From an uncultured Methylomirabilota bacterium (GTDB taxonomy: Bacteria; Methylomirabilota; Methylomirabilia; Methylomirabilales; 2-02-FULL-66-22): a stretch of 64,000 nt of DNA. Below are positions 1 to 64,000 of the stretch, piece by piece. Made by a program: the position numbers and the translations under genes. The notes beneath the pieces are model-generated. The model did no database searches and had not been told where the DNA came from. It saw nothing but the letters and a program-made list of their open reading frames with translations. Every line of letters starts with the position of its first letter. The first letter of the stretch is position 1. The stretch covers positions 70,914 to 134,913 of the forward strand of contig CAVOIV010000029.1 of assembly GCA_963695995.1 (NCBI GenBank). Direction: 5' to 3'.

Positions 1-1
1 C

Positions 2-109
2 GATCCGGTCGGGTCGCTGTTGGCACGGGTACGGGGAGAGGATGTGCTCCTCTCCCTGGTCGCCGGGGAGATCCGGTACAACCGAACCGAGGTGGCCGCA
101 TGCGCCTGA
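2..109 (+). CDS. 3' end of an unidentified upstream gene running off the window
   Basis: The frame is open from the window edge to TGA 107-109 and overlaps the next start (ATG 100). Only 35 codons are present (..VLLSLVAGEIRYNRTEVAACA), so no family can be assigned. Confidence 0.3.
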   Translation, partial: DPVGSLLARVRGEDVLLSLVAGEIRYNRTEVAACA

Positions 110-906
110 AACTGGGTCGCGTTCGCTACATCAACTGTGAGCCGGTGTACTATGCCCTGGAGCACGGGCAAGTATCCGCCGACTGCGACATCACCGACGG
201 GACCCCGGCGGACCTGAACGCCCGTCTGCGCGCGGGCGACCTGGACGTCTCGGTCGTCTCCGCGATGGAGCCGGCCCTCCGGCCCGAGGCCTACCGGCTC
301 CTGCCCGATCTGGCGATCGCCTGCGACGGGGCCGTGGAGAGCGTGCTCTTGGTGAGCCGGCGCGCGCCCGAGGAGCTGGACGGCCGGCTGGTGGCCCTGA
401 GCCGCCACTCGCTCACCTCCGTCTATCTGGTGAAGCTCCTGCTGGAGAAGGCGTACCGGGTCCATCCGCACTACGTCCAGGACGACCGGGCCGCGGAGGC
501 CGAGGCGCGGCTCGTCATCGGAGACGAGGCGCTCCGCCTGGGGCCGCAGTTCCCCCACAGCGTGGACCTGGGGAAGGCGTGGTACACGCTCACGGGGCTG
601 CCGTTCGTCTTCGCCGTCTGGGCGGTGCGCGAAGAGGTCTGGGCGTCGGCCGCGCCGGCGGTCCGCGCGCTCCACGGCGCGCTCCTGGCGGCCAAGGCCT
701 ACACCCGGGCGCACCCCGAGACGATGCTGGCCCTGGCGCAGGCGCGCGTCGGCCTGCCGGCCGAGGCGTGCCGCCGCTATCTGCGCGAGCGGCTCTGTTT
801 CGACCTGGGGCCCCGCCACCTGGAGGGGCTGCGCACGTTCCTGGCCATGCTGACGGAGGCCGGGGTGCTGGCGCACCCGCCGCGGCTGCGGTTCATCGAG
901 GCCTGA
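100..906 (+). CDS. mqnA: chorismate dehydratase MqnA (futalosine menaquinone pathway, MqnA/MqnD fold)
   Basis: Intact 268-aa ORF. LKLGRVRYINCEPVYYAL at the N-terminus and DLGKAWYTLTGLPFVFAVWAVR match the VitK2-biosynthesis (MqnA/MqnD) family pattern, MqnA subtype. Confidence 0.75.
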   Translation: MRLKLGRVRYINCEPVYYALEHGQVSADCDITDGTPADLNARLRAGDLDVSVVSAMEPALRPEAYRLLPDLAIACDGAVESVLLVSRRAPEELDGRLVALSRHSLTSVYLVKLLLEKAYRVHPHYVQDDRAAEAEARLVIGDEALRLGPQFPHSVDLGKAWYTLTGLPFVFAVWAVREEVWASAAPAVRALHGALLAAKAYTRAHPETMLALAQARVGLPAEACRRYLRERLCFDLGPRHLEGLRTFLAMLTEAGVLAHPPRLRFIEA

Positions 907-922
907 CGCCCAGGGGAGGACG

Positions 923-1741
923 GTGATGGCCGACACGGATCTCCGCTTCATTCACGTCTCCGACCTGCACATCCTGGCGAATGGGGAGCGGCGGCAATAC
1001 GGGGTGGACACCGGCGCCGTGCTCCGGCAGGCGATCCCCATCATCAACCGGTTGCGGCCGGATTTCGTGGTGGCCAGCGGCGATCTGGTCGGCGACGAGT
1101 CGGTGGAGTCGTATCGCCGGCTCCAGGCGCTGCTCCAGCCGCTGGAGGCGCCGATCCACCTGGGGATGGGGAATCACGATTCGCGCGCGGCCTTCCGGCG
1201 GGTCTTTCGGCCGAAAGTCCCGGCCACGGCCGAACCGGTGTGCGAGGCCTTCGAGAGCGGCGGCATGCGGTTTCTCCTCCTGGATTCGACGCTTCCCGGC
1301 AGAGAGGAAGGGCGACTCTCCCCGGAGCAACTCGACTGGCTGGCGGCGGAGCTCGCCGACCACCCTGCGCGACCGACCTGGATCTTCCTGCACCATCAGC
1401 CGTTGCCGATCTACATCCGCTGGCTGGATCGGATCGGCTTGCAGAACCCCGACCCGTTGCTGGCCCTCCTGGCGCGGCACCCGCAGGTGCAGGCCGTGGC
1501 GTACGGCCACGTCCACCAGGCGCGGTGCTGGCGCCATGGGAAGACCCTCTTCGTCGGCACGCCCGCCCTGGCGTTCCAGTTCTCTCCCATCAACCAGGAC
1601 ATGGAGATCGCGCCGGAGGCACCGGGATTCCGGTTGGTGGAGGTGGTCGGCCGGGAGACGCGCCAGTGGCTGCACTACCTCGACGGCCGCGTGGTGCCGG
1701 AGCCCCACCTGAAGGCCCTCCCCGTCTATGTGCGGGGATAG
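923..1741 (+). CDS. metallophosphoesterase (Icc/CpdA-like)
   Basis: Intact 272 aa. Calcineurin-like motifs occur in canonical order: HVSDLH, SGDLVGD, GNHD, LHHQP, GHVH. Confidence 0.8.
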   Translation: MMADTDLRFIHVSDLHILANGERRQYGVDTGAVLRQAIPIINRLRPDFVVASGDLVGDESVESYRRLQALLQPLEAPIHLGMGNHDSRAAFRRVFRPKVPATAEPVCEAFESGGMRFLLLDSTLPGREEGRLSPEQLDWLAAELADHPARPTWIFLHHQPLPIYIRWLDRIGLQNPDPLLALLARHPQVQAVAYGHVHQARCWRHGKTLFVGTPALAFQFSPINQDMEIAPEAPGFRLVEVVGRETRQWLHYLDGRVVPEPHLKALPVYVRG

Positions 1742-1775
1742 GAGCCGGACGCGCGCGAGGGACACGGAGACGGCA

Positions 1776-2798
1776 ATGTGCGAAGGCCTGCTCAGGTACC
1801 TGCCGGGACTAGCCGTCGTCGCGGCGATCGGCGCCCCCGCGCTGATGCTGCAGAGCCAGCTCACGGTCAGCGGCAAGACGGTGGTGAGCGCCGTGGCGGT
1901 GGCCATCGTCCTGGGCGTGCTGGTCCGGAATCTCTGGGGGCTCGCGGAGGTGTGCAAGCCGGGTGTGAGCTTCGCCGTCAAGCGGCTGCTCCGGGTCGGC
2001 ATCGCCCTCCTCGGGGCGCAGTTGAGCCTGGGCCAGGTGCTGCGGACCGGGGCGACGGCGGTGTTCGTGGTCGCGACCTGCATCGTCCTGGCGATCCTGG
2101 TGGTGCGATTTCTGAGCACCCGCATGGGCCTGTCGGACCGGCTCGGGACGCTGCTGGGCGTCGGCACGTCCATCTGCGGGGTGTCCGCCATCGTGGCCAC
2201 GGCCCCGGCGATCGAGGCCAAGCAGGAGGAGACGTCGATGGCCGTGGCCACCATCACCGTCTTCGGTCTCCTGGCGGTGGTCGTCTATCCGCTCCTCGGG
2301 AGAGCGCTCGGCCTCTCGGACGTCGTCTTCGGGACCTGGGCCGGCACGGCGGTCAACGATACCAGCCAGGTGGTCGCCGCGGGGCTGATCTATAGCCAGA
2401 CGGCCGGCGAGGTTGCGACGGTCGTGAAGCTCACCCGCAACCTCTTCATGGCGCCGGTGATCGTCGTGCTGAGCTCCTGGTATCTGCGGAAAGGTCAGGG
2501 GTCACGGGTCCGGGGTCAGAAAGGGATCTCGCTGAAGAGCGCGGTGCCGGGGTTCGTCCTGGGGTTCGTGGCCATGGCCGTTCTGAATTCGCTCGGCGTC
2601 TTCCCGCCGATGGCTCTGGACCCCATCAAGACCGCCTCGTCCTGGCTCATCGTCGTCGCCCTGGCCGGGGTCGGCCTGGAGACCAACCTGGCGAGCCTCA
2701 AGGCCATCGGGTTTCGGCCGTTCTACGCGGGGCTGTGCGCCGCGAGCTTCATGGCCGCGGTGAGCTTCGGCCTCATCCGGATCTTCGGCATCGGCTGA
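1776..2798 (+). CDS. YeiH/UPF0324 family membrane protein (putative sulfate exporter family)
   Basis: About 340 aa from ATG 1776; the track ORF starts further upstream at 1728. It is polytopic and hydrophobic, and the GVGTSICGVSAIVATAPAI motif is typical of the family. Confidence 0.8.
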   Translation: MCEGLLRYLPGLAVVAAIGAPALMLQSQLTVSGKTVVSAVAVAIVLGVLVRNLWGLAEVCKPGVSFAVKRLLRVGIALLGAQLSLGQVLRTGATAVFVVATCIVLAILVVRFLSTRMGLSDRLGTLLGVGTSICGVSAIVATAPAIEAKQEETSMAVATITVFGLLAVVVYPLLGRALGLSDVVFGTWAGTAVNDTSQVVAAGLIYSQTAGEVATVVKLTRNLFMAPVIVVLSSWYLRKGQGSRVRGQKGISLKSAVPGFVLGFVAMAVLNSLGVFPPMALDPIKTASSWLIVVALAGVGLETNLASLKAIGFRPFYAGLCAASFMAAVSFGLIRIFGIG

Positions 2799-2802
2799 GC
2801 CG

Positions 2803-2901
2803 TTGTCAAAGAATAACTTGACCGGAGAAATTCCGGGAACGGCATAAGGAGCCGTAACGAAATTACAAAACATGGACAAGTTATTTCGTAACGGCTCCTA
2901 A
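2803..2901. promoter_or_regulatory. AT-rich operator-like region upstream of the DapA-family/TRAP genes
   Basis: There is a palindrome GTCAA-N8-TTGAC (2805-2822). There is also a 19-nt inverted repeat, TAAGGAGCCGTAACGAAAT (2845-2863) and ATTTCGTAACGGCTCCTAA (2883-2901), matching 17/19 with a 19-nt spacer. Both lie in a locally AT-rich 176-nt intergenic gap. Confidence 0.4.
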
Positions 2902-2974
2902 GGCTGCGACGGGGCGAGCGGCCGGGCCGGGTGGGCACGCGCGGGGCGACTCGCGCCCGAAAAGGAGAGAGACT

Positions 2975-3916
2975 GTGGCGACACACCTGACGTTCTCGGG
3001 GATCCTGCCGGCCAACCTCCTGCCGTTCACACCCGAGTACGCCATTCACGAGGCGGACTATCGCCGCCACCTGCACTGGCTGGCGAGCGTGCAGGGCGTC
3101 ACGGGGATCGTCTGTAACGGACACGCCGCCGAGGTCTCCTCGCTCAACCGGGAGGAGCGGCGGCGCGCCCTCGCCGTCGCCACCGAGGCGGTCGGGGCGC
3201 GGCTGCCGGTGATCGCCGGGGTGTATGCGGAGAGCACGCGCGAGGCGGTGGCGCTGGCGCGCGACGCCGAGGTCGAAGGCGCAAGCGGGCTGCTGATCTT
3301 CCCCCCGACGCTCTTCATGTGGGGAGGGCGAGAGCACCCGGAGATGGTCCATCGGCACATCGCGACCATCGCGGAAGCGGTCCCCCTGCCGCTGGTGATC
3401 TTCCAGTATCCCCTGGCGTCCGGCCTCGGCTACACGACCGAGATCCTGGTGCGCCTGGTGGAGATTCCGACCGTGGTGGCGGTCAAGGAATGGAGCAACG
3501 ACATCGTGGCCTTCGAGCGCAACCTGCGCGCCATCCGGGCGACGGGCCGGCCGGTGGCGGTCCTGTCCTCGTTCACCATGTCGCTCTTGGCCAGTTTCCT
3601 CCTGGGGGCGGACGGAGCCATCTCCGGGATGGGGAGCGTGACGGCGGACTTCCAGGCCGAGATGTTCGCGCAGGTCCAGCAGGGCGATCTCGAGGCGGCA
3701 CGGAAGATCCACGATCGACTGGACCCCCTGGTGCGGGCGTTCTATGCGCCGCCCTTCCTCGACATGCACAACCGGATGAAGGAGGCCCTGGCGATGCTGG
3801 GACGGATCGAGCGCGCCGTGGTCCGGCCGCCGCTCTGTCCCATCGGCGATGCGGAGCGTGCGGCGATCCGGACCGCGCTGACGGCCGCCGGCCTCCTCCC
3901 GGCCGTGCCGGCGTGA
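2975..3916 (+). CDS. DapA/NAL-family class I aldolase or dehydratase (dihydrodipicolinate synthase family; exact substrate unknown)
   Basis: Intact 313 aa with a GTG start after AAAAGGAGAG. Family pattern present: GIVCNGHAAEVSSLNREER, PVIAGV, AEVEGASGLLIFPP. The context (TRAP transporter) suggests catabolism rather than lysine biosynthesis. Confidence 0.8.
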   Translation: MATHLTFSGILPANLLPFTPEYAIHEADYRRHLHWLASVQGVTGIVCNGHAAEVSSLNREERRRALAVATEAVGARLPVIAGVYAESTREAVALARDAEVEGASGLLIFPPTLFMWGGREHPEMVHRHIATIAEAVPLPLVIFQYPLASGLGYTTEILVRLVEIPTVVAVKEWSNDIVAFERNLRAIRATGRPVAVLSSFTMSLLASFLLGADGAISGMGSVTADFQAEMFAQVQQGDLEAARKIHDRLDPLVRAFYAPPFLDMHNRMKEALAMLGRIERAVVRPPLCPIGDAERAAIRTALTAAGLLPAVPA

Positions 3917-4021
3917 GGCCGCCGGAACGGCAACCAGACCGCCGTCCAGGCGCCCGTCCGGAGCGGGAGCGGAAACCGCGGGCGGACAGGTGCCGCCACG
4001 CATTCCATCGGCCGTTTTCCC

Positions 4022-4050
4022 TTGACACTTTCGGGCGGTTCCAGTTAATT
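4022..4050 (+). promoter_or_regulatory. candidate sigma70 promoter for dctPQM
   Basis: TTGACA (4022-4027), 17-nt spacer, TTAATT (4045-4050), located about 75 nt upstream of the dctP start. Confidence 0.45.
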
Positions 4051-4125
4051 GAGTCGCCAAGCGGGGCTGTGTTGCCCCTCCCCCCGGTCCGTTCAAACAC
4101 GGTGTCCACACGAGGAGGTTTCCCG

Positions 4126-5118
4126 ATGAAGCGAGGCATGGTGTTCATGTTAGCTCTGGCCCTGGTCCTGGCCGGCTTGGTCGGGATCGCCCAGGCCCAG
4201 CAGAAATTCACGGCCAAGATCGCCGACATCCTGTCACCGGATCACCCGCACTCCCTGACGATGAAGTTCTTCGCCGACCGGGTGAAGGAGCGCACCAAGG
4301 GCCGGATGGAGATCCAGGTCTTCCCCGCGGCGCAGCTCGGCCAGACCAAGGACCTGTTCATGGGCGTCCAGACCGGCAGCATCGAGATGGCCAAGATGCC
4401 CATGTCGTTCTCGGGCGAGTGGATCCCCGAGTCCAAGGTGTGGGACCTGCCCTACCTCTTCAACAGCCGGGACGAGCTCTGGAAGGTCATCCGCAGCGAC
4501 GTGGGCAAGAAGTTCTTCAGCGATTTCTACCCCAAGCAGGGCCTGGCGGGGCTCTTCTGGGTGGATGACGGCGGCCGGAGCATCTACGCCAGCAAGGCCG
4601 TGCGGAAGCCCGAGGACCTGAAGGGGATGAAGATCCGCGTCCAGCCCAGCGACATCCAGATCCAGGCCATCAACGAGATGGGGGGCATCGGTACGCCGCT
4701 GGCGTTCGGCGAGGTCTATCTGGCCATCCAGCAGAAGGTGCTGGACGGCGCCGAGAACTCCCCGGCCCTCTTCTGGACCTCCAAGCACTGGGAGGTGGCC
4801 AAGGTCTACTCTCTGACCGAACAGTTCTGGTCGGTGAGCGGCTTCATCGCCAACAAGAAGTGGTGGGACGGGCTGCCCAAGGACATCCAGGCCGAGATGG
4901 CCGCGGCCGGGCCGGAGACGGAGAAGTACTTCCTCGACACCTATATCGCGCTGGAGAGCAAGGCCATCGGGTTCCTGAAGGAGAAGGGGGTCCAGGTCGT
5001 CACCGACGTGGACAAGGCCACCTTCGAGAAGCGCATCCAGCCGGTGTACGAAAACTTCGTGAAGAAGTACGCCTTCGGCAAGGCCCTCCTGGATCAGGCG
5101 CGCGCGGCCAAGAAGTAG
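4126..5118 (+). CDS. dctP: TRAP transporter substrate-binding protein DctP family
   Basis: ATG 4126 follows GAGGAGG. The signal peptide MKRGMVFMLALALVLAGLVGIAQAQ is followed by a DctP-type pattern (DHPHS.., QVFPAAQLG, YLFNSRDE). The long track ORF from 3319 is an upstream read-through of the same frame. Confidence 0.9.
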   Translation: MKRGMVFMLALALVLAGLVGIAQAQQKFTAKIADILSPDHPHSLTMKFFADRVKERTKGRMEIQVFPAAQLGQTKDLFMGVQTGSIEMAKMPMSFSGEWIPESKVWDLPYLFNSRDELWKVIRSDVGKKFFSDFYPKQGLAGLFWVDDGGRSIYASKAVRKPEDLKGMKIRVQPSDIQIQAINEMGGIGTPLAFGEVYLAIQQKVLDGAENSPALFWTSKHWEVAKVYSLTEQFWSVSGFIANKKWWDGLPKDIQAEMAAAGPETEKYFLDTYIALESKAIGFLKEKGVQVVTDVDKATFEKRIQPVYENFVKKYAFGKALLDQARAAKK

Positions 5119-5200
5119 GCGCGTCGGGACGGGGTTCGTTCGCGGGGGCGGTGCCGAATAGCGCACCGCCCCCGTTATTGTCTGCGCAGGGAGGCCGGCC

Positions 5201-5683
5201 GTGAACAAGCTCTTGGATCGACTCATCGAGGCGGCGTGCGCGACCACGGTGGTCGCGCTGACCGTCATCGTCAGCCTGCAGGTCTTCAACCGTTTCGTCC
5301 TGAAGACGCCCCTGGCCTGGTCGGAGGACCTGGCCATGCTTCTCTTCCAGTGGGTGGTCTTCCTGGGGGCCGCCCTGGGAGTGAAGCGGCTGCGGCACTT
5401 CGGGATCGAGCTGGTCGTCCGAAGGTTTCCGGAGCGGGTGCGGCATCGGGTCGAGCTGCTCACCCCGGCCGTGATGGCCATCGTGGCCTTGGTCATGATC
5501 GTCCAGGGCTGGACGCTGCTGACCTTCAACCGGACCCGGACGTTCCCGACCATGGATCTCACTTACACCTGGGCGTTCTTGCCGATCCCGCTGGCCGGGG
5601 TGCTCATCCTGTTCTATCTGGCGCAGCTCGAAGTCCGTCGCTGGCGCGGCGACCCGCCAGCCGAGGGAGGGCACGGGCGATGA
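5201..5683 (+). CDS. dctQ: TRAP transporter small permease DctQ family
   Basis: Intact 160 aa with 4 hydrophobic segments. It lies between dctP and dctM, and its stop overlaps the dctM start (ATGA). Confidence 0.85.
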   Translation: MNKLLDRLIEAACATTVVALTVIVSLQVFNRFVLKTPLAWSEDLAMLLFQWVVFLGAALGVKRLRHFGIELVVRRFPERVRHRVELLTPAVMAIVALVMIVQGWTLLTFNRTRTFPTMDLTYTWAFLPIPLAGVLILFYLAQLEVRRWRGDPPAEGGHGR

Positions 5684-6975
5684 GCATGGCCTTGATCGGC
5701 ATCCTCCTCGGCGGGTTCATCCTCCTGCTCGCCCTGAACGTTCCCGTCGCCTTCTCTATGGTCCTGGCCTGCATTGTCACCTTGTGGTGGCAGGGCACGA
5801 TCCCGATCTCGACGGTGACCATGAAGCTGTACTCGGGCATCGACACCTTTCCCTTCCTCGCCATCCCGCTCTTCATCCTGGCCGGCGCGCTGATGGAGCA
5901 GGGAGGCATCTCGGCGCGGCTGGTGCGATTGGCCACCAATCTGGTCGGCCACATCCGCGGCGGGTTGGGGTTCGTCGTGGTGGTCTCGGAGATCTTCTTC
6001 TCGGGCATCTCCGGCTCTTCCATCGCCGATGCCTCGGCCATCGGCTCCCTGCTCTTGCCGTCCATGGTGCGGTCGGGCTACACGGCCGCGCGGGCCACTG
6101 CCATCGTGGCGGCGGCAACCGGCATGGGCATGATGATTCCTCCGTGCCTCAACATGGTCGTCCTGGGAGCGGTCGCCAACATCTCCATCGCGGGGTTGTT
6201 CATGGGCGGGTTCCTTCCCGGCTTCCTGATGGCGCTGACCCTGATGGTGGTCATCTACATCCAGTCCTGCCGCGGAACCCTGCCGGCGGCGACCTCGGCC
6301 AAGCCGACCCTGCAGGAAGTGCTGGCCTCCATCAAGGAGAGCGTCATCCCCCTGCTCACGCCGGTGATCATCTTCGGGGGGATCTTCGCCGGGGTGTTCA
6401 CCGCCACCGAGGCCGCCGCCGTGGCCACGCTGTATGCGTTCATCGTGTCGTTCTTCCTGTACAAGGAGATCGGCAGGAAGGAGCTGTACAAGATTCTCGT
6501 CGATACGGCGGTGATGACGGGAGTCGTCTCCCTCTTGGTCGGGGCCGCCACCGGCTTCTCCTGGATTCTGGCGACCTACCAGGTGCCGCGCATGATCGGG
6601 GACTTCATCACGGCCGTGGGAGGCGGCCAGTACACGTTCATGCTGCTCAGCATCGCCGTGTTCCTCTTCTTCGGGATGATTCTGGATGGGTTGCCGGCCA
6701 TCCTGATCTTTTTCCCGATCCTCATGCCGATCGCGCTGTCGCTCGGGGTGCAGCCGCTCCACTACGGGGTCCTGGTGATCGCCATCGTGGGCATCGCCAT
6801 CGTGGCGCCCCCCATCGGGCTGTGCCTGGTGATCCTGTGCAGCTTGGCCAAGATCAAGCTGACGGACACCATCGGGCCGCTGATCCCCTACATCAGCATC
6901 CTGATCGCGGACCTGGTGATCATGGCCTTCTGGCCCTGGCTGGTGATGTTCCTGCCCACGTTCTTCAAGCTGTGA
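5680..6975 (+). CDS. dctM: TRAP transporter large permease DctM family
   Basis: ATG 5680 (MSMALIGILLGGFILLL..), about 431 aa, intact, polytopic, typical DctM sequence. Confidence 0.9.
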   Translation: MSMALIGILLGGFILLLALNVPVAFSMVLACIVTLWWQGTIPISTVTMKLYSGIDTFPFLAIPLFILAGALMEQGGISARLVRLATNLVGHIRGGLGFVVVVSEIFFSGISGSSIADASAIGSLLLPSMVRSGYTAARATAIVAAATGMGMMIPPCLNMVVLGAVANISIAGLFMGGFLPGFLMALTLMVVIYIQSCRGTLPAATSAKPTLQEVLASIKESVIPLLTPVIIFGGIFAGVFTATEAAAVATLYAFIVSFFLYKEIGRKELYKILVDTAVMTGVVSLLVGAATGFSWILATYQVPRMIGDFITAVGGGQYTFMLLSIAVFLFFGMILDGLPAILIFFPILMPIALSLGVQPLHYGVLVIAIVGIAIVAPPIGLCLVILCSLAKIKLTDTIGPLIPYISILIADLVIMAFWPWLVMFLPTFFKL

Positions 6976-6998
6976 GGGGACCTGCGGGAGAGGCGCCC

Positions 6999-8169
6999 AT
7001 GGATATGGTTGGGATCGGTTTTATCGGTTCGCGGTTCGCGGCGGAGTTGCACGCTCACGCGCTCAGCAAGATCCGGGGCAGCAAGTGCGAGATCGTTGCG
7101 GTCTGCTCCAAGACCAAGGAGAGCGCCGAGACGTTTGCCGCGAAAGTTCAACATTCCCCACGCGTACACCGACCATCGGGCGATGCTGGAACGCAAGGAT
7201 ATTCACCTCGTGACGCTGCCCGTGGTGACGAGCCTCCACCACACGCTGGCCATCGACGCCGCCAACGCCGGCAAGCACCTCATCATGGAGAAGCCGCTCA
7301 CCGGCTGCTTCGCCGAGGCGAGCTCCATGTCTCGGCAGGCGATGTTCGCCGAGGCGATGAAGAACGCCGACGCCGTGGTCGACGCGTGTCGCCGGAACAA
7401 GGTACGCATGGGGTACGCCGAGAACTTCGTGTACGCGCCACCGGTGGCGAAGCTTCGGCGGCTGATGGACGCCAGCGGGGGGACATTGCTCGACCTGCGC
7501 GCCGAGGAGAGCCACTCCGGCTCCCACGCCGCGTACTCGCGGCGCTGGCTGACCGCGGGCGGCGGCTCCATGTTGCGGATGGGCTCCCATCCCATCGGGG
7601 CGGTGATCCACCTCAAGCACTACGAAGGAATGAAGAGGTCCGGGAAGCCGATCCGGGTGAAGTCCGTCCTGGCGGACGTGGCGCAGCTCAGCAAGCACCC
7701 CGCCGTTCAGGCCGCGCCAAAGAAGTAGCTGGTGACCTCCTGGGAGGACGTCGAGGACTGGTCGGCTGCCATTCTCACCTTCGAGGACGGCACCAAGGCG
7801 TCGGTCTTTTCCACGGATGTGAGCCTCGGGCGGGGTGAAGAACCTGGTGACGGCCTACCTCGACAACGCCGTGGTCCAGGTGAACATCAACCCCAACACC
7901 AGCCTCCAGGTGTACGCACCAGACGGAGCAGATCTGGGGAGACGAGTACATCACGGAGAAGGTGGAGACGAAGGGCGGCTGGCAGTTCCCCAGCCCCGAC
8001 GAAGACTGGATGCGCGGCTATCCCGCAGGAGATGGAGGACTTCGTGGACGCCGTCCGCGAGGGGCGCGAACCGCTGTCGGGCCTCCTCCTGGCGCACGAG
8101 ACCGTCGAGGTCATCTACGCCGGGTACGTCTCCGCGCAGGAGGGCCGCCGGGTGGAGTTGACGCGGTAA
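6999..8169 (+). pseudogene. Gfo/Idh/MocA-family oxidoreductase, multiply disrupted as assembled
   Basis: The N-terminus MDMVGIGFIGSRFAAELHAHAL.. is a Rossmann motif, followed by EKPL and the C-terminal domain. The protein can only be read by hopping frames at about 7150 (extra A), about 7830 (G run), about 7925 and about 8020 (C run). There is also an in-frame TAG at 7726-7728. Confidence 0.75.
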
Positions 8170-8257
8170 GGCGCCGCTCCGGTCGGGGGTGGGCTGGTTG
8201 TGTTCCGCCGGATCGGGCGGGCGGCTCGGACACGAACCGAGGAACGGGAGAGTCGAC

Positions 8258-9454
8258 ATGGACAGCGCGTGGGAGGGGGCACACTGGTCCGTCAGTCCCC
8301 ACAATTTCGCGCCGGAGATCCGCGTCCCGCCGCGGTCGGTGGCGCTCCACGACATCACCCTGCGCGACGGGGAGGAGTGCGCCGACGTGGCCCTCGGCCC
8401 CGAGGAGAAACTCGCCATCGCCGAGGCGTTGTGCGCGGTTGGCCTCCGGCGGATCGAACTCTTCCTCACCGTGCCGGGCTGGTTGGAGGTGGTGCGGCAA
8501 TACATGGCGCGGCAGCTCCCTGCGGCGCTCTACGTCACCTGGCGGCCGGGCCGCATCGAGCGGGCCCTGGAACTGGGGGTCAAGCATGTCATGGTCTGGT
8601 TCCGCGCCAGCGATCAGTTCCAGCAGCACGTCCTCCAGCGCACGCGACAGGCGCTGCTGGAGGAGGCGCTCGAGGCCATCGCGCAAGCGAAACAGGCCGG
8701 GCTGCACGTGAACTTCTTCATGCCGGAGTCAACGCGCACCACGCTCGATCAGTTACGGGAGGCGGTCCAGGCGGCCGAGCGGGCGGGGGCGGACGCCGTG
8801 ACGCTCGTCGACAGCCTCAGCATCGCGCGCCCCGCCGCCATCGGGTATCTGGTCCGGAAGCTGACGGAATGGGTGCGCGTCCCCATCGAGGTCCACTGCC
8901 ACAACGATTTCGGTCTGGCCACGGCGAGCGTCCTGGCGGGATACGAGGCCGGCGCCAGCGTGATCCACACCGCCGTCAACGGGCTGGGGTATCGGGCCGG
9001 GAACTCGTCGCTGGACGAGGTGGCGATCTCGCTGCGGGCGCTGTACGGGGTAGAGACTGGGATCGCCTACGAGCGATTGCCCTGGCTGGCCGATCTCGTC
9101 CAGCGGATCACGGGCCTGGCCAACGGCTATTTCAAGCCGGTGGTGGGAGTGGGGGCGTTCCGGTACGAGCAGTGGGGGGCGACCTCGGCCTTGGAGCGAG
9201 CGGGGCTGCGACCGGGGGCCTTCCCCTTCGAGCCGGAGATGGTCGGGCGCGGCATGAGCCTGGTGATCGGCAAGTGGAGCGACCTGGCGGCCGTGGAGCG
9301 GAAACTCGCGGAGCTGGGTATGAGCGCGTCGACCGATCAGATACAAGCGATCTACCGGCGGGCCGTGACGGCGGCCCTGGCCCACCGTCGGCCGCTGGCG
9401 GATGCGGAGTTCCTGGACATTGCCTCGGGCGAAGGGGCGACCTTTGCCAAATGA
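8258..9454 (+). CDS. HMGL-like / pyruvate carboxyltransferase-domain enzyme (aldolase or homocitrate/isopropylmalate synthase-like)
   Basis: Intact 398 aa from ATG 8258. LHDITLRDGEE.., EVHCHNDFGLATA and TAVNGLG are the DRE-TIM metallolyase signatures. Confidence 0.7.
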   Translation: MDSAWEGAHWSVSPHNFAPEIRVPPRSVALHDITLRDGEECADVALGPEEKLAIAEALCAVGLRRIELFLTVPGWLEVVRQYMARQLPAALYVTWRPGRIERALELGVKHVMVWFRASDQFQQHVLQRTRQALLEEALEAIAQAKQAGLHVNFFMPESTRTTLDQLREAVQAAERAGADAVTLVDSLSIARPAAIGYLVRKLTEWVRVPIEVHCHNDFGLATASVLAGYEAGASVIHTAVNGLGYRAGNSSLDEVAISLRALYGVETGIAYERLPWLADLVQRITGLANGYFKPVVGVGAFRYEQWGATSALERAGLRPGAFPFEPEMVGRGMSLVIGKWSDLAAVERKLAELGMSASTDQIQAIYRRAVTAALAHRRPLADAEFLDIASGEGATFAK

Positions 9455-9517
9455 CGCGGCGCGGTGGACTCGCCCTGTGCGGTGGGCGTCTGGGTCGTGA
9501 GGGAAGAGCTAACTGCC

Positions 9518-10367
9518 ATGCCCCAGGATGCGGAGAACCGACGGCCGACGCTCGTTGCGCCTCCTGGTGCCTGCGATTGCCACATTCACATCTTCGGGCC
9601 GCGGGAGCGGTTTGCGCTCGCAGCCGAGGTGGCCTACACGCCCGCTGAGGCGTCGGTGGAGGCCTACCAGGAGATCCGGCGCCGTCTGGGGATCCAACGG
9701 ACCGTCGTCATCCAACCCAGCGCCTACGGCACCGACAACGCCTGCACGCTGGACGCGATCGCCCGCCTTCAGCCCCACGCCCGCGGAATCGCCGTGGTCG
9801 ACCCGACGGTTCCCGATGCGGAACTAGCCCGGCTCAACGCGGCGGGCTTTCGCGGACTTCGATTCTCGCTGACCGTCAAGAACGCGCTGCGGCCCGAACA
9901 CCTCGAGCCGATCGCCCGCCGGATCCAGCCCTTCGGCTGGCACATCCAGTTCCGGTCGACTCTCCGGGACCTACCGGACGTGGAGCCGCAGCTCCGGCGT
10001 TTGCCGGTGGATGTCTGCCTCGACCACATGAGCAGCATTCCCCCCGAAGCGCCGTTGGATCACCCGGCGTGGGGAGCGCTGTTCCGCCTGCTCGACACGG
10101 GCCGCTGCTGGGTCAAGCTTCTCGGCCCCCTACCAACTCTCGCGGATGCCGGGGCCGCGCTATGCCGACTTCGGCATCCAGGTGGCCGCCCTGGTGAAAG
10201 CGGCGCCGCAGCGCATGGTCTGGGGGACGAACTGGCCGCACCCCATGGTGGAGACCAAACCCGATGACGCGGGGCTCCTGGACTGGATTGGGGAATGGGT
10301 GTCGGAGGGCGCGCTGCGCCGGGCGATCCTGGTGGAAAATCCCGCCACGCTGTACGATTTTCGTTAG
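9518..10367 (+). CDS. amidohydrolase_2 family hydrolase (LigI / 2-pyrone-4,6-dicarboxylate hydrolase-like lactonase), one frameshift
   Basis: PPGACDCHIHIFGP.., VVIQPSAYGTDN and the C-terminal VWGTNWPHP match the family. The two halves are in different frames, with the junction at about 10120-10140. Confidence 0.7.
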
Positions 10368-10417
10368 CGCCACAGCCAGGGGTCGACCCGGCCGCGGCCA
10401 GACGAGGAGGTGTGCGC

Positions 10418-11168
10418 ATGCCGAAAGATCTGGTCGTCCTCGTCACCGGATCGTCACGCGGGATCGGAGCCGCCCTGGTGGCGGGTTTTGCGCGGGCGGG
10501 ACACCGTGTCGTCGTGAACTACGCCCACGCCGCGGCCGAGGCCGCAGCGCTGGCGGCATCCCTGGCCGCCGATGTCGGAGACCGGGTGGTCTGTGTGAAG
10601 GCCGACGTGGCCCGGCGCGCGGAGGTGCGGGCCATGTTCGATGTCGTCGTGGAGCGTTTCGGTCGAGTGGACGTGCTGGTGAACAACGCCGGCCTGAACC
10701 GCGACGGGCCGTTTCTCGGGATGGCCGACGACGACTGGGACCGCGTCATCGCCACCAACCTCACGGGGGTCTTCATCTGCGCGCAGGAGTTCGCCCGCCG
10801 GTTCGCCGGAGGGGTAGGGCACATCATCAATCTCAGCGCTTCCACGGCGATCCAAGGACGGAGGAATGGGGCCAATTACTGTAGCGCCAAAGCGGGGGTG
10901 CTGGCCCTGACCAAGTGCCTGGCCCTGGAGCTGGCGCCGAAGATCCGCGTCAACTGTCTGGCACCGGGGCGGATCGACACGGCGGAGGTCATGGAGCGCT
11001 TCAACCTGCACGACCCGGCGACCTACGAGGCCGCCGTCCGAGGCGATACCGGCCGGCCGGCTGGGCACCCCCGAGGACGTGGTGCGGGTGGCCCGGTTCC
11101 TCGTGGAGGAGTCGGACTACATCACGGGACAGAACTTCTTCGTGAATGGCGGGAATTTCATGGGCTGA
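10418..11168 (+). CDS. short-chain dehydrogenase/reductase (FabG-like), one frameshift
   Basis: VTGSSRGIGAA, NNAG and YCSAKAG are the classical SDR motifs. The C-terminus IPAGRLGTPEDV..ITGQNFFVNGG is in another frame, with the junction at about 11045. Confidence 0.8.
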
Positions 11169-11245
11169 GCTGGGGCTGCGGCGGTGCGGTCGTGCGGTGG
11201 GAGGAACATTCGGGAACCCCAAACTTGCATGGAGGAGAGACTCCG

Positions 11246-12243
11246 ATGAGACACGCGAAAGGGTTCGATGGTGCCGCGGTAGCCTTCCTCGCCGTTCTGG
11301 TCATCCTCGGCCTGGCCCTGCCGGCCGTGGCGCCGGGGCGAGCTTCCCCGACAAGGCGCGGACACTCACCCACATCGTCGCGTACCCGCCGGGCGGGGGG
11401 ACCGACGTCACGGCCCGGCTGCTGGCCCCCATGCTGGAGAAGGAGCTGGGAATCCAGGCCCAGGTCCTCAACAAGCCGGGCGCCGGCGGACAGATCGGCT
11501 TCACGGAGATTGCCCGCTCCCGGCCGGACGGGTACACGATCGGGAACCTGATCCTGCCGACGGTCATCACCACCTACCTGGACCCGCAGCGCAAGGCGGT
11601 CTTCTCGCGCAAGAGCTTCGAGCTCCTGGCGCTCCAGGATAACGACCCCGGCATCATCGCCGTCAAGGCCGACGGCCCCTACAAGAACCTGAACGACCTC
11701 ATCGACGCCGCCAAGGCCAAGCCGGGCACGATCCGGACCACCACCTCCGGCATCCTGAGCGATGACCACATCGCCGCCATGCTCACCGAGGAGGTTGCCG
11801 GAGTAAAGTTCGCCATCGTGCACTTCGACGGCAGCGCTCCCGGCCGCAACGCGGTGCTGGGGGGGCACGTGGAGGCCTTCTACGGCAACGTGAGCGAGAT
11901 GAAAGCGCAGGTGGACGCCGGCGAGGTGCGCCTGCTGGCCGTCATGGATCGGAAGCGGAGCAAATTCTACCCTGACGTCAAGACCGCCGAGGAGCAGGGG
12001 TACAAGATCTACTCCGGCGTCCACCGGGGGATCGGAATGCCGGCGGGGGCACCCAAGGAGGTGCGGGATACCCTGGCCCAGGCGCTGAAGAACGTGATCA
12101 ACAGCGCCGAGTTCGTGCAGCGGATGGAGAAGCTCACCTACGCCCCGCTGTACATGGACCCGGAGAGCTACGCGAAGTTCTGGACGGACTACGAAGGGCA
12201 GGCCAAGCAGTGGGTGGAGTGGTCCAAGGCCAGAGAGAAGTAA
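11246..12243 (+). CDS. Bug/TctC-family tripartite tricarboxylate transporter substrate-binding protein, one frameshift
   Basis: The signal peptide ([29 protein letters not shown]) is in one frame. The mature part ([19 protein letters not shown].., NKPGAGG) is in the 11146..12243 frame, with the junction at about 11340. No tctA or tctB genes are nearby (an orphan Bug protein). Confidence 0.8.
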
Positions 12244-12257
12244 GCGGGGAGCGAGCG

Positions 12258-13097
12258 ATGCGATTCACGAAAATGCACGGGGCGGGGAACGACTACGTCT
12301 ACGTGAACGGATTCGAAGAGCGCGTGGAGCACCCCGAGCAGGTGGCCAGGCAGGTTTCCAGCCGGCACTTCGGCATCGGTTCGGACGGCCTGATCCTGAT
12401 CCTACCGTCGGACCGGGCGGACGTCCGAATGCGGATGTGGAACGCGGACGGCTCCGAGGCGGAGATGTGCGGGAACGGCATCCGCTGTGTGGCCAAGTAC
12501 GCGTACGATCACGGCATTGCCCGAAAGCCGACGATCACCGCCGAGACCGGCGCCGGCATCCTGACCCTGCAGCTCTTCACCGGGGCGGATGGCGCGGTCG
12601 ATCGGGTGCGGGTCGACATGGGGCGGCCGCGCCTGACCCGGGCCGAGATCCCCATGCTGGGCGACCCCCAGGACGGGCGGGCGATCGACCAGCCGCTCGC
12701 GGTGCCGGGCGAGGTGTTTCACATCACCTGCATCTCCATGGGGAATCCCCACTGCGTCCTCTTCGTGGAGGACGTGGCCCGGTACCCAGTGGAGCGGCAC
12801 GGCCCACGCATCGAGACGCACCCCGCCTTCCCCCGCCGTACCAACGTGGAGTTCGTCCAGGTCATCTCCCGGACCGAGGTGCGCCAGCGGACCTGGGAGC
12901 GGGGCAGCGGCGAGACCCTGGCCTGCGGAACCGGGGCCAGCGCTGTGTGTGTCGCCGGCGTGCTCACCGGACGGACCGAGCGGCGGATCGTCAACCATCT
13001 CTCCGGCGGCGATCTGGAGCTGGAGTGGGCGGACGACGGCCAGCTCTACATGACCGGGCCCGCCGTGGAAGTCTTCTCCGGCTCGATCGAGGTGTAG
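12258..13097 (+). CDS. dapF: diaminopimelate epimerase
   Basis: Intact 279 aa from ATG 12258. [24 protein letters not shown] and ACGTGA (the two catalytic Cys motifs) are present. Confidence 0.9.
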
Positions 13098-13156
13098 CGG
13101 CCGGGGAGGCCGCGCACCCGCCGCCCGGGCGTCTGCGGGCGAGCCCGGCCGGCACC

Positions 13157-13236
13157 TTGACAGCCCCTACCGCATCTGATAGAAACCCGACAGCCGAGGT
13201 GAGAATGCCGCTTCGGTTTTTTCTGTAGCGGTAGGT
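13157..13236 (+). promoter_or_regulatory. candidate promoter plus short hairpin/T6 (leader, attenuator or small RNA) upstream of the creatininase-family gene
   Basis: TTGACA (13157-62), 17-nt spacer, TAGAAA (13180-85). A CCGAGG..CTTCGG hairpin (13194-13216) is followed by TTTTTT (13217-22). An outer inverted repeat CCTACCGC/GCGGTAGG (13166-73 / 13228-35) encloses it. A tandem TCGACAA x2 follows. Confidence 0.35.
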
Positions 13237-13327
13237 GTCGACAATCGACAATACCCGACGCCGACCCCGCGGTCCCAACCTCCGGCGACTCGCCACGCCC
13301 CGCGCACGCCCCGGAAAGGAGGACCCC

Positions 13328-14191
13328 ATGCGCGCCCGCGATGTCTTCGAGTACAACAAGCTCACCTGGCCGGAGATGAACGACGCCATCGAGATGCAGA
13401 AGGTGGTGATCTTGCCGACCGGCTCGACCGAGCAGCACGGGCCCCACATGCCCCTGGACGTGGACCTGTTCCTGGTCCGGGAGGTCTGCCACGAGCTGGG
13501 CCGCCGCGCCCCCGACCAGGTGCTGATCCTGCCCGCCATCCCGTGCGGGCTCAACCTGCATCACATCGACTTCCCCGGGACCATCCACATCCAGCCGGAT
13601 CACTTCATCAACTTCTGCGTGGACGTGACCAAGAGCGTCGCCTATCACGGGTTCAAGCGGATCGCGGTGGTGAACGGCCACGGCTCGAACGGCCCGATGG
13701 TGGATCTGGTGGCCCGGCGCACGGTCCTGGAGACGCCGTCCATCTGCTGCGCCTTCGGCTACTTCGCCATGGGGAAAGCCGAGTACGAGCCGCTGCTGGA
13801 GAGTACCGTCCATGCCCACGCCGACGAGATGGAGACCTCGCTCTATCTGCATTTCGCCAAGGAGCGAGTCCAACTGGACAAGGCGGTCTTCGGGAACGAT
13901 CATGTCGGGCAGTACATGACCTCGGATTCCACCAAGGCGGTCCGCTTCAACGACTTCTGGGGACGCTGGACGACGACGGGGATTCACGGCGATCCCACCA
14001 AGGCGACGGCCGAGAAGGGGAAGCAGATCCTCGAGATCATCATGAAGCACATGCTGGCCTGGCTGGAGGAGTACCGGACCTGGCCGATCGAGACCGCGGC
14101 AGGACCAGCATCGGCTCCCGGCCCAGAAGGGCATTCGCTGGTAGTGAGCGTTCAGCCACTCAGAGGGTACCCGGCAGTCAGCGTTCAGTAA
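13328..14191 (+). CDS. creatininase-family amidohydrolase
   Basis: ATG 13328 follows GGAAAGGAGG. LPTGSTEQHGPHMPL and VVNGHGSN are family motifs. The last ~15 codons are made of heptamer-repeat DNA (see the repeat at 14144). Confidence 0.8.
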   Translation: MRARDVFEYNKLTWPEMNDAIEMQKVVILPTGSTEQHGPHMPLDVDLFLVREVCHELGRRAPDQVLILPAIPCGLNLHHIDFPGTIHIQPDHFINFCVDVTKSVAYHGFKRIAVVNGHGSNGPMVDLVARRTVLETPSICCAFGYFAMGKAEYEPLLESTVHAHADEMETSLYLHFAKERVQLDKAVFGNDHVGQYMTSDSTKAVRFNDFWGRWTTTGIHGDPTKATAEKGKQILEIIMKHMLAWLEEYRTWPIETAAGPASAPGPEGHSLVVSVQPLRGYPAVSVQ

Positions 14192-14270
14192 GAACAAGAA
14201 ACGACGTGTTGAAGCGCGTTGTGGGCGTCCGTCGTGGCTGAATGCTGATCGCTGACTGCTACCGCTGACC
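14144..14270. repeat. inverted pair of heptamer arrays (CAGCGTT-type, then GCTGANN-type)
   Basis: The left arm is GTGAGCGTTCAGCC (14144-57) and CAGTCAGCGTTCAG (14175-88). The right arm is GCTGAAT GCTGATC GCTGACT GCTACC GCTGACC (14237-70). The arms are partly complementary (CAGTCAGCG / CGCTGACTG). Confidence 0.7.
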
Positions 14271-14321
14271 GGTTGGGGACGCAACTGTGGAGCAACGACT
14301 CTCAACGAAGGAGGACCGACC

Positions 14322-15876
14322 ATGATACGCCGTGGGTGGATGGGATGGTTCGCAGCGGGTCTCCTGGGTCTCGCGCTCCTGCTCGGGGCGCCGGGCCCGG
14401 CGCCGGCGGGCACGGTCCTGAAGATCGCCGCCGACGGGGACATCTCCGACGTCGATCTCCACATGACGACCCATTACCTGAACCGGGTCGTCCTGCTCAA
14501 CGTGTACGACATGCTGTTCGCCTTGGGCGAGGACATGGGGCCGCGGCCGTCGCTGGTGGACAAGTACACGCGTCAGCCCGGACGGCCTGGTCTACACGCT
14601 GACGCTGCGCCGCGGCGTGAAGTTCCACAGCGGCAAGACGCTGGACGCCAAGGACGTCGTGTACTCCTCACCAAGATGCAGGCCAAGGGGCCGCGGTCCG
14701 GCCAGCTCAAGAGGCTCATCAAGTCCGTCGAGGCCGCCGATCCGCTGACCGTGAAGATCGCGCTCCACGAGGTGAACGCCGGGTTCGTCGCCACGCTGGC
14801 GAACCCCATCGCCCCGGCGGTCATCTACCCGGACGGCGAGGCGGAGCGGCAGGGGGGCACGATCACCAAGCCGGTGGGGACGGGCCCGTTCGAGTTCGTG
14901 GAGTGGAAGAAGGACAGCGTCATCCGGCTGAAGAAGTTCGCCGGCTACACGGTGGATGATCGGCCCACCTCCGGGTTCACGGGGAAGCGGCTGGCGCTGG
15001 TGGATCAGGTGGACTTCATCCCCATCCGGGACTCCTCGGTCCGCGCGGCGGCGCTGGAGCGGGGCGACGTGGACGTGGCCCTCTCCCTCACGCAGCAGGA
15101 CGTGGAGCGGTACAAGGGGAAGCCGGGTCTCACCGTTGGCGCCAAGCCGGGGGTCTCCTTCGCCGATCTCCGCTTCGGGTTCAAGAAGGGGATCTTCATG
15201 AACAACCCGAAGCTCCGCCAGGCGGTCGGGTACGCCATCGACAAGGAGGAGATCGTCAAGGCGGTGACCTTCGGGCTGGGCAAGGCCGCGCCGGCCGGCA
15301 TCCCGATCGGGACCCCGTACTTCGGGTCGGTGCACGGGAACGACCCCTATGGCAAACCGAATCCGGAAAAGGCCAAGCAGCTCCTGAAAGAGGCCGGCTA
15401 CAAAGGGGAGGAGATCATCCTGGATTCGCACCTGCAGCCCAGCGTCTATCCGGAAATCGCCGTGGTGCTCCAGGCGCAGTTCCAGGCCGTGGGGATGAAC
15501 GTGCGGGTGCGCACGCTGGAGTCGGCGGCCCTGCAGACGACCTGGGACGGGGGCGAGTTCGCCTTCTTCCTCTCGGGCCTCAGCCCGCGCCCGGACGCCG
15601 AGATCTACTACTGCCAGTTCTGGGAAAGCACCAGCACCTCGACCGGGTACAAGAATGCCGAGTACGACCGGCTGTGCGGCGCCGCCCGGACAGACCATCA
15701 AGGACGACGATCGCAAGAAGGTCTTCGCGGACCTCGAGAACCTGCTCCGCACCGACGTGCCGTGGATTCCGCTCATCTACCTGGCGCAGGTCGAGGGCTG
15801 GCGCAGCACCGTCCAGGGGTGGCAGCACTGGTCGGCCGGGTACGCCCGGGCCTGGAACGTGACGGTCGGGAAGTAG
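14322..15876 (+). pseudogene. ABC transporter substrate-binding protein, family 5 (Dpp/Opp/Nik-like), three frame disruptions
   Basis: A signal peptide and typical family-5 sequence are present (VGTGPFEFVEWKKD.., YKNAEYD). A compensating frameshift pair at about 14575/14665 hides ..SPDGLVYTLTLRRGVKFHSGKTLDAKDVVYS... Another shift at about 15695 moves the C-terminus to the 15655..15876 frame. Confidence 0.8.
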
Positions 15877-15965
15877 GGAGGTCGCGCGCAGCGCCGAACG
15901 GTGACGCCGGGGCCGAGGGCGTGATGTCCTCGGCCCCGGACTTGCCTTGCCCCGGCGCGATCCCC

Positions 15966-16922
15966 ATGCCGCCCCTACTCCGGAACATATCTCACGCGGG
16001 TGGTCGCGCTCGTCCCGATGCTCTTCGCGCTGTCCATCGCCTCGTTCGCCCTGGTGCACGTCATCCCGGGCGATCCGGCGCTGGTGATGCTGGGGGGCGA
16101 GGGGACGCCCCAGCAGGTCGCGGAGCTCCGCAAGCAGCTCGGCCTGGACCGGCCGCTCCACGTCCGCTACCTGGGAATGGCTCGGCCGGGTGGTCCGGGG
16201 CGACCTCGGCGAGTCGCTCTACAACAAGACGCGGGTCGTCGACGAGCTCATCTGGCGGTTTCCCACCACGCTGTCGCTGGTCTGCCTCGCGCTCCTGATC
16301 TCCGTCCTGATCGGGGTCCCCGCCGGATTGCTGTCGGCGGTCTACCGGAACTCGTGGGTGGACCACGTGGCCCGCCTCCTCACGCTCGTCAGCCTCTCCA
16401 TGCCCAGCTTCTGGCTGGGGCTCATGCTGATCATCCTGTTCTCGCTCAAGCTGAACCTGCTGCCCGTCGTCGGATACACCTCCGTGGTCACCGATCTCTG
16501 GAGCGGGCTGCGGTTTCTCATCCTGCCGAGCTGCGCGCTGGGCACGTATCTCACGGCCCTCCTGGCGCGCCTGGTCCGGAGCAGCGTCCTGGAGGTGCTG
16601 GGGCAGGACTACATCCGGACGGCGCGGGCCAAGGGGCTTGCGCGAGCGGGTCGTCCTGTTCCGCCACGCCCTGCGGAACGCCCTCATTCCCGCCGTGACC
16701 GTGATGGGGATCAACATGGGGATTCTCCTCGGCGGCAGCGCCGTCATCGAGACGCTCTTCGTCTTGCCGGGGGTCGGGCAGCTCGTGATCACGGCGCTGT
16801 ACAACCGGGACCTCCCGGTGATCCAGGGGCTGATCCTGTACATCTCGGTGCTGTACGTCCTGATCAATCTGGTCGTGGACCTGCTCTACACGTACCTGGA
16901 CCCGAGACTCCGCTTCGGGTAG
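15966..16922 (+). pseudogene. ABC peptide-type permease (DppB/OppB-like), about three frameshifts
   Basis: Permease sequence is readable only by joining frames at about 15985, 16185 and 16640 (..ALVPMLFALSIASFALVHVIPGDPA.., ..RTARAKGL.., ..LVVDLLYTYLDPRLRFG). Confidence 0.75.
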
Positions 16923-17026
16923 GGGCGCGGTCCGGATCCCGGCGAACGCCATGGCACCTGCGGTCTCCGTGACGACGTCGCACAGCATCCCGCCGCCGCC
17001 CCGCCGCGCTCGAGCGGCTCGGACGG

Positions 17027-17853
17027 GTGTGGCGACAGCTCCGACGAAATCGGCTCTCCCTCGTCGGCAGCCTGATCGTGGTGAGCCTGCTCCTCGCTGG
17101 CGCTGGCGGCGCCGCTCCTCGGGCTGGCCAGCCCGGTGAAGCTGAACATCGCGCAGCGGTTCCTGCCGCCGGGTCCGGGCCACTGGTTCGGGACGGACCA
17201 GCTCGGTCGCGACGTCCTGAGCCGGGTGGTCTACGGCGCGCGCGTCAGCCTCATGGCCTCGCTCTTGACCATGCTCGGCGCGGCGCTGCCCGGGGTGCTG
17301 CTCGGGATCGTGGCGGGTGTGAGCTCGGCGCGGATCTCCGGACGTCATCATGCGCCTGATGGATCTCCTGATGTCGTTCCCGCCGCTCTTGCTCGCGGTG
17401 GCGGTGGCCGCGGCACTGGGGACCGGGACGCGCAGCATCATCATCGCGCTCGGCGTGGTGTACCTGCCGCGCATCGTGCGCGTCACGCGCGGCGATCGCG
17501 CTCACGCGTGGTCGCGCAGGAGTACGTCATGGCGGCCCAGGCGCTGGGCAGCCCGCGCTGGCGTCTGGTCCTCCGGACGGTGCTGCCCAACTGCCTGTCG
17601 GTGGTCGTGGTGCAGCTCAGCCTGTACTTCGCCGAGGTCCTGCTGGCCGAGGCGGCGCTCTCGTTCCTGGGGTTGGGCGAGCCGCCGCCCACGCCGACCT
17701 GGGGCAACATCCTGCACGATTCCCAGAAGTACATCCGCAACGCCCCCTGGATCGCGTTCTTTCCCGGGCTGCGCCATCGCCCTATCGGTGCTCGGGCTGA
17801 ACCTCTTCGGGGACGCCGTCCGGGACGCCATGGATCCCCGCCTGCGGACGTGA
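17027..17853 (+). pseudogene. ABC peptide-type permease (DppC/OppC-like), about four frameshifts
   Basis: Recognisable segments (GTDQLGRDVLSRVVYGARVSL, MRLMDLLMSFPPLLLAVAV, EYVMAAQALGS, LSFLGLGEPPPTPTWG, NLFGDAVRDAMDPRL) lie in alternating frames. The junctions are at about 17095, 17325, 17495 and 17775. The 5' end is uncertain (16951-17027). Confidence 0.7.
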
Positions 17854-18055
17854 CGCCGGGCCGGCCTCCCCCGGTGCGGCACTCCCTGCGACTACGTTGC
17901 GGCTCGTCACGCGCGAACCTGCAGAGGTGCAGGGCGGTCTGGGAAAGGCCCGCCGCGTCGAAACCTGTGACCAGTTTGTGCTGATTTGCGGTATCGGTTG
18001 TGATAGGCTTTTGCCCGCGCGGCCCGTGAGGGCGCCCGGCACTTGGGCCTGCGGG

Positions 18056-18491
18056 CTACTTGCGGGACGTCCGGGCGACCCGGTCCTTGGAGTTTCCGGC
18101 GCTGGGTTTCGGCTCGGTTTTCAGCCGCAGGACCGCCGAGATCAGGTTGATCAGATCCCGAGGTCGGGCCGGTTTCTGGACGTAGCCGACGCAGCGCCGC
18201 GAGATGGCCCTGGCCTGGTCACCCACGACGTCGTAGGCGGTCATCGCCACGATGGGGATGCGTTGCGTGACCGGATCCTGCTTCGAGCGTCTCCGCCGCC
18301 GACAGCCCGTCCAGATCGGGGAGCTGGATGTCCATGAGGATGAGATCCGGGCGATGCTCGCTGGCGAACTGGAGTCCCTGCACGGCGTTGTAGGCTTGGA
18401 GGGTGCCGAAGCCGGCGAACCGGAGCGCATCGGCGATCACTGGGAGATGTCCGGGTTGTCCTCGACGATCAGGATGGTCGGCTTTGGCCAT
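18056..18491 (-). CDS. single-domain CheY-like response regulator, about two frameshifts
   Basis: The receiver pattern ..DLILMDIQLPDLDG.. and ..IPIVAMTAY..KP is split between the 18219..18491 and 18056..18430 minus-strand ORFs. Confidence 0.7.
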
Positions 18492-18640
18492 GGGCGGGTG
18501 CTCCTTGTGGCTGCGAGGCGGAGCGGGATCCCGGGGTGAGGGCCCGATGCTACTCCGGGCCTTCCTCGATTTTCAAGGGGTTTTTTGGTCCGCGTCCCAG
18601 GGTGATTTTTCGGTTGCGTGTCTTGTGAGATGGGAGGTCA

Positions 18641-19417
18641 ATGATGGGGATCCTGGATCGTTTCTCGCTGGCAGGAAAGACGGCGCTTGTCACCGGCGCC
18701 GGCCGCGGGTTGGGGCAGGGCATGGCGCTGGCGCTGGCCGAGGCGGGCGCCGACATCGCCATCGCGGAGCTGGATCTGCCGGCGGCCGAGGAGACGGCGG
18801 CCGAGGTCCGGAAGCGCGGGCGCAAGGCCTTGCCCTTCAAGGCGGACGTGACGGACTTCGACGGCGTCACGGCGATGTTCGACAGCGTGATCCAGGAATG
18901 GGGGCACCTCGACATCCTGGTGAACAACGCCGGGTACGCGCAACCGATCTCGGCCCTGGAGATGAGCGTCCAGGACTGGGAGCGGATGCTGGCGGTGGAC
19001 CTCAAGGGGGTGTTTCTCTGCTGCAAGGCCGTGGCCCCGCACATGATCAAGCAAGGGGGCGGCAAGATCGTCAACATCGCCTCCATGTCCTCGTTCCACG
19101 TGAACCGGGACGCCGACTACTGCCACTACAACGCGGCCAAGGCCGGCGTGGTGATGCTCACCAAGTCGCTGGCGGTGGAGTGGGCCCGGCACAAGATCTA
19201 CGTGAACGCCATCAGCCCGGGGTACTGCCGGACGCCGGGCAATGCGGCGCGCTCCGACAACCCGGCCATCCGGGCCATCCGGGTGGACCAGGGGATGATC
19301 AAGCGGTACGGCCAGGCATACGAGGATCTGGGCGGCGCCGTCGTCTATCTGGCGTCGGAGGCCTCCAACTTCACGACCGGCTGCAATCTGGTGGTGGACG
19401 GCGGCTACAGTCTCTAG
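18641..19417 (+). CDS. short-chain dehydrogenase/reductase (KduD / gluconate-5-dehydrogenase-like)
   Basis: Intact 258 aa with the motifs VTGAGRGLGQG, NNAG and YNAAKAG. Confidence 0.8.
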   Translation: MMGILDRFSLAGKTALVTGAGRGLGQGMALALAEAGADIAIAELDLPAAEETAAEVRKRGRKALPFKADVTDFDGVTAMFDSVIQEWGHLDILVNNAGYAQPISALEMSVQDWERMLAVDLKGVFLCCKAVAPHMIKQGGGKIVNIASMSSFHVNRDADYCHYNAAKAGVVMLTKSLAVEWARHKIYVNAISPGYCRTPGNAARSDNPAIRAIRVDQGMIKRYGQAYEDLGGAVVYLASEASNFTTGCNLVVDGGYSL

Positions 19418-19466
19418 GGTCGGGCGGACGCTGCCGAATCGTCGAGGGCGGCGCAAGGAGGACGTC

Positions 19467-20448
19467 ATGAAACGGCTGAGTGTGGCGGTGATCGCAGTCG
19501 CGCTGATCGTTGCTTCGGGGGCGTGGCGGTGGCCGGCGAGAAGTTGATGGTGTACACCTCGATGAAGGAGAGCCTGATCGGCAAGCTCCGGGACGCCTTC
19601 GCGAAGAAGCACCCCGAGGTCTCCTTCGACTACTACTCGGCCGGGGCGGGCAAGCTCATGGCCAAGGTGGCAGCGGAGCGGCAGGCCGGGAAGCTCACGG
19701 TGGACGTGCTCTGGCACAGCGAGGTGCCGGACTTCTTCCAATTGAAGAAGGAAGGGGCCTGGGAGAAGTACGTGTCGCCCGAGGCCGCGGCGGTGCAGAG
19801 CACCGTCAAGGACCCCGACGGCTTCTTCACGCCGGCGCGCCTGGGCACCCTGGGCATCGCCTACAACACCAAGAAGATCACCGCCGCGCCCAAGGCGTGG
19901 AGTGACATGCTCGATCCCCGCTTCAAGGACGGCTTCGCCATCGCCAACCCCGCCCTGTCGGGCACGGCCATGATGAGCGTGGCGCTCCTCACGAACACCT
20001 TCGGCTGGGAGTACATCCAGAAGCTGAAGGCGAACGGCGCCAAGATCGGCGCCGGCTCGGGGCAGGTGGTGGACGACACGGCCTCCGGCGACTTCAAGGC
20101 GTCGCTGGCGCCCGACTACATCGCCATCGACAAGATCAAGAAGGGGGCCACCATGGGCCTGGCCTACCCGCCCGAGATGCTGGTGGTCCCGAGCCCGATC
20201 GCCATCTTCAAGGGGACCCCGAACCTGAAGGCGGCGCAGAAGTTCGTGGACTTCCTGCTCTCCAAGGACGGCCAGACGATCGTGGCCAGCGAGGGCACGC
20301 TCCCGGTCCGCGCCGACGTGGTGGTGGACACGACGCACGGCCTGGTGAAGGCGGACGAGGCGGTGAAGCGCGCCATGAAGGCGGACTACCTGAAGGTGAT
20401 GGCCGAGAAGGAGCGATCATCCAGAAGTTCACGCAGACCATGCGGTAG
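19467..20448 (+). CDS. ABC transporter substrate-binding protein, family 1 (iron(III)/polyamine-type), two frameshifts
   Basis: The signal peptide MKRLSVAVIAVALIVASGA starts at ATG 19467. The body is in the 19523.. frame (LMVYTSMKE.., GTLGIAYN, SPIAIFKG). The C-terminus ..KERIIQKFTQTMR stops at 20448 in a third frame. The junctions are at about 19520 and 20410. Confidence 0.75.
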
Positions 20449-20473
20449 CGCCGCTGCGGCGCGGAGCACATCG

Positions 20474-20512
20474 GGCGGGGCGGTGGGGCGCGAGGCGCCT
20501 CGCCGCCCCGCC
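20474..20512 (+). promoter_or_regulatory. strong intercistronic GC hairpin between binding-protein and ATPase genes
   Basis: GGCGGGGCGG (20474-83) and CCGCCCCGCC (20503-12) form a perfect 10-bp stem enclosing an inner GGCGC-GAG-GCGCC hairpin. There is no T run. Confidence 0.5.
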
Positions 20513-20547
20513 GAGCATGGGGGCGGTTGGTCTGGTCGGGAGCGATC

Positions 20548-21655
20548 ATGGCTGACGTGCGGTTGGAGAAGCTGGGCGCGGTCTTCGGGACCCACCGAGT
20601 CTTTGAAGGCTTCACGCTGACGATCCGGGACGGGGAGTGCTTCTCTCTGCTGGGGCCCTCGGGGTGCGGGAAGACCGTGGTCCTGCGGATGATCGCGGGG
20701 TTCGAGCACCCCAGCGCGGGCGAGGTGTTCATCGGAGACCAGTTGGTCTCCAGCGCGGCCCGGAAGGTCCACGTGCCCACGGAATTCCGGAACATCGGGG
20801 TCGTCTTCCAGGACTACGCGGTGTGGCCGCACAAGACGGTCTTCGACAACGTGGTCTACCCGCTGCAGATCCAGAAGGTGGCCGCGGCGGAGGCCAAGAC
20901 GCGGACGCTGGAGGCGATTGCTCAGGTGCACCTGGCAGGGTTGGACGACCGCTACCCGTCGCAGCTCTCCGGCGGGCAGCAGCAACGCGTGGCCCTGGCG
21001 CGCGCCCTGGTCTCGCGGCCGAAGATCATGCTCCTGGACGAGCCGCTCACCAATCTGGACGCGAACCTCCGCGAGGAGATGCGGTTCGAGATCAAGGACC
21101 TGCAGCGGCGGACCGGCGTCACGATCCTGTACGTCACCCACGACCAGGAGGTGGCGCTGGCCATCTCGGATCGGATCGGGATCATGGGGCCGGACGGGTC
21201 GCTCCGCCAGATCGGCGATCCGCACTCGATCTACACCGACCCGGATGACGGCTTCGTCTTCAATTTTCTGGGGGTGGCGAACTTCATCCCGGTGGAGCGG
21301 CGGAACGGCGCGGTCCACATCCAGGGGAGCGACCTGCCGCTCCGGGCCGAGATCTCGCCGGCCGCGCGGGAGCGCATCGCGAAGGACGAGGTGGTGGCCG
21401 CCTGCCGCCCCTTCGAGATCGATCTGGTTCGGGACGGCGGGGCGACCCGCGGCGTGGTACGGCGGCGGGTCTTTCTGGGGCCGATCGTGACCTATTTCAT
21501 CACGGTCGGTGCGGTCGAGATCCGCGCGCAGCAGGAGGCGGCGGAGGCCTTCCGGGAGCGGGCGCCCCTTGGAGGAGGGGGAGGCGTGCGGTCTCACCTT
21601 CCAGGCCTTGCGGTGGTACGACAAGGCCGGCATCGGGAAGGAGGCCCTCGCATGA
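20548..21655 (+). CDS. ABC transporter ATP-binding protein (PotA/FbpC-like) 1, one frameshift near the 3' end
   Basis: Walker A GPSGCGKT, LSGGQQQRVALARAL and Walker B MLLDEP are present. The C-terminal ..EEGEACGLTFQALRWYDKAGIGKEALA is in another frame (junction at about 21570). Its TGA overlaps the permease ATG (ATGA at 21652). Confidence 0.85.
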
Positions 21656-23353
21656 CCGGCACCGATCGCAGGTTCGGCCTGGCGGAACTGCTGCTCCTGT
21701 TCTCGGTCCTGGTCCTGGTCGTGGTGGTGGCCGTTCCGATCCTGCTCATCATCTGGAACGCCTTCGTGGTGGACGGCGGGCTGAACATCGTGGGGGTGGC
21801 CCAGGTCCTGAGCCAGCCCGACGTGTTCCAGGCGGTCGTGAACTCCCTGGTGATCGCCGGCGCGGTCACCGTGCTGAGCACCATCCTGGGCGTCTTCTTC
21901 GCCTGGCTGGTCTCGCGGACCGACCTGCCCTTCAAGGAGACGATGAAGCTGCTGTTCCTCGTCCCCTTCATGCTCCCCTCCTTCATCGGGGCGATCGCCT
22001 GGAAGATCCTGCTGTCGCCGCGGGCCGGTCTCGTCAACAAGGGGTTCATGAGCCTCTTCGGCACCGAGCAGGTGCTCTTCAACATCTATAGCCTGACCGG
22101 CATCATCGCCGTGGAGAGCATGTACCTCTTTCCCTTCGTCTTCATCCAGGTGTCGGGCGCGCTGGAGCGGATGGACCCGACGCTGGAGGAGTCGGCGCGG
22201 ATCTCCGGGGCGGGGCTGCTCACCATCACGCGCCGGATCACGCTACCGCTGATGCTGCCCAGCATCGCGGCCGGGGCGCTGCTGGTCGCGCTCTACTCGC
22301 TGGCCCACTTCGGCGTCCCCGCGGTCCTGGGGACGGAGGCCGGCATCTTCAACATCCCGACGCTGATCTACCAGAAGATCTACGCCAGCGGCGGCCGGTT
22401 CGAGGCGATCCGGGCGGGGACGATCCTGTCCTCCATCCTGGTGGTGTCGGCCGCGCTCATTCTCTATTCGCAGAACCGGATCCTGACGGCGGGCCGGTTC
22501 CAGGTCATCGCGGGGAAGAGCGTGCGGCCGATGCTCCTGAAGCTCCGCGGCCTCAAGTACCCGCTGCTCATCCTGAGCATCGTCTACATCGCGGTGACCG
22601 TGCTTCTGCCCACCGTCACGATCTTCCTGGTGGCGCTGCTCCGGACGTATGGCCTCAGCTTTGCGCTGGAGAACATGACGCTGCACAACTTCACGTACAT
22701 CCTGTTCACCATGAAACTGACCAGGGACGCCATCTGGAACAGCTTCTACCTGTCCCTGGCGGCGGCGCTGGTGACGATGCTGGTGGGCACGCTCATCTCC
22801 TACGTGATCGTGAAGATGCGGGTGCGCGGGAAGTTCCTGCTGGAGTTCCTGGGGCTGTTGCCCTTCTCGGTGCCCGGGACGGTCATCGCGCTGGGCGTGA
22901 TCCTGATGTGGAGCGGGAAGTTCGGCGTGAACCTCTACAATACGGCCTGGATCATCTTCGTGGCCTACATCGCCCGCTACATGGCCTTCGCGCTGAAATC
23001 CACCTCGGCCGCGCTGGAGCAGGTCGGCGACTCGCTGGAGGAGGCGGCCCGCGCCTGCGGTGCCAGCCACTGGCAGGCGATGAAGGATGTCGTGTTGCCC
23101 CTGATCAAGCCCGGCATGGTGGCGGCGTTCTTTCTGATCTTCCTGCCGGCCTTGCGCGAGCTGACCACCTCCGTGCTGCTCTACGGACCCGACCACCCGG
23201 ACCATCGGGGTGGCGATCTACGCGCTGAACGAGGACGGCGAGACGGTGTACGCCGCCGCGCTCTCGGCCGTGGCGCTGATCATCATCGTGATCGGACAGT
23301 GGGTCATCAAGAAGGTCACCGGCACGACCAAGATCGCCGGGGGAGGATCCTGA
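21652..23353 (+). CDS. fused two-domain ABC permease (FbpB/iron(III)-type), one frameshift near the 3' end
   Basis: About 566 aa and polytopic, with two EAA-type permease halves (..ESARISGAG.. and ..EAARACGAS..). The last ~50 aa (TIGVAIYALNEDGETVY..) are in another frame, with the junction at about 23195. Confidence 0.8.
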
Positions 23354-23355
23354 CC

Positions 23356-24433
23356 ATGGCGCACGTGATCCTCCAGGACATCACCAAGCGGTTCGGCAGC
23401 GTGGTGGCCGTGGACAAGCTCAACCTCGAGATCGCGCGCGGCGAGTGCATCTCCTTCCTCGGCCCGTCCGGCTGCGGCAAGACGACGACGCTCCGCATGC
23501 TGGCCGGCTTCGAGGACCTGGACGAGGGGGAGATCCTGGTCGGAGACCGCGTCATCTCCTCCAGCTTCAAGAATTACTACCTGCCGCCGGAGAAGCGGGA
23601 CTTCGGGATGGTGTTCCAGGCCTTCGCGGTCTGGCCGCACCTCTCGGTGTTCGACAACGTGGCCTTCCCGCTGCAGATCCGCGGCCTTTCGCGGTCGGAG
23701 ATCCGGGAGAAGACGACCACGGCCCTCAAGTACACCGGCCTGCTCGAAGCCAAGGACAGCTATCCGAACGCAGCTGTCGGGCGGACAGAAGCAGCGGATC
23801 GCGCTGGCCCGCTCCATCTCGTTCAATCCGACGGTCATGCTCCTGGACGAGCCGCTCTCGAATCTCGATCCGAAGATGCGCGAGGTGATGCGGTTCGAGA
23901 TCAAGGAGCTGCAGAAGCGGTTCAACTTCACCATCATCTACGTCACCCACGACCAGGCCGAGGCCATGGCGCTCTCCGACCGGATCGTGGTGATGGATTT
24001 CGGGGCGTTGGTCCAGCAGGACGACACGCCGGTCAACGTGTACCTCAAACCGGCGAACAAGTTCGTCTTCGGCTTCATCGGCCTGTCGAACTTCCTGGAG
24101 GTGGAGGTGGCGGACGGGCAGGTCTACCTCAAGGGCGCCCGGGAGGCGGGGCCGGTGACGGCCGCCGTCCCCGCGCATGCGCCGGGGAACCCGCCCACGC
24201 TGGCCTGCCGCCCCGGAGAGATCGACCTGATGCGCGACGGGGGCGTCCGCGGCGTGGTGGCGCGCCGGGTCCTCCTGGGGGACATCATCGACTACCGGGT
24301 GACGGTCGGCGCGACCGAGGTCCGGGTGCAGCGGAACGTGCGCAAGCCGGTGTTCCGCGAAGGGGATCCGTGCGGGCTGACGTTCTCGACGCTGCACTGG
24401 TACGACGAGACCGGAGCCCGGGTGAACGGTTGA
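23356..24433 (+). CDS. ABC transporter ATP-binding protein 2, one frameshift
   Basis: Walker A GPSGCGKT is in the long 20527 frame. LSGGQKQRIALARS, MLLDEP and the C-terminal ..GDPCGLTFSTLHWYDETG are in the 23837..24433 frame. The junction is at about 23770. Confidence 0.85.
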
Positions 24434-24486
24434 TCGCCCTGCCCCGGCGAGGGGGGGTGATCCGAGAGAGGACGGACGACGCGGTC

Positions 24487-25155
24487 ATGGCGCGGTACGT
24501 GTTGATCCGGCACGGGGAATCCGTGTGGAACGGGGAGCGGCGGATCCAGGGGAACCAGGATCCGCCGCTGTCGCCACGGGGGCGGCAACAAGCGGCACGG
24601 CTGGCGGCTCGGGTGGCCCACCGTTTGCGCACGGCGGCGGCCATCTACACGAGCCCCCTGCGCCGGGCGGCGGAGACCGCTGAGGCCCTCGGGGCCGCGA
24701 CGGGTCTGCCGGTCCTGCCGGAGCCGGGCCTCCAAGAGATGCGGCTCGGGCGGTGGGAGGGGATGCGGGTGCCCGAGATTCAGGCCGCCTTCCCCGGCAG
24801 TTACGAGCGGTGGCTGGCCGATCCGCTGACGCACCCGGCGCCTGACGGCGAGCGACTGGAAGATTTCGTACGCCGCGTGGTGGACGCCTGGACGCGACTC
24901 TGCGCCGCCCGCCCCGAGCAGGACCTGGTCCTGGTGTCCCACGGGGGGCCCATCAAGGCCATCGTCTGCCACGTCCTGGGGGTGCCGCCGCGCCGGCTCT
25001 TCCGGATCAAGCAGGACAACACGGCGGTCAGCGTGGTAGAGGCCGACACCACCACCGCGCGGGTCGTCCTGCTGAACGACACCTGCCATCTCGCCGAGGC
25101 GGGCGCCGACCTGATGCCGCGGGACGTCCTTACGGATCCCGGCGAGGCCGTCTAG
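24487..25155 (+). CDS. histidine phosphatase family protein (phosphoglycerate mutase / CobC-like)
   Basis: Intact 222 aa from ATG 24487. LIRHGESVWN (RHG motif), SPLRRA and VSHGG are present. Confidence 0.85.
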   Translation: MARYVLIRHGESVWNGERRIQGNQDPPLSPRGRQQAARLAARVAHRLRTAAAIYTSPLRRAAETAEALGAATGLPVLPEPGLQEMRLGRWEGMRVPEIQAAFPGSYERWLADPLTHPAPDGERLEDFVRRVVDAWTRLCAARPEQDLVLVSHGGPIKAIVCHVLGVPPRRLFRIKQDNTAVSVVEADTTTARVVLLNDTCHLAEAGADLMPRDVLTDPGEAV

Positions 25156-25157
25156 CA

Positions 25158-25306
25158 GGCTGCTGAAAAAGGCCCATCTGCCGCGTTGGCGTGCTCGGGC
25201 GCTCGCTGCGGCGTACCTGGAGTACGCCTCACTCGGCCCTGCGCCCGCCGCCTGGCATCTGGACCTTTTTGAGCAGCCTGGGGAAAAGGGGTTTTTCCGC
25301 ATCCTG
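25158..25306 (+). mobile_element. MITE-like palindromic repeat element, copy 1
   Basis: The termini are GGCTGCTGAAAAAGGCCC (25158-75) and GGACCTTTTTGAGCAGCC (25261-78). The interior is roughly self-complementary. The tail GGGGAAAAGGGGTTTTTCCGCATCCTG repeats the terminal motif. It starts 3 nt after a stop codon and is near-identical in reverse orientation to copy 3. Confidence 0.65.
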
Positions 25307-25341
25307 CTCATCCGCCCTTGTGCGTAGAGGAGTCCCGTCGC

Positions 25342-26118
25342 ATGGATCTGGCATCGTGTCGCGCGTTCATCTTCGATCTCGACGGCTGCGTCTATCACGG
25401 CAACACGCTGCTGCCGCAGGTGGAGACCCTGCTCGCCGTGCTGCGCCGAACCGGCCGCCACGTGCTCTTCCTCACCAACAATTCTCGGGAGGGGACCGAC
25501 GATCTGCTGGCGAAGCTCCACCGGCTCGGCATCGCGGCCGCGCCGGAAGAGATCGTTTCAGCGGCCGAGGCGACCGGGCCGTTCGTTCGGGAGCGTTACG
25601 GGCCGGCGCGCCTCCTGGCGGTGGGATCCCCGCGGCTGCTCGGGCTGCTTCAGGCGGCGGGCCATCGCTTGCTGCCGCCGGAGGCCTGCCGCGAGGCTCA
25701 GGTCGTGGTGATGGGGCACGACGACGCATTCGACTATCCGAAGCTCACGGCGCTGACGCGCGCGGTACGATCGCGAGCGGCGTTCGTGGCGGTGAATCTG
25801 GACCCCCGGCTTCCCGTCGAGGGCGGGGAATTCTTTCCGGGGTGCGGGGCGCTGGTGGAGGCGGTCGCGACGGCCGCCGGGTTCCGGCCCGTGGTGGTGG
25901 GGAAGCCAGAGCCGCACCTGTTCCAGGTGGCGCTGGCGCGCCTCCAGCTCCCCCCGAGCGCGGTGGTCATGGTCGGGGATAGTCCCCTCTCCGACATCCG
26001 CGGCGCCCAGGGGGCGTCGCTCCGGACCATCTGGATCGCCCCCCCGGATGCCGAGGCCGGCGACCTGCGCCCGGACCTGACGATCCATAGCTACGCCGAG
26101 CTCCTGCCCGCGCTCTGA
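25342..26118 (+). CDS. HAD-superfamily hydrolase, subfamily IIA (NagD-like)
   Basis: Intact 258 aa from ATG 25342. FIFDLDGCVYHG, FLTNNS, GKPEP and MVGDS are the HAD motifs I-IV. Confidence 0.8.
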   Translation: MDLASCRAFIFDLDGCVYHGNTLLPQVETLLAVLRRTGRHVLFLTNNSREGTDDLLAKLHRLGIAAAPEEIVSAAEATGPFVRERYGPARLLAVGSPRLLGLLQAAGHRLLPPEACREAQVVVMGHDDAFDYPKLTALTRAVRSRAAFVAVNLDPRLPVEGGEFFPGCGALVEAVATAAGFRPVVVGKPEPHLFQVALARLQLPPSAVVMVGDSPLSDIRGAQGASLRTIWIAPPDAEAGDLRPDLTIHSYAELLPAL

Positions 26119-26128
26119 CCCCGGGCGG

Positions 26129-27229
26129 TTAATACATGAACCGTCGCATGTGGATGTTGAGGAGGAGGCCGAGGCTCAGCATGGTCGTCAGCATGGAGGA
26201 GCCGCCGTAGCTCAGGAGGGGGAGCGGGATGCCCACGACGGGGAGCATGCCCGAGTACCATGGCCACGTTGATGAAGACCTGGATCGCCAAGCGTGATGG
26301 TGATCCCCGTGGCCAGCAGACTGGCGAAGAAGTCGGTGGAGTCGCCGGCGATCTGGAAACCCCGGGTGATCACATAGACAAACACCAGCAGGACCAGCAG
26401 GCAGCCCAGAAAGCCCCACTGCTCCGCCAGGACGGCGAACAGGAAATCGGTGTGGTTCATGGGGAGGAAGTTCAGCTGGCTCTGCGAGGCGGCCATCCAC
26501 CCCTTGCCGAACGCCCCACCCGAGCCCGACGGCGATCTTCGACTGAGCGATGTGATAGCTGGCCCCGAGCGGGTCCAGGTCGGGATTGAGATACACCAGG
26601 ATGCGCCGCCGCTGGTAGTCCTTGAGGAACGACCAGAGGAGCGGCGCGAGGACGCCGCCCGTGATGCCGAGCGGCAGCAGGTATTTCCAGTGGAGGCCGA
26701 GCAAGAGCATGAGGGCGGTGGCGTTGAACACGAGGAGGAGTGCCGTCCCGAGATCGGGCTGCTTGAGTACCAGCGCCGCACAGGCCAGGGTGAGGCCGGC
26801 CGGGACCAGCATGGTCTTGGGCTGGTGCAGGATCTCCCGCCGGTCATCGAAGTAGCGCGCCAGGAAGAGCACCAGGCTGAGCTTCATGAATTCCGACGGT
26901 TGGAATGCGATCGGTCCGATCCGGATCCAGCGCTGGGCCCCCAGGCCCGTCTTGCCCAGGACGAGCACGACCAGGAGCAGGAACACGTTCAGCCCGAAGA
27001 TGACGTAGGCGAAGCGCGCCAGATTGCGATAGCTCACCGTGCACGCCAGGACGAGGACGCACAGCCCGATCGCCAGCCAGGTGAGCTGCCGCAGGTGCAG
27101 GGTCTGGCGAAAGGGGGAGGCGGTCAAGGCGTTGGCGCTGTAAATCGACAGCACCCCGAGACACGCCATCCCCAGGATGGCGGCGGCGAAGCTCCAGTCG
27201 AAGTAGGTCAGCAATCGGCGATCGAACAT
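26129..27229 (-). CDS. rodA: SEDS-family peptidoglycan polymerase RodA, two to three frameshifts
   Basis: The N-terminal 230 aa and the C-terminus (..LPVVGIPLPLLSYGGSSMLT..) are in the 26129..27229 frame. The middle (..KIAVGSGGAFGKGW..NHTDFLFAVLAEQWGF..) is in the 26212..26847 frame. It is the last gene of the mre operon. Confidence 0.85.
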   Translation of the reverse strand: MFDRRLLTYFDWSFAAAILGMACLGVLSIYSANALTASPFRQTLHLRQLTWLAIGLCVLVLACTVSYRNLARFAYVIFGLNVFLLLVVLVLGKTGLGAQRWIRIGPIAFQPSEFMKLSLVLFLARYFDDRREILHQPKTMLVPAGLTLACAALVLKQPDLGTALLLVFNATALMLLLGLHWKYLLPLGITGGVLAPLLWSFLKDYQRRRILVYLNPDLDPLGASYHIAQSKIAVGLGWGVRQGVDGRLAEPAELPPHEPHRFPVRRPGGAVGLSGLPAGPAGVCLCDHPGFPDRRRLHRLLRQSAGHGDHHHAWRSRSSSTWPWYSGMLPVVGIPLPLLSYGGSSMLTTMLSLGLLLNIHMRRFMY

Positions 27230-27237
27230 AGCGAGCG

Positions 27238-27260
27238 CTCAGCTTTCAGCGTTCAGCGAT
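27238..27260. repeat. short heptamer array (CAGCTTT CAGCGTT CAGCGAT) between mrdA and rodA
   Basis: A tandem 7-nt period lies directly upstream of the rodA start codon. Confidence 0.55.
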
Positions 27261-27335
27261 CCGCAAAGAATTTCCGATAGCGACCGCGGTGTTCCCCCCG
27301 TCGCTGTCGCTATCCCTGTCGACCCTCCAGGCTTC

Positions 27336-29184
27336 TCAATCTTCCAGATCCGCCTCCTTGGGCTCGACGACGGGCGGACGCGCGGGAGGCTGGGGCTCCG
27401 CGAAGGCGGCCTGGTAGACCGCCTTGGCCACCGGGGCGGCGACCAGCCCGCCGAACCCCCCGTTCTCCACCAGGACCACCACGGCGAGCCGGGGGTTGTC
27501 CACGGGGGCGAACGACGCGAACCAGCCATGGTCCTTCACGTCCGCACTCCGCTTCTCCTCCCCCTTCTTCACCACCTGCGCGGTCCCGGTCTTGCCCCCG
27601 ATCGGCACGCCGGGCACCTTGGAGCGAGCGCCGGTGCCCTCCGTCCACGACGCCGAGCATGGCCTGCCGCATGAATGCGAGCGTCTCCGGCTTCACGTTC
27701 ACCTGGCGGAGCGCCTCCGGCTCGTACGATTCCAGGAGCTCGCCCGAGAGGGCCACGATCTTCTTGACCACCCACGGCCGGTAGATGGTCCCGCCGTTGG
27801 CGATGGCGGAGACCATGGCCAGGAGCTGCATGGGCGAGGTCACCACGGCGCCCTGGCCGATGCTGGCGTTCACCGTGTTGCCGGCGGTCCAGGGTGGCTC
27901 GCCGCGCCGTCGCGGTTGGGGGTTGGGGAGGTTCCCCTTGGCCTCGTCGCCCAGCCCGAGGCCGGGAGCCTCGCCCAGGCCGAAGGCGCGGGAGACGCGG
28001 ACGATTTCGTCGATGCCGACGCGCAGGCCCGCCTGATAGAAATACACATTGCAGGAGTTGACGATGGCGCCGCGCAGATCGAGCGCGCCGTGTCCGCCCT
28101 TCTTCCAGTCGTCGAACTTGACGTTCCCGAGGTAGAACTGTCCCGCGCAGTTGAACTTGGTCTCCGGGGTGAGGGCGCCGCTCTCCAGGCCGGCGATGGC
28201 CACGATCAGCTTGAAGATGGAGCCGGGCGGATACTGCGCCTGGAAGGCGCGGTTCTGCAGCGGGTGACTGGCGTCGGTGGCGATGCGCTGCCACTCGTCG
28301 CCCGAAAGGCGCTGGGCGAAGAGGTTGGGGTCGAAGGAGGGCCGACTCACCATGGCCACGATCTCGCCCGTGGTCGGATTCATGGCGACGACCGTCCCCT
28401 TCTTCCCGGCGAAGGCCGCCTCGGCCGCTTCCTGGACTTTCCGGTCGATGGTCAGGAAGACGTTGGCGCCGGACCGCGGGTCGATCCGGCTGACCAGGCG
28501 CAGGGCGCGGCCGCGGGCGTCCACTTCGATCTGCTCGCCGCCGTCCACCCCGCGGATGAAGGCGTCGAAGCGCCGCTCGACCCCCGACTGCCCCAGGCTC
28601 TCGCCCGGGCGGAAGTCGCGGAACTCCTCGCGCTGGAGCTGCGCCTGGTTCACCTCACTCACGTAGCCGAGCAGATTGGCCGCCGTCCCGCCGCTGGGGT
28701 ACGCGCGGATCGGGCGGATGCGGAGGTTGACCCCGGGAAGGTCCAGGCGGCGCTCCTCCACGGAGACCATCATGGCTTCGTCCAGGTCCTTGCGGATCAG
28801 GAGCGGCTGGTACGGGCGCGTCCGTCCCTCCGCCAGCCGGGCCTCGATGTCCCCGGGGGCCACCTTGAGAATCCCGGCCAAGGTGGCGGCCACCTCCTGG
28901 GGGTTCTTGACGTCCTCCGGCGTGGCGTAGAGGTCGAAGGTGGGCCGATTCTCGACCAGGACCTCGCCGTGCCGATCCAGGATGAAGCCGCGCGGCGCCT
29001 CCACCACCCGCAGCCGAAGGCGGTTGTTGGTCGACAGGGTGAAGTAGCGATCGCCTTCCAGGATCTGGAGATACCAGAGACGGAGGAGCAGCACCAGGCA
29101 GCCGATGCCGACGCAGAGCAGAGCCTTGCGGAGGCGCACGGGCAATGCCTGGACGGGGGACAGATGCCGAAACGTTCCTCTCAT
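27336..29184 (-). CDS. mrdA: penicillin-binding protein 2 (elongasome transpeptidase), one frameshift
   Basis: PBP dimerisation and transpeptidase sequence are present (SIFK = SxxK, SCN, and KTGTA in the C-terminal piece). The C-terminal ~90 aa are in the 27336..27617 frame, with the junction at about 27640. Confidence 0.9.
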
Positions 29185-29656
29185 ATGGCTCGCATGAGGG
29201 CTGCGCGCATCTGGGGCAGCCGCAGCAGCAGGAAACCGACCACGGCAGTGTACAGCGCCTCGGGCACGACCACCCCAAGGGCCGGCAGGAGCGGGGAGAC
29301 GCCCAGGAAGAAGACCAGGAGGGTCAACGTCACAACGCCCGCGCCGGCCGCACCGGCCAGGAGCAGCCAGAACTGCGCCAGGGGTTTCTCGGTGTGCAGA
29401 TCATGACTCAGCCAGGCCGTCGTGCAACCGATCAGGCTATACGTGAAGGCCCGCAGCCCCAGGGGACCGCCGGACAGCGCGTCCTGACAGAGGCCGACCA
29501 GGAACCCTTGGATCGTGGCGGCCTCCGGGCTGACGCGGGGGCTGAGCAGGAAGACCAGCAGCAGGAAGAGGTCGGGCCGGATGCCGCCCAGGCTGAAGGG
29601 TCCGAGCAGCACCGCCTGGACCGAGGCGCAGGCGAGCAGGCCGAGGACGAACAGCT

Positions 29657-29660
<4 letters not shown>
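29181..29660 (-). CDS. mreD: rod shape-determining protein MreD
   Basis: 159 aa from the ATG complement at 29658-60. It is hydrophobic, sits between mreC and mrdA, and has 4-nt overlaps on both sides. Confidence 0.8.
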
Positions 29661-31809
<2,149 letters not shown>

Positions 31810-31829
31810 TCAGACAAAGGGAACGCGGC

Positions 31830-32831
31830 ATGCTGAAAACGATGCGGGAAGGCAGTGCGTTCTTCGTCAAGGGCGTCATGGCGTTCGTGGTCGTGACGTT
31901 CGTCGGCACCATCTTCGTGGTGTGGGGGGTCAAATCCACCCCGGGAGAGCTCGGGCGGCGCGGGGTCGTCGCCGCGGTCGGGAGCACCGAGATCATGGCC
32001 GACGAGTATCAGCAGGCCTACCGCCGGCAGGTGGAGATGTACAAGCAGCTCTTCGGCGACAAGCTGGACGACAAGCTGCTGGAATCCATGAACCTGAAGC
32101 AGCAGGTGCTGGATCGGCTGATCCGGCGCACCCTGGTCCTGCAGTATGCCGAGCGCCTGCAGCTCGCGGTGGGACCGGAGGAGCTGGTCGCCGAGATCCA
32201 GCGCATCCCGGCCTTCGCCGGCCAGGACGGGTTCAACCGGCAGCGCTACCTCGATGTCCTGCGGGCCAATCGGCTCACCCCGGAGCGATTCGAGGCGGAG
32301 ATGCGCCGGGACCTCACGGAGCGCAAGATCGAGGGGTTGGTGCGGGATTCGGTCAAGGTGTCGGAGGCCGAGGCGCGCGAGGTGTTTTCTCGGGTCCGTC
32401 GCCAGGTGACCGTCGAGGTCGTGCAGCTCCCCGCGGGTGACGAGGGAAAGAAGGTCGCGGAGACGATCACGCTGGCCATGGGGAAGGGGAAGACGCTGGC
32501 GGCGGCGGGGCGCGAGGCCGGCGCGGCGGTCAAGGCGTACGGCCCGTTCCCGGTCACGACGCCGCCCAAAGAGATCCCCGATCCGGAGGTCTTCCGGCAG
32601 GCCGTCGTCCTGCTCAAGCCCGACGAGATGAGCCCTCTGGTGCCCGGGGAGAAGGCCTCCTACCTCTTGCGCCTGGTGTCACAGCAGTATCCGCCCGCCG
32701 AGGAGTTCGAGAAGGACAAGGGGGCGTTCCAGATGCAGCTCCTCATGACGAAGCGAGAAGCTGTTCTGGGCGACTGGATCCGGCAGCTCCGGCAGACGGC
32801 CAAGGTCACGGTCGAGGCGGACAGTCTCTAG
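31830..32831 (+). CDS. PpiD-like periplasmic chaperone (SurA N-terminal domain protein, no obvious parvulin domain)
   Basis: 333 aa from ATG 31830. MLKTMREGSAFFVKGVMAFVVVTFVG.. is the PpiD-type N-terminal anchor, followed by a SurA_N-like helical region. Confidence 0.6.
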   Translation: MLKTMREGSAFFVKGVMAFVVVTFVGTIFVVWGVKSTPGELGRRGVVAAVGSTEIMADEYQQAYRRQVEMYKQLFGDKLDDKLLESMNLKQQVLDRLIRRTLVLQYAERLQLAVGPEELVAEIQRIPAFAGQDGFNRQRYLDVLRANRLTPERFEAEMRRDLTERKIEGLVRDSVKVSEAEAREVFSRVRRQVTVEVVQLPAGDEGKKVAETITLAMGKGKTLAAAGREAGAAVKAYGPFPVTTPPKEIPDPEVFRQAVVLLKPDEMSPLVPGEKASYLLRLVSQQYPPAEEFEKDKGAFQMQLLMTKREAVLGDWIRQLRQTAKVTVEADSL

Positions 32832-32842
32832 CCCCGGATCTC

Positions 32843-32958
32843 ATGACCAATGACCAATTTCCAATGACCAATTGCGGAAGAGGCGCCCTACGCCCCGAAA
32901 CCGTCTATGCCTCATGCCGTATCCGCTCTTGGTCATTGTCCATGGGGAGTTGGTCATT
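32843..32958. repeat. inverted pair of TGACCAA / TTGGTCA heptamer arrays between convergent genes
   Basis: ATGACCAATGACCAATTTCCAATGACCAATTG (32843-74) and TTGGTCATTGTCCATGGGGAGTTGGTCATT (32929-58) can pair through the TGACCAA/TTGGTCA units. Confidence 0.7.
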
Positions 32959-32990
32959 CCCGCAGGTTTCGCGAGTCCGTGTAGTGCAGG

Positions 32991-33308
32991 TTAGGGTCGT
33001 AGCGTTCCGGCCGTCCCGGGCAGGCCGCCGACTTCCAGCATGGTGGATCGAATGGGGCGGGGATAGATGCGCTGCCAGGCCTCGTGCTTCGTGATGATGA
33101 TTTTGGAGAGCGCCGACGGCTCCGCCCGCAGGTCCCGCACCCGCTGGAAATCCTGGACCATACCCACGAGATAGGTGAGCAGCAGGCCACCCAGGACGAA
33201 CTGGGTCATGCCCCACCAGGCGCGCGGCGAGACCGCCACATTGGCAGGGGCGTCCGGGAGCTTGACAAGACCCGTCTCGACCTGAGTCAAAGCAAATTCA
33301 ATGGACAT
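32991..33308 (-). CDS. hypothetical small membrane protein
   Basis: 105-aa ORF with one clear hydrophobic segment (WWGMTQFVLGGLLLTYLVGMV). I recognise no family. Confidence 0.4.
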   Translation of the reverse strand: MSIEFALTQVETGLVKLPDAPANVAVSPRAWWGMTQFVLGGLLLTYLVGMVQDFQRVRDLRAEPSALSKIIITKHEAWQRIYPRPIRSTMLEVGGLPGTAGTLRP

Positions 33309-33585
33309 GGCTTACCTTCTCCTGTCCGTCCGGAAAAGGGCACCCGCCCAGTGGGCTGGCGCTCCATCGGGAAATCGGTTGTTCAGCTATGTGGAAGCCT
33401 CACACGAGTCGAGTGCCGGAATGGGCCAACCCGTGGGACGTCCGCCTCTGGGGGATGAAGGATAGGATAAGTCCGGATACTGAGAAGATTCGGCGAGGCG
33501 GCCGAAAGAGGCACAAAGAATGTCTGTGCTTTCTGTAAGGTGGGCGAAGGGTACCCGGATCAGTCCCCCTTGTCAATCGAATTCT

Positions 33586-33600
33586 TGGGGGTGTGTTTGC
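33586..33600 (+). promoter_or_regulatory. weak candidate sigma54 -24/-12 element
   Basis: TGGGGGTGTGTTTGC has GG and GC at the consensus 12-nt offset (TGGCACG-N4-TTGC), about 90 nt upstream of the MEMO-like start. Otherwise it matches the consensus poorly. Confidence 0.2.
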
Positions 33601-33686
33601 CATGACAACTAGCCCTGGGGGCGAGGCGTCCGGGCGCGGCCGGGAGCGCCGGCGGAGGCGGGGCGAGGGATCAGAGGGATAAGCTG

Positions 33687-34980
33687 ATGAGTGGTCCCAC
33701 CGACGGCATCCCGGAGTACCCCCGCCTGCGTCCGGTGGAGGGGTTTCCGGCCACCATCCGCGGGCAGGACGTGTTCTGCCTGCGCGACCCCATGCATTAC
33801 AGCGACATGGTGGTGTCCGTGCCCCCCCAGACGGCCGCCATCCTGGAGTTGTTCGACGGACGGCACTCCCTTCAGGACATCCAGGAGGCGATCAGCCGGC
33901 GGTTCGGGATGCTCCTCCGCCGAGAGCAACTCCTGGAGGTGGTGCGGTCGCTGGACGAGTGCCTCCTGCTGGAGAGCCCGCACTTCGCCGGCCACCGGGA
34001 CGCGCTGGAACGGGACTTCCGCCAGGCGCCGTGCCGCCCGGCGCGGCTGGCCGGGATGAGCTACCCGGCCGAGCCGGACGCCCTTCGGCGAGCGCTGGAC
34101 GGCTACTTCGGCGCGGCCGAAGGCCCCGGAGACACGCCCCCCAGCTCGGCGGCGGCCCGGCTGAGCGGCCTCGGTCGTCCCCCACATCGATTTCCCCCGC
34201 GGCGGGCCCTGCTACGCCTGGGGCTACCGGGAGCTGGCGGGGTCCCCTCCGGTGGACCGCTGCGTCATCCTGGGCACGGTGCACGTCCCCATCGCCCAGC
34301 CCTTCGCGCTCACCCGCAAAGATTTCGAGACGCCCCTGGGACCGGCGGAGGCGGACCAGGAGTTCCTGGACGCGCTGCTGGCGCGGGTCGGCCCCGGGTA
34401 CCTCGAGGACGAGTTCGCCCACCGCGGGGAGCATTCCATCGAGTTCCAGGCCGTGTTCCTCCGGCACGTGATCCCCGCCGGGCGGCCGGTGCGGATCGTG
34501 CCGGTGCTCTGCGGGTCGTTCCATCAGCAGGTGGAGGCGCGACGCGCGCCGGCGCCGGGGGACGGGACGGAGGCGTTTCTCGGGGCCCTGCGGGACACCA
34601 TGGCGGCCGTGGGCGGACGCACCCTGGTCCTCGCGAGCGCCGACCTCGCCCACGTCGGACCCCAGTTCGGCGATCCGCGGCCGCTGACGCCTGGGCAGCT
34701 CCGCGAGCTCGAGACGGCGGATCGCCGGATGCTGTCGTCCGCGGAGGCCGGCGACGCCGGGGGCTTCTTCCAGGCGGTGGCCGCGGACGGGGACCGCCGC
34801 CACATCTGCGGCCTGCCCCCCATCTATGCGGCGCTCCGGATTCTGGGCGGCCAGCCCGGCCGGCTCCTCCGGTACGGCCAGTGGCCGGATCCGAACGGCA
34901 CGGTCACGTTTGCCGCGCTCGCCTGGTACGCGCCGACGGCGGGCAGCGGTCAGCCGTCGGCTGTCGGCGATCAGCCATGA
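33687..34980 (+). CDS. MEMO-family protein (AmmeMemoRadiSam system protein B homologue) with N-terminal PqqD-like extension, one frameshift
   Basis: The core motifs PHIDFPRGG, EHSIEFQAVFL, DLAHVGPQFGD and ICGLPPI are in the 34252..34980 frame. The N-terminal ~160 aa are in the 33687 frame, with the junction at about 34175. Residues ~25-105 look PqqD/RRE-like. Confidence 0.75.
34944..34976. repeat. heptamer array (CAGCGGT CAGCCGT CGGCTGT CGGCGAT CAGCC) forming the last codons of the MEMO-like gene
   Basis: It has a 7-nt period and is the reverse-complement type of the GCTGACC array at 35631. Confidence 0.6.
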
Positions 34981-35399
34981 CGACGGAGAATCCACCGCCT
35001 CGCGCCTCACCCGGGTACACTGTGGATGCCGCGCACGACTGCCTGCCGCAGCTTGTCGATGCGCTGGGGCGCTGGGGGGAGCTGTTTCTCCGCATGGCGG
35101 ATGAGGACCGCGTGCCCGCGGCGGAGCAGGCGCTGGGCGGTCTGGTGGACTGGATGGGGAACGGCCTCCTGGACGGCTGGCTACACCTGCCCATCGCACG
35201 CTTCGAGGCGATCAGCGATCTGGCGGAGGATCTGCTCCAGGCGTGTCAGGCGTACCTGACGCGATTGCGGCAGGCGACGCCCTCCTGCTCTGCCGCGGAC
35301 CGGACGTCGCACAGGGCGGCCATTCGCACGATCATGGCCCGCACCCAGGCACTCGCCGTTCCGGACCCTCAACCCCCAACCCCTGACCCCAAAGGGTGA
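34977..35399 (+). CDS. hypothetical 140-aa protein, translationally coupled to the MEMO-like gene
   Basis: ATG 34977 overlaps the upstream stop (ATGA). It looks helical and has a Pro-rich tail. No family is recognised. Confidence 0.5.
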   Translation: MTTENPPPRASPGYTVDAAHDCLPQLVDALGRWGELFLRMADEDRVPAAEQALGGLVDWMGNGLLDGWLHLPIARFEAISDLAEDLLQACQAYLTRLRQATPSCSAADRTSHRAAIRTIMARTQALAVPDPQPPTPDPKG

Positions 35400-35402
35400 C
35401 CC

Positions 35403-35642
35403 ATGACCCTTCGCCGGTGGATCGAGCGACGTTTCTGGGGCCGCGGCCGCACGGTGCAGTACGTGTTCATCCATCCGACCTGCGGCCAGGCGGACGTCGA
35501 GGCGGGGTACCTACCCGAGTGGGGCCGGCCGAAGTTCCTCTGCCGCCGCTGCGGGGTCGCCTTCGAGGAGGCGACGGTCCGCCTGCAATGGCAAGGCGAT
35601 CCGGCGCCCGGTGCCGGGCTGGCCGCCGCCGCTGACCGCTGA
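35403..35642 (+). CDS. hypothetical 79-aa zinc-ribbon-like protein
   Basis: It starts 3 nt after the previous stop. HPTCG..(24 aa)..CRRCG gives a four-ligand arrangement. Its 3' end runs into heptamer repeats. Confidence 0.45.
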   Translation: MTLRRWIERRFWGRGRTVQYVFIHPTCGQADVEAGYLPEWGRPKFLCRRCGVAFEEATVRLQWQGDPAPGAGLAAAADR

Positions 35643-35668
35643 TGGCTGACCGCTGACCGCCGATTGCC
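35631..35668. repeat. heptamer array GCTGACC GCTGATG GCTGACC GCTGACC GCCGATT
   Basis: A perfect 7-nt period spanning the stop codon of the 79-aa ORF and the gap before the amidohydrolase RBS. Confidence 0.7.
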
Positions 35669-35684
35669 GAGCGCAGGAGGTCAC

Positions 35685-36845
35685 ATGTACGATCTCGTGA
35701 TCAGAAACGGGGTGCTCGTCGATCCCGCGCAGGGGCTGTCCGAGAAGCGCGACCTGGCGATCCAGGCGGGCCGGATCGTGTCGGTCGCCGCGGAGATCGC
35801 CCCGGACGCGGCCTGGGATTCGCTGGACGCGTCGGGCCACCTGGTGACGCCGGGCCTGATCGACATCCACGTCCACGTGTATCCCGGGGTGAGCCATTAC
35901 GGGGTCGCGCCGGACGCCACCTGCCTGGCCCGAGGGGTGACCACCGTCTGCGACGCGGGCTCCGCCGGGGCGGACACCTTCGACGGATTGCGGCGGTACG
36001 TCATCGACGTCTCCGAGACGCGGGTGCTGGCGTTCCTGAACATCTCCGCCATCGGAATGGTGAGCCCGCTGGACAACGAATTGGAGGACCTCCGCCACGC
36101 CAGCCCGGAGCGGGCGATCGGGGTCGTCGAGCGGAACCGGGACCTGATCCAGGGGATCAAGGTCCGTCTGTCGCGCCGCCACGTGGGCAGCAACGGTCTG
36201 GAGCCGCTGCGGCTCGCCCGACGAGCCGCCGAGGCCGTGGGGATGCCGATCATGGTCCACGTGGGCGACACGGACCCGTCGCTCGCCGAGATCCTCGCGC
36301 AGCTCCGGCCTCAAGACATCGTGACACATTGCTTCCACGGCCGGTCCCACGGCATCCTGGACGAAGCGGGCGTCGTGCGACCGGAGGTGGCGGAGGCGGC
36401 CCGGAAGGGGATCGTGTTCGATGTGGGCCATGGGGTCGGCAGCTTCAGCTTCGACGTGGCGCGGAAGGCCCTGGCGCAGGGGCTGACGCCGGCCACGATC
36501 AGCAGCGACCTGCACCATTACAACGTGAACGGTCCGGTCTTCGACCTGGCCACCACCATGTCCAAGTTCCTCCTGCTCGGATTGCCGCTGCATGAGGTGC
36601 TGGCCAAGACCACGTCCGTCCCGTCACGCCTGTTGGGGCTCGACGATCGGCTGGGCGCCATCCGCGAAGGGTTCCTGGCGGACATCACGGTCTTCAGGCT
36701 GGCCGAGGGGGAGTTCGAGTTCGAGGACAGCATGAAACTGAAGGTGGCGGGGCGGCAGAAGCTGGAGCCCGTCGCCGTGATCCGCCGCGGGCGCATCTAC
36801 CGCAGCGATCTCCGCGTGCAACGGAGAATCGGCCACAGGTTCTGA
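35685..36845 (+). CDS. amidohydrolase/deacetylase-family metallohydrolase (dihydroorotase-like)
   Basis: Intact 386 aa from ATG 35685 after AGGAGG. MYDLVIRNGVLVDP.., PGLIDIHVHV (HxH metal motif) and HCFHG are present. Confidence 0.75.
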   Translation: MYDLVIRNGVLVDPAQGLSEKRDLAIQAGRIVSVAAEIAPDAAWDSLDASGHLVTPGLIDIHVHVYPGVSHYGVAPDATCLARGVTTVCDAGSAGADTFDGLRRYVIDVSETRVLAFLNISAIGMVSPLDNELEDLRHASPERAIGVVERNRDLIQGIKVRLSRRHVGSNGLEPLRLARRAAEAVGMPIMVHVGDTDPSLAEILAQLRPQDIVTHCFHGRSHGILDEAGVVRPEVAEAARKGIVFDVGHGVGSFSFDVARKALAQGLTPATISSDLHHYNVNGPVFDLATTMSKFLLLGLPLHEVLAKTTSVPSRLLGLDDRLGAIREGFLADITVFRLAEGEFEFEDSMKLKVAGRQKLEPVAVIRRGRIYRSDLRVQRRIGHRF

Positions 36846-37019
36846 CGCGCCACGCGATCGGTCAACGGGATCCCTCTCGGCGACGGCCGTCTTCGCTTGC
36901 GTCCCGTCCCAGTCTCCGTACTCCCGCTCGACGTACCCGCGCACACGACGCTCTGGCGTTCATCTTGCGGGCTCCCCTACCCTGCGGCCTGCTCTCCCGT
37001 ACATGGCTCACTTCTTGCC

Positions 37020-37047
37020 TTGACACACCTCATCGGCGTCATAGAGT
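37020..37047 (+). promoter_or_regulatory. candidate sigma70 promoter for the signalling block
   Basis: TTGACA (37020-25), 16-nt spacer, TAGAGT (37042-47), about 120 nt upstream of ATG 37168. Confidence 0.45.
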
Positions 37048-37167
37048 GTTGACGCGCTTGCGTCTGCTTTTCGGGGCACTTCTGCGGCGCCAGACGCTCG
37101 CCGCGTAGGTTGGATCCGGTCCATGTTGCCCGATCCACCTGATCCAGCGCCTGTCCCTGGAGGAGCC

Positions 37168-38561
37168 ATGAGAAAGACACGCCACTTCAGCTTAAGCGCC
37201 TGGCTCGCGCTCCTCGTCCTCGGCGCCGTGGTGCCGTTGCTCTTATTCGCCGGGCTCACGTTGCGCGGCATCTTGCAGACGTCGCGGGCGCTGGCGGATC
37301 GGGGGCAGGTCGACACGACCCGGGCCCTCGCCCTGGCCGTGGACGGGGAGGTGCGATCGTGGAAGGCGGCCCTGGCGGCTCTCGCCGAATCGAAGAGCAA
37401 CCGAGCCGGGCCGGTTGGCCGAGTTCTACGAGGAGGCCCGCCAGGTCGGCGCGCAGCACGACGGGTGGGTCGTGCTCACCGTGGCCTCGGGCGAGCAGCT
37501 CTTCAACACCCTCCTGCCCTATGGGGCCCCGCTCCAGAAGACCAGCTCGCCCGAGACGATCGACGCGATCTTCCGGGAGGGCAAGCCCATCGTGAGCGAC
37601 TTGATCTGGGGGAAGAATGCCCAGCGGTACCTCGTGGCGGTCGCCGTCCCCGTGAGGCGCGGCGGGAAGGTGGTCCACTGCCTCACCCTGAATTTCTCAC
37701 CGGACCGCCTCACCCAGCTCCTCCTCCGCCAGCAGGTCCCCGCCTCCTGGGTGGCCGCCATCAACGACACGCAGCGGCGAGTGGTCGCCCGATCCGTCCT
37801 CGCCGAGGCGCGCGTCGGGAAGCCGGTGGCGGAGTGGTTCGCGGCAGCCACGCGGGCCGCAGAGAGCGGGGTCGTGACCGGCCCGCTGATGGACGGCCGG
37901 CTGGGGCAACTCGCCTTCCAGCGACTCCACGAAGTCCCTTGGGTCGTGGCGCTTGGTGTGCCGGTGGCGGAGCTGCAGTCGGCGGCGCCGATTTGGGGGT
38001 TCCTCTCGGTCGGGTTGATCCTGGGGTCGGTCGCCGTCGGAATGGCCGTCTACATGGGCCGCAAGATCGTGCTGCCGGTGAGGCACCTGGCGCGGACCAG
38101 CGCGCGCCTGCTTCGCGGCGAGGCGGGCGACCTGGGTCCGCCGACCAGGGTGCGCGAGGTGCAGGAACTTCAGCACGCGCTTATCGACGCTTCAGCCGCG
38201 GCCCGAGCGCACGCTGAGGAACGCGAGCGGGCGGCGGAGGAGCTCCGCCGCGCCAACGAGATGCTGGAGGCGCGCGTCCAGGAGCGCACGGCGGCCCTGC
38301 GCGAGAGCCAGGCGGACCTGAGCCACGCCCAGGCCGTGGCCCACTGGGGAGCTGGCGCCTGAACGTCCAGCGCAACGAGCTGCTCTGGTCCGACGAGAAC
38401 TGGCGGATCTTGGGGTCCCCAAGGGTTCACACCGCTCAACTCGTGGCATGGTCGGTCGCGAACTGCGTATGATCGAGTTGAAGAAAGAAATCAACGAACT
38501 GTGCGCCTTGGGCGGACAGCCGCCGCGCTACCCGGGTGATGTCGATACGGAACAGCGATGA
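37168..38561 (+). pseudogene. membrane sensor (periplasmic Cache-like domain, TM, HAMP-like linker, coiled coil, truncated PAS) lacking a kinase core; frameshifted
   Basis: An N-terminal TM segment is followed by a ~270-aa extracytoplasmic region, a second TM (IWGFLSVGLILGSVAVGMAVYM) and a coiled coil. A PAS start (WRLNVQRNELLWSDENWRI.G.P.G) jumps to a C-terminal ..RELRMIELKKEINELCALGGQPPRY tail. The frame junctions are at about 37410, 38345 and 38415. The stop overlaps the next start. Confidence 0.6.
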
Positions 38562-41316
38562 CGACGACGACACATCCTGAGGTACAACGTCAAGCGCCCG
38601 GCTGGTGGCACCGGTTGGCCTGGCTGCCGGTTCCCCTGTTTCTGGCGGCCATCGCGATCCTGTTCTTTCTCGATCCCGGCCGGTCCTACGAGCGGCCCCA
38701 CCTGCTGATGGCCTTGATCTTCGTCTGTTCGGGGCTGCCGGCCGCGTTCGTCGCCTACCTGTGCGCGCGGAGTTACCTTGCCCACGGCGCGCCTGGCCTG
38801 TTGCTGTTGGGCTGCGGCGTGCTGCTGTGGGGCACTGCCGGCATGGTGGGCGTCGTCGCGGGCCTGATCGAAACCCCGGGTCCGAGACGCCGCCAACGTC
38901 GCCATCACCATCCATAATAGTAGTGTCTGGTTGTCGGCCGTGTGCCAACTCGCCGGCGCCGTCCTGTTGCTTTACCCGCGGCGGGCAATGCGGACGCCGG
39001 GCCTGTGGCTCTCGGCCGCCTGCGCGATCATCCTGGGACTGGTCGGGCTGCTCACACTGGCGGCCCTGGGTCAGTGGACGCCGACGTTTTTCGTTCAGGG
39101 CCGGGGCGGGACACCGCTGCGGCAGTTCGTGTTGGGCTCGGGCACCGGCATGTTCGTTCTCAGCTCTGTCCTGCTCTGGCTGACCGGCCGCAGGGTTGCG
39201 TCCTCCTTTACGTACTGGTTCTCTTTGGCCCTGGCCCTGATCGCCCTCGGCCTGTTGGCGGTGATGGGCCAGTCGGTCCAAGGAGGCATTCTGGGCTGGA
39301 CGGGGCGTGCGGCGCAGTTCCTCGGCAGCGCCTACATGCTGGTTGCGGCGCTCATCTCGGCGCGCGAGTCCCGCGTGTGGGGCATACCACTGGCGGAGGC
39401 GTTGAGTGCGGCGCAAGAGCAATACCGTGCACTTGTGGAAGATGTCTCCCGACGCCACTCGTTGTGCATGCCGACGGCAAGTGGGTGTTCGCCAACTCGG
39501 CGGCCCTGCGGCTTCGGCGCGACCCGCGAGGAAGACATCCTGGGGCGTGAGGCGCTCGACCTCGTCCACGTCGACGACCGTGAGGTCGCGGCGGGCCATA
39601 TTCTCCTCCTCGACCAGAGAGGTCAGGCAACGCGGGCCCGGGTGTTCAAGGCGCGCCGCCTGGATGGCCAGCTTCTGGACGTGGAATCGTCCGCTAGCTC
39701 GATCGAGTTCCAAGGCCGCCCGGCCGTGCTGGTGGTCCTGCACGACATCACCGTGCGCGAGCAGGCGGAAGAGGCGCTGCGCGAGAGCGAAGCGAAGTAC
39801 CGCAATCTGTTCGAGAACATGACCGAGGAGGTTCATTTCTGGCAACTGGTCCGGGATGAGGAGGGTCGGATCAAGACCTGGAGGCTCGTGGACGCCAACC
39901 CGCCACGCTGAGAACCTGGGGAAGGACGCTCGACGAGATCAAGGGAAAGACCACGGACGAGATCTTCGGCCAGGGCGCCACGGAACATTACATGCCTGTC
40001 GTGCAAAAGATCATGACCGACGGCGTTCCGCATGTGTTCGAGGACTACTTCCCCAACCTGGGGAAGCACTTTCGGTTCACCAGCGTCCCGCTTGGCGATT
40101 ACTTCATCACCACGGGCGCCGACATCACCCAGCACAAACGGGCCGAGGACGAACTCCGGAAATTCAGCGCCGAGCTGCAGGCCGCCAACGTTTCCCTAGG
40201 CGAGTCCCGCCGGGCTGCCCTCAACCTGATGGAGGACGCGCATCGCCGCTCGCCAGCGGGCCGAACAGGCCAGCGCCGAGCTGCGGCAGGAAGTCGCCGA
40301 GCGCCAGCGGGCCGAGGAGGAAATCCAATACCTCGCCCGATTCCCCGCCGAGAATCCCAGCCCAGTTCTCCGCCTGGATGCCGACGGTCGCATCCTCTTT
40401 GCCAACGAGATCGGCGCGTTCGTGCTGGAGCAGTGGGATGCTGCGATCGGCTGACCAGGCACCCGCCCCGTGGCCCGACACCGTTCGGGACGCACTGGCC
40501 AGCCGGTCCGGGATCACGGTCGATCTCGGGTGCGGGGACCGCACCTATTCGTGTTTGTCGACGCCGATCCCCGACGCCGGCTACGTCAATCTGTACACGA
40601 GCGACATCACCGAACGCAAGGAGGCCGAGGAGCGGCTCAAGGCCTCCTTGCGCGAGAAGGAGGTGCTCCTGAAGGAGATCCATCACCGGGTGAAGAACAA
40701 CCTGCAGGTCATCTCCAGCCTGGTGAGGCTGCAGGCCGACGCCCTCGACGACCCGGCCCTGCGCGATCTGTTCAGGGACGTGCACGACCGGGTGCGGTCC
40801 ATGGCGCTGGTGCACGAGAAGCTGTACGAGTCCGCTAACCTGGCTGAGGTGGACTTTGCCGACTACGCGCAGAGCCTGCTCGCCTACCTCTGGCGCGCCC
40901 ACGGCGCCGCCGCGGCACGTATCCGGCTCACACTGGAACTGGACCCGGTGGCGCTCTCGGTGGAGACGGCCGTGCCGTGCGGGCTGATCCTCAACGAGTT
41001 GGCCGGCAATGCCCTCAAGCACGCCTTCGCGGGCCGGACGGAAGGCGACGTGACCGTGGCACTGCGCAACGACGCGGCCGGCCGGGTGAGCCTCGGCGTG
41101 GGCGATAACGGCGTCGGCCTGCCGGCGGGGACGGACTGGCGACAATCGCGCTCCCTCGGCCTGCGGCTGGTGCAGATGTTGGCCGGCCAATTGAATGCCA
41201 CGTTGGAGGCGCGGGGCGGGGACGGGACGGTATTCGAGATCTCCTTCACTCCGCCGGTCGCGCACGGAGGCGCGGACGGGCGGGCGCTGAACCCTGGGAA
41301 GGAAGTCCATGAGTAA
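38558..41316 (+). pseudogene. multi-PAS membrane sensor histidine kinase, HisKA_2-type core; about six frameshifts
   Basis: The N-terminal polytopic membrane region is followed by at least three PAS-like modules (..DITVREQAEEALRESEAKYRNLFENM.., ..[14 protein letters not shown].., ..[14 protein letters not shown]..). Then comes [23 protein letters not shown] (HisKA_2) and an HATPase_c domain ([12 protein letters not shown].., DNGVGLP). The pieces lie in the 38558, 38931, 39992, 39856 and other frames. Confidence 0.8.
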
Positions 41317-43321
41317 AGCCAGCATTCTCATCGTCGAGGACGAGGCGATCATCGCCGACGATCTTGCCAACAAACTGCGCGACCGCGACTACGAAGTCGT
41401 CGGCATCACCGCGCGAGGCGAGGAAGCCGTCGCCCTGGCGCAGTCCCGGCGTCCGGACCTGGTGCTGATGGACATCCAGCTGGCAGGCGCCATGGACGGC
41501 GTGGCGGCAGCGGAGGTCATTCGCCAGCAATGCGACCTGCCGGTGGTCTACCTGACGGCGCACTCGGACCGCATCACCCTGCAGCGCGCCAAGCTCACCG
41601 AGCCGTTCGGCTACATCCTCAAGCCGTTCGAGGAGCGGGAGCTGGAAGCCCACATCGAGATGGCGCTCTACAAGCATCAGACCGACCGGAAGCTGCGCGA
41701 GCAACGCGAATGGCTGCGCATAACGCTGACCAGCATCGGGGATGCCGTCATCGCCACCGACACCGCCGGCCGAATCACCTTCCTCAACCCGGTCGCCGAG
41801 TCGGTCACCGGCTGGAAAGAGAGAGACGCGCTCGGCCGGCCGATCACGCGAGCGTCTTCCGGATCATCAACGAACAGACCCGCGAGACAGCCGAGGACAT
41901 CGTTGAGCGCGTACTGCGGGAAGGGCACGTCGTCAACTTGGCCAACCACACCGCGCTGATCACCCGCGACGGTGGTGAGACTCCTCATCGAGGACAGCGC
42001 GGCGCCGATCAGGGACGGCGTCGGCCGGGTGGCGGGCGTGGTATTGGTGTTCCACGACGTCACCGAGAAACGGCGCGCGCAGGAGGTGCAGCGGCGGTAC
42101 CAGCTCATCGTGCCGCGGGCGGAGGAGGCGCTGCGGGAGGCCCACGACAACCTGGAAGAGCAGGTACAGGCGCGGACGGCGGAGTTGTCCGAGGCCATCG
42201 TGGCCCTCGAACGGCAGGCGGAACAACTCCGGGCCCTCGCGGCGGAGCTGACCTTGGCGGAGCAGCGGGAGCGCCGCCGCCTGGCCGAGGTGCTCCACGA
42301 CGGCTTGCAGCAACTCCTGGTGGCGGCGCGCGTCCGGGCGCACATGCTGGGGCGGTCCACTGACCCGGGGGTCCGGCACGGCTGTCAGGAGATGGTCGCC
42401 CTCCTCGAGGAGGCCCTCGCCGAGGCGCGGACGCTCACCGGGGAGCTCAGCCCGCCTACCCTGCAGAAGGGCGGCTTGCTTCCGGCCCTGGAGTGGCTGA
42501 CCCGTTGGATGGGGGAGAAGCACCACCTCACGGTACGCTTGCGCCCTCCCGCGGCCCCGCTGCCGGCTCTTGCGGAGGACGTCTCCGTGCTCCTGTACCA
42601 GGCCGTGCGGGAGCTCTTGCTCAACACCGTCAAGTACGCCCAGGTGACCGTGGCCGAGGTGGCGCTCACCCAGGAGGACGATGCCCTCACGCTCACGGTG
42701 GCCGATGCGGGCGTCGGTTTCGACCCCACCCGGCTCCGCGTCTTGGGCGGGACCGAGGGCGGGTTCGGCCTCTTCGGAATCCGCGAGCGCTTGGAACTCA
42801 TGGGCGGCCGGCTCAAGGTCGAGAGCGCCCCTGGTCGGGGCAGCCGGTTCACGTTGGTCGTCCCGCTGCGCCTGGTCTCGGGGGAGGAATCGGCGATCCG
42901 ACCGCGGGAGGTCCCCGCGGTCGTGCCAGGCGGGGTACCCGCGGGGCGCCGAACGCGCGTCTTGGTGGTGGACGATCATGCGTTGGTGCGCCGGGGCTTC
43001 GCCACCTTGCTCGCGGGGGAACCGGACCTGGAAGTGGTGGGCGAGGCGGCCGATGGGAAGGTCGCCATCGAGCTGACACGCCAGCTCCGGCCGGATGTCA
43101 TCCTGATGGACGTCAATATGCCCGTCCTCGACGGGATCGAGGCCACCCGGGCCATCCATGTGGAGTTCCCCGCGTTGCGGGTGATCGGCCTCTCGGTGTT
43201 GGATGCCACCGACCAGCCGGCCGCGATGAAAGAGGCCGGGGCGGTGGCCTATCTTTCCAAGAGCGACTCCGCCGAGGCCCTGCTCGCCGTGGTTCGGGGT
43301 GGTGGCGCCTCCCCGACGTGA
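41309..43321 (+). CDS. hybrid sensor kinase: receiver-PAS-HisKA_3-HATPase_c-receiver; two frameshifts
   Basis: The N-terminal receiver ([21 protein letters not shown]) is followed by a PAS domain (junctions at about 41850 and 41975). Next come [15 protein letters not shown] (HisKA_3 H-box), the ATPase domain and a C-terminal receiver ([20 protein letters not shown]). The start overlaps the previous stop. Confidence 0.85.
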
Positions 43322-43391
43322 GCGCCGGGGCGGTCGCCCCGATGCTGTTCACCGAGATTGTCGGCCGGCCGACATCCCTCCGTGGTCGTCG

Positions 43392-43420
43392 TTGACACCA
43401 CGCCGGTCGTTCGATAACCT
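43392..43420 (+). promoter_or_regulatory. candidate sigma70 promoter upstream of the NarL-type regulator
   Basis: TTGACA (43392-97), 17-nt spacer, TAACCT (43415-20). Confidence 0.35.
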
Positions 43421-43534
43421 TCCGTCGACGGTGCGACGGTATGGACGCCAAACACCAGACGGTTGGTGTGGATTGGCTTGACGGATCAGAGCCATCCCAG
43501 GGAAACCGGAGAGCCAAAGGACGCAGCAGAGGAC

Positions 43535-44191
43535 ATGGGTCGGACGACCGTCGTGCTGGCGGATGACCACCACATCCTGCGACAGGGCCTCCGGGCCTTG
43601 CTGGAGGCCGAGGCCGAGTTCGCCGTCATCGGCGAGGAGGCCGATGGTTTGAAAGTGGTCGCGTTGGTCGACCGGTTGAGGCCGGACGTGCTGATGCTGG
43701 ACGTGATGATGCCCGGCTTGAACGGGCTGGAGATCACACGCCAGATCGTCCAGCGGGGCTTCAAGACCCGGATCGTCATTCTTTCTATGCACGCCAACGA
43801 GACCTACGTGCGAGAAGCCCTGCGCAATGGCGCTGCGGGTTATGTCCTCAAGGATGCCAACCCCACCGAGATGGTCCAAGCCGTCCGCGAAGTGAGTGCC
43901 GGCCGCCGATATTTGAGTGCGTCCCTGTCCGAACGCGCCATCGAGGCCTACGCCCACCAAGCCCAGGACGCCCCCGCGAATCTGTACGAAACGCTCACCA
44001 CCCGGGAGCGGGAGATCCTCCAGTTGGCCGCCGAGAGCTCCAGCATCGCCGAGATCGCCGCCCGGCTGGGCATCAGCCCCCGGACGGTGGAGACCCACCG
44101 GGAAAACCTGATGCGGAAACTCGGACTCCAGAGCCAGACCGACCTGATCCGATACGCTCTCCGACGAGGGATCCTGCCGCTGGAGGATTGA
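43535..44191 (+). CDS. NarL/FixJ-family response regulator (receiver + LuxR-type HTH)
   Basis: Intact 218 aa from ATG 43535. VLADDHHIL.., DVLMLDVMMPGLNG and the C-terminal LTTREREILQLAAESSSIAEIAARLGISPRTVETHR are present. Confidence 0.9.
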   Translation: MGRTTVVLADDHHILRQGLRALLEAEAEFAVIGEEADGLKVVALVDRLRPDVLMLDVMMPGLNGLEITRQIVQRGFKTRIVILSMHANETYVREALRNGAAGYVLKDANPTEMVQAVREVSAGRRYLSASLSERAIEAYAHQAQDAPANLYETLTTREREILQLAAESSSIAEIAARLGISPRTVETHRENLMRKLGLQSQTDLIRYALRRGILPLED

Positions 44192-44420
44192 AGTTACGGC
44201 CACTTGCCGCGCATTGGCAGGTCCGCCTCGCCTGGTTTCTCGGCCCATACCCCCACAAACCGCCCGAGATTTTGCGCATTTTTCCCGCCGCAATCTCCGG
44301 AAACTTCCCTCGAAAATTCCGGGAATCCACGGATAGGCAGAACCAGGTTGGTAGCCCATATTACGGGTAGAGAGGGGAAATGGAGCAGTGAGGCTGGGTG
44401 GCCGTTGGAGGAAGACTGAA

Positions 44421-44825
44421 GTGAGGCGACTTAGCGTGCTCTTGGTGGACGACAACCCGACCTTCCTGCGCATTCTCGCCCGCTTTCTCGAGGACCAGGG
44501 CGAAGACGATCTGCGGGTGGTGGGGTCGGTCGTCGGCGGTCGGGATGCGTTGGCCGAGGCGGAACGGCTGAAGCCGGATGTCCTGCTGCTGGATCTGGAG
44601 ATGCCGGATGTCCCCGGCCTGGACCTTCTCCCGCGGCTCCGTGAGACCTTGCCCGATGCGATTCTCGTCGCGTTGACCCTCATGGACCCGGACAGTTTTC
44701 GGCCATCCGTGCTGGCGGCCGGCGCGGACGCGTTCGTCTCAAAAGCGAGCCTTGAGCATGACCTGGTGCCGGTCATCCGGCGCCTCGCCCCGCTCGAGGC
44801 TCGGCGCGGCCATTGTCTTTGCTGA
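44421..44825 (+). CDS. stand-alone receiver-domain protein
   Basis: GTG 44421 follows GGAGGA; the track ORF starts at 44388. LLVDDNPTFL.., DVLLLDLEMPDVPG and FVSK are present. There is no output domain. Confidence 0.75.
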   Translation: MRRLSVLLVDDNPTFLRILARFLEDQGEDDLRVVGSVVGGRDALAEAERLKPDVLLLDLEMPDVPGLDLLPRLRETLPDAILVALTLMDPDSFRPSVLAAGADAFVSKASLEHDLVPVIRRLAPLEARRGHCLC

Positions 44826-44890
44826 GTTGCGGACCAGGGAGACCTGACCGGCGAATTACAATCGCACGGCGAAGCTCCAAGGAGGCCCCC

Positions 44891-45433
44891 ATGACGTTCG
44901 TTTCCGTGCCGCCCCTCCGGCTCTTGCTCATCGATGACTCCTCCCCGTTCCGCCAGACCCTGGCCCGATTGCTCCGGGTGGCTGGCCATACGGTCTTTGA
45001 GGCCGAGGCAGGCTCTGCCGGCCTCGCGATCCTCCGCACAAATCCGGTGGATCTCGTGCTCACGGATCGGGATATGCCGGGTTTGAGCGGGTGGGACGTC
45101 GCGCGGCTCGTCAAGACGACGGACCCCCGATTGCCCGTGGTGCTCGTGACTGGCGGAGCCGGAAGCGGTCCGCTTGACCAGAGGACCTCGGCTCCAGTCG
45201 ATGCCATCCTCTGGAAGCCATTCCCGTTCGCCGAGCTGCTGACAATCATCGGCCGCTTGACGACGGGCGCCACCGCCGGTCCCGTCGGTGGCGCGACCGG
45301 CCTGCCGACGGGCGTGACAGAGACAGAACTCAACCAGGAAGGGCATCAGCCTGGCGCACCGGTTGGCGCGGGCGTCGCAACCGGCCACTCGTATCGGCGG
45401 ATGCGGAGCAGCATGGCCACAAGCGGGAGGTGA
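44891..45433 (+). CDS. stand-alone receiver-domain protein with Gly/Thr/Pro-rich tail
   Basis: ATG 44891 follows AAGGAGG. LLLIDDSSPF.., DLVLTDRDMPGLSG and LWKPF are present, followed by about 55 aa of low-complexity tail. Confidence 0.75.
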   Translation: MTFVSVPPLRLLLIDDSSPFRQTLARLLRVAGHTVFEAEAGSAGLAILRTNPVDLVLTDRDMPGLSGWDVARLVKTTDPRLPVVLVTGGAGSGPLDQRTSAPVDAILWKPFPFAELLTIIGRLTTGATAGPVGGATGLPTGVTETELNQEGHQPGAPVGAGVATGHSYRRMRSSMATSGR

Positions 45434-45436
45434 GTC

Positions 45437-46076
45437 ATGGCGACGATCTTGATCGTGGACGATGAAGAGTCGATGGCCTGGGTTCTGGCGCACTTGCTGC
45501 GCACGGACGGGCACACGCCCATCATCGCCTCGAACGGCGAGGCGGCGATCCGCGAGGCGCGCGCGCACCCCGACCTGATCCTGCTCGACCTGGGGTTGCC
45601 GGACATCCCCGGCGAGGAAGTCCTCACGCGTCTCAAGCGACAGCCGGAGACCGCCCGAATCCCGGTCGTGGTCGTTTCCGGCCAACCGGACGCCGCGGCC
45701 ATCGTCGCCGAGAGCGGGGCCAACGCGCGTGGCGGCCATCCTGAGGAAGCCGGTGTCGTTCCCGGAGCTCCGCGCGGTGGTGGACGCCGTGCTGGACGCG
45801 CCCGCGGGGTGGGAGGAGGGGACGGGACCCGCAATCCAGGATCAGCGCGTCCGGCTTATCTATCGCCTCGTTACCGAGGGCTCCAATGCCCTGGTCCGCA
45901 AGGTCTGCCTGCGTCTCGACGCGGACCGGACGCAGCCGCGGAGGTCCGCAGCGCCGGAAATCCCCAGCTGGACGGACCTGGCGCGCCTCGCCAAGCGGGA
46001 GGGCCTCCTGAGCGATGCGGAGGCGACCCTCCTGGCTCCGGAACCCGCGGGCCTGGTCGCGGCCCACTACGCCTGA
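45437..46076 (+). CDS. receiver-domain protein with unassigned ~85-aa C-terminal domain, one frameshift
   Basis: ILIVDDEESM.. and DLILLDLGLPDIPG are in the first frame. The continuation ..AILRKPVSFPEL.. plus the C-terminal domain is in the 45729..46076 frame, with the junction at about 45725. Confidence 0.7.
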
Positions 46077-46116
46077 AGAAGCCCTGGCGCCGCGTGGCGC
46101 ACGGGCAGCGCACCGC

Positions 46117-46419
46117 ATGAGCGTTACCGAGGAGACCGGTATGGCGACGATCGTGACGTACACCGACCACGAGCCCGTGAGCAACCAGTATCCGGAACGG
46201 ATCGTCTCTCCCTGTCGGCCTGGCGCCTGTTGCTTCACCGATATGGAGGAGGTCGGGACAGCCCAGCAAGACGGGCGCTGGATATTCCAATACCGGCGCT
46301 GTCGCAAGTGCGGGTTCTCGGTCCGTCTGATTCTTCGGGAGATTCCCGACACCGCTCTGGCGGAGGAATTGCGTCGAATCCTGGCCAACTCTTTCGTTCG
46401 GAACGTCCCGGATATGTAG
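46117..46419 (+). CDS. hypothetical 100-aa Cys-rich (zinc-ribbon-like) protein
   Basis: ATG 46117. CRPGACC ..(25 aa).. CRKCG. No family is recognised. It is embedded between response-regulator genes. Confidence 0.5.
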   Translation: MSVTEETGMATIVTYTDHEPVSNQYPERIVSPCRPGACCFTDMEEVGTAQQDGRWIFQYRRCRKCGFSVRLILREIPDTALAEELRRILANSFVRNVPDM

Positions 46420-46516
46420 ACGGGGGAGACCCAAGCCGCCTGCCGGTGCGAAATCCGCCATGGTGCAGCCAGACCGGCAGGCGCTGTAGACGTTGTCGAG
46501 CACGTCGGGAGATCTT

Positions 46517-47242
46517 ATGAGTGATTCCGCCCGCATTCGCGTCATGCTGGTAGACGACCATGCCCTCGTGCGAAAGGGACTCGCCAATCTCCTCCGCGCC
46601 GAGCCGGACTTCGAGGTGGTGGGCGAGGCCGGTGACGGCGTGGAGGCCATCGCGAAGGCGCCCGCCTTTCGGCCGGACATCATCCTCATGGATGTGCGGA
46701 TGCCCCGGATGAACGGACTCGACGCGACCCCGCGCATTCTCGAGACGCTCCCGGCCGTGAAGATCGTGATGCTCACCGTCACGGAGGACGAGGACGCCGT
46801 GTTTGACGCGGTGAAGAGGGGGGCGCAGGGGTACCTGCTGAAATCGATCGAGCCCCAGACGCTCTTTGACTTGCTGCGGGGCGTCCTGCGCGGTGAGGCC
46901 GCCCTGTCCAGCGGCCTGGCAACCAAGATCCTGCTGGAGTTTGCTCGCCAATCGCGGCGTCCAGCGGAGACGGTTTCCCCGCTGGCCCAACTGAGCAGCC
47001 GCGAGCAGGACGTCCTGGCGTTGGTCGCGGATGGGAGGAGTAACAAGGAGATCGCGACGGTCCTCGACCTCGCCGACAACACGGTCAAGAACTACGTCAA
47101 GAACATTCTCGAGAAGCTTCACCTGGAGAATCGCGTGCAGGCCGCGGTCTTCGCCTTCGAAGAAGACCGGGCGAGCACCTCGAACGGCAAGCCCCCCAGA
47201 ACCGCGGCGCCTCCTACCCCCTCCTCCGCGGGCCGCGGTTGA
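46517..47242 (+). CDS. NarL/FixJ-family response regulator (receiver + LuxR-type HTH)
   Basis: Intact 241 aa from ATG 46517. [13 protein letters not shown].., DIILMDVRMPRMNG and LSSREQDVLALVADGRSNKEIATVLDLADNTVKNYV are present. Confidence 0.9.
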   Translation: MSDSARIRVMLVDDHALVRKGLANLLRAEPDFEVVGEAGDGVEAIAKAPAFRPDIILMDVRMPRMNGLDATPRILETLPAVKIVMLTVTEDEDAVFDAVKRGAQGYLLKSIEPQTLFDLLRGVLRGEAALSSGLATKILLEFARQSRRPAETVSPLAQLSSREQDVLALVADGRSNKEIATVLDLADNTVKNYVKNILEKLHLENRVQAAVFAFEEDRASTSNGKPPRTAAPPTPSSAGRG

Positions 47243-47353
47243 CGGCGGGGTGTGTACCCGGAGCGCACATGGTCCGGACCGGTCGGAGCAAGAGCGGCAT
47301 TCGTGCGTCCGCACACCCCGCGGGTGACCCTTCCGAACCCAGGAGGTGATCAT

Positions 47354-47644
47354 ATGCCTATCGGTGAGTCGGTGATGCATGAGAGTAATGTCCGCCTGAG
47401 CCACATCCGGCGATCCCCTGGTACGCCGGGGCGTCTCCTCAAGCATCTGCTTCATTGGGGCGCATGGCTGAATTACCTCATCAGCGTCGTCGCCCTGACC
47501 GCGGGGATCACTGCTGGTTGGCGCTTCGCCGAAATCGGCTTCGACCTCATGTTGAGGAATGTGTCCGGGGAGGCGGTCCAGGAGCAGGTCATCAAGAAGA
47601 TTCCCGCCTGGATCTTCGTGTACAAGGGGGTCAAAACGTGGTGA
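47354..47644 (+). CDS. hypothetical 96-aa membrane protein
   Basis: ATG 47354 follows AGGAGG. There is one hydrophobic segment (WLNYLISVVALTAGITAGW), and the gene is followed by a strong terminator. Confidence 0.5.
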   Translation: MPIGESVMHESNVRLSHIRRSPGTPGRLLKHLLHWGAWLNYLISVVALTAGITAGWRFAEIGFDLMLRNVSGEAVQEQVIKKIPAWIFVYKGVKTW

Positions 47645-47743
47645 GCGGTGCCGGACCGGTGCACGGCGCGGGGACGGCTGGCGCGCGCGTTGCCCGCGGG
47701 GAGGTTTCCCCAGTCCGACGATGAGGTTCAGGTGAAAGAAAAC

Positions 47744-47772
47744 GGGTTGCGGCCTTCGCCGCAACCCTTTTT
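47744..47772. terminator. bidirectional intrinsic terminator
   Basis: The stem is GGGTTGCGGC-CTTC-GCCGCAACCC, flanked by AAAA on the left and TTTTT on the right. It lies between the + strand ORF end (47644) and the 3' end of the minus-strand tRNA-Ala (47780). Confidence 0.8.
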
Positions 47773-47778
47773 AGGAAC

Positions 47779-47855
<77 letters not shown>

Positions 47856-47881
47856 AGACCCTTCCCAACGTTGGGGACGTA

Positions 47882-47910
47882 ATAAAACCATGCGGGCGCA
47901 CAGGCGTCAA
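47882..47910 (-). promoter_or_regulatory. candidate sigma70 promoter of tRNA-Ala
   Basis: On the minus strand: TTGACG (47905-10), 17-nt spacer, TTTTAT (47882-87), about 26 nt upstream of the tRNA 5' end. Confidence 0.45.
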
Positions 47911-47924
47911 GCGAAAAATCCCCC

Positions 47925-48255
47925 CGCCTGCTCATCACCCCGCCCGTCCTGTGCACCTGTCCTCTGTCTGTTCTGCCTGCTGCAACCTGCCAGCTTTTCA
48001 TCACCCGTCTTTCCCCAATTGACCAGGTGCCCCTCCTCCCTGCGCCTTCCGGTCGGGGTTCGGCTGACCGCTGAACGCTGACTGCTGACCGCTGTTCTCT
48101 GCTGTGTGCCCCCTGCCAACTGTCATGCTGCCAGCTGCCAGCTATTCATCATCCGTCTTCCCCAATTGACCAATTGCCTAATCGACCAATCGCCCCCCGC
48201 TTCCCTTCGCTTGCCGCTCGCTGCCAGCTGCCAGCTGCCGCCTGCCAGCTAGCCT
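47925..48255. repeat. large heptad-periodic, pyrimidine-rich repeat field
   Basis: It contains GCTGACC GCTGAAC GCTGACT GCTGACC GCTGTTC (48063-97), GCTGCCAGCTGCCAGCT (48127-43), CCCCAATTGACCAATTGCCTAATCGACCAATCGCC (48160-94) and CTGCCAG-type runs (48221-50). There are two copies of a ~42-nt composite unit at 47987-48027 and 48135-48176. Confidence 0.8.
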
Positions 48256-48728
48256 CTCCCCGGTGTCTCCATTCTCGTTGCCCAGCGTCTCCTTTCGGCG
48301 ACAGCAGCGGTGCCATCGGCGCCAGGCTCGTCGAGGCCCGCGGTCGATCCTCGCGCTCCGTAAACGGGTCGTGGCGCGAGGTTTCGGAGACGAGGCTCGG
48401 CGGAATCGTGGTCGGGTAGCAGACGGTACGGCAATTGCCTCGTCTTTCGGAAGGCGCGCCACGCACAGGAGGAGCTTACAGGTGTTGGCCACGGCGGACC
48501 TTGTGGTCCTGGTCCTACGGGTGTTGCCCGGGAAGATCCGCGAGTGGCTGAACGCGGAGCGGAACCTCCCTGGGAAAAGAAAGGACGAGGCGGGCACGTC
48601 TGACTCGGCGCGCGAGCATTGGGGATCTGGATAAGCACGGTGGCCGGCGGGAAACGCTTGCTCTTTCGCGGCCTGCGAAACGACGGTGCGTGACGAAATG
48701 CTGGAGAGGAGGTGAGGTGTCTGGGGGG

Positions 48729-48860
48729 ACCAAGGAGGCTGATTCCTCGGAAAGGCGAAACGGCACGGATGAAGCGATCTCAAAGAGTAGATGGAAGGAG
48801 GCTTCACATGAAGAAGCTGGCCGTGTTGATGATTATACCCGCCTTGGTCATGTTAATGGT
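48729..48860 (+). repeat. duplicated 5' leader + signal-peptide module, copy 1
   Basis: ACCAAGGAGGCTGATTCCTCGGAAAGGCGA..GGAAGGAGGCTTCACATGAAGAAGCTG.. aligns at roughly 75% identity with 49532-49660. Confidence 0.65.
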
Positions 48861-49385
48861 TCCGGCGCTGGCATCGGCGAATTGGTACTACTGGTGGGGC
48901 ATCCAGGGGAACTGGGAGATGAGCGCTTCGGGCAGCTGTCTCCATTCATCGTTGGCGTACACAAAAGAGAATGGTAAGTGGACCGCTCCCAGTGATTCTA
49001 GCGTCTATGCCGGTGTTACCGTGGCCAACGGTACGTGGATTTTCAAGATACTAACGGTGGGGGAACGTATTCACAGAGGATCTACGCCACGATCTTGCCG
49101 GGCGGCGCCGCTTCCATGAATGGCGTCGCCGTACCTCTCGAAGTGCGTGTAATCCCTCCACTATCGGTCGCGGAGCCACCGCCCGTGGAGTTCACCTACG
49201 AAATCACGTCTTCCGGGGATATCACAGTGACTGAGACTGTTAGCGGTATCAAGCATTACGGAAATATTTCAAAGGACATGAACAGCATGACACTCCTCAC
49301 TGCCAATAATGTTCAGCTTTTTGGGAGCAACTTCTTGTATACGATCTGTAATACCGCGCGCACCCTGATCAAGGTGGGCCATTAG
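48808..49385 (+). CDS. hypothetical secreted protein, one frameshift
   Basis: ATG 48808 follows GGAAGGAGG. The signal peptide is MKKLAVLMIIPALVMLMVPALASA. The mature part continues in the 49035..49385 frame, with the junction at about 49040. The region is noticeably lower in GC. No family is recognised. Confidence 0.55.
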
Positions 49386-49421
49386 AGGCAACGCGGACGA
49401 GCGGCGATTGTTAGGGCCTGT

Positions 49422-49451
49422 CACGAGCGCCAAGGAAACTTGGCGCTCGTG
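49422..49451 (+). terminator. perfect 13-bp hairpin downstream of the secreted-protein gene
   Basis: CACGAGCGCCAAG-GAAA-CTTGGCGCTCGTG, with no T run. Confidence 0.55.
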
Positions 49452-49531
49452 CATCTCCGCCGAGTGCGTGGAGACGGCGTCTGACGAACTGTTGGAAAAG
49501 ACGTGACGTCCGGTGGGCTAATCGCATCGGA

Positions 49532-49660
49532 ACCGAGGAGGCGCATTCTTCGGAAAGGCGACACCACACGTAGTAAAGCGGTCTCATAGAGCAGGAAGGA
49601 GGCTTCAGATGAAAAAGTTGTCTGTGTTCCTGATGATACCCCTCCTAGCCATGTTTATGG
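49532..49660 (+). repeat. duplicated 5' leader + signal-peptide module, copy 2
   Basis: ACCGAGGAGGCGCATTCTTCGGAAAGGCGA..GGAAGGAGGCTTCAGATGAAAAAGTTG.. See copy 1. Confidence 0.65.
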
Positions 49661-50579
49661 CGGCGGCCCTGGCCGGCCTAACTGTCTCGGCAGCATCAGC
49701 CGATGAGAAGCGATTCTCGGACTGGTCCGCGCCAGTTAGTCTTGGCGATATCGTCAACTCCGCGTACTACGATGCCTGCCCGACCATTTCAAAAAGTGGA
49801 CTGAGCCTCTACTTTCGATCGAACCGGCCTAACCCTAACGGCGCCCAGGGCAACTTCGACATCTGGGTGTCCCAGCGCGACAGCCTTGAGGACCCATGGG
49901 AAGAACCGATCAATCTTGGTCCGACGATCAATGGGCCATCCAACGAGTTCTGCCAGCACCTTCTCGGCCGACGGACACTGGCTGGTCTTCGTAAGTGACC
50001 GCCCGGGAGGATGCGGTGGGCAGGACCTGTGGATTTCGCACCGGAAAGACAAGCGCGACGATTTCGGTTGGGAGCCACCAAAGAACCTCGGATGCACCGT
50101 CAATAGCTCCGCGCCTGAGAGCGGCCCGTTTCTCTTTGAAGACGAGGCCAGCGGCAAGACTCTGCTCTATTTCAACAGTGCCCGTTCAGGCACAAGCGTC
50201 GATATCTATGCCAGCGCGGCGGTCTTTGGGACGAAGGATACCTTCGGGCCGCCCAGTCCCGTCGCGGAACTCAATAGCAGCGCGAACGATTTTCAGCCGG
50301 TCCTCCGTAGAGACGGCTTGGAGGTCATCTTCGCGTCGAACCGCACCGGGACAATCGGGTTGGCAGATCTGTGGGTTTCGACGCGCAACAGCACCCCGGG
50401 ATCCATGGTCCGTACCTGTGAACCTGGGACCGGTGGTGAACTCAGCCGGTGAGGAATTTCACCCGACGCTGTCCTCTGACGGAACTACCCTGATCTTCGC
50501 GCATTCTGACTTAGTGATACCGCTTGGCAACGCGGACCTGTTCATGTGCACCCGAAACAAGCTTCACGGTCACAAGTGA
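49609..50579 (+). CDS. secreted TolB-like beta-propeller (PD40/WD40-like repeat) protein, two frameshifts
   Basis: The signal peptide is MKKLSVFLMIPLLAMFMAAALA. PD40-like units recur (P.IS.SGLSLYFRSNR..G..DIWVS; FSADGHWLVFVSDR..GGQDLWIS; VLRRDGLEVIFASNR.G..DLWVS; LSSDGTTLIFA). The junctions are at about 49955 and 50395. The region is lower in GC. Confidence 0.65.
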
Positions 50580-50911
50580 TCGGTTATTCCGCTGGCGGCA
50601 TCTCAGAACGGTGTCGCCAGAGTGCATTGCAAGAAACAACTCTTCGGTCCTCTGGACCTCCTCGCCGAGGTCAGTGCCAGAGGGGGGATTGCCTAGGACA
50701 TTCATCCTTGACAATGCGGCCAGGTGAGGACTAACGTCCCGCTCGGAGACCCCCTCCTCACACACGTCCGGCCCTGCGCGAGGCGAGAGCGGTGATGAAT
50801 GGGCCTCGGACAGCCTCTAGCGCCCCCGTCGGCCATCTCCATGGCCAGCGGGGGCGCTTTGTCTTTGCGGAGTGTACGAAAGGGGCGTGTTGCGAAAGAT
50901 TCTCGAAACGA

Positions 50912-51954
50912 ATGGATGTCGGCGGGAAGCTCCGCCAAGCGGTGCTAGGCATTCTCCTCGTCCTCAGTCTCCTCGCGGTTCCGGTACTCTCCCTTGGACA
51001 ACAGCCGGCGAAGGTCTATCGGATCGGGTGGCTCGCGACGGGCACTTATGGAACAGACCCGCGGAGTTGCCCGCCCAAGGGCAATGCATTCTGGCAGACA
51101 TGGATCGAGGCATTGCGGGAGCGCGGGTATATCCAGGGCCAGAACCTCGTCGTCGAGTGCCGGTATACGGAGGGGCGGGACGAGCGAGCCCAAGCCTTCG
51201 CGGCTGAGCTCGTGAGTCTCAAGGTCGACCTCATCGTCGCCAGCGGTACCAACCAGGTCCGTGCGGCCAAGCAAGCCACCAGCGCGATCCCCATCGTCAT
51301 GCATAGTGTCATGGAACCCGTCAGGAGAGGGCTTGTCGCCGGCCTCGCACGCCCAGGCGGCAACGTCACGGGGCTGACGGAGAGTGCCGGGATGGAAATC
51401 TATGGGAAGTATCTCCAGCTCCTCAAGGAGGCCGTCCCCACTGTCTCCCGCGTCGCTGCCCTCAGGTATTCGGGCGCCTCGTATGATCTTGACTTTGGGA
51501 GGGAGACCTACAGAGAGATGGAGGCAGAGGCGCGAGCGGCTCGGCGTGCTGCTGCAGTCCTACGGCGTCCAGCAGTCCCGAGGAGCTGGAGGGCGCCTTT
51601 GCCGCGATGACCAAGGCGAGGGCGGAGGCACTCCTCGTGGTGCCGCACCCCTCTTTCGCGACTCATGCTCAACGGATCGTCGATCTCGCCGCACGGAGCC
51701 GGCTGCCGGCCATGTACCCCGACAAAACGCACGTCGAGATCGGGGGGCTCATGGCTTATGCGGTGGACCTCCTTGACACCCCGCGGCGCCTGGCTGAGTA
51801 CGCGGACCGAATCCTCAAAGGGGCCAAGCCGGGCGATCTTCCCGTGGAGCAGCCGACCAAGTTCGAGTTGATTCTCAATCTCAAGACCGCCAAGGCCCTC
51901 GGACTGACGATCCCTCCAACGCTGCTCATCCAAGCGGAGGAGGTGATCCGGTAG
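50912..51954 (+). CDS. ABC_sub_bind-type (PF04392-like) periplasmic binding protein, two frameshifts
   Basis: ATG 50912 with a signal peptide. KVYRIGWLA.., VDLIVASGTNQVRAAKQAT.AIPIV, GGNVTG and the C-terminal GAKPGDLPVEQPTKFELILNLKTAKALGLTIPPTLL are present. The junctions are at about 51530 and 51570. Confidence 0.75.
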
Positions 51955-51956
51955 TA

Positions 51957-52089
51957 GGCTGCTGAAAAAGGCCCATCGATTGACAAATTCGAAGTTCGAA
52001 TTTCGAAATCCGAATTTGAGCGACGGATGAAGATCAAGCACCAGGACCTTTTTGAGCAGCCTGGACAAGGGAAGCTTTTCAACAGCCTG
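51957..52089 (+). mobile_element. MITE-like palindromic repeat element, copy 2 (variant interior)
   Basis: It has the same termini as copy 1 (GGCTGCTGAAAAAGGCCCATC at 51957; GGACCTTTTTGAGCAGCC at 52044-61) and the same tail motif. The interior is replaced by AT-rich TTCGAA-palindrome repeats. It starts 3 nt after a stop codon. Confidence 0.6.
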
Positions 52090-52115
52090 ACGCAGCGGAT
52101 TGTCGAGGAGTCGCC

Positions 52116-53562
52116 ATGAATGCCGCTGGCCCGTTGGTCTTGGTCGTTGACGATGATCCGACCGCGCGGCGGATGCTGGATGTCCGCATGCGTGCGCTGG
52201 GATGCCAGGTGGCCATGGCGGAGACGGGTCGGGAGGCCCTCGCCGCCATGGAACGCGACCTGCCGGCCGTCATGCTGCTCGATCTCCAGATGCCGCAGAT
52301 GGACGGCATGGAAGTCCTCCGGGCCCTGAACCGCGAGGGCGTGGACGTTCCCACGATCGTGATCACCGCGCACGGCACCATCGACACCGCCGTCGAGGCC
52401 ATGAAGGAGGGGGCGGTTGATTTCATCCTGAAGCCCTTCGATCCGCAGTATCTGGAGATTGCGGTGCGCCGCGCCCTGGAGCGGCGGCAGCTCCTCGATT
52501 CCAATCGGCTCTTCCGCGACGCGCTGGCGGCCCGGTCCGCGAACATCCTCGGAGAGGGCCCGCTGATCCGGGCGGCCATCCAGACGGCGCAAAAGGCGTC
52601 CGGCACGAATTCCACCGTGCTGCTCCTTGGCGAGAGCGGCACCGGCAAGGAGGTCTTCGCCCACACGATCCACCAGTGGAGTCCGAGGCGGGACAAGCCG
52701 TTTGTCGTGGTCAACTGCGTCGCGCTGTCCGAGCACCTGCTGGAGAGCGAGCTGTTCGGCCACGAGAAGGGCGCGTTCACCGGAGCCCACCAGGCGAAGA
52801 AGGGGAAGTTCGAGGCGGCGAACGGGGGGACGGTCTTCCTCGACGAGATCGGGGACATGCCGCTGAGCCTGCAGACCAAGCTGCTGCGGGTCCTGCAAGA
52901 CCACGAATTCGAGCGCGTCGGCGGCACCCGGCCCCTCTCGTCGGATATCCGCGTCCTGGCCGCCACCAATCGCGATCTCGACGAGACGGTGCGGGCGGGG
53001 CGGTTTCGGGCCGATCTCTTCTATCGGTTGAACGTGATCCGGATCGTGCTCCCACCGCTCCGCGACCGCCGGGAGGACATCCCGGCGCTCGCCCAGCACT
53101 TCATGGCGCGGTACGCCGCGGAGACGAAGCGACCCGTGCGCCGGATCGCGGCAGAGGCCATGGATCTTCTCACGCGGTATCACTGGCCCGGCAACGTCCG
53201 GGAGCTTGCGAATACGATGGAACGCGCCGTGGTCCTGTGCGCGGGCGACGACGATCACCGCCGCCGATCTCGCCTTGCCGGGGACCTCAGCCGCCCTCCC
53301 GGTCCCACGACTCCGTTCCCGTAGAAGACGGCCGACGGATTCCACGATCAAATCAATAGCCTACCGGCGGCAGGTCCTGGTGGGCGCCCTGCGACGAGCG
53401 AACGGGAATCACACCCAGGCCGCCAAGCTTTTGGGGCTGAATCGCACCTACCTCTTGCGGCTCCTGCAAAAACTCCATATCCCCGGGGAGCTGGAAAACG
53501 GGACCCTGACGCCTTCCCGGGATGCAGAGGCTCCCGCGCCTGCGCCATCCGACGCGCGCTAA
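52116..53562 (+). CDS. sigma54-dependent NtrC-family response regulator, one frameshift
   Basis: The receiver ([12 protein letters not shown].., [13 protein letters not shown]) is followed by an AAA+ domain ([28 protein letters not shown], and [11 protein letters not shown] in the arginine-finger region). The C-terminal Fis-type HTH ([25 protein letters not shown]) is in the 53206..53562 frame, with the junction at about 53245. Confidence 0.9.
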
Positions 53563-53710
53563 CAGGATGCTGAAAAACTCGATTTCCCCAGGCTGCTCAA
53601 AAAGGTCCAGATGCAAGGCGGCACGCCGACGCTCGAGCGAGGCGTACTGGAAGTACGTCGCAGCGAGTGTCGAGACGGGCCAACGCTGCGATGGGCCTTT
53701 TTCAGCAGTC
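53563..53710 (-). mobile_element. MITE-like palindromic repeat element, copy 3 (inverted relative to copy 1)
   Basis: The reverse complement of 53591-53710 aligns end to end with 25158-25278 (GACTGCTGAAAAAGGCCCATCGCAGCGTTGGC...GGACCTTTTTGAGCAGCC). The tail motif is at 53563-90. It starts 1 nt after the ntrC-like stop. Confidence 0.65.
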
Positions 53711-53724
53711 GGCCAGGTGATTCC

Positions 53725-55645
53725 GTGAGCGTGCAGCATCGCCTGTTCCGAAAATACGTCGTCATCTTCTTCGGCCTCGTCAGCAGCGTGCTGATCGCCA
53801 GCGGCGCGATGGAGATCTATTTCTCGTATCAGGCCAATAAGGCGACGCTGGTCCGCGTGCAGAGCGAAAAGGCGGAAACCGCGGCGACGCGCATCGAGGA
53901 ATTCATTCACGAAATCGTCACCGCGATCGCGTGGACGGCGCATTCCGCCTACCTGCCGGCCGGCGAGGCCCCGACGGCAGCGATACCTGGACTACTTGTG
54001 GCTCCTCCGCCAGGTGCCCTCCATCACCGAGGCGATGCATCTCGATGCGTCCGGGCGGGAAACGCTGCGGGTCTCGCGCCTGGCCCGCAATGTGGTCGGC
54101 AGCGGGACGGATTATTCGCAGGATCCCCGCTTCCTGGCGGCCCAGGCCGGCGCGATCTATTTCGGTCCGGTCTATTTTCGCAGGGAGTCCGAACCCTACA
54201 TGACCATCGCGCTGCCGCTGAAAGGCCCCGACGCGGGGATCGCGGTCGCCGAGGTGAACCTGAAGCTCTTCTGGGGCGTCATCTCGCAGGTCCAGGTCGG
54301 CGGGGCCGGGTACGCCTACGTCGTGGATTCAGGCGGCATCCTCATCGCGCATCCGGACATCGGCCTCGTCCTGCAGAAGACCGCGCTGGGCGCGCTCCCG
54401 CAGGTGCGCGCGGCCCTCGCCGCCTCGCCGCGCCCCGCGGGCCGAGGAGGCTCCGGGGCGGCGATCGGTGCGGACCTGGGCGGCCGCGAGGTGCTGACCG
54501 CACACGCCGCCGTCTCGCCGGTGGGCTGGCATGTGTTCGTGGAGCAGCCGGTCCGCGAGGCGTTTTCTCCCCTGTACGCGGCCATCCTGCGGACCGGCGT
54601 CTTGCTCCTGGTGGGCCTCGCGCTCTCCACGGTGGCCAGCCTGTTTCTTGCCCGGAGAATGCTCCGCCCGATTCAGGCGCTGCAGCAGGGGGCGGCGCGC
54701 ATCGGGGCGGGATCGCTGGACGAGCGCATCACCTTGCGGACGGGCGACGAGCTGGAAGCCCTGGCAGAGCAATTCAACCAGACGGCCGCCCAGTTGCAGG
54801 AGTCGTATGCGAGCCTGGAGCGCAAGGTCCAGGAACGCACGGCGGACCTCACCGAGGCGCTCCGCGCGTTGCAGGAGAAGACCCAACAGCTCGAAATTGC
54901 CAGTCGTCACAAGTCCATCTTCCTCGCCAACATGTCCCACGAACTCCGCACCCCGATGCACGCCATCATCGGCTGCTCCGAAATCCTCCTGGACCCCTCC
55001 CTGCCCGTCACGGAGCAGGAGCGGCCGCAGTTCCTCCGGGACATTCTCGCCAGCGGCCGGCATCTCCTCGCGCTGATCAACGAGGTCCTCGACCTGTCCC
55101 GGATCGAGGCGGGCCGCCTGGACCTCCGGATCGAGCCGACCGCGGTCCGGGAGGTGCTCGACGCCGTGCACGGGACGATGCGGCCGTTGGCCGCGAAGAA
55201 GCATATCCGGTTGGACCTGGAGTGCGCGGAGGACCTGGGGCTGGTTCCCATGGATGGCGTGCGGGTGCGGCAGGCCCTGCTCAATCTGGTCGGCAATGCC
55301 CTCAAGTTCACCCCCGAGGGGGGGCGCGTGTGGGTGCGGGGCTTCCTGTCCCACCCCGACGGCGGACTCCGGATCGAAGTCGAAGACACGGGCCCGGGCA
55401 TCCCGGCGGAGGAGCACGAGCGCATCTTCGTCGAGTTCCAGCAGGCCCCGGTCGCGCACGCGGCCGGTCGCCCCGAAGGCGCGGGCTTGGGGCTGACCCT
55501 GGCGCGCCGCTTCGTCGAGATGCACGGCGGCCGCCTCTGGGTCGAGAGCGAGGTGGGGCGGGGCAGCACGTTCATCGTCACGCTGCCGGCGGGCACGGCG
55601 GCGAGCACAAGCGATCCGCCGACGCCGTCGCGGGCGTTCGTGTGA
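53725..55645 (+). CDS. membrane sensor histidine kinase (extracytoplasmic Cache-like domain, HAMP, HisKA, HATPase_c), one frameshift
   Basis: GTG 53725, then a TM segment. A frameshift at about 53970 moves into the 53996..55645 frame. HAMP (LRPIQALQQGAARIGAGSLDERI), the H-box FLANMSHELRTPM, and N/G boxes (NLVGNALKFT, DTGPGIP, GAGLGLTLARR) are present. Confidence 0.85.
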
Positions 55646-55689
55646 TCGCCGGGCCTGCCGGGACACTGCAGTGCGTGGCGGCGAGCCCA

Positions 55690-56044
55690 TCCCGTCGCCC
55701 GGCGTCACTCGCCTGTCCACGACCCGGCCCTTGAGGACCGCCCGCGCTTCCGCCAGGGCAGCCCGCCAGTCCCCAGCCGGTGCCGTCAGGGCGGTGGTCG
55801 TCCGGCCCGCGTCGCCCCCCCGCGGCGCCGGCACCTCGCAGCGCCAGCCGGGATGCGCGGGGTCGCTGACCGCGTCCCACCACACGAGGGCGGCGCCCCC
55901 GTCCCTCAGCGGAATCGCATAGGTCGGCGCACTGACCTGGACGGCCACGGCGGTTTGCCCGGCGGCGCCGGCAGCGTGGAGCGCCGCCGCCGCGAGGAGC
56001 GTCCCGCCCACCACCATGCTGCGCCACGTCGTGTGCCGGGTCAT
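55690..56044 (-). CDS. hypothetical secreted protein (3' end undefined)
   Basis: The ATG complement at 56042-44 gives MTRHTTWRSMVVGGTLLAAAALHAAGAAGQ.. (signal-peptide-like). The frame has no stop until 54329 because it runs antisense into the kinase gene, so the true end is unknown. Confidence 0.3.
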
Positions 56045-56305
56045 CGGAGGGCCCTTCCGTTGTCGTCCGCGCTGCGAGGGGCCGTGGGCCGATCACGCGC
56101 CAGCGGCCCTGTGGCGGGATGCGCCCAGGGAATCGTGCCCCTTGTGCCTCTTGTGGTGAACCTTGTCGGCTCAAGCGGTAGACAGAGCATCCGGCGTGCC
56201 GGAGGAGGCTCCGTCGGCGGCCGGTCCGGCATCGCCGGAGAAATCAAGGGTTTCCACCGCCGGGCCCGGGGCGGTCGGCGAGCGTGTCTCCACGCGGCAC
56301 GGCAC

Positions 56306-56330
56306 GAGAGGAGACAGGGTGTCTCTCCTC
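56306..56330. terminator. perfect 11-bp hairpin in an intergenic gap
   Basis: GAGAGGAGACA-GGG-TGTCTCTCCTC, with no clear T run. Confidence 0.35.
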
Positions 56331-56497
56331 TGTTAGCCCCAAGTTCCCCACCAATCTGGGGCAGGAGTCCCGCTGCCGTGGCCACCCAAGTCGCGTAGTT
56401 GCGAACCCGGCCAGCGCTGTGATATGAAGGACCTGGAACGTGGGGCGGAATTCCGCGCGGCCACCGCCGCGGGGTTAATGCTGAAAACGAGAACGAC

Positions 56498-56806
56498 ATG
56501 ACCCTGAGTTCGGAGGAACGCGAACGGCTCAAGCGTGAGGTGGCAGATTGCCTGCGCGCCGAGCCGGAGGTGCGTCGGATCGTGGTGTTCGGATCCTTTG
56601 TGACGAGTCCAGCACCGCACGACCTCGACGTCGCGGTCTATCAGGAAAGTGACGAGGACTACCTTCCCCTGGCCCTTAAGTATCGTCGCCTGCTGCGGAA
56701 GGTGGCGGCCACGATACCGGTGGACGTCCTTCCGCTCCGAGCCCATGCGGCGGTTGGGGAATTCCTGAAAGAAGTGGAGCGGGGTGAGGTCGTCTATGCC
56801 CGGTGA
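56498..56806 (+). CDS. minimal nucleotidyltransferase (MNT-type, antitoxin-like)
   Basis: Intact 102 aa. VVFGSFVTSPAPHDLDVAV matches the G-S ... D-x-D nucleotidyltransferase signature. Confidence 0.7.
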   Translation: MTLSSEERERLKREVADCLRAEPEVRRIVVFGSFVTSPAPHDLDVAVYQESDEDYLPLALKYRRLLRKVAATIPVDVLPLRAHAAVGEFLKEVERGEVVYAR

Positions 56807-56945
56807 GGGCAACCGATGGCTGGCCTATGCGCATTTCCCGCTCGCCTGCTTTCTGCCAGTCGCCCGCTGCCAACTGCCAGCTATTCATCATCCGTCTTTC
56901 CCAATTGCCCAGTTGCCCAATTGCCCATTCTCCCCGATCCCCTGA
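56796..56945 (+). pseudogene. possible remnant of the cognate HEPN-toxin gene, replaced by repeat DNA
   Basis: ATG 56796 overlaps the MNT 3' end by 11 nt, as in MNT-HEPN pairs. Only MPGEGNRWLAYAH looks protein-like. From about 56835 the frame is made of heptamer/octamer repeats. Confidence 0.3.
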
Positions 56946-57000
56946 CGCGGTTCAGCTGCCCGCTGCCTACTGCCTCCTGCCCGCTGCCTGCTGTCTTTTA
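56830..57000. repeat. second pyrimidine-rich short-period repeat field, directly upstream of the tRNA-Leu promoter
   Basis: It holds the third copy of the composite unit, CTGCCAGCTATTCATCATCCGTCTTTCCCAATTGCCCA (56874-56911). It also contains an octamer run (GCCCAATT/GCCCAGTT, 56900-29) and a CTGCCNN heptamer run x5 (56956-93). Confidence 0.8.
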
Positions 57001-57011
57001 CTCCTTTCACC

Positions 57012-57040
57012 TTGACAGTCGGAGAGGGCTGGCTTAAAAA
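57012..57040 (+). promoter_or_regulatory. candidate sigma70 promoter of tRNA-Leu
   Basis: TTGACA (57012-17), 17-nt spacer, TAAAAA (57035-40), 15 nt upstream of the tRNA 5' end. Confidence 0.5.
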
Positions 57041-57055
57041 GAGAACGCACGAAAC

Positions 57056-57139
57056 GCCGGGGTGGTGAAACTGGTAGACGCACGGGACTCAAAATCCCGC
57101 GGGCTTCGGCTCATGAGGGTTCGATTCCCTCCCCCGGCA
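57056..57139 (+). tRNA. tRNA-Leu (anticodon CAA), CCA not encoded
   Basis: An 84-nt class II tRNA: acceptor GCCGGGG/CCCCGGC, anticodon loop CTCAAAA, long variable arm, T-loop TTCGATT, discriminator A. It closely parallels the E. coli tRNA-Leu(CAA) layout. Confidence 0.9.
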
Positions 57140-57328
57140 CCCCAATGGGACAGTGGTTTCGTCCAATCCAAGCAGTCCTTCCGGCCTCGCTTCAGCGTCA
57201 ACGTCTCATCCATGGCCACCACAATGCGTCCCACGGTCGCCTGGATCGCTTCTCGCACCCGTCCGGGTTTCCTCTGCTGCGGAATCCGTCGATCAGCCTC
57301 TGCAGGCGGTGGTGGAGGGCCACAGGGG

Positions 57329-57900
57329 TCAGTTGTAGGACGGCCGGGGTTGTGTTGCCTCCAGCCGGGTGAGGTCGGCCTGCAGCGTGGTGTGGCGGCG
57401 CTCCGCTGCGGCCAACGCGGCTTCGAGCGACGTGAAGTCGCCTCGCCCGATCGCCCGCGTGTAGTTCGCGATCTCCCGCTCCACCGCCGTGAGCGCCTTC
57501 TTGATCTCCTTGAGCTGGGGGCGGGCCTGCGCCGCCTGGGAGCGGAACCGGGCGTTCAGGATGGTGACCAGCCGCTCCAAGTCTTGGGGGGTCAGCACCA
57601 TCCCCAACAGGACCTCGAGGAAATCCTGCTCGATGCGGGCCTGGGGGAGGTGGGTTCGGTTCGCACACACGGCAGCCCCGCGGTTGGTGTGCCGCCCGCA
57701 GGCGTAGTGACGGGACGGGCCCGCCTTGGTCTTGTACCCGCCTCGGATGACGAAGTGCCCCTCGCATTCTGCGCAGTGGATGATCCCACTCAACAGGTAC
57801 CGCGAGTGCACCAGTTGCGCCTGGGCCATCCCGTGGTGTCGAGAGATTTCGGCGATCTGTCTATCGACCAACCAGCACGCTATGAGCTCGGTTCTCCATA
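57329..57900 (-). pseudogene. C-terminal remnant of a large serine recombinase (zinc-ribbon + coiled-coil region only)
   Basis: ..YLLSGIIHCAECEGHFVIRGG..HYACGRHTNRGAAVCAN.. is the recombinase zinc beta-ribbon pattern and is followed by a coiled coil. The N-terminal resolvase catalytic domain is absent. The remnant may extend to about 57150 in another frame, abutting the tRNA. Confidence 0.55.
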
Positions 57901-57919
57901 AGCGGGAAAGGAGGCTCTC

Positions 57920-58189
57920 ATGTTGCGGCTCCTTGCGTGTTTCGCCGGAACGGTCATCCTTGTCCTGGCGCTGGCCTGGCCCCCCAGTCCGGCCCGCGCG
58001 GCGTTCCCCGAGCGGGACATCACCGTGGTCGTGCCCTGGGCCGCGGGCGGCGGCACCGATACCCTGGCCCGGACCCTCGCGAAGAACGGCAAGAAGTATT
58101 TTGGCGTCAACCTGAACGTCGTGAACTTCAGCCTCCATCCAGGCGGTTTGACGAGCCGGCAGCGATTGAGAATCGCCAACGCAGGATGA
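57920..58189 (+). pseudogene. N-terminal fragment of a Bug/TctC-family binding protein
   Basis: A signal peptide is followed by FPERDITVVVPWAAGGGTDTLARTLAKNG... The sequence then degenerates after about 70 aa, whereas full-length family members are about 320 aa. Confidence 0.55.
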
Positions 58190-58289
58190 TGTCGCAAACC
58201 CGAGCCTTGCTTGGAATATGGTTGCGATGCGGCGAGACCTTGGAGGAAAATCCTTCCCGCATTCCACGCACCAGGAGAGGCACGTATTG

Positions 58290-61200
58290 ATGTTACGAAT
58301 CAGCCGAAACAGGCGAAAAGGATTCTGGCTCGCTCTGTTCGTCCTTGTCCTTTTCGTCTGCGGTCCTTCCCGCGCTCTGGCCCAGGTGCAGCTGCAAGGC
58401 GCGTCAGCCGAAAAGAGCATGCTATTCCTGTACGCCTTTGAAGCCCATCTGCCAGTATTCGAGAAGACCAACCAAGGGATCTTGGCGGCTCTCGAAACCG
58501 GCGGCGTAAGCATCCGGAGCGTGTTCTTCGAATATCTGGACCTGGCGCGCAATACAGGCCCAGAACACAGGCAGCGTCTAGCCGAATTAATGCGGCAACG
58601 CTATAGCCAGCGCAAGATCGACATGATCGTCACCCTCTACCCGGAGGCCCTGCGATTCGTCATCAACGAGGGTCGAGCCATCTCTCCCGCTGCCCCGATC
58701 TTGGCCCTTTACCTGCCACAGGGCTTTCAACTTCCGAAGAGGCAGCATCCGATCGTTGCACACAGCGCCCATGACTCGTACGATTTGGTTGGTACGCTGG
58801 AAGCCGCGCTGAAACTCGTTCCCGGCGTAAAGCACGTCTATGTGGTGTGCGGGGCCCACGAAAACGACAGGGCGTTGGAGAAACGGATTCGACGGGACCT
58901 CAAACTATGGGAAGATCATCTGGAATTTCGGTACCTGAGCGACATGCCTTTGGAGACGATTCTGGCCACGGTGTCCAGCACGCCGCCCGAGACTATTGTC
59001 TTCTTTGGTACGTTCAGTGCTGACGTGAGTGGCAGGAATTATACGTCTAGAGAGGTAGTTCAACAGCTGAGTCGGATCTCCAACGTCCCGGTTTTTGGGT
59101 TGCACGATGTCCTCCTCGGGTACGGTATCGTTGGCGGATCGCTGCTCAGCTTCGAGCGGACGGGCGCTGAAGCAGGCAAAATGATCTTGAGTGGCCTTCA
59201 GACTACGCAAGGCTCCATGAATCCCGTCTCCTTGGCCGTACCCGCTGTCCCCATGTTCGACTGGCGACAGCTCAGACGCTGGAACTTGAGTATGGACGCA
59301 CTGCCATCGGGGAGCGTGGTCATCAACCGGGAGTACACGCTCTGGGAGCGGTACCGCACGGCGGTGCTCGCTGCCCTGTTTGCGCTCGTGGTGCAGGCGC
59401 TGCTGATCGTGGGCCTGGTGGTGAACCGGGCGCAGCGCCAGGAGGCCGAACGGCAACTCGCGGAGCAACTTCGGCTCGAGACCCTCCTCGCCGAGCTGTC
59501 GGCCCGGTTTGTCCACCTGCCCGCCAGCCAGATCGAGAGCGAAATCCAGGACGCGCAGCGCCACATTTGCGCGGGGCTCGCCCTCGAGCGCTCCACGCTC
59601 TGGCAAGTGCCGTCGGACGCGCCCGGGACGTTGCGGCTCACGCACGTGCACGCGCCGCTAGAAACCGCGCCACTCCTCCCTGGGATCGACGCGAGCGACC
59701 TCTTCCCCTGGGCGACCCAACAGCTGCTGCGCGGGGAGTCGCTCACCCTCTCGACGCTGGCGGCCCTCCCGCCCGAGGCCGCCCGGGACCGAGCGACCTT
59801 CCAGCGGTACGGGACGAAGTCCACCGTGGTCCTGCCGCTCTTCGCCGACGGCGCCGTCGTGGGTGCGCTGTCCTTCGCGACGATACGCGCCGAACGGGCG
59901 TGGCACGACGACGTCGTGAACGGCTTCCGCATGGTCGCAGAAATGATGGCTAATGCGATCGTGCGGGGTCGTGCGGATCAGGCGCTGCGGGATAGCGAGG
60001 CGCGCCTGACCCTGGCGGCGGCCAGCGCGGACGCGCGCCTGTGGGAGGTGGAGGCTGACACCGAGCGCGTGTGGCTGATGGAGCCGGGCCGGGCGTTCTT
60101 TGGTGTTGCGCCGGATGAGACGCCCACGCTCGACCGGCTGACCGAGTTCATCCACCCCGACGATCGCGAGGCGTGGCGTAGCAGCATCCGGCAGGCGCTG
60201 GCAGACGGCGAGGCTCTGCGCGCCGAATTCCGCGTCGTGCGTCCGGACGGCAGCGTGCGGTGGTTCATTGCGCAAGGGCGGCTCCAGGGCGGCGGGGCCG
60301 GGAGACCGAGCCGCGTGCTGGGTGTCACGATCGACATCACGGAGCGCAAGCACGCGGAGGACGTACTGCGGGAAAGCGAAGCGCGGTTCCGGAACATGGC
60401 GGACACGGCTCCGGTGCTGGTGTGGATGTCCGGCGTGGACAAACTCTGCACGTATTTCAACCGCCAGTGGCTGGACTTCACCGGCCGCACGCTGGCGCAG
60501 GAGGTGGGCAACGGCTGGACCGAGGGGGTGCACCCGGAGGATCGCGAGCGCTGTCTTGAGGCCTATGCGACAGCTTTCGACGCCCGGCAAGCCTTCGACA
60601 TGGAATACCGCCTCCGCCGGGCCGACGGCGAATACCGATGGCTCGCTGACCGGGGGGTACCCCGCATCTCTCCGGCGGGGGAGTTCCTTGGTTACATCGG
60701 ATCGTGTATCGACATCACGGGGCGCAAGCACACGGAGGAGCGCCTGCGCACGAGCCGCGACCAGTTGCGGGCCCTTGCGGCGGAGCTGACCCGCGCCGAA
60801 CAGCGGGAGCGCCGCCGACTGGCCGAGTTCCTCCACGACGGCCTGCAGCAGATTCTGGTGGCAGCCCGCCTCCGGGCGACCATGCTGGGCCAGTCGCGCG
60901 ACCCGCAGGTCCAGCACGAGAGCGAGGAGGTCGTGGCGCTCCTCCAGGAGGCCGTCACCCAGGCCCGGACCCTGACGGGAGAGCTCAGCCCGCCCACGCT
61001 CCGCCGGGGCGGCCTCCCGCCGGCCCTGGCGTGGTTGAGCGGCTGGATGAAAGAGAAGCACCGGCTCACGATGCGGCTGCATACCCCCGCGACTCCGCTC
61101 CCCACCCTCCCGGAGGACCTGGCCGGGCTGCTCTACCAGGCTGTCCGGGAGCTCCTGTTCAATGTGGTGAAGCACGCCCAGACGCCGGCTGCCGACGTGA

Positions 61201-61838
61201 CGCTCGCACAGGTCGGAGCCACCATGCAAGTCACGGTCGCCGATGCGGGGATCGGGTTCGACCCGAGCCGGCTCCGCCTGAGAGGCTTTGGCCTCCTCAG
61301 TATCCGCGAGCGCCTCGAACTGCTCGGCGGCCGCTTGGACATCGCGAGCACCCCAGGTCAGGGGAGCCAATTTACCCTCTGGGTGCCCCTCCAGTCTGCG
61401 GGCCGAGAGTTCCCGGATTCGACCGCCGCTTCAGTCCCCCCGTCGCCAGCCCCTCGGGTCGCGCCGCCTGCCGCGAGGCGCAAGCTGCGGATCCTCCTGG
61501 TGGACGATCACGCGATGGTGCGGAAGGGGTTCACCCGGCTATTGAGCTTCGAGCCCGACCTCGAGGTTGTCGGGGAAGCGGCCGATGGCCAGGCCGCCGT
61601 GGAGCTTGCTTATCAGCTGCAGCCGGATGTGGTCACGATCGATGTGAACCTGCCCGTGCTGGACGGCATCGAGGCCACCAGACAGATCCGCGCCCAGTGC
61701 CCCGCCGTCCGCGTGATCGGGCTCTCCCTGTTCGACAGAACTGAGCAGGCCCGGGCCATGCTGGAGGCGGGAGCGGCAGCGTGCGTGACGAAGGGTGGCC
61801 CCGTTGAGGAGCTGCTGACGGCCATTCGCGGGGAGTAA
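58290..61838 (+). CDS. hybrid sensor kinase: periplasmic ABC_sub_bind-like domain, TM, GAF-like, 2 PAS, HisKA_3, HATPase_c, receiver
   Basis: Intact 1182 aa from ATG 58290 after AGGAGAGG. It has a signal/TM segment, a ~330-aa binding-protein-like domain and a second TM (VLAALFALVVQALLIVGLVV). A GAF-like region is followed by PAS modules (DITERKHAEDVLRESEARFRNMAD..; DITGRKHTEERLR). ERRRLAEFLHDGLQQ, the ATPase domain and a C-terminal receiver complete it. No frame disruptions. Confidence 0.85.
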   Translation: MLRISRNRRKGFWLALFVLVLFVCGPSRALAQVQLQGASAEKSMLFLYAFEAHLPVFEKTNQGILAALETGGVSIRSVFFEYLDLARNTGPEHRQRLAELMRQRYSQRKIDMIVTLYPEALRFVINEGRAISPAAPILALYLPQGFQLPKRQHPIVAHSAHDSYDLVGTLEAALKLVPGVKHVYVVCGAHENDRALEKRIRRDLKLWEDHLEFRYLSDMPLETILATVSSTPPETIVFFGTFSADVSGRNYTSREVVQQLSRISNVPVFGLHDVLLGYGIVGGSLLSFERTGAEAGKMILSGLQTTQGSMNPVSLAVPAVPMFDWRQLRRWNLSMDALPSGSVVINREYTLWERYRTAVLAALFALVVQALLIVGLVVNRAQRQEAERQLAEQLRLETLLAELSARFVHLPASQIESEIQDAQRHICAGLALERSTLWQVPSDAPGTLRLTHVHAPLETAPLLPGIDASDLFPWATQQLLRGESLTLSTLAALPPEAARDRATFQRYGTKSTVVLPLFADGAVVGALSFATIRAERAWHDDVVNGFRMVAEMMANAIVRGRADQALRDSEARLTLAAASADARLWEVEADTERVWLMEPGRAFFGVAPDETPTLDRLTEFIHPDDREAWRSSIRQALADGEALRAEFRVVRPDGSVRWFIAQGRLQGGGAGRPSRVLGVTIDITERKHAEDVLRESEARFRNMADTAPVLVWMSGVDKLCTYFNRQWLDFTGRTLAQEVGNGWTEGVHPEDRERCLEAYATAFDARQAFDMEYRLRRADGEYRWLADRGVPRISPAGEFLGYIGSCIDITGRKHTEERLRTSRDQLRALAAELTRAEQRERRRLAEFLHDGLQQILVAARLRATMLGQSRDPQVQHESEEVVALLQEAVTQARTLTGELSPPTLRRGGLPPALAWLSGWMKEKHRLTMRLHTPATPLPTLPEDLAGLLYQAVRELLFNVVKHAQTPAADVTLAQVGATMQVTVADAGIGFDPSRLRLRGFGLLSIRERLELLGGRLDIASTPGQGSQFTLWVPLQSAGREFPDSTAASVPPSPAPRVAPPAARRKLRILLVDDHAMVRKGFTRLLSFEPDLEVVGEAADGQAAVELAYQLQPDVVTIDVNLPVLDGIEATRQIRAQCPAVRVIGLSLFDRTEQARAMLEAGAAACVTKGGPVEELLTAIRGE

Positions 61839-62111
61839 TCGTCCAGTGCGGATGGGTTCAGCCCAACGCCCGCCCACTGCCACGCGGCCCTATCGGAAAG
61901 CCAATATGGCTGATCTCTCCCGCGGGGTCGCTCCTCCCGCGGAGGCGGAGGGTTCGCAACTGCGAGCCCCTCGACGGTCGTCGTCGCACCTTTTTGGGGG
62001 CGACGTTTGTCTTCGTTCGTCCATTAGCCATCTCGGAATCGCCTAACCCCATGCGGCTAAAGTGATTCTCCAAAACCGGCCGCTGGGGGAAGTGATCCAC
62101 TGTTCCTTTTT

Positions 62112-62132
62112 GGGTCCGTTCCCCCGGCACCC
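62112..62132 (+). repeat. degenerate direct repeat of the tRNA-Leu 3' end (att-like)
   Basis: GGGTCCGTTCCCCCGGCACCC compares with the tRNA 3' end GGGTTCGATTCCCTCCCCCGGCACCC (57117-57142). Twelve nt are identical (CCCCCGGCACCC), and there is flanking similarity. Confidence 0.5.
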
Positions 62133-62162
62133 TTCGGAACGTCAGGATCTCCGAAACCGAGG

Positions 62163-62618
62163 ATGGGGAAAGACCGGAGCCGATCCGCCAAAAGAAAGCC
62201 CCTGGAGGCCGTGAGGAAGCCATCCAGGGGCTATGTGAGGGCTGGCTTCGCTCGACTTGTGGCGCTCCATCCCGGCGACTATGATCCCGCACCGCTCACG
62301 CTCTTGTCTTGCGAGAAGCTGGAGGACCTCGTGCATGGTGGCCCGCCGACGAGTTCCGACCGTGAACGCGAGAAGATCCCGGGAATCGTCAGATCTGTTG
62401 TGGCTGCGCTCCAATGTGGCGATGGTGTCGTGGTCCATTGCGTCGGAGGGCGGGGGAGGACCGGCACGGTGCTCGGATGTGTTTTGCGCGACCTCGGATA
62501 TGGCTCTCGGGAAGTCGTCGAGTTCTTGGATCGGGTACACAAGGCACGCGGCAAGGCGGGGTGGCCAGAGTCTCCTTGGCAAGGCCAACTCGTCCGGGGT
62601 TGGCCTTCTGATGTCTAA
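62163..62618 (+). CDS. Cys-X5-Arg protein tyrosine / dual-specificity phosphatase-like protein
   Basis: 151 aa. VHCVGGRGRTGTV is the HCxxGxxR(S/T)G P-loop. The region is lower in GC. Confidence 0.6.
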   Translation: MGKDRSRSAKRKPLEAVRKPSRGYVRAGFARLVALHPGDYDPAPLTLLSCEKLEDLVHGGPPTSSDREREKIPGIVRSVVAALQCGDGVVVHCVGGRGRTGTVLGCVLRDLGYGSREVVEFLDRVHKARGKAGWPESPWQGQLVRGWPSDV

Positions 62619-62727
62619 CGTGACTGCACATGACGGTCTCGCGGTATCGAAAGCCTGCAGGCGAGAGGGGATGCGTTGTCTCCCCTCCGGAAATCCTAGC
62701 CTGCGGCGATCACGCGCCCAGATGCTG

Positions 62728-63363
62728 CTAAGAGACCTCCTCGGCTTCCAGGGTGCTCGGGGGACGGAGCCGGAGGGCTGGCCTCTCCGGCTCTTTCGAT
62801 TGCCCGTGACGCGCCGCGATAGATGCGACGACCCGGGCGAGTTCATCCTCCGGGAAGGGCGGGTCGCACCGTTCGCGTGCCCAGAGCGTGAGGATTGCGC
62901 GAACATCCGCCTCACGTATGCCGATGCGGAAGAGACGCCCGGCCAGCCGTGTGGCTGTGTCGTTCCGCACGCCTTCGTCGGCGGTCCCGAGCAACGCCGC
63001 CGGGAACCAATCCGACTCCGGAGTTCGCGTGTCGTGGGATCCGACGCGTCTTTGCCCCCACACCCACGCGGGCGCGGGCGGGAGCCTCGATAGGTCGAGA
63101 CCGCCAGCCGCGATGTACCCCGGAGTCGGTGGGGCTACGATGAGTCCGCCGTCTCCTCGGACGTCAACCCCCGGGCGAACCCCGCTCCGGTTCGGAACGG
63201 GCTCGCCGGGATGCTTCAGATACAGATGAACGCCCCCGCGCGGTGTCTGGACCCGCCACGCCCCAGCCGGAATCTCCAGCCCGTTCTCGCTTCCGCCGTG
63301 CCGGGGGTCCACGTCCACCACGACGACGCCCGACAGGGCGCCGGTGACGAGGCCTTGACGGTG
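62728..63363 (-). CDS. Prim-Pol-type DNA primase/polymerase with PriCT-like C-terminal domain (N-terminus uncertain)
   Basis: ..GLVTGALSGVVVVDVDPRHGG..TPRGGVHLY..PGVDVRGDGGLIVAPPT.. matches the bifunctional primase/polymerase N-terminal domain. ..RNDTATRLAGRLF..EADVRAILTLW.. is PriCT-like. The sequence upstream of about 63363 does not continue cleanly in frame. Confidence 0.6.
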   Translation of the reverse strand, partial: HRQGLVTGALSGVVVVDVDPRHGGSENGLEIPAGAWRVQTPRGGVHLYLKHPGEPVPNRSGVRPGVDVRGDGGLIVAPPTPGYIAAGGLDLSRLPPAPAWVWGQRRVGSHDTRTPESDWFPAALLGTADEGVRNDTATRLAGRLFRIGIREADVRAILTLWARERCDPPFPEDELARVVASIAARHGQSKEPERPALRLRPPSTLEAEEVS

Positions 63364-63647
63364 ATGACGTGTTCAATCGGGCACTGGGGGGAGAAGAGGT
63401 CGATGCCGTCGAGTTCGCGTTCGGTACCGGTGGCGACGGCAATTTTCTCGCGCTCGGCCGCGCACCCGCTTCGGGAGGTCGGGGGCCACTTCAGCCTCGA
63501 TGTTGTCGAGTATGGTCAATACTCCCAGCATTAGCCACCAGGCAGCGGCAATTCGTTGATCGTAGAGGGCGGGCGAAGAGTCGCGGTGTAGGCGGATTGC
63601 TTTGACGATGGCCCGCTTCACCTCCTCTACGGCGTCGTTGAGTCGCT

Positions 63648-63929
63648 TTAGCTCGAGTCGTTGGCGACCCGAATGTTCCTAAATGGCAGCAAGCCGGGCA
63701 AATTGAGATTACAATTGCGTGGTGTCGAATTGGCGACTTGGTCCGAGGCATACAGAAACCAGCCTGTGAGGCTGTATGTCTGGCGACATTCGTCGCAGCA
63801 ACGGGGGCGTGCGGTACGTTTTCCGGCCCTGCCTATCTTGCCTGTATGGCAGTAGCTACAAAGGCGTACGATGCGTGCAGGAGGGGTTGCTAGTTGCTCT
63901 TGGCGCGCACCGATTTGCCGTGCCACCAA
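63648..63929 (-). CDS. hypothetical Cys-rich small protein
   Basis: 93-aa ORF with CSYC ..(18 aa).. CCDECRQ, resembling the C-x2-C ... C-x2-CR zinc-finger tails seen in small mobile-element proteins. Coding evidence is otherwise weak. Confidence 0.3.
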   Translation of the reverse strand: MVARQIGARQEQLATPPARIVRLCSYCHTGKIGRAGKRTARPRCCDECRQTYSLTGWFLYASDQVANSTPRNCNLNLPGLLPFRNIRVANDSS

Positions 63930-64000
63930 TTGGTAAGGCCCGTGGTTGCTTTTCTGTATCTTTGCATTGGCGGTGATTGCGATTGTGGGCTGGTGAGTTG

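Follow-up and report, generated by a model that had tools for sequence, protein, structure and literature searches.

A heptamer-periodic, C-rich repeat field with a recurrent 150-nt module in an uncultured NC10/Methylomirabilota-like bacterium

What kind of element is a field of seven-nucleotide repeats in a spacer of a bacterial genome region with 67% GC? The question is raised by positions 47925-48255 (the field) of the window, by which we mean the whole stretch of 64,000 nucleotides that was analysed. A sequence-only reading had likened the field to the STRR repeats of heterocystous cyanobacteria, had called this unexpected in a high-GC and evidently non-cyanobacterial host, and had considered a protein-binding array, a recombination hot spot, a transcription insulator or an RNA as possible functions. 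That the host is not a cyanobacterium agrees with its RodA protein, whose nearest named relatives belong to NC10/Methylomirabilota and to 'Candidatus Acidoferrum' (58-60% identity).

Periodicity and module architecture

Our analysis did reveal a 7-nt period well above shuffled controls, as had been proposed. Lag-7 identity over 47925-48255 was 0.488, compared with 0.296±0.025 in 1000 dinucleotide-preserving shuffles (z 7.8; 0/1000 as high), and lags 14 and 21 were likewise above background. TRF detected three period-7 arrays of 4.3-4.6 copies in the field (48063-48094, 48113-48143 and 48220-48250) and one of 5.6 copies at 56955. The plus strand is C/T-rich, in agreement with the sequence-only reading, with 42% C, 20.5% G and 68% pyrimidines; the pyrimidine strand bias of the modules described below is 68-70%. 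Of all 150-nt windows in the 64 kb, the three with the greatest C>G skew are the two halves of the field and the related copy at 56.9 kb (+0.27, about 4 SD), whereas the other heptamer arrays of the family are free of such skew. Open reading frames of 59-209 codons do run across the field mechanically, but none of them can be coding, since indels of 1, 7 and 21 nt separate the orthologues; these frame-breaking changes support the earlier statement that there is no credible ORF. The field is a non-coding, strand-asymmetric, C-rich simple-sequence tract.

The repeats are organized in a module of about 150 nt that consists of GCTG-NNN heptamers, a unique core of 19 nt, CCAATTGN octamers and further heptamers. 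Three copies occur at two loci 9 kb apart, two in tandem in the field and one upstream of a tRNA-Leu gene. These correspond to the three copies of a composite unit of about 42 nt that had been described before, all of which were found in place: their core CAGCTWTTCATCAYCCGTCTT has exactly three occurrences in the window, all on the plus strand (47991, 48139 and 56878), where shuffles expect none. The left half of the field (47925-48062, plus strand) is a diverged module 1, with weak CTG-phased heptamers, the core GCTTTTCATCACCCGTCTT at 47993-48011 and CCCCAATTGACCA, followed by a C-rich linker. Its assignment is supported by membership in direct-repeat family D3, by a pattern match and by a profile match (E 8e-25), and an equivalent diverged left module is present in the related locus L026.

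In the remainder of the field, also on the plus strand, a GCTGAYC heptamer array at 48063-48126 passes into NCTGNNN units (TRF period 7, 4.6 copies), nine of them in phase before a 1-nt slip. The units GCTGACC, GCTGAAC, GCTGACT, GCTGACC and GCTGTTC are present at 48063-48097 as previously read, as are the CTGCCAG runs at 48127-48143 and 48221-48250. The GCTGCCA/CTGCCAG heptamers of 48127-48143 run into the core of module 2, GCTATTCATCATCCGTCTT (48141-48159), a non-repetitive sequence of 19 nt that is exact in the third copy (56880-56898) and in L020, and from which L026 departs at a single ambiguous position (A to T). Next follows, at 48160-48194, an array of CCAATTGA, CCAATTGC, CTAATCGA and CCAATCGC with CAATTG palindromes, which is 92-95% identical in L020 and L026. 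The sequence-only reading had taken this segment for heptamers with CCCCAATTGACCAATTGCCTAATCGACCAATCG; the location was right but the period was not, since TRF assigns periods 8 and 16 to 48162-48194, with the unit CCAATTGA. The segment 48195-48255 (plus strand) comprises a C-rich spacer and then the GCTGCCA array at 48220-48250 (TRF period 7, 4.4 copies).

The third module (56840-57000, plus strand) has the same orientation as those of the field and belongs to the same direct-repeat family D3. It contains CTGCCA heptamers, the core at 56880-56898, CCCAATTG octamers at 56900-56927 and GCTGCCY heptamers at 56955-56993. The word CAATTGCC is restricted to the two fields and to a palindrome, GGCAATTGCC, in the leader adjoining the first of them. 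When 44 GCTG-class units were tabulated, with the heptamer register set by eye, position 2 was kept in 42/44 and position 4 in 44/44, while positions 5 and 7 varied freely (chi-square p 2e-9). This bias within the unit hints that the GCTG motif is constrained at 7-bp intervals, or that mutation is biased in a way which slippage by itself would not account for. Orientation of the module relative to the unit on its right is identical at both loci. Taken over independent cases, GCTG arrays are sense-oriented in six out of seven, which is not significant (p about 0.06).

Related arrays, variation among relatives and genomic neighborhood

Arrays of period 7 with at least 3 copies numbered 18 in 178 kb of DNA from this lineage, compared with one in 208 kb of unrelated contigs, and period 7 accounted for 18 of 28 tandem arrays. 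The heptamer families GCTGAYC, GCTGCCA, TGACCAA, TTCGAAN and CCCCAAC occupy 10 places in the 64 kb, and GCTGAYC, TTCGAAN and CCCCAAC/GGGGTTG recur in relatives. Family members of the GCTGAYC array at 48063 were found at 14237, 27234 (minus strand), 34937 (minus strand) and 35631. Specifically, a GCTGACY array (14237-14271, plus strand; repeat family D7) lies in the spacer between a creatininase-family gene and an SBP_bac_5 gene, and a GCTGAAC array (27234-27264, minus strand; repeat family I19) occupies the spacer between the PBP2 gene and rodA, 5 nt ahead of the rodA start. The latter is identical in L044 and decayed in L006, and L010 (93.6% identity) is missing the entire spacer together with its array, which marks such an array as dispensable. 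A GCTGAYC/GCCGAC array (34932-34980, minus strand; repeat family I11) is inverted relative to the array at 35627-35668, which forms part of a GCTGACC array (35618-35668, plus strand) just upstream of the ribosome-binding site of an amidohydrolase gene. A true TGACCAA tandem array is located past the stop codon of a SurA-like gene (32843-32873, plus strand), with two inverted TTGGTCA words nearby at 32929 and 32950, and a TTCGAAN array (51985-52014, plus strand), whose family also occurs in L008, lies within a dispersed palindromic element that precedes a gene for a sigma-54 activator. Tandem units of the CCCCAAT/GGGGATT type were found in L010. When the arrays were tabulated relative to genes, a check that had been proposed with the sequence-only reading, all strong arrays of the window proved to lie in spacers, and 8/9 of those in relatives were intergenic by independent gene calls. 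Heptamer repeats in intergenic DNA are a feature of the whole lineage, and the field of this NC10/Rokubacteria-like soil/bog bacterium is one of them.

The field itself was recovered from four independent metagenome assemblies (loci L020, L026, L045 and L046) and from Logan contigs of two sequencing runs, X1 and X23. Homologues of a paralogue gene to the right of the field (P0135 and P0138) had led to the syntenic loci L045 and L046. Recurrence of the field with matching internal order in independent assemblies of relatives shows that it is not the assembly artefact that had been considered beforehand. The copies differ in length. The X23 contig carries one additional GCTGCCA after 48219 (+7 nt), the X1 contig has a deletion of 21 nt (three units) at 56956 and is otherwise identical, and the X34 contig skips 104 nt. 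L026 shows a block duplication of 84 nt and L020 a single module. In L046, which is 97% identical overall, 430 nt are inserted in the field, and in L045 an IS110-family element is inserted inside the 19-nt core; both insertions are tolerated by the tract. The L045 module upstream of tRNA-Leu has lost most of its core. The left edge of the field is a synteny breakpoint, and this breakpoint, together with the insertions in two relatives, lends some support to the recombination hot spot among the functions considered earlier.

With respect to conservation, L020 and L026 match the window at 91-95% of positions over the 19-nt core and octamer run but at only 67-77% over the adjacent leader, and orthologous modules are closer to each other (about 90%) than paralogous ones (76-87%). 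The idea that the field is more conserved than its flanks (89.5% vs 73-82%) was weakened, since identity is about 88-93% for ordinary genes in the clade of L045 and L020, so that conservation of the field is not above that of average coding DNA, and the right flank is unusually divergent. Searches in other genomes, also proposed beforehand, gave the orthologous locus only, the remaining matches being due to chance: among the metagenomes at JGI a scan with the 19-nt core returned 31 matches (29 chance, two true orthologues), and the 21-nt core searched against 596 Gb of species-representative genomes returned five chance matches from unrelated taxa.

The field had been introduced as lying upstream of tRNA-Ala. 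This position holds in the present genome, where tRNA-Ala(GGC) is encoded at 47780-47855 on the minus strand (ARAGORN; Rfam 69.5 bits) with the field on its 5' side, but it is not a conserved partnership. L020 and L026 have no such tRNA gene on the left, their left neighbour being a plus-strand protein gene followed by a hairpin without a T-run, and in L045 it is 2.7 kb away; the gene flanking the L020 field is absent from the window. A putative tRNA-Ala promoter, read by eye (47882-47910, minus strand; TTGACG at 47910-47905, separated by 17 nt from TTTTAT at 47887-47882), abuts the field. The same sequence adjoins tRNA-Ala in L046 and L045, in the latter abutting other DNA; a consensus scanner gave no call for it. 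The scanner likewise detected no promoter in the field, and inspection by eye for sigma-70 and sigma-54 promoters in the conserved core yielded none that was convincing.

In relatives, each of the two fields keeps its right-hand transcription unit. To the right of the first field lies a conserved non-coding leader (48256-48481, plus strand) with a hairpin, CCTCGCGC...GCGCGAGG, and the palindrome already mentioned (48429-48438). This leader, for which no Rfam match was obtained, aligns with L020 and L026 and was also found in L045 and L046. A 50-codon ORF after AGGAGG (48482-48634, plus strand) is kept in L026 and L046 and matches no Pfam family. Two tandem paralogous genes follow. The first (48808-49119, plus strand; direct-repeat family D12) has no Pfam match and is part of the downstream unit that the field accompanies, and the second (49609-49998) matches Pfam PD40. 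In L026, L045 and L046 the field is followed by the leader, the small ORF and then the genes corresponding to the first paralogue of the window; in L020 just the first part of the leader is common and the sequence beyond differs. The right neighbour of the third module is tRNA-Leu(CAA) (57056-57141, plus strand). Its putative promoter, again read by eye (TTGACA-17 nt-TAAAAA; 57012-57040, plus strand), begins 12 nt past the module end (57000) and 19 nt past the last heptamer (56993). Module and promoter are both retained in L045, the promoter in identical form, despite a different upstream gene.

Proposed readings: slippage tract, binding platform, transcript or mobile element

We consider it somewhat more probable than all else, with a probability of about 0.55, that the field is a slippage-driven simple-sequence tract of the STRR/LSSR type located in promoter-upstream spacers, and at most a putative length-variable modulator. 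Gains and losses of whole units (7 nt, 21 nt) and of blocks are the signature of slipped-strand mispairing and of unequal recombination between repeats. Such a tract might persist because spacers upstream of promoters or between cistrons tolerate it, and it would probably be neither a specific RNA nor a protein-coding element. If it has an effect, this may be that of an upstream spacer of variable length which shifts promoter output upon gain or loss of units; three heptamers amount to two helical turns. Several features weigh against this reading, namely the non-random variation within GCTG-class units, the good preservation of core and octamer run, which is however matched by ordinary genes, and the uniform orientation of the module.

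An unlikely alternative, which nevertheless accounts for several features of the module, is that a DNA-binding or nucleoid protein recognises the GCTG-NNN heptads, the CAATTG octamers and the 19-nt core as a series of sites and acts from there on the right-hand unit. The omega repressor of plasmid pSM19035 binds contiguous heptads and polymerises along them, and the proposed heptad protein could do the same and thereby activate, repress or insulate. This would suit the near-invariant GCTG with free positions 5 and 7, although the heptamer register was set by eye. It would also suit the 91-95% conservation of core and octamers, which is however no higher than that of ordinary genes, as well as the confinement of CAATTGCC to the two fields and the leader palindrome. 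The constant module orientation and an end about 20 nt before the putative tRNA-Leu -35, an arrangement also seen in L045, point in the same direction; yet most of the core is gone from the L045 copy of this module, and the field withstands the 430-nt insertion, the IS inside its core and the loss of a module. A precedent is given by the Nostoc recO promoter, where deletion of heptamers altered the effects of NtcA and LexA (bioRxiv 10.1101/2022.06.06.494920). On the other hand no candidate protein could be linked to the field, and the neighbouring regulators are not conserved neighbours. Still less probable is a wider proposal, in which a heptad-binding protein reads the whole module (about 150 nt) as a conserved control element upstream of promoters, and in which the recurrence of TGACCAA and GGGGATT across NC10-like bacteria, cyanobacteria and xanthomonads might stem from a common machinery for making or binding heptamers and not from independent slippage.

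It is similarly doubtful that the field acts at the RNA level. Its transcript, rich in C, poor in G and unstructured, would then form a leader or 3' tail that serves in Rho loading (as a rut site or insulator against read-through) or is bound by an RNA-binding protein. The composition itself would be suitable: the field is C-rich (42%), G-poor (20%), longer than 70 nt and without a stable fold, and its two halves rank with the tRNA-Leu module as the most C>G-skewed windows, although the family's other heptamer arrays lack that skew. The 7-nt YC spacing is, to our knowledge, not typical of rut sites. Two metatranscriptome contigs extend over the fields, X23 covering 48160-48416 and X34 (depth 27) reaching from a nucleotidyltransferase gene into the field at 56.9 kb; both are unstranded, and DNA may be carried over into RNA libraries. 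A plus-strand gene and a hairpin without a T-run precede the field in L020 and L026, which speaks for this reading, but the upstream gene is divergent in L045 and at the 48-kb locus of the window, so that no incoming transcript would have to be stopped there, and the tRNA-Leu module lies upstream of the putative promoter. A structured RNA was rejected. Within the field Rfam gave no match at the gathering threshold or at E values up to 10, the only match in the scanned stretch being outside it (48345-48399; E 3.7, 17 bits), and folding showed no excess stability over shuffles on the plus (z +0.40) or minus strand (z -1.17), which leaves the RNA among the earlier suggestions without structural support.

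That the 150-nt module is a small mobile element of the MITE/SDR type, or the preferred target of one, and has spread to both loci by transposition is very improbable. Three copies at two loci 9 kb apart could be explained in this way, and a genuine dispersed palindromic element is present in this lineage. Moreover, members of the IS110 family insert site-specifically, and such an element sits exactly in the core in L045. The module, however, has neither the terminal inverted repeats, which its strong strand asymmetry excludes, nor the target duplication and many copies that characterize MITEs; a profile search of about 240 kb of lineage DNA found no further copies, by which we rejected a dispersed element; the genome and metagenome searches gave the orthologous locus and chance matches alone; and orthologues are closer than paralogues. 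Finally, repeats are easily mis-assembled, and no public run contains the exact genome, but an assembly artefact or a chance low-complexity stretch is refuted by the matching internal order in four independent assemblies and two further runs and by the z of 7.8. Among other candidates, an origin of replication with iterons was dismissed, as cumulative GC skew is monotonic through the region, and a CsrA-type GGA motif, read on the strand complementary to the core (ACGGAUGA), was dropped because module 1 has lost it (ACGGGUGA). Counts of the palindromes CAGCTG and CAATTG were uninformative as to avoidance or clustering.

Comparison with known heptamer repeats

The slippage-driven reading places the field next to several described repeat classes, and we regard it as a further example of a kind of bacterial simple-sequence repeat that is already known. 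The likeness to cyanobacterial STRR sequences suggested by the sequence-only reading is borne out in that the field is non-coding, heptad-periodic and behaves like STRR arrays. As in Calothrix and Nostoc, there are tandem heptamers of several families, dispersed in intergenic regions and variable in copy number. The two words named earlier as STRR heptamers, TGACCAA and CCCCAAT, do correspond to real Nostoc units, namely GAC(C/T)AAT, repeated eight times upstream of recO (bioRxiv 10.1101/2022.06.06.494920), and GGGGA(T/C)T, the complement of CCCCA(A/G)T (PMC4692102). Inside the field, however, they are single words and never tandem; the tandem forms are those at 32843 (TGACCAA/GACCAAT) and in L010 (CCCCAAT/GGGGATT). 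Differences are the NC10/Methylomirabilota-like host with 67% GC, the dominant GCTGAYC/GCTGCCA family, which we did not find in the cyanobacterial literature, and the higher-order module with unique core and octamer run in place of a pure array.

As cited in PMC4679880 and PMC4692102, Mrazek et al. (2007) described heptanucleotides as the commonest class of long SSRs (units of 5-11 nt), enriched in large high-GC genomes such as those of Burkholderia, Xanthomonas and actinobacteria, and attributed them to polymerase slippage. With heptamer SSRs documented in such genomes on this account, the claim that the field is unexpected in a high-GC context does not hold. The field agrees with these long SSRs in having short units in head-to-tail tandem (TRF), a periodicity and tandem length above chance (lag-7 z 7.8; 18 arrays vs 1 in controls) with period 7 predominant, slippage-type changes of unit number from strain to strain (+7 nt in X23, -21 nt in X1), and units that are no multiple of three placed in spacers outside coding DNA, in a large GC-rich genome of a free-living organism. 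It differs in that the survey, as far as it is cited there, did not include this phylum and dealt with arrays instead of composite modules common to several loci.

Rehm et al. (2015; PMC4692102) described the quadruplex heptamers GGGAATC and GGGGA(T/C)T of Xanthomonas and Nostoc, which are likewise SSRs spread across a high-GC genome, located in spacers of co-directional genes near starts and stops and mostly transcribed, and relatives of the window carry GGGGTTG/GGGGATT arrays. The units of the field are GCTG-based instead, and its G-rich strand, with irregular G-tracts and long loops, therefore has no regular four-tract quadruplex motif. The TAACTGA repeats of marine Beggiatoaceae, cyanobacteria and Bacteroidetes (MacGregor 2015, PMC4679880) share with our arrays the intergenic position just upstream of start codons (27234-27264 at rodA; 35618-35668 at the amidohydrolase gene) and the recurrence of one heptamer in unrelated phyla. 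Their unit sequence is different, and the field lies at least 230 nt from the next start codon and, at tRNA-Leu, upstream of a putative promoter. In the 7-bp tracts of Haemophilus influenzae hmw1A/hmw2A, which confer graded phase variation, heptamers of strain-variable number also lie between promoter region and gene. The tracts described here differ in being imperfect and composite, stand in no host-adaptation context and are known from length polymorphism alone. The omega repressor heptads are likewise contiguous 7-bp units upstream of promoters and offer a mechanistic precedent for a heptad-reading protein, with an unrelated unit sequence and a plasmid location, while the present units are chromosomal. 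For Rokubacteria and Methylomirabilota, a literature search yielded no report of repeats of this kind.

Heptamer SSRs, known from Nostocales, Xanthomonas, Burkholderia and Beggiatoaceae, are thereby extended to an uncultured soil/bog lineage of NC10/Rokubacteria, in which period-7 repeats are the dominant tandem class and families are common to relatives. Should the GCTG phase truly be constrained and the same heptamers truly recur across phyla, the question "why seven" would become testable as polymerase slippage versus a heptad-reading protein. Beside promoters such tracts are candidate tuning sites. They also break metagenome assemblies, and their unit counts mark variation at the strain level.

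Periodicity and anatomy of the heptamer field

The non-coding field at 47925-48255 repeats with a period of seven nucleotides. Identity at lag 7 is 0.488 across the field against 0.296±0.025 in 1000 dinucleotide-preserving shuffles (z 7.8), and self-identity is also raised at lags 14 and 21 but not at lags 6 and 8. Tandem Repeats Finder delimited period-7 arrays of GCTGACC (48063-94), CTGCCAG (48113-43) and GCTGCCA (48220-50). The sequence-only reading had proposed such a periodicity, and the sequences it listed were found where it had placed them. Its heptad interpretation of the TGACCAA/CGACCAA stretch at 48160-94 did not hold, however, since the segment 48162-94 has a period of 8/16 (CCAATTGA) and contains TGACCAA and CCCCAAT once each and not in tandem. 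The composite unit it described, with two copies in the field and one 9 kb away, was recovered as a 21-nt core (CAGCTWTTCATCAYCCGTCTT) that occurs three times in the window (47991, 48139 and 56878, always on the plus strand; 0 expected by chance). The reported C/T-richness of the plus strand was likewise borne out (C 42%, G 20%), and the three 150-nt windows with the strongest C>G skew in the 64 kb are the two halves of the field and the copy at 56.9 kb.

Six aligned copies, taken from the window and from two relatives, defined a module of about 150 nt with four parts in fixed order, namely CTGCC-type heptamers, a non-repetitive core (GCTATTCATCATCCGTCTT), a run of CCAATTGN octamers, and a C-rich spacer followed by a second GCTGCCN heptamer run. 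The field consists of a diverged module (47925-48062) and a less diverged one (48098-48255), separated by a GCTGAYC array that holds the phase NCTGNNN over nine units. A third module (56840-57000) forms the field upstream of tRNA-Leu(CAA). Across nine arrays with 44 GCTG-class units in total, positions 2 and 4 of the unit hardly vary while positions 5 and 7 are free (chi-square p 2e-9), which is a lead rather than proof because the register was set by eye. The field was said to contain no credible ORF, and the ORFs overlapping it are indeed disrupted in orthologues by indels of 1, 7 and 21 nt. No Rfam family was found in the field, and neither strand folds more stably than shuffled sequence (z +0.40 and -1.17). 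We also considered that the module might be a MITE and rejected this, since it has no inverted termini and no further copy was found by profile search of about 240 kb of lineage DNA or by a core scan of 596 Gb of species-representative genomes.

Homologous fields and their neighbours

A scan of metagenomes with the 19-nt non-repetitive core gave 31 matches, two of them true homologues, and two further homologous loci came from a protein search that started from the downstream gene 48808-49119. In all four the field precedes the same conserved leader, of which L020 has only the first part; the small ORF and the paralogues come next in L026, L045 and L046, whereas L020 continues differently. The fields differ in length: L020, of the same clade as L045, has one module; L026, of which only 3.4 kb are known, has two modules and, in addition, a partial duplication of 84 nt; in L046, 97% identical to the window, 430 nt are inserted after module 1 and ahead of the GCTGACC array; and in L045 (88-93% identical) an IS110-family element (Transposase_20, E 8e-11) lies inside the 19-nt core, the halves of the field being 1.6 kb apart. 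Among contigs assembled from sequencing runs, one from a metatranscriptome (X23, over 48160-48416) has one GCTGCCA more than the window, one from bog DNA (X1, over 56923-57091) matches exactly save for 21 nt missing from the GCTGCCY array, and one from an RNA library (X34) omits 104 nt of the 56.9-kb field. Such length changes are what slipped-strand mispairing, together with recombination from one repeat to another, is expected to produce. With variant and rearranged fields in four other loci and in run contigs, the tract is not an assembly artefact, a concern the earlier note had raised.

The IS110-family element of L045 (7526-9093) has a broken reading frame and ends in ATATGGAA(A/G)GACCG inverted repeats; the 19-nt core may be its specific target. 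The L046 insertion (8826-9258) repeats the motif of the putative tRNA-Ala promoter (GTCAAGCGAAAAATCC) at its left end and contains a short ORF that looks like a putative antitoxin remnant.

tRNA-Ala(GGC) is encoded on the minus strand at 47780-47855, and the field therefore lies on its 5' side. The proposed tie to this tRNA is limited to the present genome and L046. The left neighbour is a DUF1344-like gene (absent from the window) with a hairpin in L020 and L026, and the IS element in L045, where the putative tRNA-Ala promoter adjoins other DNA. The right-hand leader, in contrast, is kept beside the field in all four homologous loci. At the second locus, tRNA-Leu is likewise preceded in L045 by the module and by a putative promoter of unchanged sequence (TTGACA-17-TAAAAA), with a different upstream gene. 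As the right neighbour is kept at both loci and the left is not, both fields go with the right-hand unit, as part of its upstream region. The field core is 87-90% identical to L020 and L026 and the leader 67-77%. In the L045/L020 clade, ordinary genes show 88-93% identity, the region right of the field being unusually divergent, so that the field is about as conserved as average coding DNA and not more. Such conservation is weak evidence of constraint.

The leader (48256-48481), a conserved non-coding stretch before a 50-codon ORF, contains a hairpin that does not vary (CCTCGCGC...GCGCGAGG, about 48352-48385) as well as a palindrome of 10 bp (GGCAATTGCC, 48429-48438). Rfam gave no match to the leader, which may be an operator or a regulatory RNA. 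The region 48700-51950 has a GC content of 56-60% versus 67% and is 73-84% identical between relatives versus 88-97% for the rest of the genome. It contains two tandem paralogues (48808-49119 and 49609-49998, the Pfam PD40 match being in the second only) along with an ABC_sub_bind gene that is broken into the ORFs 50792-51610 and 51607-51954. On the other side, five response-regulator genes in a row (43463-47242), two with LuxR/GerE DNA-binding domains, lie downstream of PAS histidine kinases; the run is kept in L046 and absent from L045.

Heptamer arrays in the lineage and their possible roles

Seven further heptamer arrays occur in the window, all in spacers: GCTGACY (14237), GCTGAAC (27234, minus strand, 5 nt ahead of rodA), TGACCAA (32843, past the stop of a SurA-like gene), inverted GCTGAYC (34932), CAACCCC (35365), GCTGACC (35618, ahead of an amidohydrolase ribosome-binding site) and TTCGAAN (51985). 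Syntenic loci of relatives carry the same heptamer families, with CTTCGAA x5.6 and TTCGAAG in L008, GCGGTCA, TCAGCNA and GGGGTTG/GGGGATT in L010, CGCTGAA ahead of rodA in L044 as in the window, and ATGCCAT in L043; eight of nine arrays are intergenic by the relatives' independent gene calls. Counting arrays of at least three copies, period 7 is represented 18 times in 178 kb of lineage DNA versus once in 208 kb of unrelated contigs, and no other period exceeds five arrays in the lineage DNA. L010 (93.6% identity) is without the entire PBP2-rodA spacer including its array and L006 (80% identity) has a decayed form of it, and individual arrays are therefore dispensable.

In the window this spacer has an inverted repeat (GCGACAGCGAC...GGTCGCTATCG, 27265-27309, minus strand) ahead of the array; in L010, where it is missing, the two genes overlap at TGAATG. 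Inverted GCTGACC-type arrays (34937-34969 and 35630-35662, 85% complementary) bracket 660 nt that contain two small ORFs, 34977-35399 and 35403-35642. The CAACCCC array lies at the end of the first, and a GGGGTTG array occupies the syntenic position in L010. The four TGACCAA units (32843-32873) past the SurA-like stop might pair with two inverted TTGGTCA words (32929-32956), which precede the stop codon of the convergent gene, to give a hairpin resembling a terminator for both directions.

Comparable repeats have been published. Mrazek et al. (2007), as cited in PMC4679880 and PMC4692102, described heptanucleotides as the commonest class among long simple-sequence repeats (LSSRs, units of 5-11 nt), found long-unit repeats enriched in large, GC-rich genomes of non-pathogens, and proposed polymerase slippage as the cause. 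On this evidence, the field is not unexpected in a high-GC host. Arrays of GGGAATC in Xanthomonas and GGGGA(T/C)T in Nostoc occur chiefly between genes read in the same direction, and most are transcribed (PMC4692102), deletion of GAC(C/T)AAT x8 at Nostoc 7120 recO altered its regulation (bioRxiv 10.1101/2022.06.06.494920), and TAACTGA repeats occur in three phyla (PMC4679880). Given these repeats, the field by analogy works like arrays of LSSRs or of STRRs, the short tandemly repeated repetitive heptamers of heterocystous cyanobacteria. The STRR-like label thus stands as an analogy and falls short on the host, which is not a heterocystous cyanobacterium, whereas the field agreed with LSSRs on every criterion tested. 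For Rokubacteria and Methylomirabilota, we found no published account of repeats of this sort.

The field is simple-sequence DNA prone to slippage and belongs to a heptamer class specific to the lineage. It occupies promoter-upstream and intercistronic spacers, accommodates insertions and coincides with a breakpoint of gene order. The tract would persist because such spacers tolerate repeat DNA, and its role might at most be that of a length-variable upstream spacer, with three units corresponding to two helical turns. A specific platform for a predicted heptad-binding protein appears unlikely, although GCTG is nearly invariant across units, the orientation of the module is fixed and CAATTGCC words are common to the field and the leader palindrome. 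We regard a C-rich Rho-loading or insulator RNA as somewhat less probable still; the fields hold the strongest C>G skew in 64 kb, and the RNA-library contigs X23 and X34 reach them. It is similarly doubtful that the constrained GCTG phase, or the recurrence of heptamers across phyla, hides a specific heptad-reading system.

Host and a dispersed palindromic element

The window has a GC content of 67%. Close relatives of its RodA are metagenomic only, and the nearest named ones (58-60% identity) are from "candidate division NC10", Methylomirabilota and "Candidatus Acidoferrum". DNA nearly identical to the window's occurs in metagenome runs from bogs, wetlands, soils and sediments.

A palindromic element about 150-170 nt long, with the termini GCTGCTGAAAAAGGCCCATC ... 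GGACCTTTTTGAGCAGCCTGG..GTTTTTCAGCATCCTG, is dispersed through intergenic DNA in the window (25142-25329, plus; 53540-53727, minus; 51948-52114, plus) and in three relatives (L044 7682-7856, L010 2797-2976 and L042 17861-18041). It has no Rfam match and is a candidate for either a MITE/REP-like element or an RNA of a new type. In the copy at 51948-52114 the TTCGAAN heptamer array takes the place of the element's middle part.
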